From: Candidatus Omnitrophota bacterium
GTDB taxonomy: Bacteria > Omnitrophota > Gorgyraeia > Zapsychrales > Fredricksoniimonadaceae
DNA length: 64,000 nt
Direction of reading: 5' to 3'
NCBI GenBank assembly: GCA_028865345.1
Contig: JAGWKL010000002.1
Location: forward strand, 128,665 to 192,664
Shown here: in pieces, positions 1 to 64,000 of the stretch
Layout of the letters: the number at the start of each line of letters is the position of its first letter
Numbering within the stretch: the stretch's first letter is position 1
Position numbers and translations under genes: made by a program
Notes under the pieces: model-generated
What the model was told of the DNA's origin: nothing
What the model saw: the letters and a program-made list of their open reading frames with translations, nothing else
Database searches by the model: none

Positions 1-186
1 TTAAAGAAGATTCCTGGACAGGGGTTGACGGCTTGCCTCCCCAGGCGGATTTCGCCTGCTCTTTGGGGCGGAGTATAAGCTGATTATATTTTTCTTGTAA
101 TGGAAACATTATTATGAATAAAAATCTCGAAGGCAGCTATAATCTTAAATAAGAAAGAATGTATTGGCAAGGAATATCTATAAAGA

Positions 187-1443
187 ATGCAGATCAGCCA
201 CAATAAGGGCGTGAAGATTTCACTCAACACTCAAATTTTCTTAGGCGCTTTCCTGGGAGTTGTTTTCGGCATCATTTTAGGCCATACCGGCCTTCTTTTA
301 CCGTCGACAGCTTCCTGGTTCCTGTCCGGTTTTGGCCTTTTAGGCAAAATTTTTATCGACCTGCTGAAGGTGATCATGGTGCCGGTGGTGTTCACCTCCA
401 TTGCCGCCGGCATTGCCAACCTCAGGAATGCCCCCCAATCCGGGCGGGCCTGGCCTGCGCTCATCCTCTATTCCCTGACTACGACCTGCCTTGCCGCCGC
501 AACCGGCCTGACAGCCATGAATTTGATCAAACCCGGAGTAGGACTTAACACCCATTTGTTCCAGGAAAACATGCCGCCTTCCGGCCTTCATTCCCTTACT
601 GTCGGTGATTTTATCCGTAAACTCATCGAGGGCATCTTTACCCACCCGCTGGCCGCCGTGGGCCAGAACAACATTCTTGCCGTGATCATGCTCGCCCTGT
701 TGACCGGTATCGCCATCGTCCTTCTGGGAGAGCGAAGTCGAACCACCGTCAAAGCGCTCAACAAGCTCTTTGAGATCATGATGACCATAGTGCGCTGGAT
801 CATGGTCCTTGCACCTGCGGGCATCATGGGGCTTTTGGCTGTGCTCATCGCCCGCCAAAAGGTCCAACTGCTTTTTGTTTTGAGCAAATACATCCTTGTG
901 GTGATGGGCACGACTTTTTTTCACGGGGCCGTGACCTTGCCGGTCATCCTATGGCTGACCACCAGAATGTCACCGCACCGTTTTTTAATGGGAATGAAGG
1001 AGGCGTTCATCACCGCGTTTGCCACCAGCTCATCGACCGCCACCCTGCCTGTCAGCCTGCGCTGCATCACGGACAATCTGGGAATCGACAGGCATGTGGC
1101 CCGCTTTGTGCTGCCGGTAGGCGCCGCTCTGAACATGGACGGGACCGCCATGTACGAGGCCATGGCTGCGCTTTTCGTGGCCAATCTATGCGGGATCCAC
1201 CTTTCCCTGCCTGCCCAGATCATCGTGGTCCTGACGGCGATGACGGCCTCCATCGGAGCGCCGGGCCTGCCCAGCGCCGGCATGGTGACGATGATGATGG
1301 TCCTGCAGTCCGTCGGCCTGCCGCTGTCGGCCTTGGGGCTTCTGATTGCCATTGACCGGCCCCTGGACACGGGACGAACGGTGGTCAACGTAGAGGGGGA
1401 TTGTATCGGCGCTTGTGTGGTGCAGCGGGTGGCGGGACGTTAA
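187..1443 (+). CDS. Sodium/proton:dicarboxylate (amino acid) symporter, SDF/GltP/DctA family
   Basis: 418 aa polytopic membrane protein. Carries SDF-family hallmark motifs (AAGIANL, MDGTAMYEAMAALFVA) and re-entrant-loop-like segments. Confidence 0.85.
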   Translation: MQISHNKGVKISLNTQIFLGAFLGVVFGIILGHTGLLLPSTASWFLSGFGLLGKIFIDLLKVIMVPVVFTSIAAGIANLRNAPQSGRAWPALILYSLTTTCLAAATGLTAMNLIKPGVGLNTHLFQENMPPSGLHSLTVGDFIRKLIEGIFTHPLAAVGQNNILAVIMLALLTGIAIVLLGERSRTTVKALNKLFEIMMTIVRWIMVLAPAGIMGLLAVLIARQKVQLLFVLSKYILVVMGTTFFHGAVTLPVILWLTTRMSPHRFLMGMKEAFITAFATSSSTATLPVSLRCITDNLGIDRHVARFVLPVGAALNMDGTAMYEAMAALFVANLCGIHLSLPAQIIVVLTAMTASIGAPGLPSAGMVTMMMVLQSVGLPLSALGLLIAIDRPLDTGRTVVNVEGDCIGACVVQRVAGR

Positions 1444-2321
1444 TCGAAAACAACCGTCTTATTGCCGTAACAAAGGATCTTTTGTTCCAGGTGCCGGCGC
1501 ACGGCGCGGCTTAAAACGAGCTTTTCTAAGTCTTCCCCTTTTCTTTTTAAATCTTCGAGGGAATCACGGTGGCTGACAGCGACGGTATCCTGGGCGATGA
1601 TGGGGCCCTCGTCCAGGCCTTCGGTCACATAATGAGATGTTGCTCCAATCACCTTCACCCCTTTTTGATAGGCCTGCAAATAGGGATTGCTCCCGGCAAA
1701 GGCCGGCAAAAAGGAATGGTGGATATTGATGATCTGCGACGGATATGAATCGACAAATTGCCCGGTGAAGATTTGATGGTACCTGGCCAGGACGACCAGG
1801 TCGATCTTGTTGGCTTTCAGCATCTGTTTCTGCTTTTGCTCCTGGCCGGTTTTATTGGCCCGCTCCACATGGAATTCAAAAAATGGGATATGAAAATCCC
1901 TGGCCGGCGTCCGGGCGTCGGGATGGTTGCTTATGATGAGCGGGATCTCGCAAAAAAGCTGGCCGGTCTTATGGCGGTATAACAGATCATACAAACAATG
2001 CAAATGCTTGCTGACGAAAACGGCAACGCGCAGCTTTTGATCTGAAAATGAAAGCCTCCAGTCCATCTTAAATGTTTCAGCGATGGCCGAAAAAGCCGGA
2101 TGGACATCGTTCCTTTCGAGCTTAAAACCTTCCAGAGACCATTCGATACGCATGAAAAAGGTATTGCTCTGCTCATCGATGTGCTGGTCGGCATGGACGA
2201 TGTTACCCTGGTGTTGAAAGACGAAATTGGTAACTGCGGCGGTGATACCTTTTTGGTCCGGGCAGGAAATCAGCAATATGGCGTGATTCATATTCCGGCT
2301 ACTATAGCACATCCGAGCCAA
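1440..2321 (-). CDS. purU: Formyltetrahydrofolate deformylase
   Basis: N-terminal ACT-like domain (MNHAILLISCPDQKGITAAV). C-terminal formyltransferase core (HHSFLPAFAGSNPY...ATSHYVTEGLDEGPIIAQD). Confidence 0.85.
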   Translation of the reverse strand: MARMCYSSRNMNHAILLISCPDQKGITAAVTNFVFQHQGNIVHADQHIDEQSNTFFMRIEWSLEGFKLERNDVHPAFSAIAETFKMDWRLSFSDQKLRVAVFVSKHLHCLYDLLYRHKTGQLFCEIPLIISNHPDARTPARDFHIPFFEFHVERANKTGQEQKQKQMLKANKIDLVVLARYHQIFTGQFVDSYPSQIINIHHSFLPAFAGSNPYLQAYQKGVKVIGATSHYVTEGLDEGPIIAQDTVAVSHRDSLEDLKRKGEDLEKLVLSRAVRRHLEQKILCYGNKTVVFD

Positions 2322-2333
2322 AACAGGAATAGA

Positions 2334-3326
2334 TTACTTAAAACTCTGCAGGGCCTTCATGTAATTGGCCCGTTCAAAGGCCTTGGGGTCAGCGCAGGAT
2401 TTCTGGCTCATGCTGCCCTGCATCTGGGAGACGGAAACATATTCATGCTCCTCCATCCACTGCCGGGCGCCCTCAAGGATTTTTTTCAACTGCGGGATGC
2501 CGTTTTGAAGGAGAGCCGAACACAGCATGGTCACGTCGCTGCCTGCCATGAGCATCTTAATGACATCCTCGGGTCCGTGAATCCCGCCGGTGGCGGCTAA
2601 ATTGGCCTTGATCTGCCCGTACAGGATGGCCACCCAACGCAAAGGCAAACGCATGGCCTGCGGCGTGCTCAAAAGCACATTAGGCACCACGGCCAAATTG
2701 GACAGATCAATGTCCGGCTGATAAAAGCGGTTGAACAGGACCAGGGCATCAGCCCCGGCCTCATCCAGGCGTTTGGCCATATTGGCCATGGAACTGAAGA
2801 ACGGGCTTATCTTGACCGCCACCGGAATAACAACGTTTGACTTAACAGACTTCAGAACCTCCAGATAAATGTTCTCAACGTCCTGGCCGGAAATTTGAGG
2901 GTCTGTGGCCAGAAAATAAATATTCAACTCCAACGCGTCGGCGCCGGCTTGTTGAATATGCTTGGCGTAGGTCACCCATCCTCCTTCAGAATGGGCATTA
3001 AGGCTTGCAATAATGGGGATGTCCACCGCCTTTTTGGCCTTATAAATATGCTCAAGATAATCATCCGGGTCGATATCGTATTGCAACGGTTTGGGGAAAT
3101 AGGTCAATGATTCGGCAAAACTTTCGGTGCCGGCGGTCAAATAATGGTCAAGTTCGTAAATTTCATGGGTGATCTCTTCTTCGAACAGGGAATAATTAAC
3201 GATGGCCGCGGCCCCTGCGTCTTCCAGCTTTTTAAGATTGTCCAAACTTTTAGAAAGCGGGGAAGCTGACGCAATGACCGGATTTTTCAGCTTTAACCCC
3301 ATGTAGGTCGTCGACAGGTCTATCAT
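2334..3326 (-). CDS. Dihydroorotate dehydrogenase-family (PyrD-like) FMN TIM-barrel protein
   Basis: Class-1 DHOD-like N-terminus (GLKLKNPVIASASPLSK) and a C-terminal GGI motif (LAATGGIHGPEDV). The exact substrate is uncertain; it could be PyrD or a PreA-like enzyme. Confidence 0.7.
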   Translation of the reverse strand: MIDLSTTYMGLKLKNPVIASASPLSKSLDNLKKLEDAGAAAIVNYSLFEEEITHEIYELDHYLTAGTESFAESLTYFPKPLQYDIDPDDYLEHIYKAKKAVDIPIIASLNAHSEGGWVTYAKHIQQAGADALELNIYFLATDPQISGQDVENIYLEVLKSVKSNVVIPVAVKISPFFSSMANMAKRLDEAGADALVLFNRFYQPDIDLSNLAVVPNVLLSTPQAMRLPLRWVAILYGQIKANLAATGGIHGPEDVIKMLMAGSDVTMLCSALLQNGIPQLKKILEGARQWMEEHEYVSVSQMQGSMSQKSCADPKAFERANYMKALQSFK

Positions 3327-3337
3327 ACTCTCGCTCC

Positions 3338-6300
3338 TTACGGCGCCGGCGCATCGGAAGCCATGGCGCTATAGATCCTCCAGCGTTCGTTGACATCCTG
3401 CTGGGCCAGGGCCGCCAATTTTTTGGCCCCCTCCGGATCCGTTTTACTGAGCATCTTAAAACGGTTTTCCATGTTCAAGAATTCCTGTAGGAACCCTTTG
3501 GGCGCTGCGGAATCCAACGTCAACGGGTTTTTGCCTTCTCTGATCAGGCCGGGATTATACCGGAACAAGGGCCAATATCCTGTGCTCACCGCCGCCTTCT
3601 GGTCCTGCATAGCGGTCGTCATGTTGATGCCATGGGCGATGCAATGGCTGTAGGCGATGATGAGCGACGGGCCGTCATAGGCCTCAGCTTCGAGAAAGGT
3701 TTTGAGCGTATGCTCGTCTTTGGCGCCCATGGAAACCGAAGCCACATACACATAGCCATAGGTCATGGCCATCCGCGCGAGGTCTTTCTTGGGCAAAGAT
3801 TTTCCTGCCGCCGCAAATTTGGCAACGGCCGAGCGCGACGTGGATTTGGAGGCCTGGCCTCCGGTATTGGAGTAGACCTCGGTATCAAGCACCAGGATAT
3901 TGACGTTGCGTCCTGAAGAAATGACATGGTCCAGGCCGCCGTAGCCGATATCATAGGCCCAGCCGTCCCCGCCGATGATCCATACGCTTTTCTTGACCAG
4001 CATATCGGCGACAGACAGCAATATTTTGGCATCCGCGGACGGATTATTTCGCAATTTTTCTTTAAGGACCTGTACGCGGCCGCGCTGTTGAAATATTTCG
4101 GCTTCATCGGTTTGCCGGGCATGGATGATCTCTTCAACCAGGGACGCGCCCAGCAGAGTTTCCAATTTCTTCACATACTCGCAAGCCATCTCTTTTTGCT
4201 TGTCGATGGAAATCCTGAAGCCCAGCCCGAACTCGGCATTGTCCTCGAAGAGCGAATTGCTCCACGCCGGCCCCCTGCCTTCATTGTTCTTTGTGTACGG
4301 CGTCGTCGGCAAATTTCCTCCGTAGATCGATGAACAGCCCGTGGCATTGGCAATGACCATACGGTCCCCGAAGAGCTGGGTGGCAAGTTTGATATACGGC
4401 GTTTCCCCGCAACCGGCGCAAGCGCCTGAGAATTCAAACAAAGGCTGCAACGTTTGGGCGGACCGGATGGCGCTCTTTTTGACCAGATTACGGTCCACAT
4501 CAGGGATATTTAAAAAGAACTCCCAATTTTTCCTTTCTTCTTCCCGCAGGGGCTCCTGGGGCTTCATGTTCAGGGCCTTGAATTTGGTCTCCGACTTATT
4601 TTTGACGGGACAAACGTCGACGCATATACCGCAACCCGTACAATCTTCGGGCGCCACTTGAATGGTGTATTTCATCCCCGACCATTCGCGGTCCTTGGCC
4701 TCCATGCTTTTGAAGGTGGACGGACTTTCCCGCAAATATTTATTGTCGTACGCCTTGATGCGGATGACCGCATGAGGGCAGACCATGGCGCATTTGCCGC
4801 ATTGGATGCAAATGGCGTTGTCCCAGACAGGGATTTCCTGGGCGATGTTGCGTTTTTCCCATTTGGTGGTGCCGACGGGATAGGTGCCGTCGCAGGGCAG
4901 GGCGCTGACAGGAACCGCCTCGCCGCGGCCTTTGATCATCTCATAGGTCACCTTGCGCACGAATTCCGGCGCTTCATCCGGGATTTTATGGTTAAGCTCT
5001 ACCGTGCTCGTGACCTGTGATGGGGCCTTGACTTCATGCAAGTTGGCCAGCGTATTGTCCACCGCCTCATAATTTTTCTTTAAGATCTCCTCGCCTTTTT
5101 TGCCGTAGGCTTTTTTGATGGATTCCTTGATGGCGGCAATGGCTTCGTCCTTGGGAAGGACACCTGAAATGGCAAAAAAGCAGGTCTGCATGATCGTATT
5201 GATCCTGCCTCCCATTCCCGATTTCCCTGCCACGCTGTAGGCATCAATGACAAAGAACCGTAATTTTTTGTCCCTGATCATCTGGGCCGTCAGGCGCGGG
5301 ATATGTTGCCAAACCGCCTCGGGACCATGATGGCTGTTCAAAAGGAATATCCCCTCTTCTTGGATCCCTTGAAGAACATCCATGGTCTCCAAAAATTGCG
5401 ACTGATGGCAGGCCACAAAATTGGCCTTATTGATAAGGTAGGTCGAATGAATGGGCTTAGGGCCAAAGCGCAGGTGAGACACGGTCATGGACCCTGATTT
5501 TTTGGAATCATAGACAAAGTAGCCCTGGGCAAAAAGCGGCGTGTTCTCGCCGATGATCTTGATGGAATTCTTGTTGGCGCTGACCGTCCCGTCCGCACCC
5601 AACCCATAGAAAATGGCCCTCACTCCGGCCTGGCTTTCGATGTTAAAGTTCTGGTCATAGTCCAGGCTGGTATGGGAAAGGTCATCATTAATACCGACGG
5701 TAAAATGATTTTTAGGTTGGGCTTTAAGCAACTCATCAAAAACGCCCTTGACCATGGCCGGCGTAAATTCCTTGGACGAGATCCCGTACCTGCCGCCGAT
5801 GACCTTGGGCAGGCGCTCAAAACGGCTTGCCCCGCATTCCACGAGGGCATTGACAACATCCAGATACAACGGCTCGCTGCTTCCCGGCTCCTTGGTCCTG
5901 TCCAAAACAGCGATCGAGGTCACCGACTTGGGCAAAGCCTCCACAAAAGCTTCCTTGGCAAAAGGCCGGTACAGACGGACCTTCAGCACGCCGACCTTTT
6001 GGCCTAATAAATGGTCCACCGTGTCCTGGCAGGTTTCGGCGCCGGACCCCATGATGACCACGACCCGCTTGGCATCTGTTTCACCGTAATATTGGAACAG
6101 TTTATACTGGCGACCCGTGAGTTGCGCAAAGGTGTCCATGGCTTTTTGCACGATGCCTGGACAGGCCTGATAAAAAGGATTGACGGTCTCGCGGGACTGA
6201 AAATGCACGTCCGGATTCTGGGCCGTGCCGCGGATGACCGGAGCATCCGGCGTCAACCGGCGCCGGCGATGGGCCAGGACAAGATCTTCATCGATCATGG

Positions 6301-6880
6301 CCCGTATATCGTCCATGGAAAGTTGTTCGATCTTGGCCACCTCATGAGAAGTGCGGAACCCGTCGAAGAAATGGACAAAAGGGATGCGGGCCTCCAGGGT
6401 CGCGGCCTGGGAGATCAAGGCCATATCCATGACTTCCTGGACCGAAGCCGAGCACAGCATGGCAAAACCGGTCATGCGCGCGGCCATCACATCCTGATGG
6501 TCGCCGAAAATGGAAAGCCCCTGGGTGGCCAGGGAACGGGCGGCGATATGGAACACCGTTGAAGAAAGTTCTCCGGCGATCTTATACATGTTGGGAAGCA
6601 TAAGAAGCAGGCCCTGGGAACAGGTAAAAGTGGTCGTCAAGGCTCCGGTTTGCAGCGCGCCGTGGACGGCTCCGGCCACCCCTGCCTCGCTTTGCATTTC
6701 CTGCACCAGAGGGGTCGTCCCCCAAATATTCTTCTTGCTGGCGCTGTTCCATTCATCAGCCCACTCGCCCATCGGTGAAGAAGGGGTTATCGGATAAATG
6801 GCGATCACCTCATTGACCGCAAAAGCAACATACGCCGCCGCCTCATTACCATCAATCGTCACTTGTTTGCGTTGTGCCAT
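3338..6880 (-). CDS. nifJ: Pyruvate:ferredoxin (flavodoxin) oxidoreductase, single-chain PFOR
   Basis: 1,180 aa. Two ferredoxin-type Cys clusters (CIQCGKCAMVCPHAV; CTGCGICVDVCP) and a TPP-binding region (GGDGWAYDIGYGGLDHV). Confidence 0.95.
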   Translation of the reverse strand: MAQRKQVTIDGNEAAAYVAFAVNEVIAIYPITPSSPMGEWADEWNSASKKNIWGTTPLVQEMQSEAGVAGAVHGALQTGALTTTFTCSQGLLLMLPNMYKIAGELSSTVFHIAARSLATQGLSIFGDHQDVMAARMTGFAMLCSASVQEVMDMALISQAATLEARIPFVHFFDGFRTSHEVAKIEQLSMDDIRAMIDEDLVLAHRRRRLTPDAPVIRGTAQNPDVHFQSRETVNPFYQACPGIVQKAMDTFAQLTGRQYKLFQYYGETDAKRVVVIMGSGAETCQDTVDHLLGQKVGVLKVRLYRPFAKEAFVEALPKSVTSIAVLDRTKEPGSSEPLYLDVVNALVECGASRFERLPKVIGGRYGISSKEFTPAMVKGVFDELLKAQPKNHFTVGINDDLSHTSLDYDQNFNIESQAGVRAIFYGLGADGTVSANKNSIKIIGENTPLFAQGYFVYDSKKSGSMTVSHLRFGPKPIHSTYLINKANFVACHQSQFLETMDVLQGIQEEGIFLLNSHHGPEAVWQHIPRLTAQMIRDKKLRFFVIDAYSVAGKSGMGGRINTIMQTCFFAISGVLPKDEAIAAIKESIKKAYGKKGEEILKKNYEAVDNTLANLHEVKAPSQVTSTVELNHKIPDEAPEFVRKVTYEMIKGRGEAVPVSALPCDGTYPVGTTKWEKRNIAQEIPVWDNAICIQCGKCAMVCPHAVIRIKAYDNKYLRESPSTFKSMEAKDREWSGMKYTIQVAPEDCTGCGICVDVCPVKNKSETKFKALNMKPQEPLREEERKNWEFFLNIPDVDRNLVKKSAIRSAQTLQPLFEFSGACAGCGETPYIKLATQLFGDRMVIANATGCSSIYGGNLPTTPYTKNNEGRGPAWSNSLFEDNAEFGLGFRISIDKQKEMACEYVKKLETLLGASLVEEIIHARQTDEAEIFQQRGRVQVLKEKLRNNPSADAKILLSVADMLVKKSVWIIGGDGWAYDIGYGGLDHVISSGRNVNILVLDTEVYSNTGGQASKSTSRSAVAKFAAAGKSLPKKDLARMAMTYGYVYVASVSMGAKDEHTLKTFLEAEAYDGPSLIIAYSHCIAHGINMTTAMQDQKAAVSTGYWPLFRYNPGLIREGKNPLTLDSAAPKGFLQEFLNMENRFKMLSKTDPEGAKKLAALAQQDVNERWRIYSAMASDAPAP

Positions 6881-6899
6881 ACGAAGACCTCTTTCTGCA

Positions 6900-6960
6900 A
6901 ATTCAAAATAAAAAAAGCACGCGACCGTTTTTAGTATAAACGCACGTACTGATGCTTTAA
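6900..6960 (-). promoter_or_regulatory. Putative sigma70-type promoter for the PFOR gene
   Basis: On the minus strand, TTTAAA-17nt-TATACT lies about 45 nt upstream of the ATG. An AAGAGG RBS sits 7 nt before the start. Read by eye only. Confidence 0.3.
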
Positions 6961-7036
6961 ATGAGTAGTTATGGGGAAATTGCTACGTAGTATTACTTAA
7001 GATAGACCGTTTCTCTGATAAAATCAGGACAGCAGT

Positions 7037-7063
7037 GCCTGTCCCCAGGCTCGGGGACATTTC
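7037..7063. repeat. REP-like palindromic element TGTCCCCAGGCTCGGGGACA (family copy a)
   Basis: Perfect 7-bp stem hairpin 20 nt after the SDR stop codon. It belongs to the recurrent GCCTGTCCCC..GGGGACAGGC family in this window. Confidence 0.6.
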
Positions 7064-7083
7064 CAGGAAGGCGCTTTAAGCCA

Positions 7084-7788
7084 TCACCAGGCAGTTTCTT
7101 TCCGGTCGCTGAAAATTTTGCCCGTGGGGCCGCCGTCCGGCAGCGTGGCAAGCCACACGGCCGTGTCCGCGCCTTCTTCCACTGAACGATTAGCACCAGG
7201 ACCGCCCATGCGTGTCTTGACCCAGCCCGGGCACATGCTGTTGACCAATATGTTTGTGCCCGCAAGTTCGGCCGCTAAAACCCTGGTCATGGCATTGATC
7301 GCCGTCTTGGACATGCGGTAGGCAGGATAACCGCCTCCCATATTATGCAATTGCCCGAGACCGCTTGAAATATTGACGATGCGCCCATAGTTGTTCTTTT
7401 TCATGAGTGGCACTAAGGCCTGGCAAAGTAAATAGGGAGCGTAGACATTCGTTTCCATGGTCTGGCGCACGGTGGCCAGGTCCGTATTAAAAAAATTCCC
7501 GCCCTGGGAGTCAAGAAAAATACCGGCATTGTTGACCAAACCGTCACAACCGCCGAATTCTTTGGAAAGAAAGTTTGATAATGCCAGAACCTGCGAGGGG
7601 TTGGTCACATCCAGCGGATGATAACGGACGGACAATTCGTGTTTATTAAGATCGCTGACGGCCTGAAGGCCGTCTTTTTCAATGCGGGAGGTCAGGACAA
7701 CGATCATATCCATCCTGGCCAACTGACGGCAGATCTCCTGCCCTATTCCGCGGTTACCTCCGGTTACGACGATAACTCGTTCTTTCAT
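7084..7788 (-). CDS. Short-chain dehydrogenase/reductase (SDR) family oxidoreductase
   Basis: TGGNRGIG Rossmann motif at the N-terminus. I place the start at MKERVIVV, preceded by an AGGAGG RBS; the track ORF extends 18 codons further upstream. Confidence 0.85.
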   Translation of the reverse strand: MKERVIVVTGGNRGIGQEICRQLARMDMIVVLTSRIEKDGLQAVSDLNKHELSVRYHPLDVTNPSQVLALSNFLSKEFGGCDGLVNNAGIFLDSQGGNFFNTDLATVRQTMETNVYAPYLLCQALVPLMKKNNYGRIVNISSGLGQLHNMGGGYPAYRMSKTAINAMTRVLAAELAGTNILVNSMCPGWVKTRMGGPGANRSVEEGADTAVWLATLPDGGPTGKIFSDRKETAW

Positions 7789-7845
7789 AAGCACCTCCTT
7801 CAACCATCTGCCATTTGTACCACAATCCGATGGGGACGGCAACGA

Positions 7846-8535
7846 TTAATCTTTCCAGCCGACGGCAGGCATGGCATCAGGTGATTGGACAGTCAGGGCA
7901 AAGACATCCGAATGCGGTAAATCTTCCAGCCAACTGTCGGAAACCAGGATGTCTTTCAGGGGTTGGGCAGGCTTAGGGTTGGCAAAACTGATATGGTACA
8001 AGGTACAATTGGGGCGGACCGGGTTAATACCGACCGGCCTGACTTTGACGCCATCCTGCACCCAAGTCATCGAGGGCATATGAAACCAGTCCCAAAAAAC
8101 GGGGGCCGACAATATCTTATAGGTCCCGTCCAGATAAACAAAGGTAACGGTCAATACGGCGTAATAATAGTTTTCACCATAAAGGCGCAGCAAATGGTCA
8201 TGGACATAACTATTGCCGTAATTGCCCGAAGCCAGAAAATCGATCCTATCGATCTTCATGCCGTGACGTATAGGCACGGGAAAAAATTTTTCATTGTCGA
8301 TAGCCAACCTGCCATAATCCGCCCAATCCGATGGACCTTTGACTAAAAAATCGATTCCGTCATAAGCCAGATACCTGCTGGCCAGATGATTTGATCCTGC
8401 GCCGCCGGCGGCAAAATTCTCCCTGGTTTTGGCCAGAAAATAGAAATCTCCCCGCGACTCCCACCGGGGAAGAGCCCCCCAGGCGTTTGTGAGAAAAAAG
8501 AAAATCATAAAGATCGCGCATGATGCCTTTTTCAT
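7846..8535 (-). CDS. Secreted hypothetical protein co-transcribed after BatD (BatE position)
   Basis: Signal peptide MKKASCAIFMIFFFLTNAWG. Its start overlaps the batD stop. I could not identify any domain. Confidence 0.55.
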   Translation of the reverse strand: MKKASCAIFMIFFFLTNAWGALPRWESRGDFYFLAKTRENFAAGGAGSNHLASRYLAYDGIDFLVKGPSDWADYGRLAIDNEKFFPVPIRHGMKIDRIDFLASGNYGNSYVHDHLLRLYGENYYYAVLTVTFVYLDGTYKILSAPVFWDWFHMPSMTWVQDGVKVRPVGINPVRPNCTLYHISFANPKPAQPLKDILVSDSWLEDLPHSDVFALTVQSPDAMPAVGWKD

Positions 8536-8539
8536 GGTT

Positions 8540-10342
8540 TTAAATGCCTTTCAAGGCTTTCTCAAGGCGTGAAATTAAGTTCTGCACTTGGGCGAAATCT
8601 GTCCGCATCTGTGCGGTATCGCGATTGGCTCCGGCAAAACAAACCAAATCACTTTGTTCCAACAAGGATTTGATCTGCGCCCTGCTGTCTTCATCTAATT
8701 TAGCCTTCTGCAGACGGTTTAATATTTCATTCATGTTCAGGGCGGCGGCGGACTCGCCCCATTTATCAGCCAGAAAATCACGCAAGGCTTTTGACAAAAG
8801 CGCATAAAAATCCTTGGTCTTACCTGCTGATATTAAAGCCTGCGCCTGATTCAAAACCTCTCTGGCTTGCGCCCGCGCCTTAAGCCTGCGGGCAAAGGCG
8901 GGGTCACGGGCCAAGCGGTCTTGAAAGCGTCGCCATAAAAAATAAGAAATCCCCGCCGCAAGGACTATTCCAAAACCGGCCCAAAACCAGATTGACGCGG
9001 CAAGCTGTTTCAAAATTTGATAAATATCATTAAACATCTCCTCAAAAGAGAATTGCCCTGCAGTCGGGGCCGGCCCTTCTTTCGCCAAATTAGTAAACCC
9101 AACGGCCTTGAATTCCTGGCCCGGGGCAGGAGCCGTGACCCGGACGGCAAAAGGTCCCCGGGTGATCGTTCTATATTCTTTCAAAGCGGGATCAAAATAA
9201 GAAAAATGCAACGGCGGAACCTGTTTGATGGCCGTCGAAGTAGGAATGATGACCTCCTCAGCGGTCTTCCCGTTTTCCGTGTTCTTGACTTGAGGTTCAT
9301 AGGTCTTAAACCCTGGCGCTTGGGAAATAGGCATGGTCATGTCCTTAAAATTACCGCTGCCCTGCACCTGCATCTTTAAAGTTATGGGATCGCCGGCCTT
9401 GACCTGCGACGGAGAAACACTCGCGTGAAAATCAAAAGATGTCCCGATCGCGCCAGAGAAGTCCTTCGGACGGTCATTCTCCGGCAATGGAGAAACACGT
9501 AAAGCAATAGGTTGCGAGTTCACAACGACAGGACGGGCGGCGTAAGAATCAAAAAAACCGTTAAAGATATCCCCGCCGAAAATATCGTTGCTCTGGAAAG
9601 GACTGTTTTGGCCGGTCTTATAAAGCACATTGCCCTGGATGCGCACCGGCCCCAGGGTCAGGTTCCCCAACCGGTTGGGATAAAGATGGGTCTTAAACTC
9701 AATGACTTCATACTTCACTCCATTGATGATCTCGGAATTCTGCTCCGGTTTTTCAAAATCATCAACCGTAAAACCCTGCTGGTCAAATTGAGGGTACTGC
9801 ACATCCCGTAAAGGGACATCATTGACAAAAAGTTTGACCGTAAGGTCCAGGCGCTCATTCAAATACACATCAGTTCGATCAACGGACGCTTCCACGAGGA
9901 CTTTGTCTTTAAGGCTTTCCTCGCTGGGCGCCTGGGTAGAAGTCCCTTGGGTTTGGGACGATGTTTGAAGGACATCAACATCGATGGACTTTGTCGTATA
10001 CATCTGGCCGCCTATGGTTGCTGTGATGGGCGGAATTTGGAAATGGCCGGCCTTATTGGGAAATAAATCATAAATAAAGGAACGGGAGCTGCTGTAAACG
10101 CCGTTGACGATGGAGACGCTGGTGGAGGGGCCCAAATACTTGGCGGAAAATCCATCCACGGCCGGCAGGCTGATGGGGTTCAGATCATGGTTGACGCCGG
10201 TAAATGTCAACGTCAACTGCAAGACCTGGTCCATGGATATGCGGGAAGAATCGACCGTGGCCTCGAAGGTCACGGCGTCGGCCATCACAACAGGGCTTGC
10301 AGCCATCAATATAAGAAAACACAAAATAAATTTCTTCATCAT
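8540..10342 (-). CDS. batD: BatD-like oxygen-tolerance protein
   Basis: Signal peptide, a long periplasmic region and a C-terminal TM segment followed by a charged tail. Sits at the BatD position of the operon. I place the start at MMKKFIL. Confidence 0.7.
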   Translation of the reverse strand: MMKKFILCFLILMAASPVVMADAVTFEATVDSSRISMDQVLQLTLTFTGVNHDLNPISLPAVDGFSAKYLGPSTSVSIVNGVYSSSRSFIYDLFPNKAGHFQIPPITATIGGQMYTTKSIDVDVLQTSSQTQGTSTQAPSEESLKDKVLVEASVDRTDVYLNERLDLTVKLFVNDVPLRDVQYPQFDQQGFTVDDFEKPEQNSEIINGVKYEVIEFKTHLYPNRLGNLTLGPVRIQGNVLYKTGQNSPFQSNDIFGGDIFNGFFDSYAARPVVVNSQPIALRVSPLPENDRPKDFSGAIGTSFDFHASVSPSQVKAGDPITLKMQVQGSGNFKDMTMPISQAPGFKTYEPQVKNTENGKTAEEVIIPTSTAIKQVPPLHFSYFDPALKEYRTITRGPFAVRVTAPAPGQEFKAVGFTNLAKEGPAPTAGQFSFEEMFNDIYQILKQLAASIWFWAGFGIVLAAGISYFLWRRFQDRLARDPAFARRLKARAQAREVLNQAQALISAGKTKDFYALLSKALRDFLADKWGESAAALNMNEILNRLQKAKLDEDSRAQIKSLLEQSDLVCFAGANRDTAQMRTDFAQVQNLISRLEKALKGI

Positions 10343-10374
10343 ATTCCCTATTTCTTCGTTTTTCGTAAAGGGGT

Positions 10375-11319
10375 TTACCAATCCTTCAACACGGGCCTGG
10401 TATCGATTTTTTGAGACATATAGTTTAAAAGCCTCCTGGGTTCTTCGTTCTGCCGATAATCCTCCAGGGCCCTCTCAGCCTGTTGCCGATCAAGTTCCTG
10501 TTGGCTTTCTGCGGCTTGAGACTGTGGTTTCTGTTGATTTTGCCCCTTAGATCCGGAAGATTGCTGTTGTTCCGGTTGCTTCTGCGACTTTTGCCGGCCC
10601 TGCCGGCTGTGTTGGTTTTGTTGCCGGTTTTGTTTCCGGTTCTTTTCTTGATTTTGCCGGCTCTGTTGATTTTGCTGATGCTGTTGATTCTGTTGCTGTT
10701 TCTGATTTTTACGCTGTTGCTGCTGTTTCGCCTGCCCCCCGGCCTTTTGAGGGGGGAGCTTCTTTAACCGCTCAATTTCTTTTCTGACCACACCCTCATT
10801 AAATAACGCATCCTGGTCCTTCGGGTTTTGTCCCAGGGCCTGTCCGTATTGTCCCAGCGCCTGCTGCAAGGTCTCGATGGCGCCGTTAACATCGGCGCCT
10901 TCCTTTTGCACGCCTGCCCTGTAAAGATCGTTGCCTAAATTATACTCCGCCAGGGGCTTTATTTTAGAATTTTTATCCCGGGCCGCTTGCTCCAAATACC
11001 CAAAGGCCTTTGCATAATCACCCTTTTTATACAAGGCCGTGCCTAAATCATATTTGACGACCGGTGATTGACCGTTCTGTTGTAAAGCCTCTTGATAAAG
11101 TTTAAGGGCATCATCGAATTTCCCGTGCTTATACAAGCTGTTGGCATGGTTCACATCACCTGCAACGGAAGCAAAAGCGCTGGAAGAAAAAATGAATATT
11201 ATGAAAAACAAGGAAAGCAAAAATATATTCTTTTCACGGTGAGAATTCACGCTGTTTTTCTCCTCGTCAAGATAAGCATCTCTATCAACAACAGAATAAA
11301 TGCCAGCGTCAACGGCCAC
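10375..11319 (-). CDS. batC: BatC-like TPR-repeat protein with extreme Q/N/K-rich low-complexity tail
   Basis: N-terminal TM segment, then TPR repeats (YKHGKFDDALKLYQEAL...). About 85 aa of QQQQRKNQKQQQNQQHQQNQQ-type sequence follows. The ORF overlaps batB by about 70 nt. Confidence 0.7.
   Translation of the reverse strand: MAVDAGIYSVVDRDAYLDEEKNSVNSHREKNIFLLSLFFIIFIFSSSAFASVAGDVNHANSLYKHGKFDDALKLYQEALQQNGQSPVVKYDLGTALYKKGDYAKAFGYLEQAARDKNSKIKPLAEYNLGNDLYRAGVQKEGADVNGAIETLQQALGQYGQALGQNPKDQDALFNEGVVRKEIERLKKLPPQKAGGQAKQQQQRKNQKQQQNQQHQQNQQSRQNQEKNRKQNRQQNQHSRQGRQKSQKQPEQQQSSGSKGQNQQKPQSQAAESQQELDRQQAERALEDYRQNEEPRRLLNYMSQKIDTRPVLKDW
10509..10761 (-). repeat. Low-complexity CAG/CAA/AAC-rich coding repeat inside batC
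   Basis: The DNA is dominated by GTT/CTG repeats on the plus strand. This creates the spurious L-rich antisense ORF 10483..10767. Confidence 0.8.
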
Positions 11320-12254
11320 TGGAAACGCTCATCATACAGGCGGGCCATCTTCGCTTCGGCATCATGTTTCTTCAATTTTGACAGCTGCCGGTCATATAAA
11401 TAATCCAGACCAAACCTCTCCGCCCCGCTATGGACATAAGCGCCACCGGTAAGATAAGCGATCTGCTGCAACAAATTTTCATTCAAATGAGACTTGATAT
11501 AATCGCCGTTTGAATCTTTGAGAAACTCCAGCTGACCATTGGCACCAGGCACCTGGATCAGATCCCCTGCCCTGGTGCCGACCCCTACCGTAAAAATACG
11601 AATCCCCTTTTGGCTGGCGCGCCGGGCCGCGCTGACGGCATCGCCTTCTTCCTGTTCTCCATCGGTGATCAAAACGACGGCCTTATCGGAATTGACCATG
11701 CCCTGATAAGCCTTGATGCTCTCATCAATGGCTGCCGCGATGTCCGTGCCGCCGCGGGGAATGGAATCAACGCTCAAATCATCCAGGCTCAGCAAGAAAC
11801 CGTTGTAATCATAGGTAAAGGGGCACATCAGCATCGCGTCCCCTGCAAAGGCAATAAGGCCGATGCGGTCCGAACCGTCCAAATTCTTGACCATGTCCCT
11901 GACAGCAAGCTTGACCCTTTCAAGGCGTGAAGGCAGCACGTCTTGCGTCAACATGCTTTTTGATACGTCAATGGTAAACATAATGTCCAGGCCGTGACGC
12001 CTGACCGACAGTTGATGATACCCCCATTGGGGTCGGCTTAAGGCAATGACCATGAATACAAAAGCTGCTATCAAGAATACGGCCTTCCATCGGTAAAGTT
12101 TCTTATCTCCCCCCCGGGCCAATTCGCTCAACAGATGGTCCTGGGCAAAACGCGACATCATCCGGCAGCGGTGTTGATAAAACCAATGCAGGCCGAAGGC
12201 GATCAAAGGCAGCAGCCAAAATAAATGCCAGGCTTGAGGATTCGCGAAAATCAT
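11247..12254 (-). CDS. batB: vWA-domain protein BatB-like
   Basis: vWA MIDAS motif (DVSKSM). Two N-terminal TM segments. The start ATG overlaps the batA stop as ATGA. Confidence 0.8.
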   Translation of the reverse strand: MIFANPQAWHLFWLLPLIAFGLHWFYQHRCRMMSRFAQDHLLSELARGGDKKLYRWKAVFLIAAFVFMVIALSRPQWGYHQLSVRRHGLDIMFTIDVSKSMLTQDVLPSRLERVKLAVRDMVKNLDGSDRIGLIAFAGDAMLMCPFTYDYNGFLLSLDDLSVDSIPRGGTDIAAAIDESIKAYQGMVNSDKAVVLITDGEQEEGDAVSAARRASQKGIRIFTVGVGTRAGDLIQVPGANGQLEFLKDSNGDYIKSHLNENLLQQIAYLTGGAYVHSGAERFGLDYLYDRQLSKLKKHDAEAKMARLYDERFQWPLTLAFILLLIEMLILTRRKTA

Positions 12255-13255
12255 GGAATTTTCAAGAATACAGTATTGTTTAGAATGATTTCCAGGGCCA
12301 GCAGCACCATGGCCCCATCTAAAAAGAACCAAAACATCGGTTGGTACATCTTATAGCCTTTTTCCCGGATTTTGGATTTTTCCATTCGGTTGATCCGGGC
12401 ATAAATCCGCCGCAGGGAGCCCGTGTCCGCCGCACGGAAATACTCGCCCCCGGTCATGGCGGCGATCTTCTTAAGTGTTCCCTCATCCAAATCAAACTGT
12501 GCCTCCTCATAATGGGTGTTGCCGAATGCGTCGGTCACCGGAAAAGGCACAATTCCCGTTGTCCCGGCGCCTATCGTGTAGATTTTTACACCCAAGGCCT
12601 GGGCGGCACGGGCCGCGGTCAAAGGGCTGATAGAGCCGGAATTGTTGACCCCGTCGGTCAAAAGCACGATGACCTTGGATTTGGCTTTGCTGTCCTTCAA
12701 GCGCAACAAAGACGTGGCAATCCCGGAACCTATGGCGGTCGAATCCTGGATAACACCGATACGGATGGCCCTGAGATTTTCCAACAGCCAATCATGGTCC
12801 ATGGTCAAGGGACAGACCGTATAGGCCTGTGTACCGAATACAACCAATCCTATACGGTCATTCGGACGCTCTTTAATAAATTTCTCCACCGTCTTTTTAA
12901 TAATATCCAAACGGCTGATCCGATGTCCGTTGACCTTATAATCCATGGCCGACATACTCCCCGAAACATCCAGGGTCAGGACAATATCGATGCCTTGGCC
13001 TTTGAGATTAGATACCGCCAAAAGTTTTCTGGGGCCGGCCAGCGCAACCAACAGTAGGACCAAAACCAAAATCCTTAATGCCCAGGGAAGAAAGCTCCAT
13101 TTCACGCGCCACGTGACCGGGACTGCGCTCATGAAGGACAACGACGAAAATCTTAAAGAAGCCCCTTCCCGCCGCCGGCGCTCATACCATAAGGCAGCCA
13201 GCAGTAACGGGACCACGACCAAGACCAATGGCGTTTTAAATTCGGGGATCACCAT
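12251..13255 (-). CDS. batA: vWA-domain protein BatA-like
   Basis: TLDVSGSM MIDAS motif and N-terminal TM helices. Confidence 0.8.
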   Translation of the reverse strand: MVIPEFKTPLVLVVVPLLLAALWYERRRREGASLRFSSLSFMSAVPVTWRVKWSFLPWALRILVLVLLLVALAGPRKLLAVSNLKGQGIDIVLTLDVSGSMSAMDYKVNGHRISRLDIIKKTVEKFIKERPNDRIGLVVFGTQAYTVCPLTMDHDWLLENLRAIRIGVIQDSTAIGSGIATSLLRLKDSKAKSKVIVLLTDGVNNSGSISPLTAARAAQALGVKIYTIGAGTTGIVPFPVTDAFGNTHYEEAQFDLDEGTLKKIAAMTGGEYFRAADTGSLRRIYARINRMEKSKIREKGYKMYQPMFWFFLDGAMVLLALEIILNNTVFLKIP

Positions 13256-13275
13256 TCCCTGTTCCTTCGACTTCG

Positions 13276-13779
13276 TTAAGTCGTTTTTGTATCCTCAACC
13301 AACTTCCTTGCAAGATCAAAATTTCTTTCCGCCTCCTTGATGGTGGGGGCGTATTGGGCGAACTTGACCATGTCACAGGAATTCAGGAATTCTTTTAACG
13401 CGGCTTTCTGGTCCTCATTGAGATGGCCGCTTATTTTCAATGAGTATAAAAACTCTTCCGTGGACATATGCGGGGCGCGGACATTAAACCTATTTTCCAT
13501 ATAACGGCGCGCGATGTCCGCCACCCGTGTAAAGAATTCCTTAAAAAGCCCCTTGTCCAATAAATTCTCCCGCTGCAAAGCTTCCAGCTGTTGGTAAGCT
13601 TTCTGCCATGCGGGTAGTTCAGGTGCCGGCGGCACAACAGACTTTCGGGGAGAATTCTTAAAATAACGAAGGAAAAAATAAACTCCGCAAGCAACAACAA
13701 GCAGCGCCAGCAGAAGCCACAACAGCCACCAAAAATCAGGCAAACCAACGGGGGGCCTGACATCTCTGATATCATTCAT
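13276..13779 (-). CDS. DUF4381-like small membrane protein of Bat/MoxR operons
   Basis: 167 aa with a single N-terminal TM (FWWLLWLLLALLVVACGV). It sits between the DUF58 and batA genes, as in canonical operons. Confidence 0.6.
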   Translation of the reverse strand: MNDIRDVRPPVGLPDFWWLLWLLLALLVVACGVYFFLRYFKNSPRKSVVPPAPELPAWQKAYQQLEALQRENLLDKGLFKEFFTRVADIARRYMENRFNVRAPHMSTEEFLYSLKISGHLNEDQKAALKEFLNSCDMVKFAQYAPTIKEAERNFDLARKLVEDTKTT

Positions 13780-13781
13780 AA

Positions 13782-14672
13782 TTATCTGCTCAAACGCCGG
13801 CGCCTTTGGGCAAAGAAGCCTGCCAGGGCCTTGGTATACGGCACATCCGTGGAAATATCAATATGGTCCATGCCAATGATATCGAACAGGCGGTTGCGTT
13901 CTTTGATCCTGTCCAAAGCTTTTGTATGGTAGACCTTGCGTAAAACATCGTGAGAAGTATCAACGACCATTTTGGCGCCAGATTCAGCGTCCTCCAGTTC
14001 GATGAGCCCGCAATCGGGCAAATCGACTTCTCGGGGATCTGTTAGGCTGATGGCGATCAAATCATGGTGCTGATTGGCAACGCGCATGGATTTACGCAAA
14101 AACCCCGGATTGGGATCCAAAAAATCGGAAATAATGAAAACCGTTGACCTACGACGGACCACCTTTGTCAGGTGTTCCAACACCAGCGGCAAGTTGGTGG
14201 CCTTGGCCTGCGGCTTGAAATAAAGGATCTCACGGACCACCCTTAGCACATGGGTTTTGCCTTTCTTAGGCGGAATAAAAAGCTCCGGCCCGTCTGTGAA
14301 CATCAAAAGCCCGACCTTGTCATTATTGCGGATGGCGGCAAAGGCCAGCACCGCGGCGATTTCGGCGGCCAATTTATTTTTCATTTGATTGGTCGAGGCA
14401 AAATGCACTGATGCCGAGGCGTCCACCAGAATCATGACGGTCAACTCGCGCTCTTCCACATATTTCTTGACGTGGGGCGCTCCGGTGCGCGCGGTGACGT
14501 TCCAGTCGATGGAACGGATGTCATCGCCGGGCTGATACTCGCGCACTTCGTCGAACTCCATGCCGCGCCCCTTGAACACGCTGTGGTACGCGCCTGCAAA
14601 CACATCCGTGACCAGGCGGTTGGTCGTAATGTCGATGCGTAGGATCTTTTCAAGGATTTCTTTAGGTATCAT
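13782..14672 (-). CDS. DUF58-domain protein (MoxR partner)
   Basis: Canonical DUF58 N-terminal signature (FKGRGMEFDEVREYQPGDDIRSIDWNVTAR). Confidence 0.85.
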   Translation of the reverse strand: MIPKEILEKILRIDITTNRLVTDVFAGAYHSVFKGRGMEFDEVREYQPGDDIRSIDWNVTARTGAPHVKKYVEERELTVMILVDASASVHFASTNQMKNKLAAEIAAVLAFAAIRNNDKVGLLMFTDGPELFIPPKKGKTHVLRVVREILYFKPQAKATNLPLVLEHLTKVVRRRSTVFIISDFLDPNPGFLRKSMRVANQHHDLIAISLTDPREVDLPDCGLIELEDAESGAKMVVDTSHDVLRKVYHTKALDRIKERNRLFDIIGMDHIDISTDVPYTKALAGFFAQRRRRLSR

Positions 14673-15664
14673 GGCACTTCAACTTCATCCAATATCCGTT
14701 TAACCAGGTCCTCCGGTGTTTTGCCTTCGGCCTCAGCTTCGTAACTGGGAATGACCCGGTGACGCAAAACATCCATGCCGATCGATTTGACATCCTGCGG
14801 GGTCACAAATCCCCTGCCCTGAATAAACGCATGCGCGCGACCCGCCAGCGCCAAATTGATCGTGGCCCTGGGGCTTGCGCCATACAGGATAAGCCCTTTG
14901 AGATCGTCGAGTTTATACCTTTCCGGATTACGGGTGGCCTCGACGATCCGGACAATGTAATCCTCTATCTTTTCGTCCATGTAAATTTCATCCACGACCG
15001 ACCGCAGACGGACAATGTCCGCGGGGGCGGCCACGGCCTGCACGCCTATGGACGGACCTGTTCTGCCCATGCGTTTGAGGATCTTGAGTTCTTCGTCCAT
15101 GGCCGGATACGTGATCTTCACCTTGAGCATGAAACGGTCCACCTGGGCTTCCGGCAAAGGATAGGTCCCTTCCTGTTCAATGGGATTTTGGGTGGCCAGG
15201 ACCAAAAACGGGTCATCCAGTTTCAGGGTCTCTTCGCCGATCGTCACCTGCCGCTCCTGCATGGCTTCAAGGAGCGCGCTTTGCACCTTGGCCGGCGCGC
15301 GGTTGATCTCATCGGCCAAAATGATATTGGCAAAAACCGGCCCCTTTTTGACATTGAAATTCCCTGTACGCGCATCAAAAATAAGCGTACCCGTCAAATC
15401 CGCGGGAAGCATATCCGGAGTAAATTGCAGGCGATGGAATTTGGCCCGGATCGTCGCGGAGAGCGTCTTGACTGCCGTAGTCTTGGCCAAGCCCGGCACT
15501 CCTTCGACCAGGACATGGCCATTGGCCAGAATGCCTATCAACAGACGGTCTATCAACACGCTTTGACCGACAATTACCTTTGAAGTTTCAAAACGAATCG
15601 CATCAATGAGTCCTGATTCTTTTTTGACCTTATCATTGATGACGCTGATATCTGCAAGAGCCAT
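14669..15664 (-). CDS. moxR: MoxR-family AAA+ ATPase
   Basis: Walker A motif (GVPGLAKT) and a MoxR-like Walker B/sensor region. The start is preceded by an AGGAGG RBS. Confidence 0.9.
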   Translation of the reverse strand: MALADISVINDKVKKESGLIDAIRFETSKVIVGQSVLIDRLLIGILANGHVLVEGVPGLAKTTAVKTLSATIRAKFHRLQFTPDMLPADLTGTLIFDARTGNFNVKKGPVFANIILADEINRAPAKVQSALLEAMQERQVTIGEETLKLDDPFLVLATQNPIEQEGTYPLPEAQVDRFMLKVKITYPAMDEELKILKRMGRTGPSIGVQAVAAPADIVRLRSVVDEIYMDEKIEDYIVRIVEATRNPERYKLDDLKGLILYGASPRATINLALAGRAHAFIQGRGFVTPQDVKSIGMDVLRHRVIPSYEAEAEGKTPEDLVKRILDEVEVP

Positions 15665-15779
15665 GCTTTGCCTCCTTGACTTAAAGGACGATTATTTGTT
15701 TCAACCCATTGAATTGAAAAAACGGCAGTGAATAATATTATAAAAAACGAGATGAGGAATGCAAGCAGATTAGAATTTC

Positions 15780-18527
15780 TTAACCCGTACTTTTCATGCC
15801 GGATGCAATGCCGTTGACCGTCAACAGCAGGATGGCGTCGATCTTGGATCGCCTGGCTTGGGCAGCGGAATCATCCAATTGTTCCTTTTCCTGCAGGAAC
15901 CGGACCTGAATATAATTCAAGGGGTCCACATAGGGGTTGCGCACCTTAATGGATTCCTTTAAAACTTTATGATAATCCAACAGTTCTTTCTGCTGCGAAA
16001 TCAACAGGACGCTATTCACCGCCGCTTGATGCTCCTGTTCAATGGCGTGGTGGATATTTTGACGTAAAATATCATCGACAACGATTTGGGAATACAACTC
16101 GGCAATATAAAGGTCGGATTTGGCCAGTGAAATTTGCAAATTATGGATCATAGAGGTAAAAAAAGGCCATTGCTTGTACATCTGCCTTAATACATCGAGG
16201 CCCCGCGGGTCTTGATCGATATATTTTTTAAAAGCATGCCCCGCCCCATACCACGCAGAGATGATGTAACGCGACTGCACCCAACTGAAGACCCAGGGAA
16301 TGGCGCGCAGCTGCTCAAAGCTTTGGGAGCCGCTGCGGGCCGCGGGCCTGGAGCCGATCTTGGTGATCTTAAGAACGTTGATGGGGGTGGCCTGATGATA
16401 AAAATCCAAAAATCCTGGCGTTTCGAAGATCAGCCGCCGGTAAAACAGGAATGAGTCCTCGGACATTCGGGCCAACAATTTTTCCCAGCCGGTCCATTTC
16501 GGATTTTTCTTGATGGCGCGGTTGGTCACCAGATTGGTCCATGCCACGGCCGTGATCAATTGCTCCATGTTGCGTTTGGCCACCATGGGGTTGGCGTATT
16601 TTTGTGAAATAACTTCCCCCTGTTCGGTGATCTTGATACGGCCCCCGACGGCAGAAAACGGCTGTCCTAAAATGGCCCGGTGAGATTCTCCACCGCCGCG
16701 ATCGACGGTTCCGCCCTTGCCGTGAAATAATTTGATCCTGACGCCATATTTTTCAGCGACTTTGTATAAATTCTGCTGGGCCAGATACAAATGCCAGTTG
16801 GCGGCCAGATAACCCCCGTCCTTGCTGCTGTCGGAATAACCCAACATGATCTCCTGAACATCCCCCCTCGCCCTGAGATAAGAACGGTATAAAGGAACGC
16901 TGAATAATTCTTCCATGATCTTATGGCAATTGTGCAGGGCACTGATCGTCTCAAACAAAGGCACGACGCCGATGGAAGCCCTTTTGACACGCTTATGCGC
17001 CACATGGACCAGGCCTTCCTGTTTGGCCAAATACAACAGGGCCAGCAGATCCTCCGAGGTTTGGGTCATGCTGAGTATGTAGGAATCTACGATATCCCGA
17101 TCAAACAATTCTTTAAGCCGGCGGAAGGTCTTGAATTGGGCCAGGATGTCCTTTGCATCAGGAGAGGAAACCGCCTTTTTGCCGGTTTTGGGTGAGCTTA
17201 TTTTATTGATTAAAACATCCGGCTGCATACCGTCAGGGCCCAAAAGTTCCTGAAGGGTCATATGGACCTTCCTGGCGTGGTCCCTGAAATCCAGGCGGGC
17301 CAGGAAAAAACGGAAGGCTTTGGCCTGCACAATAAGCCGCCTTAAATCCCCTTCGCAGGCACATCCCCCCCGGTTTTTGCTCAAACTTTCCTGGACGGTC
17401 AAAATATCAGCGATAAATTCATCCGCATTCTTATATCTCCCCTTTTTGCCCGTCAGCACAGATTCCAACCTGTAATGGATAAAAGAAAATTTCTTACGGT
17501 AAATTTCAGAGCTTTCATAACGCCCCAGTTCACGGGCCTGTTGGGGAAGCGTTTGTGCATCATGCTCTATGGAATCGAGGAATTTCTTACTGACTTGGAC
17601 ATGCTGGGTTGACTGGCTGAATTTACGGATGAAATTCTCAACGGACAATAAATAAAACTTGACGATGAGCCTTCTTTGTTTGCGCGCGGTGATCATGGTG
17701 ATTTCCGGAGTGACATTGGGGTTCCCGTCGCGGTCCGCCCCCACCCATGAACCAAAATGGATAAACGGCTCGATATCGTCCTGGACAACCGCTCCCAGAC
17801 CCTCGAATTCCCGGCGGACCTTTTCATGGATGTTGGCCAGCAGGCTTATGATCGTGCGTTCAAAATAATACAAAGTATGATCCACTTCATCGAGGACTTC
17901 CACCTTGCGATGACGCACCTCGGAGGTCTGCCAGAGGATCTCCAGGGTTTCCTTGATACGTTTGGTAAGCAAATCATGTTCAGGAATGGTCAGATCCTGC
18001 CTGTTGAGCTGGATCAATTGTCCGCTGATAAAAAAAAGGTGGTCCAGGACCGTTCGCCGTTTGACTTCCGTAGGATGTGCAGTCAACACGGGCCCGATAT
18101 CACAATGGCTCAAAAAATTAAGGATTTCCTTGGCCCCATACCCTTCTTCCATAAGGTCCTTAAACAATTTCTTGAGTGACATTTCCTGAAAAATTTCCGG
18201 GGAACGTTCATAGTCCCGCAGGCGGCGGATGCGCTGCACTTCTTCGGCGATATTGACCATCTGAAAATAGACGGTAAAGGCACGTGCCACATGATAAGCT
18301 TCATCTTCCGACAGAGACCGGATCAACCGCTTCTGGGATTCGATCATCAAAGGGTTACGTTTGTCCCGTATCTCCTGGGCGAGGGTGCGGATCTCCTCCA
18401 CTTTAAGCAAAAGGGCATCCCCTTCCTGCTCACGGATGATCTCGGTCAAAAGCCTGGTTAAAAAACGGATATCCTGGCGCAGCTGATTTTGAGAAGGGGC
18501 TGAAGGAATAATTTCTTCTTTAAACAT
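15780..18527 (-). CDS. ppc: Phosphoenolpyruvate carboxylase
   Basis: 915 aa. VLTAHPTE active-site motif. C-terminus ends ...GMKSTG, like the PEPC NTG terminus. Confidence 0.95.
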   Translation of the reverse strand: MFKEEIIPSAPSQNQLRQDIRFLTRLLTEIIREQEGDALLLKVEEIRTLAQEIRDKRNPLMIESQKRLIRSLSEDEAYHVARAFTVYFQMVNIAEEVQRIRRLRDYERSPEIFQEMSLKKLFKDLMEEGYGAKEILNFLSHCDIGPVLTAHPTEVKRRTVLDHLFFISGQLIQLNRQDLTIPEHDLLTKRIKETLEILWQTSEVRHRKVEVLDEVDHTLYYFERTIISLLANIHEKVRREFEGLGAVVQDDIEPFIHFGSWVGADRDGNPNVTPEITMITARKQRRLIVKFYLLSVENFIRKFSQSTQHVQVSKKFLDSIEHDAQTLPQQARELGRYESSEIYRKKFSFIHYRLESVLTGKKGRYKNADEFIADILTVQESLSKNRGGCACEGDLRRLIVQAKAFRFFLARLDFRDHARKVHMTLQELLGPDGMQPDVLINKISSPKTGKKAVSSPDAKDILAQFKTFRRLKELFDRDIVDSYILSMTQTSEDLLALLYLAKQEGLVHVAHKRVKRASIGVVPLFETISALHNCHKIMEELFSVPLYRSYLRARGDVQEIMLGYSDSSKDGGYLAANWHLYLAQQNLYKVAEKYGVRIKLFHGKGGTVDRGGGESHRAILGQPFSAVGGRIKITEQGEVISQKYANPMVAKRNMEQLITAVAWTNLVTNRAIKKNPKWTGWEKLLARMSEDSFLFYRRLIFETPGFLDFYHQATPINVLKITKIGSRPAARSGSQSFEQLRAIPWVFSWVQSRYIISAWYGAGHAFKKYIDQDPRGLDVLRQMYKQWPFFTSMIHNLQISLAKSDLYIAELYSQIVVDDILRQNIHHAIEQEHQAAVNSVLLISQQKELLDYHKVLKESIKVRNPYVDPLNYIQVRFLQEKEQLDDSAAQARRSKIDAILLLTVNGIASGMKSTG

Positions 18528-18530
18528 TAT

Positions 18531-19043
18531 TTATAGCAGGGATTTATAGCCGCCGAGCGTGATCTTGTGACCGACGTCTTCTATTTTCTTCCTCAGGCGG
18601 TCTTTATGATCTTTCATTTGAGAGGAGACATTTTCGTCAGAGGTCGCTATGATTTGAGCCGCCAAAATACCGGCATTTCTGGCACCGTCAACGGCAACCG
18701 TGGCCACAGGAACGCCTTCGGGCATCTGGACAATGGACAGCAACGAATCCAGGCCACCCATGGAATTGGCTGATTTGACCGGAACTCCTATGACCGGCAA
18801 GGTTGTCAGCGCCGCCACCACCCCCGGCAAATGGGCCGCTCCGCCGGCACCGGCGATGATGACTTTTAGACCGCGGGAAGCAGCTTTGGAGGCGTATTCG
18901 CAGGTGAGCTCAGGCGCGCGGTGCGCTGAAATCACGCTGACCTCATGGGGGATCCCGAATTCATCCAGAACCTCTGCCGCCTTGCTCATCAATTTCAGGT
19001 CCGACTGACTGCCCATAATGATACCGACCAATGGTTTTTTCAT
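18531..19043 (-). CDS. purE: N5-carboxyaminoimidazole ribonucleotide mutase
   Basis: PurE N-terminal signature ([14 protein letters not shown]) with the typical length of 170 aa. Confidence 0.9.
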
Positions 19044-19066
19044 ACATTATCCTTTCATTACAAAAA

Positions 19067-22000
19067 TTAACTCAAAAAAACATCGATACGATCAACAGCC
19101 CCCTGCCGGACATCCCGGGCATAAGGGGCGTTTAAAGTACTGCCATCGAACTCCACCCGGCGGCGGTCAGGATAGGTCAACACGATCTTTTGCGCGCTGA
19201 CGCCCTGATTTCCATAAGTATCTTTCATTTGGGGGTTATGATACGTAATCATGGTCTTACCGAACAACTTAAAAGCATAGGTGTGTGCCGCAAACGGGCC
19301 CTTGGCTTTCCGGGTGAATAACCACGACGGCAACAAGGGCCTAAAGGTGAGCGCCAGCCTGCCGTGTTTATCCAGGACAAAAGGCCTGGTGCCCATGTTC
19401 ATGATAAGCCACATATGCAAAAACTCAGCTGTGCTGCCTGAAAGCCTGGCCACAAAACCCTGACCGTGCAGGTCCTTATCTTCATGGGCTGAAGAAACGA
19501 TAAAAGAAGAATTCTGCAGGATGCTGCGGCCATAAACCTGCGGATCCAAGAACGGGACCAGGGCTTCGCGAATCTCTGCGAAGAGTTCTTCCGCCAGGCC
19601 GCTGCGAAGGAGCTCGAGATAATATTTATATTCCATATGGAGCCATATGGACCCGTTCTCAAGCCATCCGGCAGGAAAAATACGGGTACGGCCGATCTCG
19701 TCGGGTTCTTTGGACAAGTCCGCATTGACCTTGTAAGCCCGAAGCGCACGGTCATACAAGGGGCTCGAACGGACCGCTTTATAAACGGCTTTCGCCTCGG
19801 GAAAGCCGTTGCCCGCCCTCATAGCATGCACAAAACCCTCTAAAAATAAAGGCAGATCATGGCGCCTGAAGGTCTTGGCACGGACATGCTGGCCATGGTG
19901 TGATTTATCCAAAAGATCGTATTCAATGACTTCATGGGTAAAATAAGTGGCGAAAAGGCCGTTGTCGTACCGGGATTTGGTTGCGGCCATGCTGCACCTT
20001 TCCATGATACCATCCAGGAATTTCTTGATTTCACCGATGGACAAAGACCTTTCCTTTCCATCGATCCCGTAACGGACGGTTTGACGGAAATGCTCTTTGA
20101 GGTCAGTGGCCTTTTGCCAGTATTTTAAAGGATCGGCTTCCGTAGACAGAACGTGGATGAGCCCCTGTATAAAATCCGCCAATTCCTGGAACACCTCGAC
20201 GGTAGTTTGATCGTCCAATCTTGATTGCCGTATGGCCTCTTTGACAAAAACAGCAAACCGTTTGAGCTCAAAAGTTTCGGAAATCGACGAGCCCAGCAAG
20301 CCGGGCAAGCCATTAAGGGCGTCATACCAATTGGGTTTATTGGCCTCCATTTCGATCCCGATGCCGCTGGGATCAAGACTTGCGGCTTTATTGGCCAACA
20401 GACAAATCAATTTGACCAAAAGAATGGTCGTATATACTTCACCCTGGCCGTTGGCAGCCCTTAATTTATACCCTTTGGCCCTGGCCTTCACCTCTTTATC
20501 GTGCTCGGCCAGGGAATGGTATTGCCTCACCCCGACAGGAGTCAAAACCAGGCGCGCGTCCCTCGGCAGCACATAAAAATCGTTCAAAAAGAAATGAAAC
20601 ACTTTCTTTTCCCAGAAGATCTCTCTTAAATTTTCCGGGTAAAGCCTTAAGTAACTTTCAATAAGGTCCAGATTATAGGTCCAGTGGTCGGTCCAAAAAC
20701 CTTCACCCGGTTCCACAGATTCATGTTTAACGCAAGCCCCCAGGACCTTTGTCAGGAAATCAACGGGCTTGGCCTTAATAGGGACTTCCCGTAATATCAA
20801 TTTCAACAGGTCTCCCGGCATGAAACCTTTTTTAAGCATCTCTTTGATCTTGTCCGCTCCCTGGACAATACCGAATGCGTTCAACAACCCATGGACCATC
20901 CCCTCATCCTTAATGACAAAAAAGGTGCCCTTGATGATCAACGGATTGTATCCGTCGGCCTGGATCAAATTCAAAAAATCGATGAGACTGCTGTCCTTAA
21001 CGTCCCTATTAAACCAGATATCGTTGCGGCGGTTCTGGTTGACGTCGCGGTAGTTGCCGTTGCCCTGGGACAGGAAGGTGGGGGCCAGCATGAAGAAATT
21101 GTAATCGCGCTCCAGGTCTCCGTGCTTGCGCCCGTAAACATTGAAGACGCAAGGTCCCTGCGCGCTTTGCAGGGTGACAGGCAGACCGCCGCGCAAGACA
21201 TTGTCCATAAAGTTCTGACCGCAATACTGGTTGAATTCATCAGAGGAACTGTGGGTAAAACAATGGTCCCTGATCCCGTCAATGATCTGCCGGTTAAGCC
21301 CGGCCTTGGTTTCTATAAACTTAGCGGCCGTAGCTTTTTTGACCACTTTTTTCAACTCCGTCAGATCGTGGGCAAATCCGACGAGGCTCGCGAAAGAATG
21401 CCTCTTGCCCCCCGCCAATGAAAAACGGCAGACGCTCATCGCCGACGGCGTGCGGTTGGATGTTTCCTGGAGGGCCGGCAGTAAAAAATTCTTTTGGGTA
21501 ATGAAATTCTCTGGCACCAGGAAATCGCTGGCGGCGCCAAAGACAACGGACGCCTCCACCACCACATCCAAAAGTTTGGCCGTCGACTCATCAAAGGCAA
21601 AATAAAAATTACCCTCTTTAATGGGGGTAACCTGCGGGGTGTCAGCCACCTCTACTTTTAGCTGATAAAAAGGCGCTTTATTGCCGACATTTTGCACCTT
21701 TGACCAGGCCTCCACCGTACGGCTCATGTTTTTGGCAAGCCAATCCTTAAGACCATAGGGATTGATAACAGGCAGGCCGTCCACACAACTGAAATCCACC
21801 CTTCTGCGGCCTATATTCTCGAAAGTCACACGGCGCACCAGGGCCGCAAAAGGCTCCTGTGGCATAGTGAAGTAATTGACAACCGTCTTGATCCCCAAGG
21901 TGTTGTTGACCTCTTCAATGGTCAGGTCATGGGCGGTGATCAGCATGCGTTGACGGATCTTATAAGGCGAAACCAGACTGTTGTCAAAAGGCTCATAAAA

Positions 22001-22279
22001 CCGCTGCGTGCCGCCGGATCCCACTTTCAAGAAAGTCCTGAAGCCCCGGATGGAACATATCCGGGGGGCTTTATTGGCCGGATAGAATTCCATAATGGCC
22101 CTGTCTTTGGATTCGATGCCGAAAGAGCAGATGGCCTGGGCCCGGTTGACATAAAAGGCCCACATGGGGATCCCGTACAACCCCGCAACGCCTGGAAAGA
22201 AATCCGAAAACAATTTGGCGTGCTGGTAGTCTTCAATGACAAAAGCGCCGCTTGCGTCCAAATAATACGGCTTATTCAT
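19067..22279 (-). CDS. Large conserved protein, putative (alpha/alpha)6-barrel glycoside phosphorylase/hydrolase-like
   Basis: About 1,070 aa with no signal peptide. Contains a WxDxLN-type motif (NWYDALNG) reminiscent of GH94/GH65 catalytic-acid regions. The start is MNKPYYLD, preceded by a GGAGAGAGGGA RBS. The functional call is tentative. Confidence 0.75.
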   Translation of the reverse strand: MNKPYYLDASGAFVIEDYQHAKLFSDFFPGVAGLYGIPMWAFYVNRAQAICSFGIESKDRAIMEFYPANKAPRICSIRGFRTFLKVGSGGTQRFYEPFDNSLVSPYKIRQRMLITAHDLTIEEVNNTLGIKTVVNYFTMPQEPFAALVRRVTFENIGRRRVDFSCVDGLPVINPYGLKDWLAKNMSRTVEAWSKVQNVGNKAPFYQLKVEVADTPQVTPIKEGNFYFAFDESTAKLLDVVVEASVVFGAASDFLVPENFITQKNFLLPALQETSNRTPSAMSVCRFSLAGGKRHSFASLVGFAHDLTELKKVVKKATAAKFIETKAGLNRQIIDGIRDHCFTHSSSDEFNQYCGQNFMDNVLRGGLPVTLQSAQGPCVFNVYGRKHGDLERDYNFFMLAPTFLSQGNGNYRDVNQNRRNDIWFNRDVKDSSLIDFLNLIQADGYNPLIIKGTFFVIKDEGMVHGLLNAFGIVQGADKIKEMLKKGFMPGDLLKLILREVPIKAKPVDFLTKVLGACVKHESVEPGEGFWTDHWTYNLDLIESYLRLYPENLREIFWEKKVFHFFLNDFYVLPRDARLVLTPVGVRQYHSLAEHDKEVKARAKGYKLRAANGQGEVYTTILLVKLICLLANKAASLDPSGIGIEMEANKPNWYDALNGLPGLLGSSISETFELKRFAVFVKEAIRQSRLDDQTTVEVFQELADFIQGLIHVLSTEADPLKYWQKATDLKEHFRQTVRYGIDGKERSLSIGEIKKFLDGIMERCSMAATKSRYDNGLFATYFTHEVIEYDLLDKSHHGQHVRAKTFRRHDLPLFLEGFVHAMRAGNGFPEAKAVYKAVRSSPLYDRALRAYKVNADLSKEPDEIGRTRIFPAGWLENGSIWLHMEYKYYLELLRSGLAEELFAEIREALVPFLDPQVYGRSILQNSSFIVSSAHEDKDLHGQGFVARLSGSTAEFLHMWLIMNMGTRPFVLDKHGRLALTFRPLLPSWLFTRKAKGPFAAHTYAFKLFGKTMITYHNPQMKDTYGNQGVSAQKIVLTYPDRRRVEFDGSTLNAPYARDVRQGAVDRIDVFLS

Positions 22280-23096
22280 ACAAAGTCCCTCTCTCCATTC
22301 TTCCCCCCTCAAACCTGAAACGCCTGAATAAATTATAATAACCTGAGAATTTAAACCACAAAATCAACCCTGAATACCTGTCATCCGTATTATTCATATG
22401 GATGCGTTTAAGCTCGTAGAAATCCCTGTCAAACCTGTCCTTGCCCCTGTTGGTTGTGACAGCGGCCTTAAATCCCGCCTGCGCCACCAGGCGCTTGATG
22501 TTCTCGGTAAAACCCCCATCCGGATAGCAAAAATAATCGATAGGGTGCCCTAAATGTCCCTCAATGATCCTTTTACTGCCAGCTATCTCGTTTTCCTGCT
22601 GGGCCAGGGTCAAACGGGGTAAATACGCGTGGTGCCGCGTGTGCGCCCCAAAAGAAATGTCGTGTTTTTCCATTTCTTTGATCTCGTCCCATGTAAGGCA
22701 GCCCGGTTTGCCCACCCAATCGGACACCAAAAATATCGTCGCAGGGAAACCGTACTTTTTGAGGATGGGAAAGGCGTATTTATAATTGTCCTCATAACCG
22801 TCATCCACTGTTATGACAATGGTATTCCGGGAGAACACCTGTCCTTTCTTCAGGCCCGTGACCAGATCATCTAAACTGATCACCTGAAAGCCGTGGCGTT
22901 TCATAAAATTCAACTGGTAATCAAAAGACTTTGAACTGACGTCGTTGAGGCGCCACTTGACTCCGGAAGGTATCCCCACATGATGGTACATCAGGACAGG
23001 GACAACATAGCGGTCACGCAGCCAAAAAGTAAATCCAATGGCTGAAATCACGATGACGGCGAGCAAGGCCAGAAAGATATTTCTTAAACTCCTCAT
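22272..23096 (-). CDS. Polysaccharide deacetylase (NodB-homology) family protein, membrane-anchored
   Basis: N-terminal TM segment. NodB motifs (TVDDGYEDNY; HTRHH). Confidence 0.85.
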   Translation of the reverse strand: MRSLRNIFLALLAVIVISAIGFTFWLRDRYVVPVLMYHHVGIPSGVKWRLNDVSSKSFDYQLNFMKRHGFQVISLDDLVTGLKKGQVFSRNTIVITVDDGYEDNYKYAFPILKKYGFPATIFLVSDWVGKPGCLTWDEIKEMEKHDISFGAHTRHHAYLPRLTLAQQENEIAGSKRIIEGHLGHPIDYFCYPDGGFTENIKRLVAQAGFKAAVTTNRGKDRFDRDFYELKRIHMNNTDDRYSGLILWFKFSGYYNLFRRFRFEGGRMERGTLYE

Positions 23097-23102
23097 GATC
23101 CA

Positions 23103-23555
23103 CTATATTCCGGTTAAACGTTCTTTAACGAGCCTGCTTACCGTTTGGTTGTCCGCCTGGCCCCCGGTGCGGCCCAGGACGTCCTTCATAACACGGCCCA
23201 TGTCCTTCAGAGAGGCCGCGCCGCTTGCCGCAATCACCTCCTCGATGATTTTCTTCAATTGTTCCGTCGACATTTCAGGCGGAAGATATTTCTTTAATAG
23301 GACCAGTTCTTTTTCTTCCTTCTCAGCCAGGTCTGCCCTACCGCCGGCTTTAAATTGAGCGATGGAATCAAGGCGCTGTTTGGACTGCTTTTTGATGACG
23401 GCGATGACATCCTCATCGGGGACCGCTTCCAGGCGTTTATCCACCTTGACATTCTTGATCTGCGCGCGTAAGAAACTTAACACAGAAGAAGTGAAGGAAT
23501 CCCTGGCTTTCATGGCCTGCACATAATCCTGGCTGATTTTGTCTTCCAATGACAT
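23103..23555 (-). CDS. GatB/YqeY domain protein
   Basis: About 150 aa spanning a full YqeY-like domain. Confidence 0.8.
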   Translation of the reverse strand: MSLEDKISQDYVQAMKARDSFTSSVLSFLRAQIKNVKVDKRLEAVPDEDVIAVIKKQSKQRLDSIAQFKAGGRADLAEKEEKELVLLKKYLPPEMSTEQLKKIIEEVIAASGAASLKDMGRVMKDVLGRTGGQADNQTVSRLVKERLTGI

Positions 23556-23622
23556 AATTTCTTTCTCCTTTTAAATCTTTATATATTAACGATTTTATGA
23601 CGGGATTTCAACAGTTATACAT

Positions 23623-23660
23623 AAAAAGGGGACACTTTAAAAGTATCCCCTTTTTAAAAA
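23623..23660 (-). terminator. Bidirectional rho-independent terminator
   Basis: AAAAAGGGGA-loop-TCCCCTTTTT. Its symmetric A/T flanks end the coiled-coil gene transcript before the yqeY operon. Confidence 0.6.
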
Positions 23661-23688
23661 CCTTTACACTCCCGGAAGTATAAAAGTT

Positions 23689-24489
23689 TTACTGCAAAAC
23701 TTTGACATTAATGGCAAAAGATTTCTTGGCCGCTGCCGGGTTCTCCGGCCGGCCGTTACGCACCAGGAACCCGTCATTGCCGTTTAAAACTGCCAGGCGA
23801 TCTTTCTGTTTTTGGGCAGCGACCCTGGCCAGATAAGCTTCATGCCTCAGAGCACTCATATGGTCTTTGACCTCTCTGATCTTCTTTTGGAACAAGGTGA
23901 TCAAAGACCGGCCTTGCTGCGGATTGGAAAATTGAGCATTAAAAGCGCGCAATTGATCCTTCAAATCTTTCAACTGAAAACTGATTAAAGAATCCCTGTC
24001 TTTCAAGGTCTTGATTTTAGCCTGTAATTCACCGATATTCTGCACATTTTCCGTGGTACGCAAATTATCCAGGCCCTGCAATTCCAGCCTTAACCTGGTA
24101 TTTTCCGCCTGGGCCTGACCCAGCATACCTTCAGTATCGGCAAGAGTGTTCCGCGTAGAGTTCAATTGGGCCGTCACCTGATCCAACTGGCGGTTAACAA
24201 TCTCCAGCTTGCGGGTCGTTTCTTCCAACTCAACCTTGGTTTCCTTATATTTTCCTACATATGTCATGTAGTTGGCCGACGCATGATCGCTGGCGGTCAA
24301 GGCCATACCGGTTGACTGCGAAAGGATTTTATAATTCTGGTGCTGTAGGCCGAGCACATACGCCGTCAAGGCGATCATGACCAGGGAAAGAACGATCCCC
24401 ACTATTCTTTTCAAATGGCCGTTTTGGTGCTGGGCATCCAGGTCCTGGTCGAATTTTGGTTCCTGCTGATTCAATAATGTCTCTGCCAC
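23689..24489 (-). CDS. Coiled-coil membrane protein, hypothetical
   Basis: One TM segment (IVGIVLSLVMIALTAYVL) followed by a long heptad-rich region. Confidence 0.6.
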   Translation of the reverse strand: MAETLLNQQEPKFDQDLDAQHQNGHLKRIVGIVLSLVMIALTAYVLGLQHQNYKILSQSTGMALTASDHASANYMTYVGKYKETKVELEETTRKLEIVNRQLDQVTAQLNSTRNTLADTEGMLGQAQAENTRLRLELQGLDNLRTTENVQNIGELQAKIKTLKDRDSLISFQLKDLKDQLRAFNAQFSNPQQGRSLITLFQKKIREVKDHMSALRHEAYLARVAAQKQKDRLAVLNGNDGFLVRNGRPENPAAAKKSFAINVKVLQ

Positions 24490-24506
24490 CTTCCCACCTC
24501 CTCGCG

Positions 24507-24887
24507 CTAAAGCGCCAAATTCCCTAAAATTTTTGCATCTCCGGCTTCACACAACTGATTGATCTTCACCTCGAGCCATCGCTGCAGGCTGCCATCCGGT
24601 TTGTCCGCTAAAAATTGTATCCCGCACAAAAACCTTTGCGGGGAAGCGCCGATACGCTGAAACCACATGATCTTCCCTTTTTTGGCGGCAAAGGGTAAGG
24701 CTTCTGTCCCTGATTCAATGGACAAAACACAATTGTCCGACGGCTTGAACACCTTGTCCGTCTGCAAAAGCAGGCCTGAAGCTGAAATATTGACCACAGT
24801 CCCTTCACCCGAGACGTTCTGGTCCGCAACCTTCCAGCTCACGTCTAAAAATTCCCGCAAACGAAAATGTCGACGGTTCTCAAACAT
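24507..24887 (-). CDS. PilZ-domain protein (c-di-GMP binding)
   Basis: RRHFR...NISASG, matching the RxxxR/DxSxGG-type PilZ motifs. Confidence 0.7.
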   Translation of the reverse strand: MFENRRHFRLREFLDVSWKVADQNVSGEGTVVNISASGLLLQTDKVFKPSDNCVLSIESGTEALPFAAKKGKIMWFQRIGASPQRFLCGIQFLADKPDGSLQRWLEVKINQLCEAGDAKILGNLAL

Positions 24888-24925
24888 ACCCAGCTTATTT
24901 TACCGCACAATACAAAAAGGGCAAG

Positions 24926-24962
24926 AAAAAAAGGCCTGTCCCCCCGGCCCCGGGGACAGGCC
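24926..24962 (-). terminator. Rho-independent terminator formed by REP-like element (family copy d)
   Basis: Perfect 11-bp stem GGCCTGTCCCC/GGGGACAGGCC. On the minus strand it is followed by a T7 run and lies directly after the Smr gene. Confidence 0.65.
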
Positions 24963-24967
24963 GGCAA

Positions 24968-25219
24968 CTACCTGAAATGGACAAAAATCCTGCCGAAATT
25001 CTTGTCGTCTTTCTCAATGCGGTGGTACAAAGCCTTGATATGTTTCTGCTCTAAAAAACGTAAAACATGCTTTTTAAGCTGCCCGCTGCCCTTGCCTGGA
25101 ATGATTTCAACCAAGGCTATCCCCTTGTCCACCGCTTCCCGGATCACACGGTTCAGTTCGGCTTCAATGGCGTCTCCGCGGTTAAAAATATCATGCAAAT
25201 CCAGTTTGATCTTAGCCAT
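24968..25219 (-). CDS. Smr-domain protein
   Basis: LDLHD...IPGKGSG Smr signature. I place the start at MAKIKLDLHD. Confidence 0.65.
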   Translation of the reverse strand: MAKIKLDLHDIFNRGDAIEAELNRVIREAVDKGIALVEIIPGKGSGQLKKHVLRFLEQKHIKALYHRIEKDDKNFGRIFVHFR

Positions 25220-25835
25220 GATAAGCTCCCTTAATGGTTTTGGCCATGTCCTCTGCCGTATCTTCAGGATGGAAAAGATCGGATGTTTTACCATGGGCAT
25301 CTATCAAATAAATATAATCCGAATGGTTAAACATATACCCCAATGCCGAAGAACTGGATTCCACCCTCTCATAAGAGGCTCCATACTTATGGACCACAGC
25401 ATCCACCTGCTGTTTGGTCCCGGTTAAGCCAATAGCATTGATATTGAAATACTTCAGATATGCTTTGAGCTTTTGCGGCGTGTCCCGCCGGGGATCAATG
25501 GTGACAAATACGGTCAGGATATGGGGCCGCAACTTCTTGCCTAAAAGCGCATAGACACGGGCCAACTTGGAAAGTGTCGTGGGGCAGACATCCGGGCACG
25601 TAGTGTACCCGAAAAACAAAAGAACGATTTGCCCGCGGTGGTCTTTCAAATGAAAAATCTTCCCGTTATCGTCATGAAGGGTAAAGTCCCTTTGAGTGTT
25701 CAATGCGCTATAAGCTTCGGCATTATCGGCAGCAGGTGCCGTTTCCTGCTTCCCGCATCCTGCCCAGGAGAAACAAAACCCCAGAAATAAGATAGAAAAA
25801 ATTACTTTATCGGCTTTTAAATTCGGCATGATCAT
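25212..25835 (-). CDS. SCO1/SenC copper chaperone (thioredoxin fold)
   Basis: CPDVCPTT CxxxC motif plus a downstream His. Lipoprotein-like signal (AGC). Confidence 0.85.
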   Translation of the reverse strand: MIMPNLKADKVIFSILFLGFCFSWAGCGKQETAPAADNAEAYSALNTQRDFTLHDDNGKIFHLKDHRGQIVLLFFGYTTCPDVCPTTLSKLARVYALLGKKLRPHILTVFVTIDPRRDTPQKLKAYLKYFNINAIGLTGTKQQVDAVVHKYGASYERVESSSSALGYMFNHSDYIYLIDAHGKTSDLFHPEDTAEDMAKTIKGAYHG

Positions 25836-26329
25836 TGGGACATCCTCATTCCCGGCATAGAGGAAGGCTTCTGTTTTCCCTGCATTTTGACCTCTGCGTT
25901 GACAATGATGGAAGCCCCTCCCTTAAAATGAAGCGTGACCGGCACCATTTCACCTTTATGGACCGGTTTTTTCAGATTGATCAACATGATATGATAACCT
26001 CCCGGCTGTAACGTCACCTGTGACCGGGCCGGAATGGCTATCTGCTTGACCATGGCCATTGTCATCATCCCATTGGCCTCGCTCATCCGATGGATCTCAA
26101 CAGCGCCTGCGATATCACTCGATGCCGACACCAAAACAACTTCCTTGGAAGACGTGTTGGTTATGGTCATATACGCCGCCGTTGTCGTCTGCGTAGGCGG
26201 CATGGCCTGCACCCAGGCATGGCTGACGGAAACTCCTTGGGCCGCGTGGGCTTCATAAGCAAGAAAAATCACGGCTATCGCCGCCGACATAAAAAACAAT
26301 AAATTTCTGGTATTCATAGATTCCCTCAT
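25832..26329 (-). CDS. Periplasmic copper chaperone PCu(A)C (DUF461)
   Basis: Signal peptide. HxnM...HxM copper-binding pattern (HRMSEANGMM...HIMLI). Confidence 0.75.
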   Translation of the reverse strand: MRESMNTRNLLFFMSAAIAVIFLAYEAHAAQGVSVSHAWVQAMPPTQTTTAAYMTITNTSSKEVVLVSASSDIAGAVEIHRMSEANGMMTMAMVKQIAIPARSQVTLQPGGYHIMLINLKKPVHKGEMVPVTLHFKGGASIIVNAEVKMQGKQKPSSMPGMRMSQ

Positions 26330-26727
26330 TTCTTTTTTTGGCCCTCATGACGGACGCTCGCAGATGCCTGCAATGATTGCAGATAAGTGATGATCTGATT
26401 GACTTGTTTGGGCGGAACATGTTCGAAAGCAGGCATAATGCTGCTGTCTTCCTTGATTCCATATTCAATCGAACGCCTCATGCTGTCCCAATCGCTGCCA
26501 TGGTGGTATGTTTTGAGATCGTAAAAATCGGTCGGCGGCGGCACAAACTTTTGTGCATTTATGCCGTCGCCGCGGGCATCCCATCCATGACACAGCGCGC
26601 AACCGTAGGACAAATAAAGCTGCCTTCCTTTTTCGACCGCGGCAGGAGTGCCTGCCACGGCCCCTGTAATACTCCAAAACAAGAAAAACAATAAAGATAG
26701 GAAACGGACCATTGCGTCACCCTCCAA
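26326..26727 (-). CDS. Class I c-type cytochrome
   Basis: CALCHG heme-binding motif and a distal Met (IMPAF). Signal peptide present. Confidence 0.8.
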   Translation of the reverse strand: MEGDAMVRFLSLLFFLFWSITGAVAGTPAAVEKGRQLYLSYGCALCHGWDARGDGINAQKFVPPPTDFYDLKTYHHGSDWDSMRRSIEYGIKEDSSIMPAFEHVPPKQVNQIITYLQSLQASASVRHEGQKKK

Positions 26728-26797
26728 ACAATTCCACTAAGCTTTGCCACTGATTCGAAGTGCCGCTTTCCTTAATTTTCATCGTTGGGAGCGGCCT

Positions 26798-27715
26798 CTA
26801 AAATTTATAACTGACGACAACCTTGTAAAGGGACCCAGCTACCAGCTGATCGCCGTTGATATGTTGATAAACAGGAAACCCGACATCGAAGAACACCATG
26901 AACCTTTTATAATCCAATTCCAACCCTGGAGCAAGCAAAATACGCTCATAACCACTGTCTGCCGGGTTTGCGGCCCATCCTCTGTCCCGGGAACGGTAGG
27001 AATTTTCCACTTCTCCTATCGGAGTGACCCTGACGCTTCCTGCCGACAAGCCGTTATAATCAACACCGGCCACGGCATCGTCCTCGGTGCCGGGACGGTA
27101 TCCGCCCTGCGTCAAAAAAGGCTGGTCGAGTAAATTCTGGACAAAATAACCGACAGAAGCGCTTATGGCCCCGCGGTGATAGGCGCCCAACAATGCGTCG
27201 GTACTGCCGGTGCCAAGCTCTGTGTCCCGGTCGAAATTCGGATAGGTCCAGTCGCCTGTAGGCACCTTAAAGCCAAACTCAAGGCCGGTGGACATGTCCG
27301 CTGAAAAACCGGTATAAATGCCCTGGATGCGCATATCGCCGACGGCCGAATGCCGGAATGAAACAATGCCCCCTGCATCATCGGTGGCCTTGAAATAACG
27401 GTGGTCGTAAGGCAGATCCGCCTGAATGCCCCATTTGCGGTTAAACATATATTGAAAACCTGTATCCGTAAAACTGGTACGGATCCGCTTGTCGCTGTTA
27501 CCATCCGCAGACGCCTTGGAATCCTTGCTCCAATTACGATTTTGGTCCATAAAATCATACTCCGTAAAAACCCTCCCGCCCTGGCCTGACGGGAACATGG
27601 AGCTTGTCCCCACATTGAACACACCGCACCCGCAGGCGCAAGCCCAGGAAATGACCGGCATGAAATCAAGAAAAACAAACGTCGAAAATGATAATATAAG
27701 AAATATTTTACGCAT
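26798..27715 (-). CDS. Putative outer-membrane beta-barrel protein/porin
   Basis: Signal peptide, alternating amphipathic strands and a C-terminal aromatic residue (..SYKF). Function unknown. Confidence 0.55.
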   Translation of the reverse strand: MRKIFLILSFSTFVFLDFMPVISWACACGCGVFNVGTSSMFPSGQGGRVFTEYDFMDQNRNWSKDSKASADGNSDKRIRTSFTDTGFQYMFNRKWGIQADLPYDHRYFKATDDAGGIVSFRHSAVGDMRIQGIYTGFSADMSTGLEFGFKVPTGDWTYPNFDRDTELGTGSTDALLGAYHRGAISASVGYFVQNLLDQPFLTQGGYRPGTEDDAVAGVDYNGLSAGSVRVTPIGEVENSYRSRDRGWAANPADSGYERILLAPGLELDYKRFMVFFDVGFPVYQHINGDQLVAGSLYKVVVSYKF

Positions 27716-27789
27716 TTGATCCTCCCGGTTAATGACATAGAGAATCCTTCACGGAGCGGCAAGCAAAAGCGCTGCCGAAGGGCTCCATT

Positions 27790-27812
27790 GGCCTGTCCCC
27801 CAACTCGGAGAC
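27790..27812. repeat. Degenerate REP-like element copy (GCCTGTCCCCCAACTCGGAGAC)
   Basis: Sequence similarity to copies a, b and d. The stem is imperfect. Confidence 0.4.
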
Positions 27813-27827
27813 CTTAAGAAAATGCGC

Positions 27828-28193
27828 CTAAATTTTGGGAACGTACTCTGATGCGGCAGGGAAAGGATTATGATAAAGCAAGAAAGGGTCTTCAAAAACA
27901 GACGTTGATTGCAAACCCGGACCAACCATGGGATGAGATGAGACAAAATAATTGCTCCCGCCCATATTTTCTTTGTTGTTGGACGCCCCGGTCTTGAGCA
28001 CCACCCCATGCTCCATGGCCTTATCAGGCGCTTTAGGCAAGAAAATGCTGCACATACACATGGCCCGCTGGCCGCCGCAAAAAAGTTTTTGCTCAGACGG
28101 TTTTATAAAATACCCCAACGGCATGATCCAAAGGACAAACCCGGCAAGACATAATGACGGAAGGATTTTATGCATGGCAAATATTTTAAGCAA
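27828..28193 (-). CDS. Small Cys-rich membrane protein, hypothetical
   Basis: Its start lies 3 nt after the stop of the upstream gene, which suggests translational coupling. One TM segment and a CGGQRAMCMC motif. No clear RBS. Confidence 0.4.
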   Translation of the reverse strand: MLKIFAMHKILPSLCLAGFVLWIMPLGYFIKPSEQKLFCGGQRAMCMCSIFLPKAPDKAMEHGVVLKTGASNNKENMGGSNYFVSSHPMVGPGLQSTSVFEDPFLLYHNPFPAASEYVPKI

Positions 28194-28196
28194 CGG

Positions 28197-28799
28197 TTAA
28201 AAAATGCCAAAAAGTTTCTTTTTTTGCACTTCAAAGGCATCGGCCTTGATGCGGTATATCCCGGCGAACTCGCCGTCTTCAAACTTGGGGCCCACATTGA
28301 GGGTGCCGTAAATGGTGATGGGCTCGTTAAAATCATCGTCTGAAATGTTAAACCCTTTGGGATCCACGGTATCGCCGATCATCCATTGGTCGTAGCCCAG
28401 CATGGCGCAAAACAAACAAGACACCAACTCATCGGCAAATAAAAATTCCTTGGTGTTCTGGCCAAAACCTTGGCTCGCCAAAGGGATCACAAAGCCCGTA
28501 ACAGCCACCTTCTTACCGCTCAAATCCTGAATATCTTTAGGGATGGTCATGGGAACTTTTGCCGCCGGGGTGACATTGCCATCGGGATGTTCCACCGCCA
28601 CCGGAGGCGCGTAATTGAAGAAAAGCTCATCGAAGGTGACCACCTGGTAGCGTTGATGGTCCTTCTCGACGAACTTCAAAACCTGCGGCCCTCTTGGCGG
28701 AGGATGGACTTGCGAGCGCGCCGGATGCGCCGCTAAAAGGATGCAAACGCTTAAAAACACCCAGCGTAACACCTTCGGTCTTTCATTGATCTTAATCAT
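28197..28799 (-). CDS. Secreted hypothetical protein at end of znu operon
   Basis: Signal peptide (VFLSVCILLAAHPARS). Family not recognised. Confidence 0.6.
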   Translation of the reverse strand: MIKINERPKVLRWVFLSVCILLAAHPARSQVHPPPRGPQVLKFVEKDHQRYQVVTFDELFFNYAPPVAVEHPDGNVTPAAKVPMTIPKDIQDLSGKKVAVTGFVIPLASQGFGQNTKEFLFADELVSCLFCAMLGYDQWMIGDTVDPKGFNISDDDFNEPITIYGTLNVGPKFEDGEFAGIYRIKADAFEVQKKKLFGIF

Positions 28800-28830
28800 A
28801 ATGTCATTATAGTAAGCAGCAAATGACCTG

Positions 28831-29676
28831 TCAAAAGCATTGAATGGATGAAATCAGCCTTACGAGAATATAAATGACGAATACTATAGAGGTTATGAAA
28901 AAGCTTACCGGATATGGCAGATAAAAAGAAATAAACAATCCAAGCCACGTCGCGAAGACCGCGATAAGCACTGAAATAGCTATCCCGTCAAAGGGCCTTG
29001 ATGCCAGACGATGGGCTATAGCGGCCGGCGTCACCATCAAAGCAAAAATAAGAAGCACCCCCACCACTTGTACGGCAATGGAGGTCGCCACAGCAATTAA
29101 AAGCATAAATATAAGACCGATGCCCAGAACCGAGAGACCTTTGGCTTCCGCGACATCCTCATCAAGCGAAGTGAATAACAGCGGCCGGTAAAATATCGCC
29201 AATACAATAAGAATCAGGATCCCTGCCAATAACGTCACCGTCACATTGCTGCTGCTGATACCCAAAATTTCTCCGAACAAAAGCGAGTAGGCTTCCGTGG
29301 CATAACCGGAATAAAGGCTGATAAATAAAACGCCCAGGCCCAACATGAATGCCAGCACCGTGCCGATCTGGATGTCCCGGCTGGCGACCTTGCGTCCCAA
29401 TAATCCCATCAACAAACCGCCGCTCATGGTAAATAAAAGCAGCCCCACAATGGGGTTCAGGCCGATCAAACAGGCCCCGGCAGCTCCTGTAAATCCGACG
29501 TGAGATAAGGCGTGCGCCGCGAATGCGGACCTCCTTAACACAATAAAATACCCCACAAATCCCGCGACAACAGCAACGATTGTTCCTGCCTGAAAGGCGT
29601 GCAGCATAAAATCATACTTAAAGATCGTCTGCAGATCGCTAAAAATATTAACACTAAATGCGGGACTAATGTTCAT
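28831..29676 (-). CDS. znuB: Metal ABC transporter permease (ZnuB/TroCD family)
   Basis: 281 aa with about 8 TM helices. Sits in a ZnuABC context. Confidence 0.85.
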   Translation of the reverse strand: MNISPAFSVNIFSDLQTIFKYDFMLHAFQAGTIVAVVAGFVGYFIVLRRSAFAAHALSHVGFTGAAGACLIGLNPIVGLLLFTMSGGLLMGLLGRKVASRDIQIGTVLAFMLGLGVLFISLYSGYATEAYSLLFGEILGISSSNVTVTLLAGILILIVLAIFYRPLLFTSLDEDVAEAKGLSVLGIGLIFMLLIAVATSIAVQVVGVLLIFALMVTPAAIAHRLASRPFDGIAISVLIAVFATWLGLFISFYLPYPVSFFITSIVFVIYILVRLISSIQCF

Positions 29677-30487
29677 GGTGATGCGCTCCTTCTTCCCCTA
29701 CTTCGCCTCCCACGATGGCAAACCTCCCTCGAGAATCCCTCAACACCTCCACCGGGGAGTTATAAAGTTTGGTAAGGGCCTCCGAATTCAACACATCGCC
29801 GGGGTCCCCGACGGCCACATGCCCATTGGCCACATACACGACCCTGTCCAACGCCGACAAAAGCGGATTGATGTTGTGGGCTATCAAAAGGACCGTTATG
29901 TTTTGAGAAGTCGCCACGTCCTTGATAAGCTTTACAAATTCCGATTCGCGACGGATATCCAGGCTTGCCAGCGGCTCATCCAACAATAGGATTTGAGGGT
30001 TTCCCACCAAGGCTTGCGCCAAAAATATTCTTTGCAATTCCCCCCCGGATAACGTGCTTAAGGACCGGTGAGCCAATTCCTGAGCCCCCACAATATCAAG
30101 AGCCTTAAGTGATGCCTTGGTCTCTTTTTTACTTTGGGCAGGCAAACTAAATCCCAGCCGCTTGCCGCTGGTTCCAAGCTTGACAATTTCCAAAGCTTCT
30201 ATCCTAAGTTCCGCATCGAAAGAATGGTGCTGCGGAACGTAGCCTATCCTGTCATTATCGCATTGGGGCTTGCGGCCAAAAACAGTTATTTCTCCGCTGA
30301 TTGGTTTTAAAAGGCCCAATAGCAATTTAAAAAGGGTCGTTTTCCCCGCGCCATTGGGCCCCAGAATGCCGACAAATTCTCCTTTGGCGATCGCAAAAGA
30401 TGTTTGTTCAAAAACCATCCTTTTTGATTTTCCCAAAAAGTACCCGGCCGACAAATTATTGACGGTGATAATATTTTCTTTTTTCAT
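29666..30487 (-). CDS. znuC: Metal ABC transporter ATP-binding protein
   Basis: Walker A (GPNGAGKTT), signature motif (LSGGELQR) and Walker B (LLLDEP). I place the start at MKKENIITV. Confidence 0.85.
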   Translation of the reverse strand: MKKENIITVNNLSAGYFLGKSKRMVFEQTSFAIAKGEFVGILGPNGAGKTTLFKLLLGLLKPISGEITVFGRKPQCDNDRIGYVPQHHSFDAELRIEALEIVKLGTSGKRLGFSLPAQSKKETKASLKALDIVGAQELAHRSLSTLSGGELQRIFLAQALVGNPQILLLDEPLASLDIRRESEFVKLIKDVATSQNITVLLIAHNINPLLSALDRVVYVANGHVAVGDPGDVLNSEALTKLYNSPVEVLRDSRGRFAIVGGEVGEEGAHHHEH

Positions 30488-30495
30488 CTTTTTCG

Positions 30496-31416
30496 TCACT
30501 GCCCCAGGGCCTTGGCATTCAAGGCGTTTTGCAACGATATTAATTGTGCATTCATCCACTCTTGAAACGTCAGATCAGGCGGCTGGATTGTTTCTGTAAC
30601 CCCCATAACAGGTATCCCCTCATCCGCTGCCAATTTCTTTATATTTTCAGTTAAAGGCGTAACGGTCTGCGCGTTATAAACTAAAACTTTGACTTGCCCG
30701 CTCTTTAATTGATCTTCGAATTCAATAACACTTCTTGCCGGCGGATCGTTACCCTCTGCGACCGCGTCGATGAATGCCGGCGGCGAAATGCAATCGAGGT
30801 CCGCAGCATCGGCAAGATATACAAATATACTTTCCGTGGAGGCGACCTTGGCTCCTCCAAACTTTTCTTTAATGAAGACGATCCTGTTCTGGTATTGGGC
30901 AAGTGAAGATTGCAGGGCCTTATATTGGCGCTCATAATACCCGGCATCGTTTGGATCGATTGAAATTAAATCTTTTTCCATTTGAGCCGTCACCCGATTG
31001 ACAAAACTTGGGTTATACCACAGATGGGGATTTTCTCCTTCCTTTACCCCAAGAAAATTGGCAACGTTCAAAACCTTGCGGCGAGGATTGCCGCCCGCAT
31101 TCAACAACTTGTCCATCCAGCTGTCATAACCGGCGCCGTTTTCGATCACATAATCAGCAGTTGATACGGACCTGGCGTCACCGGCATTGCTTTCATATTC
31201 GTGGGGATCAGCGTTAGGGTCTGAAACAACGCTGAAAACGCGCACCTTATCACCGCCCAGCTGAGATATAAGACTGCCCCAGAAATTTTCTGCCGCAACA
31301 ATTTGTATGACTTTAGTTGAATTGCCCGTTACCCGGCAATGGCCTGTTAAAGGCCCGCAAAGAACACTAAAAATAAAAACCGAGATGCTTATAAAAATGA
31401 TCCTGGAATTTAACAT
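30496..31416 (-). CDS. znuA: Metal ABC transporter substrate-binding protein (ZnuA/TroA family)
   Basis: Signal peptide. Metal-site DPHEYE motif. Confidence 0.85.
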   Translation of the reverse strand: MLNSRIIFISISVFIFSVLCGPLTGHCRVTGNSTKVIQIVAAENFWGSLISQLGGDKVRVFSVVSDPNADPHEYESNAGDARSVSTADYVIENGAGYDSWMDKLLNAGGNPRRKVLNVANFLGVKEGENPHLWYNPSFVNRVTAQMEKDLISIDPNDAGYYERQYKALQSSLAQYQNRIVFIKEKFGGAKVASTESIFVYLADAADLDCISPPAFIDAVAEGNDPPARSVIEFEDQLKSGQVKVLVYNAQTVTPLTENIKKLAADEGIPVMGVTETIQPPDLTFQEWMNAQLISLQNALNAKALGQ

Positions 31417-31457
31417 TGTTCACTCAGCATATTTGATTTCTCTTTAAATAAGCGTAA

Positions 31458-31472
31458 TTAGAAACTATTTCT
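31458..31472. promoter_or_regulatory. Putative Zur box (7-1-7 inverted repeat TAGAAACTATTTCTA) upstream of znuA
   Basis: Near-perfect palindrome about 40 nt upstream of the znuA ATG. It matches the box found at the fur-family gene. Confidence 0.45.
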
Positions 31473-31502
31473 ATCTAAAAATTAAAAAATTAAACCCTCC
31501 GG

Positions 31503-32192
31503 CTAAAACAATACCGCGCTATGTTTGTTTTTATAATACACGTATTCCTTCTGGACTTCTGCCGCCTGCGCGCTGTTGCCCATATGTCTGTACGCATCCG
31601 CCAAATCTCCAAGCATGGTCTGCATGCTCGTTAAACTGCGGAACCCTTCCCGGCCGTGACGGTATTTCAAAATGTCCGCTTCCAATACGGCTTGCACGTG
31701 AGGACCGCCCTGTCTTATGCGTTCAAAGCTATCAATGGCCTTTTGATAATCCTTCTTGGCGTAATAGGCCTTGCCCAATTCGTAAGAGGCCGCTCCCCTG
31801 TCTCGAGGATTTAATGCCAGGACTTTCTCAAATGCCGCAATGGCCTTATCAAGCCGGGATGTGTCCATATACGCATATCCTAAGGCCGTCCATGCCTCTA
31901 TATTATCCCTGTCAAGGGCGATGATCTTGTGGCATATACGGATAACATTATGGTATGAAAAACTGCCTTCATAGGATGTCACCCGGACAAGCATTTGTCC
32001 CAGGATAAAAGGCTTTAGTAAAACCAACAAGGCCCCCACCATCAGCACCGACAAGAACCAACGGCGGCCGCGTGTCAAGAATTGATGGTCGTGTTCATGG
32101 CCGTGTTCATGATTATGATCATGAGAATGGTCACAAGCACAGTCCTTGGTGTGTTCATGAGAATGATCCAACGTCTTTTTTGAATTGTCCAT
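31503..32192 (-). CDS. His-rich metal-binding N-terminus + TM + TPR-repeat protein
   Basis: N-terminus DHSHEHTKDCACDHSHDHNHEHGHEHDHQ. One TM segment. TPR repeats (WTALGYAYM...AIAAFEKVLALNP). Confidence 0.7.
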   Translation of the reverse strand: MDNSKKTLDHSHEHTKDCACDHSHDHNHEHGHEHDHQFLTRGRRWFLSVLMVGALLVLLKPFILGQMLVRVTSYEGSFSYHNVIRICHKIIALDRDNIEAWTALGYAYMDTSRLDKAIAAFEKVLALNPRDRGAASYELGKAYYAKKDYQKAIDSFERIRQGGPHVQAVLEADILKYRHGREGFRSLTSMQTMLGDLADAYRHMGNSAQAAEVQKEYVYYKNKHSAVLF

Positions 32193-32202
32193 GATACCTG
32201 TT

Positions 32203-32904
32203 TTAAGAAATCGTCACTAAAAAGATCCCTGTGACGATCAAAATATTCCCGACAATAAAACTGATGATCCCTTCCAAAATCTGCGTCTTGGGCATGAATT
32301 TTTTAAACAAGGCGGACGAGAACCCGATCACAATAATAGGAAGGCTCTGGCCCAGGGCAAAGCTGAAAAAAACCACCGCCGCATACAGGAGACTCCCCTT
32401 AATGGCGATGAGGCTCGCAATCAAAAGCAGAACTGCCCCGCAGCAGGGGCAGGCCGGCATTTCCAGAAAGGCATAAACCAATCCGAAGATAAATGCCGAG
32501 GGTATGCTTTTGACACCCTTGACCGCATTTTCACAATGGGTATTGATGCCCCCCTTGCCGAAAGAAACAAGGCCGGAAAAAAACAAGCCTCCTAAGATCA
32601 TCAAAGAGCCTAAAACCAGATAAAGGTATTCGCTGACGGCAACCAGCTTGGAGGCGACGTTGGCGATCGTGCCCAACAGGATGCCGATAAAGGTATAAGA
32701 TATGATCAGGCCGCTGGAAAAAGCAAGGGAAAGAAAAAATCCCCGGTGATGGGAATGGGACTTGGAAGAAACCAAGCCCAACAAGACCGGCAAACGCGCC
32801 AGGGTGCAGGAACTTAAACTGGCGATGGCTCCGGCAAGGGCCGCCACCAGCAAAATTTCTAATAACGACCCTCTCAAGAAGATGCTTTGGATATAGCTAA
32901 CCAT
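32203..32904 (-). CDS. DsbD/CcdA-superfamily-like polytopic membrane protein
   Basis: First TM carries LSSCTLARLPVLLG, reminiscent of the CcdA SPCVLP motif. A later TM carries CPCCG. An SHSHH motif is present. Family assignment is tentative. Confidence 0.55.
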   Translation of the reverse strand: MVSYIQSIFLRGSLLEILLVAALAGAIASLSSCTLARLPVLLGLVSSKSHSHHRGFFLSLAFSSGLIISYTFIGILLGTIANVASKLVAVSEYLYLVLGSLMILGGLFFSGLVSFGKGGINTHCENAVKGVKSIPSAFIFGLVYAFLEMPACPCCGAVLLLIASLIAIKGSLLYAAVVFFSFALGQSLPIIVIGFSSALFKKFMPKTQILEGIISFIVGNILIVTGIFLVTIS

Positions 32905-32945
32905 GGTTTTTCTTTATTGATACCGGCAAAAGTGTTCGGATAAAC

Positions 32946-33356
32946 CTACTGGCAATCCTTGCAGATACCGTTGATTTGCATCGAGTGGTTTAAAATTTTG
33001 TAACCCTTCACACTCTTAATATCGGGGAAAGAGCACTCCGGAAAAACATCCGCCTTGCCGCACTCCACACAAATAATGTGGTGGTGATGATGGCCGCTGT
33101 GGTCATGGCATAAAGCATAATAACGTTTACGCCCCTGGCGCTCAACCCTGAACAATATCCCTTGCTTGACGAAGATCTCCAGGTTCCGGTAAACGCTCGG
33201 AAACCCGGACTGCTTGAATGTTTTCTTGAGGTGCGTCCAGATGATCTCCGGCGACAAGCACTTGTCTTTTTTATCAAAAAGCTCCAGGATCGCCCGGCGT
33301 TTGGGGGTGATCTTAAAATGACCCTTCCTTAATTTTTGAATACACTCGACATTCAT
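32946..33356 (-). CDS. zur: Fur-family transcriptional regulator, likely Zur
   Basis: HHHHIICVECGK and other CxxC pairs. Winged-helix N-terminus. Confidence 0.85.
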   Translation of the reverse strand: MNVECIQKLRKGHFKITPKRRAILELFDKKDKCLSPEIIWTHLKKTFKQSGFPSVYRNLEIFVKQGILFRVERQGRKRYYALCHDHSGHHHHHIICVECGKADVFPECSFPDIKSVKGYKILNHSMQINGICKDCQ

Positions 33357-33359
33357 AAA

Positions 33360-33374
33360 TAGAAATAATTTCTA
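33360..33374. promoter_or_regulatory. Putative autoregulatory Zur box TAGAAATAATTTCTA overlapping -10 (TATAAAT) of the zur promoter
   Basis: Perfect 7-1-7 inverted repeat only 3 nt upstream of the fur-family ATG, so the mRNA is leaderless or has a very short leader. Fur-family boxes typically have 7-1-7 architecture. Confidence 0.45.
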
Positions 33375-33411
33375 TTTATAATACTGCCTTTTGCAGCCGT
33401 GTCAAGAGGCA

Positions 33412-35892
33412 TTAATGATTGAAGGGAACCTTCCAAATGTCCTTGGCGTATTCACGGATGGTACGGTCAGACGAAAAAAAACCGGAATGGGCCACATTGA
33501 TGATGGACTTCTTCACCCATTCCTCCTGATCCATATAGGACTTGGAAACCACGTCCTGCATTTGGCAATAAGAATCAAAGTCCGCGCACACCAAATAAGG
33601 ATCGTACCCCGTCAATGAGTCAATGATGGGGGCAAAAAGATTGGCGTCATGGGGGCTGAAAAAGCCGCTGCGGATGAGCTTGAAAATTTCCTGGAGCATC
33701 GGGCTTTTGTCAATGAAGCCCGAGGGATGATACCCATGGGCTTTAAGATTTTGGACCTCATCGCTCTTCAGGCCGAAAATAAAGATGCTCTCCTCCCCCA
33801 CCATTTTAGCTATCTCGATATTGGCCCCATCGAGAGTGCCGATGGTAAGAGCCCCGTTCATCATGAATTTCATGTTGCCGGTGCCCGAGGCCTCGGTGCC
33901 GGCCGTGGAGATCTGTTCGGAAAGATCGCTGGCGGGAAAAACCTTTTCCGCCAGGGACACCCGGTAATTTTCCAGAAATACCAGCTTGATCTTGTCCTTC
34001 ACGCTTTTGTCATGGTTGATGATCTCTGCGATGCTGTTGATGAATTTGATCGTCAATTTGGCCATATAATACGCCGGCGCCGCCTTCCCCCCCACCATAA
34101 AAGTACGCGGATAAATAAACTCTTTGGGGCTATGTTTGAGCCGCAGGTACTGGGCAATGATATAAAAAGCAAAAAGCATCTGGCGTTTGTATTCATGGAT
34201 ACGTTTGATCTGGACGTCGAATATAGATTCCGGATCAAGGCTCAAATCCATGCTGGATTTTATATAACGCGCCAGCGCCTGTTTGTTCTGTCTTTTAATG
34301 TCCGTCCATTTTTCACGGAACGCTTTGTTGTTCTTGAAACTATCGATCTTTTCCAGCCTGTTCAAGTCCATGATCCAGCCGTCGCCCACCTTGTCTATAA
34401 GCAGGTCGGCCAGGCGCGGATTGGCTTTCAGGAGCCACCGGCGCTGGGTGATCCCGTTGGTTTTGTTGTTGAACTTGCCGGGATAGAACTCGTAAAAATC
34501 CTTGAATAAATTCGCCTTAAGAAGGTCCGAGTGCAACTGAGAGACCCCGTTGACGGAAAAACTCCCCACGATGGCCAGATAAGCCATGCGGATCCTTTTA
34601 GTGTCCCCTTCCTCGATCAGCGACATGCGGCGCAGGCGGTCCGTGTCTCCGGGATAACGCAATGCCACCTCTTTAAGGAAATGGGCGTTGATCTCATAGA
34701 TGATCTGCATGTGCCGGGGCAAAAGCCTCTCGAAGAGTTCGACGCTCCAGCATTCCAGGGCTTCGGGCATCAGGGTATGGTTGGTATAGGCAAAGACCCT
34801 GGTGGTGATGTCCCATGCCGCTTCAAAACCAAAATCGTATTCATCGATCAAAAGCCGCATCAGTTCGGCGATCGCCAGAGTGGGATGAGTATCATTCAAC
34901 TGGATGACCACCTTTTTGGGCAGGTCCCTGAGGTCCGGATTCTCCGCCTTGCAGCGCCTGATGATGTCGGCAATGGATGCCGCTGTAAAAAAATATTCCT
35001 GCTTGAGCCTCAGTTCCTTGCCCTGGCTGCTGGCATCGGAAGGATAAAGGACCTTGGAAATATTTTCAGAGAGGATTTTCTTATATACGGCATGCTCATA
35101 GTCTCCGGATTTAAAATAATCGAAATCAAACTCCTCGGTCCCCCGCGCCGACCAAAGGCGCAGGGTATTGACCACGTCGTTTCTATAGCCCACGACGGGC
35201 AGGTCGTAAGGGACAGCCAGGACATCCTGCGTATTGATCCATTTTTGTTTAGGATTGCCCTTGTTATCGTGTTCCGTCACGCTGTTGCCATAATAACAGA
35301 CTTTGACCGTATATTCCGGACGGGCGAATTCCCAGGGATTTCCGGCGCGCAGCCATTCATCCGGAAGCTCCATCTGAAAACCGTTCTTGACCTTTTGATT
35401 GAATATCCCGTATTCATAACGGATCCCGTAGCCGTGCGCCGGTATGCCCAGGCTTGCCATCGAATCCAAAAAACACGCGGCCAGACGTCCCAGGCCGCCA
35501 TTGCCTAAGCCGGCGTCGATTTCCTGGCCCCTGACCTCTTCCAGATCCAACCCCAACTCATCCATGGCTTCGGCGACCTGCTTCTCTATGCCTAAGCTGT
35601 ACATATTATTACCCATCAGGCGGCCTATCAAAAATTCCATGGATAAATAGTAGACCCGGCGGGCGTTCTTTTTATGATAGCTCTGCTGGGTCTTGATCCA
35701 CCGCTCCACAATGCGTTCCCTTACAGCCAGGGAAAGGGCCAGAAAATTATCGTGCATCGTGGCGGTATATTGGTCTTTGGAAAGGGTGTATTCACGGTTC
35801 ATCTGAAAGGACAGCTTTATAGCATCCTTGGTCATTTCCTTACCGGAAACAAACCACTCAGCTTCTTTTTTAATACCGGTCTCTTGAGCCAT
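33412..35892 (-). CDS. glgP: Glycogen/alpha-glucan phosphorylase
   Basis: EASGTGNMKFMMNG PLP-lysine motif. 826 aa. AAGGAG RBS. Confidence 0.95.
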   Translation of the reverse strand: MAQETGIKKEAEWFVSGKEMTKDAIKLSFQMNREYTLSKDQYTATMHDNFLALSLAVRERIVERWIKTQQSYHKKNARRVYYLSMEFLIGRLMGNNMYSLGIEKQVAEAMDELGLDLEEVRGQEIDAGLGNGGLGRLAACFLDSMASLGIPAHGYGIRYEYGIFNQKVKNGFQMELPDEWLRAGNPWEFARPEYTVKVCYYGNSVTEHDNKGNPKQKWINTQDVLAVPYDLPVVGYRNDVVNTLRLWSARGTEEFDFDYFKSGDYEHAVYKKILSENISKVLYPSDASSQGKELRLKQEYFFTAASIADIIRRCKAENPDLRDLPKKVVIQLNDTHPTLAIAELMRLLIDEYDFGFEAAWDITTRVFAYTNHTLMPEALECWSVELFERLLPRHMQIIYEINAHFLKEVALRYPGDTDRLRRMSLIEEGDTKRIRMAYLAIVGSFSVNGVSQLHSDLLKANLFKDFYEFYPGKFNNKTNGITQRRWLLKANPRLADLLIDKVGDGWIMDLNRLEKIDSFKNNKAFREKWTDIKRQNKQALARYIKSSMDLSLDPESIFDVQIKRIHEYKRQMLFAFYIIAQYLRLKHSPKEFIYPRTFMVGGKAAPAYYMAKLTIKFINSIAEIINHDKSVKDKIKLVFLENYRVSLAEKVFPASDLSEQISTAGTEASGTGNMKFMMNGALTIGTLDGANIEIAKMVGEESIFIFGLKSDEVQNLKAHGYHPSGFIDKSPMLQEIFKLIRSGFFSPHDANLFAPIIDSLTGYDPYLVCADFDSYCQMQDVVSKSYMDQEEWVKKSIINVAHSGFFSSDRTIREYAKDIWKVPFNH

Positions 35893-36079
35893 ATTAACTC
35901 CTTTCGCCCTTCCTCATCCCCGCTGCCACCGAAGGAAGATTAGCTATTGACATATACGCTGCGGGTGGACCACGCGGACGCTATCTTTTTAAATGTTTAT
36001 ATAATTTCTTAATTATAGGACAAGCCGCCGTTACTTACAAGAAAATCCGAAGGGTCTTTACTGGCAGGAACTTAAGGAA

Positions 36080-36454
36080 TCATTTCTGGTGCGTATACAC
36101 AATCAATTGCCCTGTGAATCTCAACAATGCATCGCCGTAATAATAGTAACGGTAAGACATGGTCTTGGCATTGATAATGGCATCAGCCCCTTTATGCCTG
36201 GCGATTTTCTGCGCCTGACTGGTTAGCATCGCGGGAGTTACCCCATCACTGGCAAGGCCCTCAACGGAAACCTTACCGATCACATAATAAGGACGGACGG
36301 TTCCCATGGTTTGAGATGCCGGGTAAACATCAACGGTGTAATATTTGTCCTTGGGAGCAAACTGCTGATATGTATAACTGACATAACTCGAACTGGTAGC
36401 GCACCCTGCCAAAACCAAGAAAGCCAAGCCTAAGATTAATAATTTCGTTTTCAT
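36080..36454 (-). CDS. BhsA/YdgH (DUF1471)-like lipoprotein with Tyr-rich C-terminus
   Basis: Lipobox LAGC. Pattern YxVIGKVSVEG...DGVTPAML...KGADAIIN typical of the YdgH/BhsA fold. Paralog of 57826..58281. Confidence 0.6.
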   Translation of the reverse strand: MKTKLLILGLAFLVLAGCATSSSYVSYTYQQFAPKDKYYTVDVYPASQTMGTVRPYYVIGKVSVEGLASDGVTPAMLTSQAQKIARHKGADAIINAKTMSYRYYYYGDALLRFTGQLIVYTHQK

Positions 36455-36460
36455 AAGGGG

Positions 36461-36994
36461 TTATTTCCCGTACATTGTTTCAAGCTGGGACACTTTAGGG
36501 AACCGGGCATAAAATTCACCCTGAGGCCCTACAAAGCCGCTGCCTGACTTTTTGAGAACGACCGGCGTATATCCCCCCTTGCCGTTGGGAACATTGACGG
36601 TGATTGTATTATCCGAAGCCTGCGGCGCCTCTGCAGCTTGAGCAGGCGCACCGGCAGGTGTTGCCACGACCTGGTAACCATACGGGCCATACGTATAATA
36701 CACGCCGTTATTGACATAATATGTAACTCCGTTGATGACAACCGGTTGAAAGGCCGGAGATTCAACCGCATAGGCAGCAGGATAGCTAGCAACAGGATAG
36801 TAATAAGGAGCATAATAGGGGCCATAATAAGGATAATCGTCATAATCGTAGCCGTAATAATAAGGAGAGGACCAGCCATAACTAAAAGAAACATAGGAGT
36901 GCCTATGCCAATATGCATCAGAAGTTGTTGGCTTGACGATACATAAGCCAAAGAAGAACATGAAGACAAGCAAAATTTTCAATGTCATTTTCAT
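36461..36994 (-). CDS. Secreted Tyr-rich low-complexity protein with conserved ~50-aa C-terminal domain
   Basis: Signal peptide, then a YYYGYDYDDYPYYGPYY region. The C-terminus TITVNVPNGKGGYTPVVLKKSGSGFVGPQGEFY...QLETMYGK is about 60 % identical to the C-terminus of 43959..44405. The ATG start at M20 has a GGAGG RBS. Confidence 0.65.
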   Translation of the reverse strand: MKMTLKILLVFMFFFGLCIVKPTTSDAYWHRHSYVSFSYGWSSPYYYGYDYDDYPYYGPYYAPYYYPVASYPAAYAVESPAFQPVVINGVTYYVNNGVYYTYGPYGYQVVATPAGAPAQAAEAPQASDNTITVNVPNGKGGYTPVVLKKSGSGFVGPQGEFYARFPKVSQLETMYGK

Positions 36995-37129
36995 AACCGC
37001 CTCCAGCGAAAGAGCCCCCAAACTACATAGACGTGATTTTAATACTACCACAATAAATCGTCAAGTTTTTGTCCCCAACCGCTTCTTAGACAGCAAAAAT
37101 GATCAAAAAGTTCCATTTGAAAAGGCTTT

Positions 37130-37774
37130 TCATTCAGCTTTCCTTAAAATCAATTTTCGGCTCGCCAGGTCCAAGGTAAAATGAAATTTGCTTAAGAATG
37201 ACATGCCTAACAGGCCATCCCTGATTTCCTTATTATCTTCAAGTAAAACGACAGCAGGAACATCCCGGGCCTGCATGTCCCCCAACTTCACGCTGTCCAA
37301 CGACACTGCCGCGGCCTTATATTTGCCGTTAAGTACTTCCACATACCCTATTTGAGACCGGCTCAGATCAAGGCCCAGTTGGCGGGCAAACGGCCGGCTC
37401 AATAAAATCACCGGAGAACCCGTATCCACAACCAGGGAAGCATGGATTTTACCGTTAATGAATGCCTCCGCCGCCAGATGCCCCTGGGCATCGGGACTAA
37501 GGGGAATTACAATTCCCTCGATGTCACGGCGCTTCTGTTCCTCCTCCATGTTGGTATCATCGCTCAACTGTTCCTTGGCCTCCAGGATCTTTGAAAAAAC
37601 ACCCGAAGCTTCAGCCTGGGCCAGCGCCTGGCGGTCTGACTTGATGATATCACTTTCTTCATTGGCCATGGACCTGGAACACAAAAACAGACCAACCACT
37701 AGCAGCAAAACCCCTCCCCGCAACAACTGGGCATTACGAAACCGAAGCAAGCCCCGCTCAGGCCTATCGCCCAT
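37130..37774 (-). CDS. Membrane-anchored retropepsin-like (clan AA) aspartic protease
   Basis: N-terminal TM segment. Catalytic LVVDTGSPVILLS (DTG) motif and a C-terminal fold like the TIGR02281-type family. Its start lies 8 nt after the vWA stop. Confidence 0.75.
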   Translation of the reverse strand: MGDRPERGLLRFRNAQLLRGGVLLLVVGLFLCSRSMANEESDIIKSDRQALAQAEASGVFSKILEAKEQLSDDTNMEEEQKRRDIEGIVIPLSPDAQGHLAAEAFINGKIHASLVVDTGSPVILLSRPFARQLGLDLSRSQIGYVEVLNGKYKAAAVSLDSVKLGDMQARDVPAVVLLEDNKEIRDGLLGMSFLSKFHFTLDLASRKLILRKAE

Positions 37775-39491
37775 GACTTTTGCCTTTCTGGCTTTCTTTA
37801 AACGCAACTTTGGGGGCCGCTAAAGGATGCGAAGGTTCATTCTCGCTGAAAGAATAGGGAGTGATGATATGGAACTGCCCGCAGATTTTATGAATGGCAT
37901 CAATCAAGGCCCCATTGTCCTGATCGTATTTCAATTCACTGATCAAATAGTACACCTTATGGAACGCCCAGTCCCGTGCGATATCTTTACCGCCCAACGG
38001 CGCATTCTTAAGGGAGCCGCTGACAATGAACTCTTTATTATCATCGGCCGTGTCTCCCCTGATTTGAACGGCAAACTGATCTTCATTAGTGTATTTGCCG
38101 TAAATTACGAATTGCGACCCTTTAAAAAAATCCGGCATGGTCCGGGGAAAAATTTCCCGTTCATTCAGACCGCTGACATAATAGCGCACGTTCAACAAAA
38201 GCGGGTCTTTGATCTCGTCGTACAATCCGGCCAGATCCCGGCCCATAAAATACTGCCGGCCCACAACCGTTGACCAACCCCGGTTTTTAAAAGCAATAAA
38301 ATCCAGCATATAAGGATCCACGGCTGCGCCGCCGCCAAAAGTAAAAATACTGACCTTGTTATGATTGATACGGGAAATCTCGTTTATGACATGCCGGTCA
38401 TTCACAAGACCGGCAGTAGGAATGCCGTCGCTGATCAAAACCCTGTAGGACGGCACAAAAGGATGCGGCAACGTGACGCTTGTGCGCAGGGCGTCATAAA
38501 TGTCGGTCGTGGACCATGATTGCAGGCTGTGAAGAAAATCAACAGCCTTCCTGATATTGCCGGCGTCAACTTTAAGGGAAACAGGACTAAACGGTATGGA
38601 TCTATTGTTAAAAGCAAGGATATTAAAACGGTCATCGGGATTAAGGTGATGCAAGCTGTAGGCGATCCCCTCTTCCACCTGGGTCAAACGCGGCATTCCG
38701 ATGCTGCCTGAGGCGTCCACCAGGAAAATGATCTCCTTGGGGATGACGGGAAAATTAATGGTGGCATCCTTGACCTTTACAACGAGCTTGAAATATTTTT
38801 GCCCTGAAGGGGACTGGTACCTGAAGAGCTGATAAGTCAGTGCCGTACCCAAATCGGTGAGCCTGGATTTAGGCGCCTGGCCCGTGGGGCTTCTTTTCAT
38901 CATCTGGAATTCATTGTGCATATTGGCGGATCTACGGGACGTGACCAGGGCCGCCTTGGCCGGAAAAGAGCTCTTATCAAGAAAATTCCTGGAGATGTCC
39001 TCACCGGCAATAAGCACCGGCGAACCGGAGGCAAAGTTCTCCGTCGGCACTTCACCCAATTCAACCAGGTTCTCCCTCAGCGAACGGCGTACCCGTCTGG
39101 TGGTGACGATATCATTGAAATCCGATTTTCTTAAGGTCTGCGCTTGCTTGACCGATGAAGGGATGAGCGCCTGCTTTCCTTTCTGAATGGATGTCTCAAT
39201 ATTGTTCTTCACCGTTTCTTCGGATTCTATGGCCGGCTTGCTGATCAGATTTTCCAGAAAAGGATTGTCGGGTTTAGGTGATTTGCGCAAAGTCTCGGTG
39301 GCGAATTTGACCTTCGGGGTGCCCATCTGTTCTTCTTTGGCGATCGTGACATGAAAAAACATTTCCGGTTTTTCGGGGAACTCAACAGCAGGCAGCATTT
39401 TGGCAAAATAACTCCATATTAAAAACCCCGCGTGGAGGGAAAGGGAAATCCCAAGAGCGATCAATATCCTTCGCTGGACAATAACACTCAT
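37764..39491 (-). CDS. Membrane-anchored vWA-domain protein
   Basis: N-terminal TM segment. vWA MIDAS residues (FLVDASGSIG ... STTDIYDAL). The start ATG overlaps the TPR gene stop as ATGA. Confidence 0.8.
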   Translation of the reverse strand: MSVIVQRRILIALGISLSLHAGFLIWSYFAKMLPAVEFPEKPEMFFHVTIAKEEQMGTPKVKFATETLRKSPKPDNPFLENLISKPAIESEETVKNNIETSIQKGKQALIPSSVKQAQTLRKSDFNDIVTTRRVRRSLRENLVELGEVPTENFASGSPVLIAGEDISRNFLDKSSFPAKAALVTSRRSANMHNEFQMMKRSPTGQAPKSRLTDLGTALTYQLFRYQSPSGQKYFKLVVKVKDATINFPVIPKEIIFLVDASGSIGMPRLTQVEEGIAYSLHHLNPDDRFNILAFNNRSIPFSPVSLKVDAGNIRKAVDFLHSLQSWSTTDIYDALRTSVTLPHPFVPSYRVLISDGIPTAGLVNDRHVINEISRINHNKVSIFTFGGGAAVDPYMLDFIAFKNRGWSTVVGRQYFMGRDLAGLYDEIKDPLLLNVRYYVSGLNEREIFPRTMPDFFKGSQFVIYGKYTNEDQFAVQIRGDTADDNKEFIVSGSLKNAPLGGKDIARDWAFHKVYYLISELKYDQDNGALIDAIHKICGQFHIITPYSFSENEPSHPLAAPKVAFKESQKGKSHGR

Positions 39492-41848
39492 TTTAAAAGA
39501 CCGATCCTTTGCCGGGCATAGGACGCAGCCCTGCTGTTTTTATATTTATCCAGTATCTCCTCATAGGCTTTCAGGGCGTCGGGACGGCGCTTTTGGCGCT
39601 CAAAAATCCCGGCTGCCCTTAATAGACTCTCGGGGCAGTAATAATCGTCATCGTAAACCGTGGCCACCAGGAGATAATATTTGGCCGCCTCGTCCAGTTT
39701 CCCCTGGGCGCGATCGGCATTGGCCATCTCAAAGGCGGCATGCGCCGTGACTGTATAATCATCGGGATTTTCGTCCAAAGCCTTTTGGAATTCCTTTTCG
39801 GCCTCATCATACCTTTGCTGGGTCTCCAGGCATAAACCGTGGCCGATATGGGCGCTTCCGGTAAAGGCATTCTTAACACTTGAAGCTTCGACCGGATCGT
39901 AATACTTGGCCGCCTCATCGCAGCGCCCCAGCCCTCTCAAGGCTTCGGCTTTAAAATAATAAATTTCCGTCATGTCCAAAGGACCCGCTCCCCGGCTTCC
40001 AAGGCCGGAAAAACGTTTTTCCGCGTCGGCCGCCACACGAAGGACATCATCATATTTTTGTTCCTTCAGATATTGATTGCAAACCCACACATAGGTCGCC
40101 AGCTGCAGGTCATTAGGGCCCGGCAGGTTCATCAGGCGGTCAAAAAAATTCCTCGCCTGGTCGAAATTTTTCATGCCCAGATAAATGATCGCCATATTCT
40201 TGACGGCAGCCGGATAAAATTTTCCTCCTTCCTGGTTTTGGTCCACGTGCGCGTAGGCGGCCAGCGCCTGGCTGCTGTTGCCTGAAAGCTGAAGGTTATA
40301 TCCCAACAAGAAATACGCGGTATTTGCTTTTTGAGGCGAAGCTGAAGCCAAATACCCCTGCAGCAATTTGACCGCCTCGGCAGGCTGGTTGTCCTTGGCC
40401 AGGCTGTCCGCCAGGATAAACAAAACATTGCTATATTGCCGGGCCTTGGGAAATGTTTTTAAATATTCCCGGGCCCGATCGATCGCATCCCGGATATCGC
40501 CTGTCCGAACATCCATCATGATCGCGTTATATAATGCTTCCCCCTTTAAATCAGGCTGGCTTTCAAGATCATAATATTTCAAAAATAAAGCCTGGGCCTC
40601 TTTCAGGCGGCCCGCTCCCTCGCGGCAATGGGCCTCGCCCAATAGCGCCGCCTTATTAAAACGGGAACCAGGGAAATTCTGATAAACATTTTCAAAAAAA
40701 TTAAATGCTTTATCATATTCCCCCAGGCCGAAACAGCATTGGGCTTTCAGGAAAAATGTCTCGTCGGCATTCCCGGTATCGGCGGAAGAATACGCGTTCA
40801 ACAATGCCAGGGCGTCCTTATAATCTTTGTTACTGATAAAAATACCGGCTTTCTTGATAAAAATCCGGGCAGTCTCCCATGGTTTTAATCCCGGGAAGGC
40901 CAGCATGCGGTCCAGAAGTTTATTGGCCCGGTCATATTGTTTTAATTCAATATAGGCCATGACCGCCGCCAGGTGGACGTTAAAGTAAGATTCATCGTCC
41001 TTGATCCGGGACGCATATTTATGGTACTCGTCGAGCAATTGACCGTACTGCCCCAGATTGAAATAAGCCAAAAGCAGGTTGGCCAAGGCATCCTCATTGA
41101 GCCCCAGGGCCGGATACCCTTTGATCACCCGGTTGAATTCCTTGATGGCGCCGTCATATTGACCCGACAAAAACAGGACTGCGGCGATCCTATAATGCAA
41201 TTGGCCTTTAAGGGAGTCGTTCTCTGCCAGCGCCAAAGATTTGCTATACGCATCGAGGGCCTCCTGATCATGCCCCCCCTGAACCTCTATCTTGCCTATT
41301 TCCCTGAACGCATCGGCGGTATAGCCGGATGCCCCCTGGACTGCTGAAGCCTTTTGGAAAAAAGTAAGGGCTGAAGACCTATCTCCCTTATCTAAATAAG
41401 CGCGGGCCGTATAAAAATCAAACGATTGCAAAATCTGCCCCTTTAACTGTTTTCGATCAACGGACTCAAGCTCTTTTAAAGCCTCATCATATTGCTTTTG
41501 CTCGATGTCGATCTGCCCTAAACGCAAGATACTCACCGGTAATTTTCCGGAATGAGGGTAAAGTTGATTAAACTGCCTGAAAGCATCAACGGCCTTGTTA
41601 AATTCCCGGGACAAGAAATAACCCTCGCCCAGGGAAAGGTAGGCGTCCTGCAAAGACGGGCTGTGGGGATTTTCGGCAATGAACTTCCGGTATTGTGTAA
41701 TGGCCATCCCGTACATGCCGCGCGCAAGCAAACCCTGGGCAAAATCCAGCTCTTCCGCTTCCTGCACGCTGTCCTGGGCGTGCACAGGCACAGGGAACGC
41801 GCAACACACTGTGAAAATACCTGCGATAACAACGGTCCTGAAATTCAT
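39488..41848 (-). CDS. Large secreted TPR-repeat protein
   Basis: Signal peptide, then more than 15 TPR-like repeats over 786 aa. Its start lies 1 nt after the exbD stop. Confidence 0.8.
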   Translation of the reverse strand: MNFRTVVIAGIFTVCCAFPVPVHAQDSVQEAEELDFAQGLLARGMYGMAITQYRKFIAENPHSPSLQDAYLSLGEGYFLSREFNKAVDAFRQFNQLYPHSGKLPVSILRLGQIDIEQKQYDEALKELESVDRKQLKGQILQSFDFYTARAYLDKGDRSSALTFFQKASAVQGASGYTADAFREIGKIEVQGGHDQEALDAYSKSLALAENDSLKGQLHYRIAAVLFLSGQYDGAIKEFNRVIKGYPALGLNEDALANLLLAYFNLGQYGQLLDEYHKYASRIKDDESYFNVHLAAVMAYIELKQYDRANKLLDRMLAFPGLKPWETARIFIKKAGIFISNKDYKDALALLNAYSSADTGNADETFFLKAQCCFGLGEYDKAFNFFENVYQNFPGSRFNKAALLGEAHCREGAGRLKEAQALFLKYYDLESQPDLKGEALYNAIMMDVRTGDIRDAIDRAREYLKTFPKARQYSNVLFILADSLAKDNQPAEAVKLLQGYLASASPQKANTAYFLLGYNLQLSGNSSQALAAYAHVDQNQEGGKFYPAAVKNMAIIYLGMKNFDQARNFFDRLMNLPGPNDLQLATYVWVCNQYLKEQKYDDVLRVAADAEKRFSGLGSRGAGPLDMTEIYYFKAEALRGLGRCDEAAKYYDPVEASSVKNAFTGSAHIGHGLCLETQQRYDEAEKEFQKALDENPDDYTVTAHAAFEMANADRAQGKLDEAAKYYLLVATVYDDDYYCPESLLRAAGIFERQKRRPDALKAYEEILDKYKNSRAASYARQRIGLLK

Positions 41849-41849
41849 T

Positions 41850-42272
41850 TTAAGGGTTCTCGTCCTTGATCGCTGAAAAAGAAATGTCCGTCAAATGGGA
41901 ATACCCGCAGGCATCCAGGGCCTGGATCACGTATTTATGGTAGGTCAGTGCGTCCGCGCGGATAATGACCTGCTGGTTCGGGAATAATTTGGACACATGG
42001 GCCAGCATAACCGTCAGTCCGTCCGGAGTATATTGCTTCTGGTTGACGATAAAACGGCCGTCCCTGGTGATATTGATGACGATCTTGCCGGCGCTTTGGG
42101 CGGACTGGACCGCTGTTTTGGATTTGGGAAGCGTCATATTGACCTGCGCTTCCATCTGGTTATAAACGGCAATGACCATAAAAAACATCAGGGCCCAGAA
42201 AGCAATGTCCACCAGAGGGGCCAGTTGGACGATCGGCCTTTGCCGTTGATATTCAGAGACGTCGAATTTCAT
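41850..42272 (-). CDS. exbD: ExbD/TolR biopolymer transport protein
   Basis: 140 aa. ExbD N-terminal pattern with one TM (LAPLVDIAFWALMFFMV). Confidence 0.85.
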   Translation of the reverse strand: MKFDVSEYQRQRPIVQLAPLVDIAFWALMFFMVIAVYNQMEAQVNMTLPKSKTAVQSAQSAGKIVINITRDGRFIVNQKQYTPDGLTVMLAHVSKLFPNQQVIIRADALTYHKYVIQALDACGYSHLTDISFSAIKDENP

Positions 42273-42293
42273 AAGCTTCTCTCCTCGTAATAT

Positions 42294-43040
42294 TTATCGG
42301 CCGTGGATCTTCTTGATGATGTCCGAGCTGTAAATCTCCACCATATTGGTGATCTGCTGGACATGGCCGCGGAAATAGGAATACGCCATCAACGCCGGGA
42401 TGGCGACGATGAGCCCGGAGGCCGTACAGACCATGGCCTTAGAGATGCCCGCAGCCAAAAGGGTCGTTTTAAGGCTGGCTGACTGCAAAGGCACCGCACG
42501 GAAGGCCTGGATCAATCCCAGCACAGTTCCCAACAGGCCCAAAAGGGGCGCCACAGCGACGATGTCGGAAAGATAACTGATGTTTTGCCAGAGATTGGTC
42601 AATTCAACGCGGGCGGTGTTCTCCATGGCTTCGCGGGCCAAATCATCATGGTGCTGCTTTCGTTCAAGGCCGGCCAGGACAATCTTGGCAATGATGGTGC
42701 TGTTTTCCTGGCGGCAGATGGTTTGGGCGCCGTTAAAATCCCTGCTGTTGAGCTTGTGCATCACCTCATCATATAGCCCGCGCGGGACAAGCTTATTGAC
42801 ATTAAGCATCATGACGTCATAAACGATAATGGCCACGGCCGCAACCGAGAGGAAACCTATGCCGATCATGGTTAAGCCTCCGGCCTTCAGCGTCTGCCAC
42901 AGCGTCATGTCCCCGGGCATATTAGCCCCTCCTGCGCCGGATCCGGACACTTGAGCATAGGCACAATGATGTCCGTTAAGTAAAAACAAAAGAACGAACA
43001 TCCCCAACATCCAAACCGGCATATTTTTCGCATTGATCAT
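42294..43040 (-). CDS. exbB: MotA/TolQ/ExbB proton-channel protein
   Basis: 248 aa with three TM helices. C-terminal TolQ/ExbB-family core. Confidence 0.85.
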   Translation of the reverse strand: MINAKNMPVWMLGMFVLLFLLNGHHCAYAQVSGSGAGGANMPGDMTLWQTLKAGGLTMIGIGFLSVAAVAIIVYDVMMLNVNKLVPRGLYDEVMHKLNSRDFNGAQTICRQENSTIIAKIVLAGLERKQHHDDLAREAMENTARVELTNLWQNISYLSDIVAVAPLLGLLGTVLGLIQAFRAVPLQSASLKTTLLAAGISKAMVCTASGLIVAIPALMAYSYFRGHVQQITNMVEIYSSDIIKKIHGR

Positions 43041-43163
43041 GTGTCAACCCCCTCGTGATTTAAAAAATTCTACATTTTTAATTTTAACTTAAGAGACCCG
43101 CCAATACAAGAAGCAAGCAATGCAAATGTTGATTTATAAATTTTTAAATATAAAATACATCTC

Positions 43164-43853
43164 ATGCGAAAGTACTTGTTTATTTTATGTCTTTTGGTGC
43201 CGGTCTTGTGCCTGGAAGCCCGGGCCCAAGAGCAAACGCCCGAGCAGCTTTTACAAACCGTGCGCACCTCCCTGGTGGAAGTAAGGGCCGTAGCCACCAA
43301 GACCATCAGAGAAAATAACGGTGATGAAATAAGAGGAACCTACCATGCCACAGGTTCCGGCGTCATCCTTGACACCTATGGAAACATCGTCACCAATACC
43401 CATATCATCGCCAACGCCCAACGCATCTATGTCGGCCTCAGCGACGGCACCGTGCTCGAGGCAAAACGTGTATATTCCAGCGACGCTGACTTCAGCTTTA
43501 TCAAGGTCGATCCGCCCTACCCGCTTGATCCCATCAGCTGGGCTGATTCTTCACAAGCCGGGACAGGCACACCCATCATTGCGCTGACCAATAGCGACAA
43601 CGGCCAAGAGCACATCCTCGGCGGTGAAATCATCAAGCTTATCAATGGCGTTGATTCAGGCAGTGTGGAAATGTTTGAATTAAACCTTCCCCTTGTCCCC
43701 GGGGACAGCGGCGGCCCGCTTCTCGACAACGAAGGGCATTTGTTAGGACTGATCATGGGCAGGAAAACAAGCCAAGACGATAAAAGTTATGCCATAGCGT
43801 CCAATAAAATCCATCAAGAATACATGAACTACCAGCAAAATCTACCCAATTAA
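43164..43853 (+). CDS. Secreted trypsin-like (S1) serine protease, no PDZ domain
   Basis: Signal peptide. Catalytic His (TNTHIIANA) and Ser (GDSGGPL) motifs. Divergent from exbB. Confidence 0.8.
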   Translation: MRKYLFILCLLVPVLCLEARAQEQTPEQLLQTVRTSLVEVRAVATKTIRENNGDEIRGTYHATGSGVILDTYGNIVTNTHIIANAQRIYVGLSDGTVLEAKRVYSSDADFSFIKVDPPYPLDPISWADSSQAGTGTPIIALTNSDNGQEHILGGEIIKLINGVDSGSVEMFELNLPLVPGDSGGPLLDNEGHLLGLIMGRKTSQDDKSYAIASNKIHQEYMNYQQNLPN

Positions 43854-43958
43854 ATAATATTCACAACTGGATTTAAAATGAAATACCAAAAGGCTTGAGT
43901 TGTACTTCCCTGCTATGCCGAACAGTTATCTCATCGCAAACGCTTTTAAACGGACAAT

Positions 43959-44405
43959 TTATCTGCCGTACATGGCCTGCAGCTGTTCGGTTGAAGGGAT
44001 CTGGTCGTAATATTCGCCCTGCGGGCCTATATAACCGTTCCCCGATCTTTTGAGCACCACCGCCGTATATCCTCCGGTGGAATTAGGGATATTGACCGTG
44101 ACCGTGTCCCCGGAATAGGTGATGTTGGTCACAGGAGCCGGTTGGCTGACAACTACCGGCGCCGGCTGTTGGACAACAGGTTTTTGGATTTGAGAACCCA
44201 CCGCGGCCCCGGTGACGGCGCCCAACGCGCCTCCGATCAAAGCCCCTGCCCCTGTGTCATGGCTTTGATGGCCTATAATACCCCCGGCCAGCATGCCCAG
44301 AGCGCCTCCGGCGGCGGCACCTTCGCCTTCATTATTATAGGGATTGCAGCCGGCAATAAAAGCGGCGAAAACAAACACTGTCAGGACATAAAAACATTTT
44401 TTCAT
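43959..44405 (-). CDS. Glycine-zipper lipoprotein with conserved ~50-aa C-terminal domain (paralogous to 36461..36994 C-terminus)
   Basis: Lipobox FIAGC. Gly-zipper region (GALGMLAGGIIG...GALIGGALGAVTGAAVG). The C-terminus TVTVNIPNSTGGYTAVVLKRSGNGYIGPQGEYY...QLQAMYGR matches the other protein. GGGGAG RBS before MKKCF. Confidence 0.65.
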   Translation of the reverse strand: MKKCFYVLTVFVFAAFIAGCNPYNNEGEGAAAGGALGMLAGGIIGHQSHDTGAGALIGGALGAVTGAAVGSQIQKPVVQQPAPVVVSQPAPVTNITYSGDTVTVNIPNSTGGYTAVVLKRSGNGYIGPQGEYYDQIPSTEQLQAMYGR

Positions 44406-44477
44406 TTTAAATCTCCCCAAAAACAGACAATCTAAATTATAGCAAACGCTGAACTTATTTCATCTAAAATCCGCTTC

Positions 44478-44849
44478 TCAACACACAACTTCCACGGTCC
44501 AGTGTTCATTGACCCAAAGGCCGATAACCTGTTGACTGGGCCAATGCGACTTGAGGCGTTTGGCCGCATCGTTGATTTGCTGGCGGTGCAAATTTTCTGC
44601 AACAGGGTTGCCCCGGCAATCGTGGTGGCCCACCACAAAAAGCATGGTTGATTTATTTAAATTAACCGAGATGGCAACGCTGCGTAGAACTTCCCTGATA
44701 TCTTCCTGGTCAGCCAAAACATGGTCCATACCTGCCTCGGTGATCACATCCACAAAATCCACGGGATAGTTCTCTTTGATCCAGTGCAATACCGGCAATT
44801 GCACGCGGCCGTCCATACAATTAAGACATGTTGCCCGTTTATCCACCAT
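44478..44849 (-). CDS. Compact beta-carbonic-anhydrase-like Zn-binding protein (hypothetical)
   Basis: C11-x-D13-x-R15 and H75-x-x-C78 resemble the beta-CA CxDxR...HxxCG zinc triad and Asp-Arg dyad. It is only 123 aa, so the assignment is tentative. Confidence 0.55.
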   Translation of the reverse strand: MVDKRATCLNCMDGRVQLPVLHWIKENYPVDFVDVITEAGMDHVLADQEDIREVLRSVAISVNLNKSTMLFVVGHHDCRGNPVAENLHRQQINDAAKRLKSHWPSQQVIGLWVNEHWTVEVVC

Positions 44850-45001
44850 TCCTCCGCTTAAAATGTTTTACCTATTCTAACCGCTCTGTCCTTTTAGACA
44901 ACGACAATTGCATAAAAGTTCCCCCAAAAGGCGCTTCCTGCCTCCCCGGGCTTGGTGGAAAGCGCCCTCTTTTTAACACGCCGGGCAAAAATAAACCACC
45001 C

Positions 45002-45232
45002 TTAAAACTCTTTGGTTAAAATGTTATAGATCGGTTGTGATCTCAGCCAAAGCGCGGCGGATTTTGCCGGATGTTGGGCGAGATACTGCTTGGCGTAACT
45101 ATTGATCCACTCCCTGCAAGCTCTTTCAAAGCCGATATCCTTCCCGGATTTTTCGCTTTCAATCCACTTATACCTGTTGATCTCATCCAGAACATCCTTG
45201 TCTTTCAACAGCTCTGTACTTGTGATGGACAT
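45002..45232 (-). CDS. Small hypothetical protein
   Basis: 76 aa with no TM segment and a conserved-looking charged/aromatic pattern. Family not recognised. Confidence 0.45.
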   Translation of the reverse strand: MSITSTELLKDKDVLDEINRYKWIESEKSGKDIGFERACREWINSYAKQYLAQHPAKSAALWLRSQPIYNILTKEF

Positions 45233-45383
45233 ATCTCCTCCTTGGAAAAAGAGAAAAAAACCGGACTTCTTAAATTTTGAATATTATAACACAAAAAAAA
45301 CGCAGACAAAAAAATAATCATAAAACCGGCCATCCGTAGTAATACTTATATGTCGACGGCCTCAAGAAAGATAAAATTTAAGC

Positions 45384-46007
45384 GTGGACACTTCCTTTAT
45401 CCTTCAAGCGGCGCTCACCGGCTTGTCCTTGGGGGCTTTCTGCCTGTCCTACTGTTTCCCTTTTTTGGCCACATTGATCGCCAGCACACCTCGAAGACCA
45501 AAGGAAAACTCAAAACTCATTTTTCAGTTCATTTTCGGCCGTTTCATCGGCTATCTGCTCTTCGGCTTCGCGTTCGGTTACGTAGGAGAAAAATTCCGCT
45601 CTCCTGTCCTGACCATCATGACGGATTTTTCCATGATCCTTATTTCTGTGATCCTGGTCCTTTATCTGTGCGGGGTCATCAAACAAAAAGAATCATGTTT
45701 GTGCTCAAAGTTCCATAACCGTAACGCCATGGCCATGGGCCTGCTCATGGGCATCAACATCTGCCCGCCGTTTTTGTTGTCCCTTCCCTATGTTTTCTCC
45801 CTGCACAGCACCTGGCTTGGGATTATTTATTTTATCGTTTTCTTTCTGACCAGTTCCGTCTATTTCCTGCCCATGATCTTTGTGGGAATGCTGGCCAGAA
45901 TAAAAGAATTCCGTTTGGTGGCCCGCATCAGCGGATTTATTTGTGCGGGCATTTTCACCTTCTCCGGATTCTATTCGCTGGTCCATATCTTGTTGCCCAA
46001 GCCGTAA
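45384..46007 (+). CDS. DsbD/TauE-superfamily-like 6-TM membrane protein
   Basis: First TM carries FCLSYCFPFLATL, which is CcdA-like. A later TM has INICPPF. First gene of a 3-gene plus-strand operon. Confidence 0.55.
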   Translation: MDTSFILQAALTGLSLGAFCLSYCFPFLATLIASTPRRPKENSKLIFQFIFGRFIGYLLFGFAFGYVGEKFRSPVLTIMTDFSMILISVILVLYLCGVIKQKESCLCSKFHNRNAMAMGLLMGINICPPFLLSLPYVFSLHSTWLGIIYFIVFFLTSSVYFLPMIFVGMLARIKEFRLVARISGFICAGIFTFSGFYSLVHILLPKP

Positions 46008-46020
46008 AAATGGAGGTCTT

Positions 46021-46332
46021 ATGTTAGGCGGCGCGTTCCTTAACAGGCTTGACAAGTTCGGCATGTGGATCCTGATGGCCATGGTCCTCGGTTTCGTCAT
46101 GACCGGCTACGGCATGACCAAACACATCATGGACCCCGTGTTGGCCAAATACATCCATACCCAATTGCTGCCTCTACCGCTGCTCATATTCTTTTGCATC
46201 CATGTGATCAAAGGCGTCCGTAATCAATTTAAAAAATGGAAGATCTTCGATAATGACCGCACCCTGGACATCTACGCCTATGCCCTGGTGCTGTCCGTCA
46301 CCGCCATCCTGATCTGGCTGTTTTTCCGTTGA
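46021..46332 (+). CDS. Small 3-TM membrane protein
   Basis: GGAGG RBS. Begins 14 nt after the previous stop. Its stop overlaps the radical SAM start. Confidence 0.5.
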   Translation: MLGGAFLNRLDKFGMWILMAMVLGFVMTGYGMTKHIMDPVLAKYIHTQLLPLPLLIFFCIHVIKGVRNQFKKWKIFDNDRTLDIYAYALVLSVTAILIWLFFR

Positions 46333-47459
46333 CCATGGGTCCCATCGTCAAAAAAATTCTCGCCGGCCTGTTTTTACTCTTGATCGTCGGATCATCCGTA
46401 CTGGTGGCCATCCAGCGCCAGCGGACCATCGGCTTAGAAGAAGACCCTTCCAAATTCCATGAAGCCCTGTATTACAGCAAACTTTACGGCGGTCTTGTCC
46501 AATGCAAGCTTTGCCCCAATCTATGCATTCTGGCGCCCGGCGAATACGGCATCTGCAAGGCGCGCAAAAATATCAACGGAAAGCTCTATTCCCTGGTTTA
46601 TGGCAAGATCGCTGCCGCCCACCTTGACCCCATTGAAAAAAAACCGTTTTTTCATGTGCTGCCGGGGGCGCAGGCTTTCTCCATCGCGACCACCGGCTGC
46701 AACATCCAATGCCTTTTTTGCCAGAACTGGGAGATCTCACAGGCCTTTCCCTTTGATGTCCCCACCCGGTCCGCCAGCCCCAAACAGGTGGTGCAAGAGG
46801 CCCTGGCCAGCGGGGCCCGCGCCATTGCCTTTACTTACAGCGAGCCCGTCATTTCTTATGAATATGTGCTGGACATTGCGAAGCTGGCCAAACAAGCGGG
46901 CTTGAAAACACTCATGGTCAGCAACGGCTACATAGAGCAAAAACCGCTTAAACGCCTCCTTAAATACATCGACGCTTTTAAAGTGGATTTCAAAGGCTTT
47001 GATGAAAAGTTCTATACAAGGCTCACCGCCGGGCACTTGCAACCGGTCCTGGAAACCATGAAAACCATCCATCAAAGCGGCGTCTGGCTTGAGATCGTCA
47101 CGTTGCTTGTCACGGGACAAAACGACAGCGACAGGCAGATCCGGGGACTGGCGGACTGGATCAAAACCAACCTGGGAGATGATGTGCCTTTGCATTTCTC
47201 GCGCTTCTACCCCCAATACAAACTGCTCAATGTGCCGCCCACCCCGCCGGAAACCGTGATCCGGGCCCGTGACATCGCCATGCAGGAAGGGTTGAAATAC
47301 GTTTATACGGGAAACATCGACTACCCTCCGGGCGAAATCACCTTCTGTCCAGAATCAGGTGAAAAAGTCATCGTGCGCCGGGGCATGTTCACCATTTATA
47401 ACGGCCTGGTCAACGGGGCTTGCAGCGATGGAGAAAAAATCCCGGGGATTTGGGATTAA
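46329..47459 (+). CDS. AmmeMemoRadiSam-type radical SAM enzyme (PFL-activase-like)
   Basis: N-terminal Cys cluster (CKLCPNLC...GICKARK), then GCNIQCLFCQNW (CxxxCxxC). Confidence 0.85.
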   Translation: MTMGPIVKKILAGLFLLLIVGSSVLVAIQRQRTIGLEEDPSKFHEALYYSKLYGGLVQCKLCPNLCILAPGEYGICKARKNINGKLYSLVYGKIAAAHLDPIEKKPFFHVLPGAQAFSIATTGCNIQCLFCQNWEISQAFPFDVPTRSASPKQVVQEALASGARAIAFTYSEPVISYEYVLDIAKLAKQAGLKTLMVSNGYIEQKPLKRLLKYIDAFKVDFKGFDEKFYTRLTAGHLQPVLETMKTIHQSGVWLEIVTLLVTGQNDSDRQIRGLADWIKTNLGDDVPLHFSRFYPQYKLLNVPPTPPETVIRARDIAMQEGLKYVYTGNIDYPPGEITFCPESGEKVIVRRGMFTIYNGLVNGACSDGEKIPGIWD

Positions 47460-49668
47460 AACCCCGATGCATGCTGATAACTGCAGCTAAAGCGACATTG
47501 ATCGCCATCAACAGCAAAAGCGTTTTGTATATGCCATAGGCCGGGATCATAAATACGCTTATACCCAAAGCCCCTGCACACGAACCAAAAAGATCAGCCG
47601 CGTAAATGCTTCCCAAAAGCGCGCGGTCGTTATCATTTTGCCCGGCAAGAAACAAAGTACTGGCATAAGAAAATTCCAAGCCGGTAAAAACACCTATCCC
47701 TGCCCCCAAAATGATCCAGACCTCAGGCAAAGGAAGATAGCCATAATGGCCAGCCGCCCGCATCAACCAAAACCAGATCAGAAAATAGGCGCCCATGCCT
47801 GCATGGAGTTTGGCGATCGAAGTAAACCCGCCAGAGATTTTCTTATTGCCCCCCCAAAAGCCGGGGGACAAACCCCAAAAAGTGCCCGCCGCTGCTGCCA
47901 GCATAAACGTAGCGATGATCCAGGCGATTTTATAATAAAGATCGCCGTAAAAGACCTGAAACCCATAAATCACGATGACCTCGGCGGCCATTAAAGAAAA
48001 ACCTCCCACAGCCATGACGGCAATGAGAAGGGGCCGGTTGGATGACGATGGACCGCGGGCCCAAAGGAACGGCAAGATCAGCCCTAGGGCCCCGATCAAA
48101 ACGATGAAATAATTCGTCCGCATGAGGCGGGCGAGCAAAGCGGCGAGACCCTGATGAAAAATACTGAACCAATAGATCAGATTGTAAAGATACCCCCGCG
48201 GATGCAGATCAGTATTGATCCGGGCCGTCCTGTCTGCCTTAAAAAAATCCCCGGCCGCGGCAATACGGTCTGTGGTGTACCGGTAAACAATGGCCGGCGC
48301 GGAAAGGAAATACGTAAGGATGCCCCTGGCTTTGAGCCTGCGGATGATCACCCGCGGGTCATGGGGCAAAGCCTGTTGCGAAGCTAAGATAAAAAGCGTA
48401 TCTCCCGGAAGTAGGACGACCGAACGAAAATTGTGTTTGATCGTCCTGTATATGCAGGAGCCCAAATGCCCCAAGGTGGCCGGTATGGTATCTGCTGCAA
48501 ATTTCAAATGCGTTGCCATGACTCCGCCGGCTTTTAAATGCCCCCGAACCTCTCTGAAAAAAGCATCGGTAAAATAGCGGTTGAGCAGGGCCGTCGACGG
48601 ATTGGGCAGATTGATGATGACCACGTCCAGGTCCGATGGGAGGTTCTCAAGCGAACGGCGCGGGTCGCCTTTGACCAAAACAACCTGCCCCTTTCTCAAA
48701 ATACCGTCCAAGGAGGGCGAGAGTGCCCGGGCAAGGCCGGTCATGGCTGGATCCAATTGGGCGTAATAGACCCTTTCAGGCTTATATTTTAATATCTCCT
48801 GCAGAGCGCCACTGAAACCGGCATCTATCAAAAGTACTTTTTGGGGGCCGGCATCGGAAAGCATGGGCAAATGGACAAGATATTCATTGAACGCCCTGTC
48901 CTTATCCGTGCCCACGGGCATGCCGCTTTCATAAAAATTGAGCTGGTCCCCGGTGCGCGTCACGGCAAGATTTCCGTGCACTGAATTCTTTGTTTCCACC
49001 AACTGTTCATTGGGAAACCTTAGGGCCGCAGTCCGGAAATTCAAAGGCCCCGAAAATAAAAAACAGGCCAAACACCAAAAGGCCGCTGCCATGGCAGCTA
49101 TAAAAAATTGTTTTTTAGCGGCGACACCGCTCCACAGGAGTCCGGCAAAGACCGCCGCCAAATTCAAGGCCGCAACGACACCACAGGTCCTAAACGCGTC
49201 GGCGAACACCAACCCGTAACTGAACACCAACCCGCCCAGGACAAAACCCAGGGCTTCGTAAAGATAGGCCTTGCGCTGGTCGTCCCATTCGGACACGGCG
49301 GAAAATTGCACCCCTAAACACAGGCACAAAGGGGCAATTGCCAAAAAAGAGACCACGATCGTCGGTAAAAAATCAGGAACCTGCCCGGCGGCGGCAAAAA
49401 AACTTTTACTTAAACGCGCGGCCAGGACCGTCAGCGGGAACAATACGCAAAGCGCCAAATGGCAGATGAGAACAAGCGCAAGGCCGCGGCAGGCTTTAGG
49501 CAGGAATTTGATGGCGAGGCTGCCTGCCGCCACCCAAAAAAGCCAGGCAAACAGGATCCAGCCGATGAAAAATTCATTACCCCAAAAACTGACGATCATT
49601 TCCCGGATCATAACGATCTGGGAAACCAAAGAAGAAAAACCCAGAACAAGAACTGAAAGGAAGAACAT
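47410..49668 (-). CDS. Polytopic membrane protein with C-terminal spermidine-synthase (PABS)-like domain
   Basis: About 12 TM helices at the N-terminus. The C-terminal region VLLIDAGFSGALQEILKY resembles aminopropyltransferase/SAM-MTase folds. Its 3' end overlaps the radical SAM gene convergently by 50 nt. Confidence 0.7.
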   Translation of the reverse strand: MFFLSVLVLGFSSLVSQIVMIREMIVSFWGNEFFIGWILFAWLFWVAAGSLAIKFLPKACRGLALVLICHLALCVLFPLTVLAARLSKSFFAAAGQVPDFLPTIVVSFLAIAPLCLCLGVQFSAVSEWDDQRKAYLYEALGFVLGGLVFSYGLVFADAFRTCGVVAALNLAAVFAGLLWSGVAAKKQFFIAAMAAAFWCLACFLFSGPLNFRTAALRFPNEQLVETKNSVHGNLAVTRTGDQLNFYESGMPVGTDKDRAFNEYLVHLPMLSDAGPQKVLLIDAGFSGALQEILKYKPERVYYAQLDPAMTGLARALSPSLDGILRKGQVVLVKGDPRRSLENLPSDLDVVIINLPNPSTALLNRYFTDAFFREVRGHLKAGGVMATHLKFAADTIPATLGHLGSCIYRTIKHNFRSVVLLPGDTLFILASQQALPHDPRVIIRRLKARGILTYFLSAPAIVYRYTTDRIAAAGDFFKADRTARINTDLHPRGYLYNLIYWFSIFHQGLAALLARLMRTNYFIVLIGALGLILPFLWARGPSSSNRPLLIAVMAVGGFSLMAAEVIVIYGFQVFYGDLYYKIAWIIATFMLAAAAGTFWGLSPGFWGGNKKISGGFTSIAKLHAGMGAYFLIWFWLMRAAGHYGYLPLPEVWIILGAGIGVFTGLEFSYASTLFLAGQNDNDRALLGSIYAADLFGSCAGALGISVFMIPAYGIYKTLLLLMAINVALAAVISMHRGFNPKSPGFFLHRCKPR

Positions 49669-49693
49669 AAGTCCTCTCTCCAGTCCCAGGGAC

Positions 49694-51292
49694 CTACATT
49701 TCCCGGGCTTCGACTGTCCCCGAATGTCCCTTGTATACGGGGATCATGAGGACAAAAGGAACACAGGTAAAAAACATAAACATCAAAAACATAGAAATAT
49801 CATTGTACGCCATCATCTGGGCCTGCTGGGTCACCAGCCTGTTGATTAAGTCCATGGCCGCCTGCTTGGCTGTGCCTAAAGACATGCCCTGCCGGTACAG
49901 AAACGCCGTTGCCTGATGGAAAAACCTCTCAAAATTCGGATTAAAAGGATTGATATGCTCCGCCAGATAGACGTGATGGACCTGGGAATTCCTCTCGAAC
50001 AAGGTTGCCATGACCGCGTATCCAATATTGCCGCCGACCTGCTGGAAAAGATTAAACAGCCCTGATGCGGATGTCATAAGTTCCTTTTCCACGGAACTCA
50101 AAGCCACCGTCGATAAGGAAATAAAAATGAACGGCAGCCCGCTGCCCATCAAAAGAAGGGACGGCACGATATTACCCTGTCCCGCCGTGGTTGCCAGATG
50201 GGCCAACTGGAAGTAAGAAACGTTCACGACCGCAATGCCGTATAAAATCAATGCCCGCGGGTCTACAAGATTGTATAGCTTCCCGACCAAAGGCAGGACG
50301 CATATCAAGGCGATGGCCCTTGGCATCAGCACCAGGCCGGACTGATACGCCGGATAATTTAAAAGCTGCTGGGTAAACTGAGGTAAAATAAACGAAGTGC
50401 CGTACAGTGCTATCCCGAACAAAAGAATGACCACGACCCCCATGCGAAACTGGGCATTTTTAAAAATCCTTAAATTTACCACCGGCTCTTCGACGGACAA
50501 TTCCCAGACCACCAGCGCCAAAAGTGTTATCACTGTGAAAACCGCGGTCCATGCGATCCAACTGGACTCAAACCAGTTTTCCTGCTGCCCCCTTTCCAGG
50601 AAGACCTGCAGGCCGGTCAGGCCAAGCGTCAGCAAAACGATACCTGCCACATCTATCCTCTTGACACCCCGTTGAAGATAGGGAGGGTCAAAGACAAAAA
50701 GGCTGACCAAAAGCATCCCCACGACACTCACAGGTATGTTGATATAAAAAATCCACTGCCAGCCGTACTGGTCCGTGAGCCAGCCCCCTAATACCGGGCC
50801 GACGGCAGGCGCCACCACCACCCCCATGGAAAAAATCGCCATGGCCATGCCCTGTTCATTTCTGGGAAAAGTCTCGCGCAGGATGGCCTGGGCCAAAGGC
50901 ACCAGGCTCCCTCCGCCCATGCCCTGCAGGACGCGGCAGGCGATCATCTCCGGAAAGGTATGCGACATGCCGGCCAGGATCGACCCCACGGTAAAAACGA
51001 CAAAGGAAAGCAAATAAAAATTTTTTCTGCCCAAAAGACGCACCCACCAGCCGGACATGGTCAGCATGATGACGGCGGCGATGCTGTAGCTCGTCGCCAC
51101 CCAGGTGATCGCGGAGAGGTTCTGGCCGAAGCTGCCCATCATATGGGGAAGGGCCACATTGACGACATTGACGTCCATGATCGCCATGAAGGCGCCGAGA
51201 ACGACCGAAACAGCTACGGCCCATTTATTGGGGCTGTATTGCGCCGGGGGCGCCTGCCCCCCGGCTTTTGGGGGCAAAGAGGAGGAATTCAT
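49694..51292 (-). CDS. emrB: MFS DHA2-family efflux transporter (EmrB/QacA-like)
   Basis: 532 aa with 14 predicted TM helices and DHA2 motifs. Confidence 0.85.
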   Translation of the reverse strand: MNSSSLPPKAGGQAPPAQYSPNKWAVAVSVVLGAFMAIMDVNVVNVALPHMMGSFGQNLSAITWVATSYSIAAVIMLTMSGWWVRLLGRKNFYLLSFVVFTVGSILAGMSHTFPEMIACRVLQGMGGGSLVPLAQAILRETFPRNEQGMAMAIFSMGVVVAPAVGPVLGGWLTDQYGWQWIFYINIPVSVVGMLLVSLFVFDPPYLQRGVKRIDVAGIVLLTLGLTGLQVFLERGQQENWFESSWIAWTAVFTVITLLALVVWELSVEEPVVNLRIFKNAQFRMGVVVILLFGIALYGTSFILPQFTQQLLNYPAYQSGLVLMPRAIALICVLPLVGKLYNLVDPRALILYGIAVVNVSYFQLAHLATTAGQGNIVPSLLLMGSGLPFIFISLSTVALSSVEKELMTSASGLFNLFQQVGGNIGYAVMATLFERNSQVHHVYLAEHINPFNPNFERFFHQATAFLYRQGMSLGTAKQAAMDLINRLVTQQAQMMAYNDISMFLMFMFFTCVPFVLMIPVYKGHSGTVEAREM

Positions 51293-52182
51293 TTTGTTTT
51301 ACCTGAACTCAAATCGATCACGGGGACAACCGACATCCCCAGGACTAAAGGCCTTTTGGGATCGAGGGGCCCGTCAAAAATAATTTTAACGGGAACGCGC
51401 TGAACGACCTTGATGTAGTTGCCCGTCGCATTCTCGGCAGGCAGCAGGCTGAATTTTGAACCGGTCCCCTGCTGAATGCTGTCCACATGCCCGTGGAAAA
51501 CGGCCCCCGGATAAGCATCGACATGGATCACCACCTTCAATCCTGGATGGACATGCGTCATCTGCGTTTCTTTTAAATTAGCCACCACCCACCGGTCGGG
51601 AAAAACAACGGCCATCAGGGCCTGCCCCTGCTGCACGGACATGCCGGGTTCGACGCTCTTTTTGGTCACCGTTCCGTCGGCCGGCGAGGTGATTTTCGTA
51701 TAGGAAAGCTCAAGCTCTGCCTGTTCAAGCCTTGCCCGGGCCGCATCCACCTTGGCCTTATCAGTGTTCCAGCGCAGCATTGCCATATCAAACTGACGTT
51801 GGGAGATGTCCTTGGTGGCGAGCAATTTCGTATAACGCGCCACATCCTGCTTCGCCTGATCGGCATCGTCCTGTTTAGCTTGAAGGTCGGCCTTGGCCAG
51901 ATCAAAAGCGGCCTTATAATCACGGGGGTCTATATTACAAAGAAGATCGCCCGCCTTGACCGGTTGATTGTCATTGACATAAACTTTTTCAATATACCCC
52001 GAGACCCTGGGGCTGATGACAGTCACATCACCTTCGATAAAGGCATCGTCGCAGGATTCATGGGTAAAGACATAGTGCAGGACAAAGGCCAGCACCACCG
52101 CGGCAGCAATAGTCAATACGGACGCTATTTTCCAGAATCTCCGGTGAAACTCGTAAACCTTGCTGAATATCCTGCTGACCAT
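51289..52182 (-). CDS. emrA: HlyD-family membrane fusion protein (EmrA-like)
   Basis: N-terminal TM, coiled-coil and beta-barrel/lipoyl-like segments. Its start overlaps the tolC stop. Confidence 0.85.
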   Translation of the reverse strand: MVSRIFSKVYEFHRRFWKIASVLTIAAAVVLAFVLHYVFTHESCDDAFIEGDVTVISPRVSGYIEKVYVNDNQPVKAGDLLCNIDPRDYKAAFDLAKADLQAKQDDADQAKQDVARYTKLLATKDISQRQFDMAMLRWNTDKAKVDAARARLEQAELELSYTKITSPADGTVTKKSVEPGMSVQQGQALMAVVFPDRWVVANLKETQMTHVHPGLKVVIHVDAYPGAVFHGHVDSIQQGTGSKFSLLPAENATGNYIKVVQRVPVKIIFDGPLDPKRPLVLGMSVVPVIDLSSGKTK

Positions 52183-52200
52183 AATGACCTCTCTGCTTTT

Positions 52201-53574
52201 TTAAGAACGGCTTAAATGGAACGACTCTGTGCGGCCCAAGGCCGAATAATAGTTCACCCGCGCCATGTGATATTGTACCAGAGCCGACACATAAGATTGG
52301 CGTGTATTTTCAAGGGCGGCCTGGGCGTCGACCACCGCGATGTTATTGCCGACCCCTTCTGTGTATTGGCGCCTGGCAAGCCCCAGCTGTTGGCCCGCCA
52401 GCCGCAAAGCCTCGCTTGCGGCCTTCACCTCTTCCGTCGTCGTGCTCAACGTCTGCAGCGCCAGGCGAACATCCTCCTGGACTTGCGTTCGCATATCATC
52501 GTAAAGAGTCTTGGCCTGCTTAACCTGGGAGGCCTGTTGCCGGATCTCCCCTGCGATCTGTCCTCCTTCGAAAATGGGCACACTCACATTGACGGCGATC
52601 TGCGCGGCTTTATGGGCATATTTGTCGGGTTCAACGGCGGACTGCCCATAATTCCCGTAAAGGTCCACCTTGGGCAATCTTTCCCTGACCGCCTCCGACA
52701 GCCGGTATCGGGCATACCTGACCTTTGAAGAAGCAATGGACATCTCCCATCTATGTTTAAGGGCCGTGGCAATGGCATCAGAAAGCCCCATGGGTTTTTC
52801 TTTAAAAAAGATCAGGGAATCGCTTAAACTGAGTTCGCTGTTCAAAGGCAATCCGATGATACGCTTGAAGCCGAGCATTGCCGTGTCGAGCCTCTCAATA
52901 TCTTCCTGCTCCTTGGCACGCCGCTCTGCCAGCCGCGTTTGGGCCCTGACCACGTCCAAATTAGTGACAACACCCACTTTTAATTGGTGTTGGGCCAGGG
53001 ACACAAGCGTTTGGGCCAGACGCAGGTCTTCTTCAACGGCCTTTAATTGTTCCTGGGCCTGCAGCACATCCAGATAAGAAATGACTGCGGCCGTGACCAC
53101 CTGTTGTTGGGCCAGTTCTTTTTCCTCCCTGGCCATGGCCACGTCCATTTGGCCCGCCTGAAATTTGGATATGGCGCTCAAATCAAAGATCCGCTGGGTG
53201 ATTTGGAAGCGCGCATCGAAAGTATTGAACGGCCCGATAACGCCGAAAGCAGGCAGGCCCTGACCGGCGAAATTCTCCCAGAAAACCCTCCCTTGAGAAG
53301 CCCCGAACGAAAGATGGGGAAGAAGATCAGAATCGTTCTGCCATAGGCGGCCCCTGACTTCATCGATTTTTTCCACGGCGATCTTGAGCAGGACATTGTT
53401 GTGTTTGGCATCATCAATGGCTTGGGTAAGGCTGAGGTCCAAGGTCATGCCCTCATCATTGATTTCCTGCACGTCGTCTGCAGCCCGGGAAATAGGACCG
53501 AAACCCGTTAAGAAAAACACACTGACGAGCAATATCCCAAGCCTAACTGCGTTCCTTTGAGTTGTCATAATCAC
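52201..53574 (-). CDS. TolC-family outer-membrane efflux protein
   Basis: Signal peptide. Duplicated coiled-coil and beta repeats over 457 aa. Confidence 0.8.
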   Translation of the reverse strand: MIMTTQRNAVRLGILLVSVFFLTGFGPISRAADDVQEINDEGMTLDLSLTQAIDDAKHNNVLLKIAVEKIDEVRGRLWQNDSDLLPHLSFGASQGRVFWENFAGQGLPAFGVIGPFNTFDARFQITQRIFDLSAISKFQAGQMDVAMAREEKELAQQQVVTAAVISYLDVLQAQEQLKAVEEDLRLAQTLVSLAQHQLKVGVVTNLDVVRAQTRLAERRAKEQEDIERLDTAMLGFKRIIGLPLNSELSLSDSLIFFKEKPMGLSDAIATALKHRWEMSIASSKVRYARYRLSEAVRERLPKVDLYGNYGQSAVEPDKYAHKAAQIAVNVSVPIFEGGQIAGEIRQQASQVKQAKTLYDDMRTQVQEDVRLALQTLSTTTEEVKAASEALRLAGQQLGLARRQYTEGVGNNIAVVDAQAALENTRQSYVSALVQYHMARVNYYSALGRTESFHLSRS

Positions 53575-54089
53575 TTTCCAATTTCCCTGGCCCTGTTCCT
53601 CAGCCGTACAAGCAATTCGTTGAATATTTTCTTCTCATGAGCAGTAAGGACCTTACACAGATCATGGATGATCTTATAAAATCCCGGCAATATGTCTTCC
53701 AACAGTTTTTCTCCTTTGGGCAACAACTTGATCCTATTGACCCGGCGGTCATGGGGGTCGCTGATACGTTCCACCAGGCCCTTGCGGGAAAGGCTGTCCA
53801 CCAATCCGGTGATATTAGCGCGGCTGACGAGCATCAGTTGGCTGATCTCATTTTGTTTGCAAGCCTTGGACGGGCTGCGGCTCAATATCCTCAAAACATT
53901 AAACCCCGCCCGGGTGATCCCGAATGAGGTAACTGCATCCGACAGATGGTCGTTGACCACATCAAAGGTATACGTCAGGTTCAAAGCCGCTTCCACCGAA
54001 GGCCAGTCAAAGGCCGGATATCGGGCCCCGTGTTTTTTGACCTGGCTCCAATAGTATTCTTCCCTTCTGTCAATTTTGTGTTCCGGCAT
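53571..54089 (-). CDS. MarR-family transcriptional regulator
   Basis: Winged-HTH region (ISQLMLVSRANITGLVDSLSRKGLVER). The start MPEHK has a GGAGG RBS. Confidence 0.8.
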   Translation of the reverse strand: MPEHKIDRREEYYWSQVKKHGARYPAFDWPSVEAALNLTYTFDVVNDHLSDAVTSFGITRAGFNVLRILSRSPSKACKQNEISQLMLVSRANITGLVDSLSRKGLVERISDPHDRRVNRIKLLPKGEKLLEDILPGFYKIIHDLCKVLTAHEKKIFNELLVRLRNRAREIGK

Positions 54090-54355
54090 ATCGATCCCTC
54101 CTCCCTTCATGGCAAGCTTACAACGCCGGCTGTAATTTGTCAAGTACTTAACAGTTAATTACTTTACAAAATACGCACTTGCGCCCCAGGCAATAAGTAA
54201 TTTTACGTATGGCAAATTTCAACCTTTCGTAGTATGATTTCCCATCATTCCTCAAGCGCAAAATGCTTGAGCAGTGCGCCCTTCGGCGTCGCTTGGTTGT
54301 GTCATTGCAAGGCCCCGAAGGCGACGAAGCGATCTTATGGCTAATCACCTTTTAT

Positions 54356-54371
54356 AGCACATCGATGTGCT
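54356..54371. promoter_or_regulatory. Perfect 16-bp palindrome AGCACATCGATGTGCT upstream of amtB
   Basis: Lies about 120 nt upstream of the amtB ATG and is a candidate operator. I did not recognise the family. Confidence 0.3.
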
Positions 54372-54488
54372 GAGCAAAAAATTTCCCGACGGGTGCATTG
54401 ACGTACCTTGTCATTGGGGATGCAGCGCCGCGTCTCCCGCCAAAGGTGATTTTTCAACCCATAAACTGTAATTTTTAAAGGAGACAAA

Positions 54489-55727
54489 ATGAACAATCTT
54501 CCTATTAATACGGTTGATACAGCGTTCGTGCTGCTGTCTGCAGCCCTGGTCATGTTGATGACGCCGGGCCTTGCCTTGTTCTACGGGGGCATGGTCCGCA
54601 AAAAAAATATTTTAAGCGTGCTTATCCAATGTTTCGCAGCCATGTGTGTTTTGAATGTGTGGTGGATCCTGATCGGTTACAGCCTTTCCTTCTGCCCGGC
54701 CAAGGGCTTCTGGGGAGGTTTGGACTGGATGGGATTAAAAGGCGTCGGATACGCGGCCTTGCCGGATTACTCTTCCACCATCCCCAACCGGGTTTTTATG
54801 ATCTTTCAGGGGATGTTTGCCGTGATCACGCCGGCCCTCATCATCGGCGCCTTTGCGGAACGGATGAAATTCTCCGCCTACATCATTTTCACCCTGCTGT
54901 GGGCCACCTTTGTTTATGCCCCCGTATGCCATTGGGTATGGGGAAGCGGCGGATGGCTCAAACAAATGGGCGTATTGGATTTTGCCGGAGGAATCGTTGT
55001 CCACGCCACCGCAGGTGTGGCCGCCCTGATCACGACGATCGTCATCGGCAAGCGCAAAAACCTTTTCCATTCCCCTGCGCCCCATAATTTGCCGCTCGTG
55101 GTGCTGGGGACAGGGTTATTATGGTTCGGCTGGTTCGGTTTTAACGCCGGCAGCGCCCTCGCCGTCAATGCCGTTGCTGTCAATGCCTTCATTACCACCA
55201 ATACCGCTGCGGCCGCGGCAGGTCTTTCCTGGGTCCTGTTGGAATGGATCCGTAACGGCAGGCCCACTGTTTTCGGCATTGTCACCGGCTGTGTTGCGGG
55301 ACTTGCCACCATAACGCCCGGCGCCGGTTATGTCAGCGTGGGTTCGTCCGTGATCATAGGCATTTTCGCCAGCATCCTCTGTTTTATCGCTGTGGCCATC
55401 ATCAAACCCAGATACGGCTACGATGATTCCCTGGACGTGTTCGGCGTGCACGGCGTGGGCGGGATCCTGGGGGTCATTTGTGTCGGGCTTTTTGCCTCCA
55501 AAGCCGTCAACCCCGGCGGAGCCGACGGTTTGTTCTACGGGAACCCCAAATTATTGGTCACCCAGTTGACCGGCGTCCTGGCGGCCGTGCTTTATACGGC
55601 GGCGGTGACCTTTGTGATCTATAAGCTTATCAATGTCTTTTTAGGCGTACGGATCGGCGAACAGGATGAATCGATCGGCCTTGATCTGGCCCAGCACCGT
55701 GAAAACGCTTATACCCTTCTTGAATAG
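54489..55727 (+). CDS. amtB: Ammonium transporter
   Basis: 412 aa with 11 TM helices and Amt/Rh signature residues. AAAGGAGA RBS. Confidence 0.9.
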   Translation: MNNLPINTVDTAFVLLSAALVMLMTPGLALFYGGMVRKKNILSVLIQCFAAMCVLNVWWILIGYSLSFCPAKGFWGGLDWMGLKGVGYAALPDYSSTIPNRVFMIFQGMFAVITPALIIGAFAERMKFSAYIIFTLLWATFVYAPVCHWVWGSGGWLKQMGVLDFAGGIVVHATAGVAALITTIVIGKRKNLFHSPAPHNLPLVVLGTGLLWFGWFGFNAGSALAVNAVAVNAFITTNTAAAAAGLSWVLLEWIRNGRPTVFGIVTGCVAGLATITPGAGYVSVGSSVIIGIFASILCFIAVAIIKPRYGYDDSLDVFGVHGVGGILGVICVGLFASKAVNPGGADGLFYGNPKLLVTQLTGVLAAVLYTAAVTFVIYKLINVFLGVRIGEQDESIGLDLAQHRENAYTLLE

Positions 55728-55738
55728 GAGATAAAAAT

Positions 55739-56080
55739 ATGAAATTAATTGTCGCCATTATCCAGCCTTACCGTCTGGAAGAGGTCAAAAAAGCTCTGTA
55801 TGCCGAAGAAGTGCACTTGATAACAGTCAGTGAAGTGCTGGGCCACGGCCGGCAAAAAGGCGTGACGGAATATTACCGCGGGGTCAGGGAAACCGGCAAT
55901 CTGTTGCGCAAGGTCCGGGTGGAAATTGCGGTGAATGAAAACTTTGTCGAGCCCACGATCAAGGCCATTATGAAAGGCGCCCAGACCGGCAAGGTGGGCG
56001 ACGGCAAAATCTTTATCATGGACCTGAAAGAATGCGTCCGCATCCGCACCGGCGAACGGGGGCCGGAAGCCATCGGCTAA
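55739..56080 (+). CDS. glnK: Nitrogen regulatory protein P-II
   Basis: 112 aa. MKLIVAIIQPY; T-loop GRQKGVTEYYRGV containing Tyr51. Confidence 0.9.
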   Translation: MKLIVAIIQPYRLEEVKKALYAEEVHLITVSEVLGHGRQKGVTEYYRGVRETGNLLRKVRVEIAVNENFVEPTIKAIMKGAQTGKVGDGKIFIMDLKECVRIRTGERGPEAIG

Positions 56081-56595
56081 TACGCCCGAGGGTAACATAA
56101 TTTATCCCCGGAAACCCTGGCCATGGGATTTATTTTATGGTCGACGGCCCTGCCCGGGCCCATAATGTCCACGACCATGACCCCCCGGACCAGCAGGGCA
56201 TCTGCGATCAAAGATCTGTGACAGCGCCAGGGGACCGCTTCGGCGCACATGATGGCCACAATGCTTTCCCCTGCCTGCGCGATAAGCTCTTGAAGATTGC
56301 CTTCGAATTCCTGTGTCTGCATATAATCGGCATACCCCCTGAAAGAAACGTTCTTCCACCCTTGATTGACGGAACCTTTTTGAGGATGCCTCAAGCCGCC
56401 TAAGCCGCGCATATTCCTGTACATGATCCCATGGGATGAAAGATCTTGGGAAAGGGCCTCCGCGTTAAATTGGGGATTGAACCTGGACTTAGGTATAGTC
56501 CGCACATCAATTAGCTTGTTGATTTGGAAACTTTTTAAAGTGCCGATGAAGTGATCAAGCGGATGCGTGGAGTGGCCGATGGTATAAATTTTCAT
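56077..56595 (-). CDS. DUF488-family protein
   Basis: Canonical DUF488 N-terminus MKIYTIGHS...IDVR. Its 5' end overlaps the upstream gene by 41 nt. Confidence 0.7.
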   Translation of the reverse strand: MKIYTIGHSTHPLDHFIGTLKSFQINKLIDVRTIPKSRFNPQFNAEALSQDLSSHGIMYRNMRGLGGLRHPQKGSVNQGWKNVSFRGYADYMQTQEFEGNLQELIAQAGESIVAIMCAEAVPWRCHRSLIADALLVRGVMVVDIMGPGRAVDHKINPMARVSGDKLCYPRAY

Positions 56596-57238
56596 TCTTT
56601 ACGTGAAATACAAGGTCCCCTATCATGCGGATGACATCCTGAACCGGGAGTTTGGCAGTATTGATGGTCAGATCATAAAGTCTGGCGTCATCAATATTCT
56701 TATGAAAATATTTATGGAAATATTCCCTGCGGTTGCGTTCTTCCTGGACAATATAACGTCTGGCCTGTTCTTCTTCCATATTCAAAATTTCCCGAAGGTA
56801 ACGGATCCTGTCGGCCACCGGCGCCACCAGCCTGACATGCGCCCCCTGGAGCAGGTCGGCCGTGACGATGTTGGAGCCCCTTCCGACGAGGATAGCATAA
56901 CCCGATTGAGCCAATTGAAAAATGGTGTCATTGATCTCATTGACCAATAAATGGCGCGAAGGATGAAGGCCGATGGTTTCCTCTATGATATTCTCGAGTT
57001 CCGAAGTTATCGATTCCGATAAATAAGGCAGGACTGTCTGGGGCAATTGATGGTCTTCCGCCACTTTCTTGAGCAAATTGCCGTCATATATCCTCCACTG
57101 GGCTCCTTTACGCCTTTCATGCGTCTGCAAATACTCCCCCAGGCCCTGGATAACGCTTTTGGCACGGGCCCCCAGCTCATAGGAAATAGTCACAAACGGC
57201 TTAGCCAGCCGCTTTTCTTTTACCGCATAATATCGCAT
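56555..57238 (-). CDS. Cytidylate-kinase-like family (P-loop NTPase) protein
   Basis: ITISYELGARAKSV...YDGNLL pattern typical of the CMK-like family. No classical GxxxxGK P-loop. Confidence 0.65.
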   Translation of the reverse strand: MRYYAVKEKRLAKPFVTISYELGARAKSVIQGLGEYLQTHERRKGAQWRIYDGNLLKKVAEDHQLPQTVLPYLSESITSELENIIEETIGLHPSRHLLVNEINDTIFQLAQSGYAILVGRGSNIVTADLLQGAHVRLVAPVADRIRYLREILNMEEEQARRYIVQEERNRREYFHKYFHKNIDDARLYDLTINTAKLPVQDVIRMIGDLVFHVKNENLYHRPLHASA

Positions 57239-57417
57239 GGTTCTTTTGAAAAGCCCCCCGCGCCTCTTCCTTGATTATAAAGGAAGTTTTAAAGCCCAGG
57301 AGGAGAAGGCCTGAGTTTAAATAAGGCGCGAGGGGGAAATAAGACCGTTCTGGCAAACGTAACCATTTGCTTACATCTTGTAAACAAATGCTTACTATAA
57401 AAATATACTAACAAACC

Positions 57418-57813
57418 CTATTTGTCAATTTTATTTCCGTCTAAACTGCAGAGGCCGGAGCCGAAATAAGCGATCAACAAAGCCGCCCCCAGCATGGAAG
57501 TGTTCTTGAGAAAATTGACCATCTGCATCTGCCTCATCATCGGATCGCTGACTGCCCAAAAATTATGCATCATCAAGGTCACGGGAACCAAAAATACCAC
57601 CAACATCCAGGCCCCCCAGCGCGTCTTATAGCCCAACAGGATGCATACCCCTCCCAAAAGCGCCAAAATGCCCGCCAAAGGCACAAGGACGTGGGCCATA
57701 GGCACGCCATGCTTGGCCGCGAAACCTATGACCGGTCGGGTAAAATCATTGAACGACGAAAGGATAAAAATCAAGGAATACAATATTCTCCCCAACAAGA
57801 CAATGAATTCCAT
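57418..57813 (-). CDS. DoxX-family membrane protein
   Basis: 131 aa with 4 TM helices in a DoxX-like pattern. Confidence 0.7.
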   Translation of the reverse strand: MEFIVLLGRILYSLIFILSSFNDFTRPVIGFAAKHGVPMAHVLVPLAGILALLGGVCILLGYKTRWGAWMLVVFLVPVTLMMHNFWAVSDPMMRQMQMVNFLKNTSMLGAALLIAYFGSGLCSLDGNKIDK

Positions 57814-57825
57814 TCACCCTCCTTT

Positions 57826-58266
57826 TTAGATTTTTTGCCCGCTGTGTTCAAAAACAACCAAATTCCCCGTGAATTCCAGAAGAGTACTTTCATAGGGCAC
57901 ATAGGTCGTGGGGTGGTAGTAATACCACCCGTAATAACCGGGAACAACATATGTCCCCATATAGGGAACGGCACGGGTGACGGCGTCGATGACGGCATCG
58001 GCGCCTTTCTTTCTGGCGACCCTGACCGCCTCCTGCGACAGCAGGCCCGGCGTAACATCATTGGCGGCATCTCCCTGAATATCCACTTTCCCGATGACCT
58101 GATATGGCGGGGACACGGGAAGCTTATGGGACGGGGAATAAACCGGGATAAAATAATTCTCCGGTTTGGGAGGATAAGAATGATTGGTATAAGAAAAATA
58201 TCTTAGGCTTGTCGCGCAACCAGCCAAGCTCAGCACCGTCAAAATGACCAAAGAAATCTTTTTCAT
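57826..58266 (-). CDS. BhsA/YdgH (DUF1471)-like lipoprotein with Tyr-rich C-terminus (paralog of 36080..36454)
   Basis: Lipobox LAGC. YQVIGKVDIQG...DVTPGLL...KGADAVID. C-terminus LLEFTGNLVVFEH, versus LLRFTGQLIVYTH in the paralog. Confidence 0.6.
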   Translation of the reverse strand: MKKISLVILTVLSLAGCATSLRYFSYTNHSYPPKPENYFIPVYSPSHKLPVSPPYQVIGKVDIQGDAANDVTPGLLSQEAVRVARKKGADAVIDAVTRAVPYMGTYVVPGYYGWYYYHPTTYVPYESTLLEFTGNLVVFEHSGQKI

Positions 58267-58295
58267 TTTTGCCTCCTTCATGAAGCGTCTTGCGC

Positions 58296-58751
58296 TTACA
58301 TGCCATCGAACACCTTGGTCCCACCCAAATATCCCTGAAAAATAAGGAGCGCGACAAAGGCAAAACCGAATAAAAGATATAGCCCGGAAACTTTTTGATC
58401 TTGACGGTTAAATTTCAAACGCCATGACATCAGGCCTATTAAAAGCACCGCCAGGCTTGTGCCCAGCCACTTATGCATGGTCATGCCCGGATCGCCGTTA
58501 TCGTCCTTCATCCAAAAAAGCCATCCCGCGGCAACTGTAAAAGGAGTGATGAGGGCTGCATACAGCATCGTCAACCGGCCAGTGTCCTGCAGAGGCCTGC
58601 TTTTCAGGCAAACAGCCAGTAGATCGCTGGCCACCGATGTGGGGACCAAAGCCGCCGTAAAATTAACAAGGATGGGATGCAATTTGGTCACTGTCACGAA
58701 GTGTTTCATTGCCGCCAGAACATGTATATCCATTGGACGTCCTTTCTTCAT
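58296..58751 (-). CDS. DUF2231-like membrane protein
   Basis: 4 TM helices. Family assigned by overall pattern only. Confidence 0.5.
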   Translation of the reverse strand: MKKGRPMDIHVLAAMKHFVTVTKLHPILVNFTAALVPTSVASDLLAVCLKSRPLQDTGRLTMLYAALITPFTVAAGWLFWMKDDNGDPGMTMHKWLGTSLAVLLIGLMSWRLKFNRQDQKVSGLYLLFGFAFVALLIFQGYLGGTKVFDGM

Positions 58752-58766
58752 CAGCCGATGTCGGTT

Positions 58767-59258
58767 TTATCTTTTGTACTGAATGAGTATACCGATTATA
58801 AATAATAAAGCCAACAAAAGCAATTTTAAGTATGCGCCTGCATGGATACTCTGGACGATGAACATGGCCCCTATAAAAGAGGAAATAATGACCAGCGCCG
58901 GATTGAAAAAAATGGCCAGAAAAACACTTCCTAATATTCCGCTTATCACGACAAGCATCCACCAGAGATCGCTCGTGCCGGCTGGAACAAAATAATTCCA
59001 CAGACCTGTAAATATATAGATGCCCGCCAAAAAACCGACGCATAGGAGAGCCAAACCCTGAAAAAACAAGACGAGGACCAAACCGACCAACCCGCACATC
59101 AAACCCGCAGCCACTGCCTGCCAGGCCGGCAAGCCGAATATAAAATACGCGCCAGCTTCGTATCCGACCCAAAAACCCAAAGCGCAGATAAAAAACCAAA
59201 AAAGCTGCTCGCCTGCGGCCAACATTAGGATGCCGATCAATAGTTTTACGGCCGCCAT
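58767..59258 (-). CDS. Hypothetical polytopic membrane protein
   Basis: 163 aa with 5 TM helices. No motifs recognised. Confidence 0.5.
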   Translation of the reverse strand: MAAVKLLIGILMLAAGEQLFWFFICALGFWVGYEAGAYFIFGLPAWQAVAAGLMCGLVGLVLVLFFQGLALLCVGFLAGIYIFTGLWNYFVPAGTSDLWWMLVVISGILGSVFLAIFFNPALVIISSFIGAMFIVQSIHAGAYLKLLLLALLFIIGILIQYKR

Positions 59259-59426
59259 AAGATTTTCCTTAAAAGACTTATATTACCGTCCGGGCATTCT
59301 TTCTGTGTACCCCCTTGTTTTAATACCAAACAGATTAATGAAAGATTAAATCAGCATTAAAAACCCCTAAGCGGGATTCATCTTATTTTAACCTTCGCTT
59401 CATTCCCCTTTTGCTGCAATACTTGC

Positions 59427-59675
59427 GTGCATCAACAATTGGAATCCAAACAACAGCCCTTGGCAACCATTCCCATGGCCGGTGGCTTTACCGAATTGGG
59501 AGCCGTCAGCCGTGTCAAGGCCCTAAGAATAAACGGAAAAAAACACAGTCATAACGCCATCAGGGGCAACATCAAAGGGTCCATCGCGGGCAACCCTCAA
59601 GATGACGCCCCTCTTATGCCGGGAGATGTCGTGGTGGTTTCAGAGGGGATATTTAAGAAATATTTTATCGTTTAA
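59427..59675 (+). pseudogene. Possible remnant of SLBB-domain (polysaccharide-export-like) gene
   Basis: 82-aa ORF ending ...APLMPGDVVVVSEG, reminiscent of SLBB domains. No N-terminal part or signal peptide is present. Confidence 0.25.
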
Positions 59676-59847
59676 ATCGAACATCCTTGACCAGGGGGCT
59701 TAACTTTTTTTCGACGATCTCATTGAGGCCGTAGTTTTCAAGCCTTTTTTGCGCCTCCGCCGATGAAAGCCCGTCCTTCGTGCAGGACAATGCCTTCAGC
59801 AGCTCATCGGCAGAGGTATTTTTCGCCTCTTTCTCGTCCATTTCCAT
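59665..59847 (-). pseudogene. P-type ATPase N-terminal (Cation_ATPase_N) fragment
   Basis: 60 aa, LSCTKDGLSSAEAQKRLENYGLNEI. This is the characteristic N-terminal helix of P2-type ATPases, truncated before any TM or catalytic domain. Confidence 0.45.
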
Positions 59848-59859
59848 CCTTTGCGATTG

Positions 59860-60096
59860 TTAATATCCAAGGTCCTTTTTCATTTGTGCAAACTCTTGCG
59901 AATTGATCTCCCCTGAAGCATATCTTCTTTTAAGGATATCGAGAGGGGCTTCTTTGGCATCATTCTTGGGACCCTGAGGTTCCGAACGGTGCTTGATCAA
60001 AATGACCAAACAGCAAATGATCAAGACCCAAAACAAAAAGGTAAACAAAGACCCCCACCACCAACCAAAGCCGTTCCAACAGTACGATGACCACAT
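59860..60096 (-). CDS. SHOCT-domain small membrane protein
   Basis: N-terminal Trp-rich TM segment. C-terminal LKRRYASGEINSQEFAQMKKDL matches the SHOCT motif. Confidence 0.6.
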   Translation of the reverse strand: MWSSYCWNGFGWWWGSLFTFLFWVLIICCLVILIKHRSEPQGPKNDAKEAPLDILKRRYASGEINSQEFAQMKKDLGY

Positions 60097-60425
60097 AGAC
60101 TACCTCCTTGGTAAAACCAAAAATCGTTTTCTTTTTGTATGATAAAATTGCAGGTTATCGCTGTCAATAAAAAATCCGGCAGGGAGTCAATTGGACGGTT
60201 TGACGATCTTACTCTTTTCCTTCCTTTTCTTAAGAAGAGGGTCTTTAATGTCCGTTCTTAAAGGGAACTCGAATTTATCTTTTAAAACACATCCGATTCC
60301 GCCCGGAAAGCACGCCGTTTTACGGCGCCTGCAGAAATCATCAGATCTTCTATGCCGGCAGTCCCACATTTAAGGTCTCTCCTTCCTAAAAATCATCCCC
60401 ATTGCCGTCAGTATACCATGATGTT

Positions 60426-61169
60426 TCATTGACGAATCGTCCAAAAATCGTCGGCCAGGGTCTCCAGATAGGCATAGGGCATGGTAAAGTAACCGGCTTG
60501 GCCCCACTGCGTACCCCAGGAATTGCGCACGATAAAACGTTTCTGTTTCTGGTCATACCCGGCGGCCATAACCGCGTGCCCCCCTAAGACCTTTTCCGAT
60601 CTTTTGGGCATGGGCACAATGCCGGTTTGGGTGACTTTAGGGCTTTCAAAACTCTCATAAACGCTAAACCCGAATACGAAGGGAAAACCGTCGGCCAGGC
60701 AGTTGAGCATTTCGGAAAGCGTCGCCAAACGGTGATAGGAAACGATACGGCGTTTAAGGGCCTCTTTGTAACAGGCTGTTGCGGGCTTGCGGGTGAATTG
60801 GGAAATATCATACGGCCAGGCGGATTCGGGACAAACGCCGTATTTAGCCAGGCTTTTGATGCCATCGCGGATCATGGCTCCGGAATCATAGCCCACCGTC
60901 CCTTCAATGGAGCGCTCGTTATAATAAATAAAGAGCCGGCTTAAATCCTTATAAGACTTACCATTGATCTCTTCCAGGAATTGCAGATTTCCTGCCAGGG
61001 CATTGGCCGTGCAGCTTCCCAACCTGCCCTGGTTTTCTATCGGCGAATCCTCGCTCCTTAAATCGACTCTGGAAGGCAATTTGATTTTTGGGGCAATGGC
61101 GCTATAGAGATAATCTCTATGGTCCGGCCTGTCCGGGACCCAACCGTAAACTGGGGACTGTTTCATCAA
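60426..61169 (-). CDS. Papain-like cysteine protease, C1 family, cytoplasmic (no signal or pro-region)
   Basis: All four catalytic-site residues are in register: Gln (NQG), Cys (GSCTANA), His (GGHAVMAAGYD) and Asn (RNSWG). Confidence 0.8.
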   Translation of the reverse strand: MMKQSPVYGWVPDRPDHRDYLYSAIAPKIKLPSRVDLRSEDSPIENQGRLGSCTANALAGNLQFLEEINGKSYKDLSRLFIYYNERSIEGTVGYDSGAMIRDGIKSLAKYGVCPESAWPYDISQFTRKPATACYKEALKRRIVSYHRLATLSEMLNCLADGFPFVFGFSVYESFESPKVTQTGIVPMPKRSEKVLGGHAVMAAGYDQKQKRFIVRNSWGTQWGQAGYFTMPYAYLETLADDFWTIRQ

Positions 61170-61198
61170 AGGCTCCTCTCGGGTATGGGGGGATTGGT

Positions 61199-61222
61199 TG
61201 GCCTGTCCCCAGACTCGGGGAC
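61199..61222. repeat. REP-like palindromic element GCCTGTCCCCAGACTCGGGGAC (family copy b)
   Basis: Immediately abuts the stop codon of the pilin gene. 7-bp stem. No T-run. Confidence 0.55.
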
Positions 61223-61984
61223 CTACATGCTTGCCTGTTGTGGAACAACGCTTCCGGAAACCTGGACTTCGGGGTTATCCACCGGGTCTTTGGAAACGGC
61301 CGCAGTGCTTCCTTGACCGCAATTTGTCGCGTCAGAATTATCGAGGCAGTTTAAGATATTGATGCTGAAGAGCAATTGAGAGCCATTCGCAATAAAGGAA
61401 GGCGAAGATGCAAGGCTGGTTCCGGCCGTACTGGTAATGCTGTAGGCTGTACCGAGAAAGGTTATGGTATTTCCTGTTGTGGGGTCCGGAAGAAGGTTGC
61501 CGCCGGCTGTGCTGCAACTGGAAGCGCCCCTGGGATCTGCCCCGGCAGTATATTTTTCAGCACACCATCTGATTTGATAAGGATACGTGGGATCTGTGGA
61601 CGGATACCACTGGTAACATAACCAAATATCCCCACCGGCATAATTGATCAGATTATTGCCATTGCCTTGAGGCTGATGGATACAAAATGTATGCGCATCA
61701 GTTACTGTGGTCCCTGTCGAGCCTGTATTGAGCGCCATCCCTGGCACAAGAATGGCCTCGTCATTGGCATTGGCGCTGCCGACAGCCAAAGAAGCATTAT
61801 TAAGCATGTGATTTAAAGCGGCCTGTGTTTCTGACTTAAGAAAATACTTCTGCCCATAATCCTGATTGCTGTTTCTCAGCGCTGAATTAACGGCCATAAT
61901 ACCGGATATAATAACGACAACCAGGAGTGTTGCAACGATCAATTCAATGAGGGTAATGGCCCGGTTGGAAAATACCCTTTTCAT
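61223..61984 (-). CDS. Type IV minor pilin / pseudopilin-like protein
   Basis: Prepilin N-terminus MKRVFSNRAITLIELIVATLLV. About 250 aa of Thr/Ser/Gly-rich sequence. Confidence 0.75.
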   Translation of the reverse strand: MKRVFSNRAITLIELIVATLLVVVIISGIMAVNSALRNSNQDYGQKYFLKSETQAALNHMLNNASLAVGSANANDEAILVPGMALNTGSTGTTVTDAHTFCIHQPQGNGNNLINYAGGDIWLCYQWYPSTDPTYPYQIRWCAEKYTAGADPRGASSCSTAGGNLLPDPTTGNTITFLGTAYSITSTAGTSLASSPSFIANGSQLLFSINILNCLDNSDATNCGQGSTAAVSKDPVDNPEVQVSGSVVPQQASM

Positions 61985-62466
61985 GGCATACTTGTCCAAT
62001 TGATATTCAAATCGACCCTGCGGGCCACGCCGGCATCGACGGCGGTAATGGTGCCGCAGGTAGCGGTGCCGTCCCCGCAGCTGACGACATAGGACAGGCA
62101 TGGAGTGACGCCGATGTCAGGGCATGAATTCGAAGCAGAGATGGCCGGAGGCCATTTTAAACCGGACGCTGTTAACGTGGCATTATTGACTTCATGGGTC
62201 CCCAACTCCAAAGATAAACCCGTGCAAACCGGTGAGCAGGTGGCATAAAAATTGGCAGCACTGTTGGCGCTCACCGAAGAACGCAGGTTCTCAAGCACCT
62301 GCTTTCCGAAAACAGCCGCTGCCAGGGCATTCTCTTTGTCGTTCGCCGGAGTGCGCGTGGTGTTCAGGGTGGCAAAAATTCCGGCGATGGAAACGACAAA
62401 AATGACCGCCGCCAGTAAAACTTCCAGCAACGAAAACGCCTGTTCATTCAAATTTTTTTCTTGCAT
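61981..62466 (-). CDS. Type IV minor pilin / pseudopilin-like protein
   Basis: MQEKNLNEQAFSLLEVLLAAVIFVV prepilin-type N-terminus. Several Cys residues. Confidence 0.7.
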   Translation of the reverse strand: MQEKNLNEQAFSLLEVLLAAVIFVVSIAGIFATLNTTRTPANDKENALAAAVFGKQVLENLRSSVSANSAANFYATCSPVCTGLSLELGTHEVNNATLTASGLKWPPAISASNSCPDIGVTPCLSYVVSCGDGTATCGTITAVDAGVARRVDLNINWTSMP

Positions 62467-62471
62467 AAGCA

Positions 62472-62930
62472 TCAAGGGCACCAACCGCTATCGCCTGCCG
62501 CAGGTACGCAAACAGGATTTGAATTATTGGTTAAGTTTACCGGCGCATTGGTCACAGTAATCGTAATGTTCGGCCTGGTCGCCTTACAGGAAAACCCGGA
62601 CGCATCCGTGACGCAGGAATACGTGTATGATCCGTCATCCTCGATATCCAGGGACAAATTGCAATTGATGGCCGCCAATGTATCCCCGCAGTGGGTGTCA
62701 GAGGCATTGCAGGCAGGAGTTGCGGCTGAGGTGGCAATGCAATATCCATTGTTATTGTTATAATAATTCCGTTGGGCGCTGTAAATGGCCAATAAATTAT
62801 TCCGGGCTGTCGTCGCCTTTGCCTGCTCCGTGGGAGCGACATAACTGGGCAAAAGAAACGCCATCACAAGCCCTATGATAAACAGGACCACAATCAGTTC
62901 GATCAACGTGAACCCAGCCCTGTAAGGCAT
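62472..62930 (-). CDS. Type IV pilin (PilA-like paralog)
   Basis: MPYRAGFTLIELIVVLFIIGL. C-terminal disulfide loop CVPAAGDSGWCP. Confidence 0.75.
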   Translation of the reverse strand: MPYRAGFTLIELIVVLFIIGLVMAFLLPSYVAPTEQAKATTARNNLLAIYSAQRNYYNNNNGYCIATSAATPACNASDTHCGDTLAAINCNLSLDIEDDGSYTYSCVTDASGFSCKATRPNITITVTNAPVNLTNNSNPVCVPAAGDSGWCP

Positions 62931-62999
62931 AAATATATATACCCCCCTATTTAAATTTATAACATACAAAAGAAGACAGGTCAAATATGGCTGCCAAAA

Positions 63000-63455
63000 T
63001 CAGGGACAGGTGAGGCCGGTGCCGCTGTGAGAACAGGCCAGGTTGCCGTTGATGTCCACGGTCAATGTGTTGGCCTGGCTTGCGGGTATGGTCACTGCAG
63101 TAACCGCTGTGCACTGCAACACATTTCCAGGGGCTGTGCAGCTATAAGCAAATCCGTCAGTGTCAGCGGCCATGCTTATCCGCAAGTTGGAACTGAGGTG
63201 CGACTGGGAATCTCCGCAAAAGCCGGCATGGCCTGTGGGGTTTGCGCCGGTCGAGATACAATACGAACTGTAATCTTCATAAAATTTTGATTGCGCGGCG
63301 GCAATGGCCCTTAAATTGTTCTCCACGAGCTGCACCCTGGCTGTCCATTCCTGGTTAAAATAACTTGGGATGGCGATGGCGGCCAGAGCACCGATGATCA
63401 CCAAAACAACCAAAAGTTCTATCAGGGTAAAACCGCTTTTAAATGATTTTTTCAT
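63000..63455 (-). CDS. Type IV pilin (PilA-like paralog)
   Basis: MKKSFKSGFTLIELLVVLVIIGALAAIAIP. C-terminal CSHSGTGLTCP loop. Confidence 0.8.
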   Translation of the reverse strand: MKKSFKSGFTLIELLVVLVIIGALAAIAIPSYFNQEWTARVQLVENNLRAIAAAQSKFYEDYSSYCISTGANPTGHAGFCGDSQSHLSSNLRISMAADTDGFAYSCTAPGNVLQCTAVTAVTIPASQANTLTVDINGNLACSHSGTGLTCP

Positions 63456-63460
63456 ATCTT

Positions 63461-63499
63461 AAAAAAAAGGCAGCCCCGCGTCCGGCGGAGCTGCCTTTT
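63461..63499 (-). terminator. Rho-independent (bidirectional) terminator downstream of major pilin gene
   Basis: AAAAAAAAGGCAGC-loop-GCTGCCTTTT. A T8 run follows the hairpin on the minus strand. Confidence 0.65.
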
Positions 63500-63517
63500 C
63501 AACACCAAACATCAACT

Positions 63518-63988
63518 CTAACAAATACCGGTATATGGACTGGCACTACCGGTAGCACATGACCAAATGCCAGCAGCATTCCTGGTAAGCGTGATCGTTT
63601 TAGCACCAGCATCCGTGGCCACAAGAGTATAGGTTGCAGTGCCTGCCGAGACCGTTCCTGCCGGAGCAACGGCTGTTCCTAAAGTTGCACTTTGTGCTAC
63701 GACAGCAGGTGCAATCGAAACAGTCCAGCCATTTTGAGCGCCGGCATTAAGATTTTGGCCTGCTAAGGTGCACTGCCCAGCATTAGGCAAGGTGGTGTAA
63801 TGTGCCTGAAGACAGGACTCGATAGGCGTTTTATAGCTGTCCAGCAAGGTCAACGCCTGGGCACCGGCGCTTTTTTGGATATTACTGAAGAGGTTAGGCA
63901 ACGCAATGGCCGCCAAAATACCCACTATGATCAAAACAACGATAATTTCTATCAATGTAAAACCGCTGTTATTGCCGATTTTTTTCAT
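63518..63988 (-). CDS. pilA: Type IVa major pilin (PilA-like)
   Basis: MKKIGNNSGFTLIEIIVVLIIVGILAAIALP. C-terminal D-region Cys pair CATGSASPYTGIC. AGGAGA RBS. A terminator follows immediately. Confidence 0.8.
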   Translation of the reverse strand: MKKIGNNSGFTLIEIIVVLIIVGILAAIALPNLFSNIQKSAGAQALTLLDSYKTPIESCLQAHYTTLPNAGQCTLAGQNLNAGAQNGWTVSIAPAVVAQSATLGTAVAPAGTVSAGTATYTLVATDAGAKTITLTRNAAGIWSCATGSASPYTGIC

Positions 63989-64000
63989 GCTAGGTCTCCT

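Follow-up and report, generated by a model that had tools for sequence, protein, structure and literature searches.

A four-gene membrane module around an anchored AmmeMemoRadiSam-type radical SAM enzyme in Omnitrophota and relatives

Memo and AMMECR1 are conserved from archaea to humans and are linked to human disease, and to our knowledge there is no agreed biochemical function for either. The main clue to both is their prokaryotic radical SAM partner. In the usual three-gene AmmeMemoRadiSam system, the function of which is uncharacterised, the radical SAM enzyme (TIGR04337) is accompanied by proteins A (TIGR04335) and B (TIGR04336). Earlier gene-context work by Burroughs and colleagues is said to link Memo to "nucleotide base and aliphatic isoprenoid modification". 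The principal earlier study of Memo gene contexts is Burroughs et al. 2019 (J Biol Chem 294:10211), as cited in PMC7159879 and PMC7694686. Our literature searches, outside of which that paper lies, returned nothing relevant for exported or periplasmic radical SAM enzymes, nor for AMMECR1 together with spermidine synthase or for DsbD_2.

The locus described here lies in a 64-kb stretch of Omnitrophota DNA (the window) and comprises three genes on the plus strand and one convergent gene on the minus strand (Table 1). All three plus-strand ORFs are present at the coordinates given, with identical proteins called in three NCBI MAG assemblies; the radical SAM enzyme (rSAM) has an exact protein copy in 3 Omnitrophica MAGs. 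The ORFs are tightly packed, which bears out the operon-like trio proposed in the original prediction. Translation of the 3-TM protein (tm3) starts at ATG 46021, with a GGAGG ribosome-binding site just 5', and that of rSAM at ATG 46335, 2 nt past the tm3 stop; an alternative TTG at 46329 overlaps that stop, and the database gene calls begin at the ATG, not the TTG. The previously noted 50-nt convergent overlap of rSAM with the PABS-like gene is real ORF geometry and is due to a lineage-specific C-terminal extension of approximately 16 residues, the overlap being 4 nt in an 81%-identical relative and nil in another. Promoter and terminator scans of the locus gave matches no better than chance, and an Rfam scan of positions 44400-47600 gave no match, SAM riboswitch included. 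The large ORFs of the window encode PFOR, PEP carboxylase, glycogen phosphorylase, a TPR protein and one protein without a Pfam match.

Table 1. Genes and sequence motifs of the locus, in window coordinates.
Feature	Coordinates	Strand	Remarks
DsbD_2/CcdA-like 6-TM protein	45384..46007	+	207 aa, GTG start; PF13386, TM prediction
DsbD_2 C20-x3-C24-F-P	45441..45455		in TM1
DsbD_2 C127-P-P	45762..45764		in TM4
tm3, 3-TM protein, candidate small b-type cytochrome	46021..46332	+	103 aa
tm3 H46, invariant	46156..46158		one end of TM2
tm3 H61, invariant	46201..46203		opposite end of TM2
AmmeMemoRadiSam-type radical SAM enzyme (rSAM)	46335..47459	+	374 aa; TIGR04337, PF04055
rSAM N-terminal hydrophobic anchor, residues 8-26	46356..46412	+	KK before, QRQR after
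rSAM four-cysteine motif C57-x2-C60-x3-C64-x9-C74	46503..46556	+	presumed auxiliary metal/cluster site
Radical SAM cluster motif C122-x3-C126-x2-C129	46698..46721	+	within GC122NIQC126LFC129QN
PABS-like polytopic membrane protein, conserved rSAM partner	47410..49668	-	752 aa; PF01564

The rSAM is a genuine member of TIGR04337 to which an N-terminal membrane anchor has been added. It scores 357.9 bits against the AmmeMemoSam_rS model (cut-off 220; model positions 3-333 of 349), and the N-terminal four-cysteine motif and the CX3CX2C motif that it shares with the described system are both intact and invariant across 81 aligned homologues, confirming the family assignment made earlier from the sequence. 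It differs from that system in its anchor (hydropathy 2.78), a feature missing from the original prediction, and in the C-terminal CPxC...CxxC motif, which is degenerate in the window (CPES...C-SD) and intact in all Tat-type and signal-less homologues. The partners differ as well: a DsbD_2 protein, a 3-TM protein and a 14-TM PABS-like protein.

Within the 64 kb there is no A or B gene. A tblastn search of the window with a Memo-AMMECR1 fusion found nothing significant and iterated HMMs found nothing, so the predicted local absence of Memo and AMMECR1 stands. Among the best 120 Memo-AMMECR1 homologues listed (down to 50% identity), none was assigned to the large contigs of the window's subclade, a list that takes in partners of more distant rSAMs and below which a subclade copy could just rank. 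The window's Omnitrophota subclade is without the fusion at this locus. The DsbD_2, 3-TM, rSAM and PABS-like genes recur with differing flanks in six loci (L006, L086, L087, L090, L093 and L094), and the module is found in more than 10 contigs; three further loci (L088, L091 and L092) have the same direct rSAM-PABS junction without Memo-AMMECR1, in contigs that stop inside the rSAM gene. The original prediction had allowed that the trio might not be conserved; given its recurrence together with the PABS-like gene among varied flanks, it is. In sister loci (L005, L007, L013, L095 and L101), the DsbD_2, 3-TM and rSAM genes are followed directly by one Memo-AMMECR1 fusion that passes both TIGR04336 and TIGR04335, such fusions of A and B nearly always carrying Sec or lipoprotein signals. 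Since the same trio stands beside a signal-peptide-bearing fusion in these lineages, the membrane proteins were added to the system and are not substitutes. They do not occur "instead of" AMMECR1 and Memo, as had been proposed, and rather than defining something distinct from the canonical three-gene system they are extra parts of an extended one.

Across phyla, the most constant neighbour of rSAM is the PABS-like gene, which had been treated as a mere overlapping neighbour and is instead the most consistently linked partner. It adjoins rSAM in 43 of 81 rSAM-seeded loci, in an order and on a strand that differ among phyla. In the reverse direction, rSAM or Memo-AMMECR1 is found in 64 of 80 PABS-seeded metagenome loci, and in 30/35 of those flanked by 2.5 kb or more of sequence on each side; for this search a 6-sequence alignment worked, an 18-sequence alignment being too diverse. 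The protein consists of 7 TM helices, a spermidine-synthase-fold domain of approximately 315 aa and another 7 TM helices. It scores 55 bits against PF01564, and its central approximately 200 residues align to solved SpeE structures (Thermus SpeE, E = 6.5e-14). With SpeE and the membrane-fused PRK03612 type it shares this alignable domain and the glycine-rich and ELDP motifs, which are conserved throughout the PABS-like family, although the window protein reads DAGFSG at the position of the GGG..G found in 92% of the family. The hallmarks of a true spermidine synthase are lacking: the catalytic D-x-x-D-P is replaced by N-L-P-N-P in the window and by N-L-P-x-P in the family, with Asn and Pro conserved, and all NCBIfam polyamine aminopropyltransferase (SpeE) models stay far below cut-off (best 127.7 versus 472). 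Unlike in SpeE, the domain is flanked on either side by a block of 7 TM helices, and its predicted orientation is outward, based on family-averaged lysine plus arginine counts (9.3 versus 2.1 for the C-terminal half and 6.4 versus 3.4 for the N-terminal half).

The rSAM N-terminus could be classified, by eye and simple rules rather than a dedicated predictor, in 121 loci: 78 have a Tat signal, 33 a Sec-type signal or anchor and 10 no signal. Sec-type enzymes include some with plainly cleavable signals (L016, ...VAHA/EN) and some with lipoboxes. Among full-length close homologues of the window rSAM, 116 of 117 have an uncharged N-terminal segment with a mean length of 19 residues.

The DsbD_2 gene occurs only where the rSAM N-terminus is Sec-type. 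It is present in 31/33 Sec-type and 0/78 Tat-type loci; within the rSAM-seeded set it is adjacent in 22 of 24 Sec-type loci versus none of 57 others (Fisher p = 7e-18), and in an independent metagenome set in 9/9 versus 0/32. Phylogeny explains part of the correlation, since Omnitrophota contribute most of the Sec-type loci. Omnitrophota loci with a signal-less rSAM (L030 and L057) have no DsbD_2. A different set accompanies the Tat-type enzymes: a Tat-signal DUF362 protein in 35/78 loci and a NapH/NosR-like polyferredoxin in 20/78 (37/78 for the two taken together), each of them found in 0/33 Sec-type loci. NapH/NosR polyferredoxins bring electrons to periplasmic enzymes; they are absent from the window and mutually exclusive with DsbD_2. 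Those adjoining Tat-type rSAMs may play the part that we propose below for DsbD_2 and tm3. One of the flank clusters, cluster 2, has 17 of its 37 ORFs antisense over known genes and comes from the same loci as other clusters.

The DsbD_2 gene product scores 55.4 bits against PF13386 (cut-off 24.9). Like the CcdA/DsbD relays it has six predicted TM helices with cysteines next to proline in TM1 and TM4, the C-x3-C-x-P and C-(A/P)-P motifs being conserved in 22 rSAM-linked homologues, and by analogy it would likewise be tied to a Sec-exported protein with cofactor cysteines that need reduction. It differs from those relays in having C-x3-C instead of a single cysteine in TM1, in its presumed client, an Fe-S enzyme and not an apocytochrome, and in the adjacent genes, among which there is no thioredoxin-like acceptor. 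A second, more canonical CcdA-like gene (PF02683) is located elsewhere in the window, at 32203-32904; BLASTP between the two proteins gave no significant match, and they are related via profiles only.

The tm3 protein has three predicted TM helices and no Pfam or NCBIfam match. Across 19 sequences H46 and H61 never vary, and in a set of 67 their conservation is at least 90%. Of these 67 family members, 27 are fused to a Cyt-b5 domain, and sub-threshold matches are seen to PF01292 (7), PF01127 (5) and DUF4405 (3); relatives thus weakly match Ni_hydr_CYTB, Sdh_cyt and DUF4405, and the window protein itself matches none. An AF2 model (pLDDT 78) has three long helices. A sequence search of the PDB gave nothing under E = 1, and the best Foldseek match, subunit C of Wolinella fumarate reductase, was not significant (E = 1.6). 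Like the small b-type cytochromes (b561, PF01292; SdhC/SdhD, PF01127; DUF4405), tm3 combines three TM helices with a pair of invariant histidines, spaced 15 residues apart in a single helix, and has relatives that are fused to cytochrome b5 and weakly match these families; it differs from them in the lack of a match at the curated cut-offs and of significant structural similarity. These sequence features make tm3 a candidate for haem b binding via H46 and H61, in which case bis-His ligation would need a dimer.

The four-gene module is thus found in Omnitrophota and relatives, and it is somewhat probable, in our judgement, that the trio and the convergent PABS-like gene together form one membrane-bound, outward-facing AmmeMemoRadiSam variant with its own redox-supply proteins. 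The membrane-associated redox role suggested by the original prediction is a reasonable reading. The rSAM would cross the membrane unfolded via Sec, with its catalytic domain then held at the outer surface of the cytoplasmic membrane by a type II signal anchor, so that its seven cluster-ligating cysteines would have to stay reduced outside the cell. The CcdA-like DsbD_2 could relay thiol reducing power from the cytoplasm to these cysteines, as CcdA does for apocytochrome c, and tm3, binding haem b through its two invariant histidines and probably dimeric, could move single electrons across the membrane for reductive SAM cleavage. Together, rSAM and the outward PABS-like domain would act on an envelope or membrane-embedded substrate. 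The window's subclade may have lost or relocated the Memo-AMMECR1 gene, and rSAM and the PABS-like protein would therefore be the minimal working pair there. Several points count against an outward-facing enzyme. We know of no route by which SAM, a low-potential electron or Fe-S clusters could be supplied beyond the cytoplasm, and the chemistry of thiols and disulfides is much too oxidising for the reduction of a radical SAM cluster. The divergent glycine-rich motif of the window's PABS-like protein also speaks against the proposal, as does the lack of a significant sequence or structure match that would back haem binding by tm3.

An alternative, which we judge unlikely, keeps the same module and places the catalytic domain in the cytoplasm, with the N-terminal helix as a reverse anchor (N-out, C-in) that holds the enzyme at its membrane partners. 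SAM, reductant and Fe-S assembly would then all be available in the ordinary way, which sidesteps the supply problem outside the cell. DsbD_2 and tm3 would export reducing equivalents for an outward step, the catalyst of which would be the PABS-like domain or, where sister lineages have it, Memo-AMMECR1, and the substrate would cross the membrane. The charges flanking the anchor speak on both sides: over 116 homologues the net charge is +2 for the N-flank and +0.3 for the C-flank, a bias that favours N-in, but 2-3 positive residues directly behind the anchor in the window clade (QRQR, YRRE) fit a reverse anchor and leave the orientation ambiguous. Four Nitrospirota loci (L034, L049, L056 and L085) combine a signal-less rSAM with a lipoprotein-signal Memo-AMMECR1 fusion, so components of the system need not share a compartment. 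In addition, the metagenomic protein P0189 (900 aa), a fusion of rSAM to Memo-AMMECR1, retains a hydrophobic segment between the two parts, which, if real, would put them on opposite sides of the membrane; P0189 is possibly a deletion artefact because the invariant C-terminal IPGxW motif is missing, and as a topology argument it is ambiguous. It weighs against a cytoplasmic enzyme that DsbD_2 follows the Sec-type N-terminus of rSAM and not the exported Memo-AMMECR1, since signal-less and Tat-type loci are all without DsbD_2 though Memo-AMMECR1 is exported there too. Moreover, the cleavable signals of related Sec-type rSAMs extend into the window's own clade, where L010 and L104 show signals that look cleavable or linkers rich in Pro/Thr.

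The role of DsbD_2 could also be other than redox. PF13386 belongs to a clan that we take to include exporters of metals and small solutes, and DsbD_2 might be a LysE-superfamily carrier that exports, e.g., iron, an Fe-S precursor or another cofactor for the exported rSAM. The three conserved cysteines inside the membrane might serve as metal ligands, and no thioredoxin-like gene was noticed beside DsbD_2, either on inspection of the loci or among the frequent flank clusters. On the other hand, the Cys-Pro motifs of TM1 and TM4 fit the CcdA/DsbD arrangement and DsbD-type models alone match the protein; we regard a carrier as improbable. The original prediction had, finally, allowed for a PflA-type activase with a nearby glycyl-radical enzyme. 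Activase models do match rSAM weakly, at 35-68 bits, but their cut-offs of 231-500 lie far above these scores (the best being 68.5 bits against a cut-off of 250.2 and 65.2 against 231.75), rSAM clears the TIGR04337 cut-off with 358 bits, and the window's large ORFs include no glycyl-radical enzyme. Chance juxtaposition of unrelated genes fares no better, given that the flanking genes differ among the contigs that carry the module. A glycyl-radical activase, or a gene order due to chance, is effectively refuted.

We tentatively propose, while regarding it as doubtful, that a large branch of bacterial AmmeMemoRadiSam systems does radical SAM chemistry extracytoplasmically, mostly with enzymes exported folded via Tat and, in the Omnitrophota type, to which the window's rSAM belongs, with enzymes exported unfolded via Sec. 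Tat-exported members would be served by DUF362 proteins and NapH/NosR-like polyferredoxins. Sec export in the unfolded state would mean that Fe-S clusters must be acquired in the periplasm, possibly with help from the dedicated CcdA-like protein and the small cytochrome b, and the 14-TM PABS-like protein would provide SAM or the substrate, or present either of them. If true, both an extracytoplasmic radical SAM system and Fe-S cluster loading after Sec export would be without precedent; if export is real, radical SAM chemistry would not be confined to the cytoplasm, contrary to the standing assumption.

The bacterial AmmeMemoRadiSam system is in any case larger than its usual three genes. It has a near-constant 14-TM partner with a spermidine synthase fold, its soluble parts carry export signals, and two mutually exclusive membrane redox sets follow the export route of the Fe-S enzyme, all of which points to an envelope or membrane-lipid substrate. 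The window's subclade offers a natural minimal system, consisting of rSAM, the PABS-like protein and redox proteins without Memo-AMMECR1. Carriers open to genetics exist in culture, e.g., Desulfoferrobacter suflitae (L082), the rSAM of which has the canonical Tat motif MNRREFLRHCG.

Three tightly packed plus-strand ORFs lie within 45384-47459 and encode, in order, a DsbD-like protein (DsbD_2), a short protein with three transmembrane (TM) helices (tm3) and the radical SAM enzyme (rSAM). The tm3 gene starts 13 nt past the DsbD_2 stop codon, and the rSAM ATG sits 2 nt past the tm3 stop, which an alternative TTG start overlaps. Three NCBI "Candidatus Omnitrophica" MAGs encode exactly the ATG-start protein, with matching gene calls. 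Coordinates and genes of the original prediction were all recovered, and its family assignment was confirmed by TIGR04337 (357.9 bits, cut-off 220), with all seven N-terminal and radical SAM cysteines intact. By score and motifs this is an AmmeMemoRadiSam protein, although its locus lacks the three-gene context that defines the system. As had been claimed, no Memo or AMMECR1 gene was found in the whole 64 kb, by tblastn with a Memo-AMMECR1 protein or by iterated profile searches; nor did we find a glycyl-radical enzyme among the window's large ORFs (PFOR, PEP carboxylase, glycogen phosphorylase, a TPR protein and one lacking a Pfam match), so the original observation stands. A PflA-type activase was rejected, with glycyl-radical activase models at 35-68 bits against cut-offs of 231-500.

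Features of the window and of comparison loci (L-numbers; other genomes and metagenomes)
Feature	Coordinates	Strand	Description
Gene 1, DsbD_2	45384-46007	+	GTG start, 207 aa; PF13386 55.4 bits (cut-off 24.9); six predicted TM helices
Gene 2, tm3	from ATG 46021	+	103 aa, three TM helices; GGAGG site ahead of start
Gene 3, rSAM	ATG 46335 or TTG 46329, to 47459	+	AmmeMemoRadiSam-type enzyme
rSAM C-terminal motif	47340-47459	+	residues 336-374
PABS-like	47410-49668	-	752-aa membrane protein, Spermine_synth domain; overlaps gene 3 end by 50 nt
PABS-like motif region	48600-48860	-	residues ~270-355
Genes directly upstream of module	44478-44849; 45002-45232	-	one a putative carbonic anhydrase, Pro_CA_2 family (147 bits); the other a 76-aa ORF, sub-threshold DUF4032
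EmrAB/TolC-like efflux set	49694-54143	-	directly past PABS-like
CcdA-like gene	32203-32904	-	PF02683 and PF13386
Fur-family regulator	32946-33356	-	flanks CcdA-like gene
TPR protein	31503-32192	-	flanks CcdA-like gene
ZnuA	30496-31416	-	further from CcdA-like gene
1081-aa ORF	19067-22312	-	no Pfam match at E <= 0.001
DUF362/polyferredoxin examples	L120:5325-6371	-
	L073:8932-9981	+
	L062:7686-9446	+
	L030:8146-10002	+
Triple fusion	L039:9995-12439	+	801 aa; rSAM, Memo and AMMECR1

We collected a first set of 80 loci from one-genome-per-species contigs with rSAM as seed and annotated six-frame ORFs by iterated HMMs for six parts. Of 81 non-redundant loci, 43 have a PABS-like gene within 4.5 kb of rSAM; Acidobacteriota, Desulfobacterota, Nitrospirota and Omnitrophota are among the phyla represented, and order and strand vary. 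In the reciprocal test, 64 of 80 metagenome loci seeded with a PABS-like alignment have rSAM or Memo-AMMECR1, as do 30/35 of those flanked on each side by 2.5 kb or more. Because the linkage holds in both seeding directions, the PABS-like gene is a core partner of rSAM and not the mere overlapping neighbour for which it had been taken. The reported 50-nt overlap is present but without conserved significance; the window protein has about 16 additional C-terminal residues compared with its relatives, whose genes either overlap rSAM by 4 nt or stay clear of it. The efflux set past the PABS-like gene (MFS transporter, membrane fusion protein, outer membrane factor and MarR regulator) recurs in this position in L086, not in L087.

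Memo and AMMECR1 form one fused ORF in about 40 rSAM-seeded loci, and L039 carries a natural fusion of both with rSAM that has neither a signal nor an internal hydrophobic segment. In L005, a MAG locus whose rSAM is 65% identical to that of the window, DsbD_2, a 106-aa gene and rSAM follow in the window order; next come a 507-aa gene passing both the Memo and AMMECR1 models (TIGR04336, 272 bits, cut-off 26; TIGR04335, 162 bits, cut-off 99) and a convergent 760-aa Spermine_synth membrane protein. All six parts are also present in L007, L013, L095 and L101, slightly more distant relatives like L005. These loci do not support the proposal that membrane proteins stand instead of the usual partners, since here they come in addition to them. 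DsbD_2, tm3 and rSAM directly abut the PABS-like gene in L086 (rSAM 81% identical) and L087 (1.29 Mb contig), where the neighbourhood comparison found the trio amid unrelated flanking genes, and likewise in L006, L090, L093 and L094; L088, L091 and L092 have the same rSAM-PABS junction on contigs that end inside the rSAM gene. The simplest history is that the fusion gene was lost or relocated in one Omnitrophota subclade. When an Omnitrophota Memo-AMMECR1 fusion was compared with 5.8 billion proteins, the best 120 matches, down to 50% identity, included fusions sharing contigs with rSAMs at most 68% identical to the window's. Among these 120, none lies on a contig that agrees in length with one of the subclade's large contigs, which hints weakly at true absence from its genomes; a subclade copy might rank just below.

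The original prediction had missed a hydrophobic anchor at the rSAM N-terminus (residues 8-26). Across all loci, 121 rSAM N-termini could be classified, by rules and not by a dedicated predictor: 78 have a canonical twin-arginine motif (LDRRRFLKAA...; MNRREFLRHCG in cultured Desulfoferrobacter suflitae, L082), 33 a Sec-type signal peptide, lipobox or hydrophobic anchor (for example MKRLIYNLVVLAVWGSLFLPVAHA/EN) and 10, including both archaeal loci (L028, L076), no extension. Nearly all Memo-AMMECR1 fusions have a Sec or lipoprotein signal at the N-terminus, and such fusions stand beside Tat-signal rSAMs among L014-L085 and L105-L167 (e.g. L082:~9900-10990; L023; L105).

The accessory genes follow these classes. 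DsbD_2 adjoins rSAM in 22/24 Sec-type loci of the first set versus 0/57 others (Fisher p = 7e-18), the exceptions being L043 and L017, which has only 1.1 kb downstream on its contig; the metagenome set repeats the pattern (9/9 versus 0/32). The link is not just frozen synteny, since Omnitrophota loci with a signal-less rSAM (L030, L057) lack DsbD_2 and one clade has the gene upstream, another downstream; some phylogenetic dependence nevertheless remains in it. Clustering of the remaining flank ORFs gave two further families: a Tat-signal DUF362 protein, encoded directly upstream of rSAM in 35/78 Tat-type loci, and a NapH/NosR-like membrane polyferredoxin with Fer4_5 domains in 20/78, both in 0/33 Sec-type loci. 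The L030 polyferredoxin has an FMN_bind domain as well. Two mutually exclusive membrane redox sets accordingly accompany rSAM, depending on its presumed route across the membrane.

The rSAM-linked DsbD_2 keeps C-x3-C-x-P in TM1 and C-(A/P)-P in TM4, the same Cys-Pro arrangement as CcdA/DsbD. A second, more canonical CcdA-like gene of the window has a neighbourhood (30496-33356) unrelated to the rSAM locus. The window tm3 matches no Pfam or NCBIfam model, and its family is small: 1.84 billion proteins yield 111 representatives at 50% identity. Two histidines, H46 and H61 at opposite ends of TM2, do not vary among close relatives and reach at least 90% conservation across 67 diverse members. Of these 67, 27 end in a cytochrome b5 domain; a few members give sub-threshold matches to prokaryotic cytochrome b561, Sdh_cyt and DUF4405. 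The AF2 model (pLDDT 78) is a three-helix hairpin that, in the PDB, comes closest to the dihaem subunit C of Wolinella fumarate reductase, at an E of 1.6 that falls short of significance. The conserved histidines, b5 fusions, sub-threshold cytochrome matches and model together make tm3 a candidate small b-type cytochrome. Its positive-rich TM2-TM3 loop implies an N-in, C-out topology, which would place a fused b5 domain outside. Six distant relatives of 200-280 aa (P0302, P0303, P0309, P0315, P0333, P0359) have a low-complexity linker before the b5 domain, and P0312, apparently duplicated in tandem, weakly matches cytochrome b561. In the PABS-like family, the catalytic D-x-x-D-P of spermidine synthase is replaced by an invariant N-L-P-x-P, so the PABS-like protein is not an ordinary aminopropyltransferase; this motif may resemble the NPPY-type motif of N-methyltransferases. 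Where 92% of the family has GGG..G, the window protein reads DAGFSG.

From the observed gene linkage and signal patterns we infer a topology, haem binding, thiol relay and substrate that would make the four genes a variant of the AmmeMemoRadiSam system tethered to the membrane and facing outward. The rSAM would be Sec-inserted as a type II anchor; DsbD_2 would hold its cluster-binding cysteines reduced outside the cell, much as CcdA keeps those of apocytochrome c reduced; tm3 would carry single electrons across the membrane; and the PABS-like protein would be an obligatory partner handling a membrane-embedded or amine-bearing substrate. The main rival has an identical module with the rSAM catalytic domain on the cytoplasmic face. 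A Tat signal on an Fe-S enzyme and a Sec signal on its cofactor-free partner are what would be expected of a truly exported system. The PABS-like family averages 7 TM, a soluble domain of roughly 315 aa and 7 TM (38 sequences), and Lys+Arg counts (9.3 versus 2.1 in the C-terminal half, 6.4 versus 3.4 in the N-terminal half) predict by rule that this domain is outside. The rSAM hydrophobic segment has anchor length (mean 19 residues) in 116/117 full-length close homologues, and flank charges over 15 residues (net +2 before, +0.3 after) favour N-in, C-out; this orientation is not secure because 2-3 positive residues directly follow the helix. Within the clade, L010 and L104 show signals that look cleavable or linkers rich in Pro/Thr.

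The outward-facing reading has weak points. Outside the cytoplasm there is no known supply of SAM, low-potential electrons or Fe-S clusters. In four Nitrospirota (Thermodesulfovibrionales) loci (L034, L049, L056, L085), rSAM has no signal, its start being closely preceded by a stop codon, and a lipoprotein signal is found on the Memo-AMMECR1 fusion next to it. This pairing suggests components on opposite membrane sides and a substrate that is located in the membrane or passes through it. The 900-aa metagenomic protein P0189, a triple fusion with an N-terminal anchor, has an internal hydrophobic segment that would likewise separate rSAM from Memo-AMMECR1; it may be a deletion artefact, since the otherwise invariant rSAM C-terminal IPGxW motif is missing. 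If exported, a radical SAM system would surprise specialists, and the extended context offers testable leads on Memo and AMMECR1 function. The literature searched describes no export signals on the rSAM family, no PABS-like partner and no DsbD_2/polyferredoxin split; Burroughs et al. 2019, reportedly the principal earlier analysis of Memo gene contexts, may already mention some.

All Tat-type and signal-less homologues keep the rSAM C-terminal CPxC...CxxC motif whole, as does the Sec-type clade whose DsbD_2 gene lies downstream. The window clade retains two of its cysteines (CPES...C-SD), and L005 and L011 have lost it entirely.
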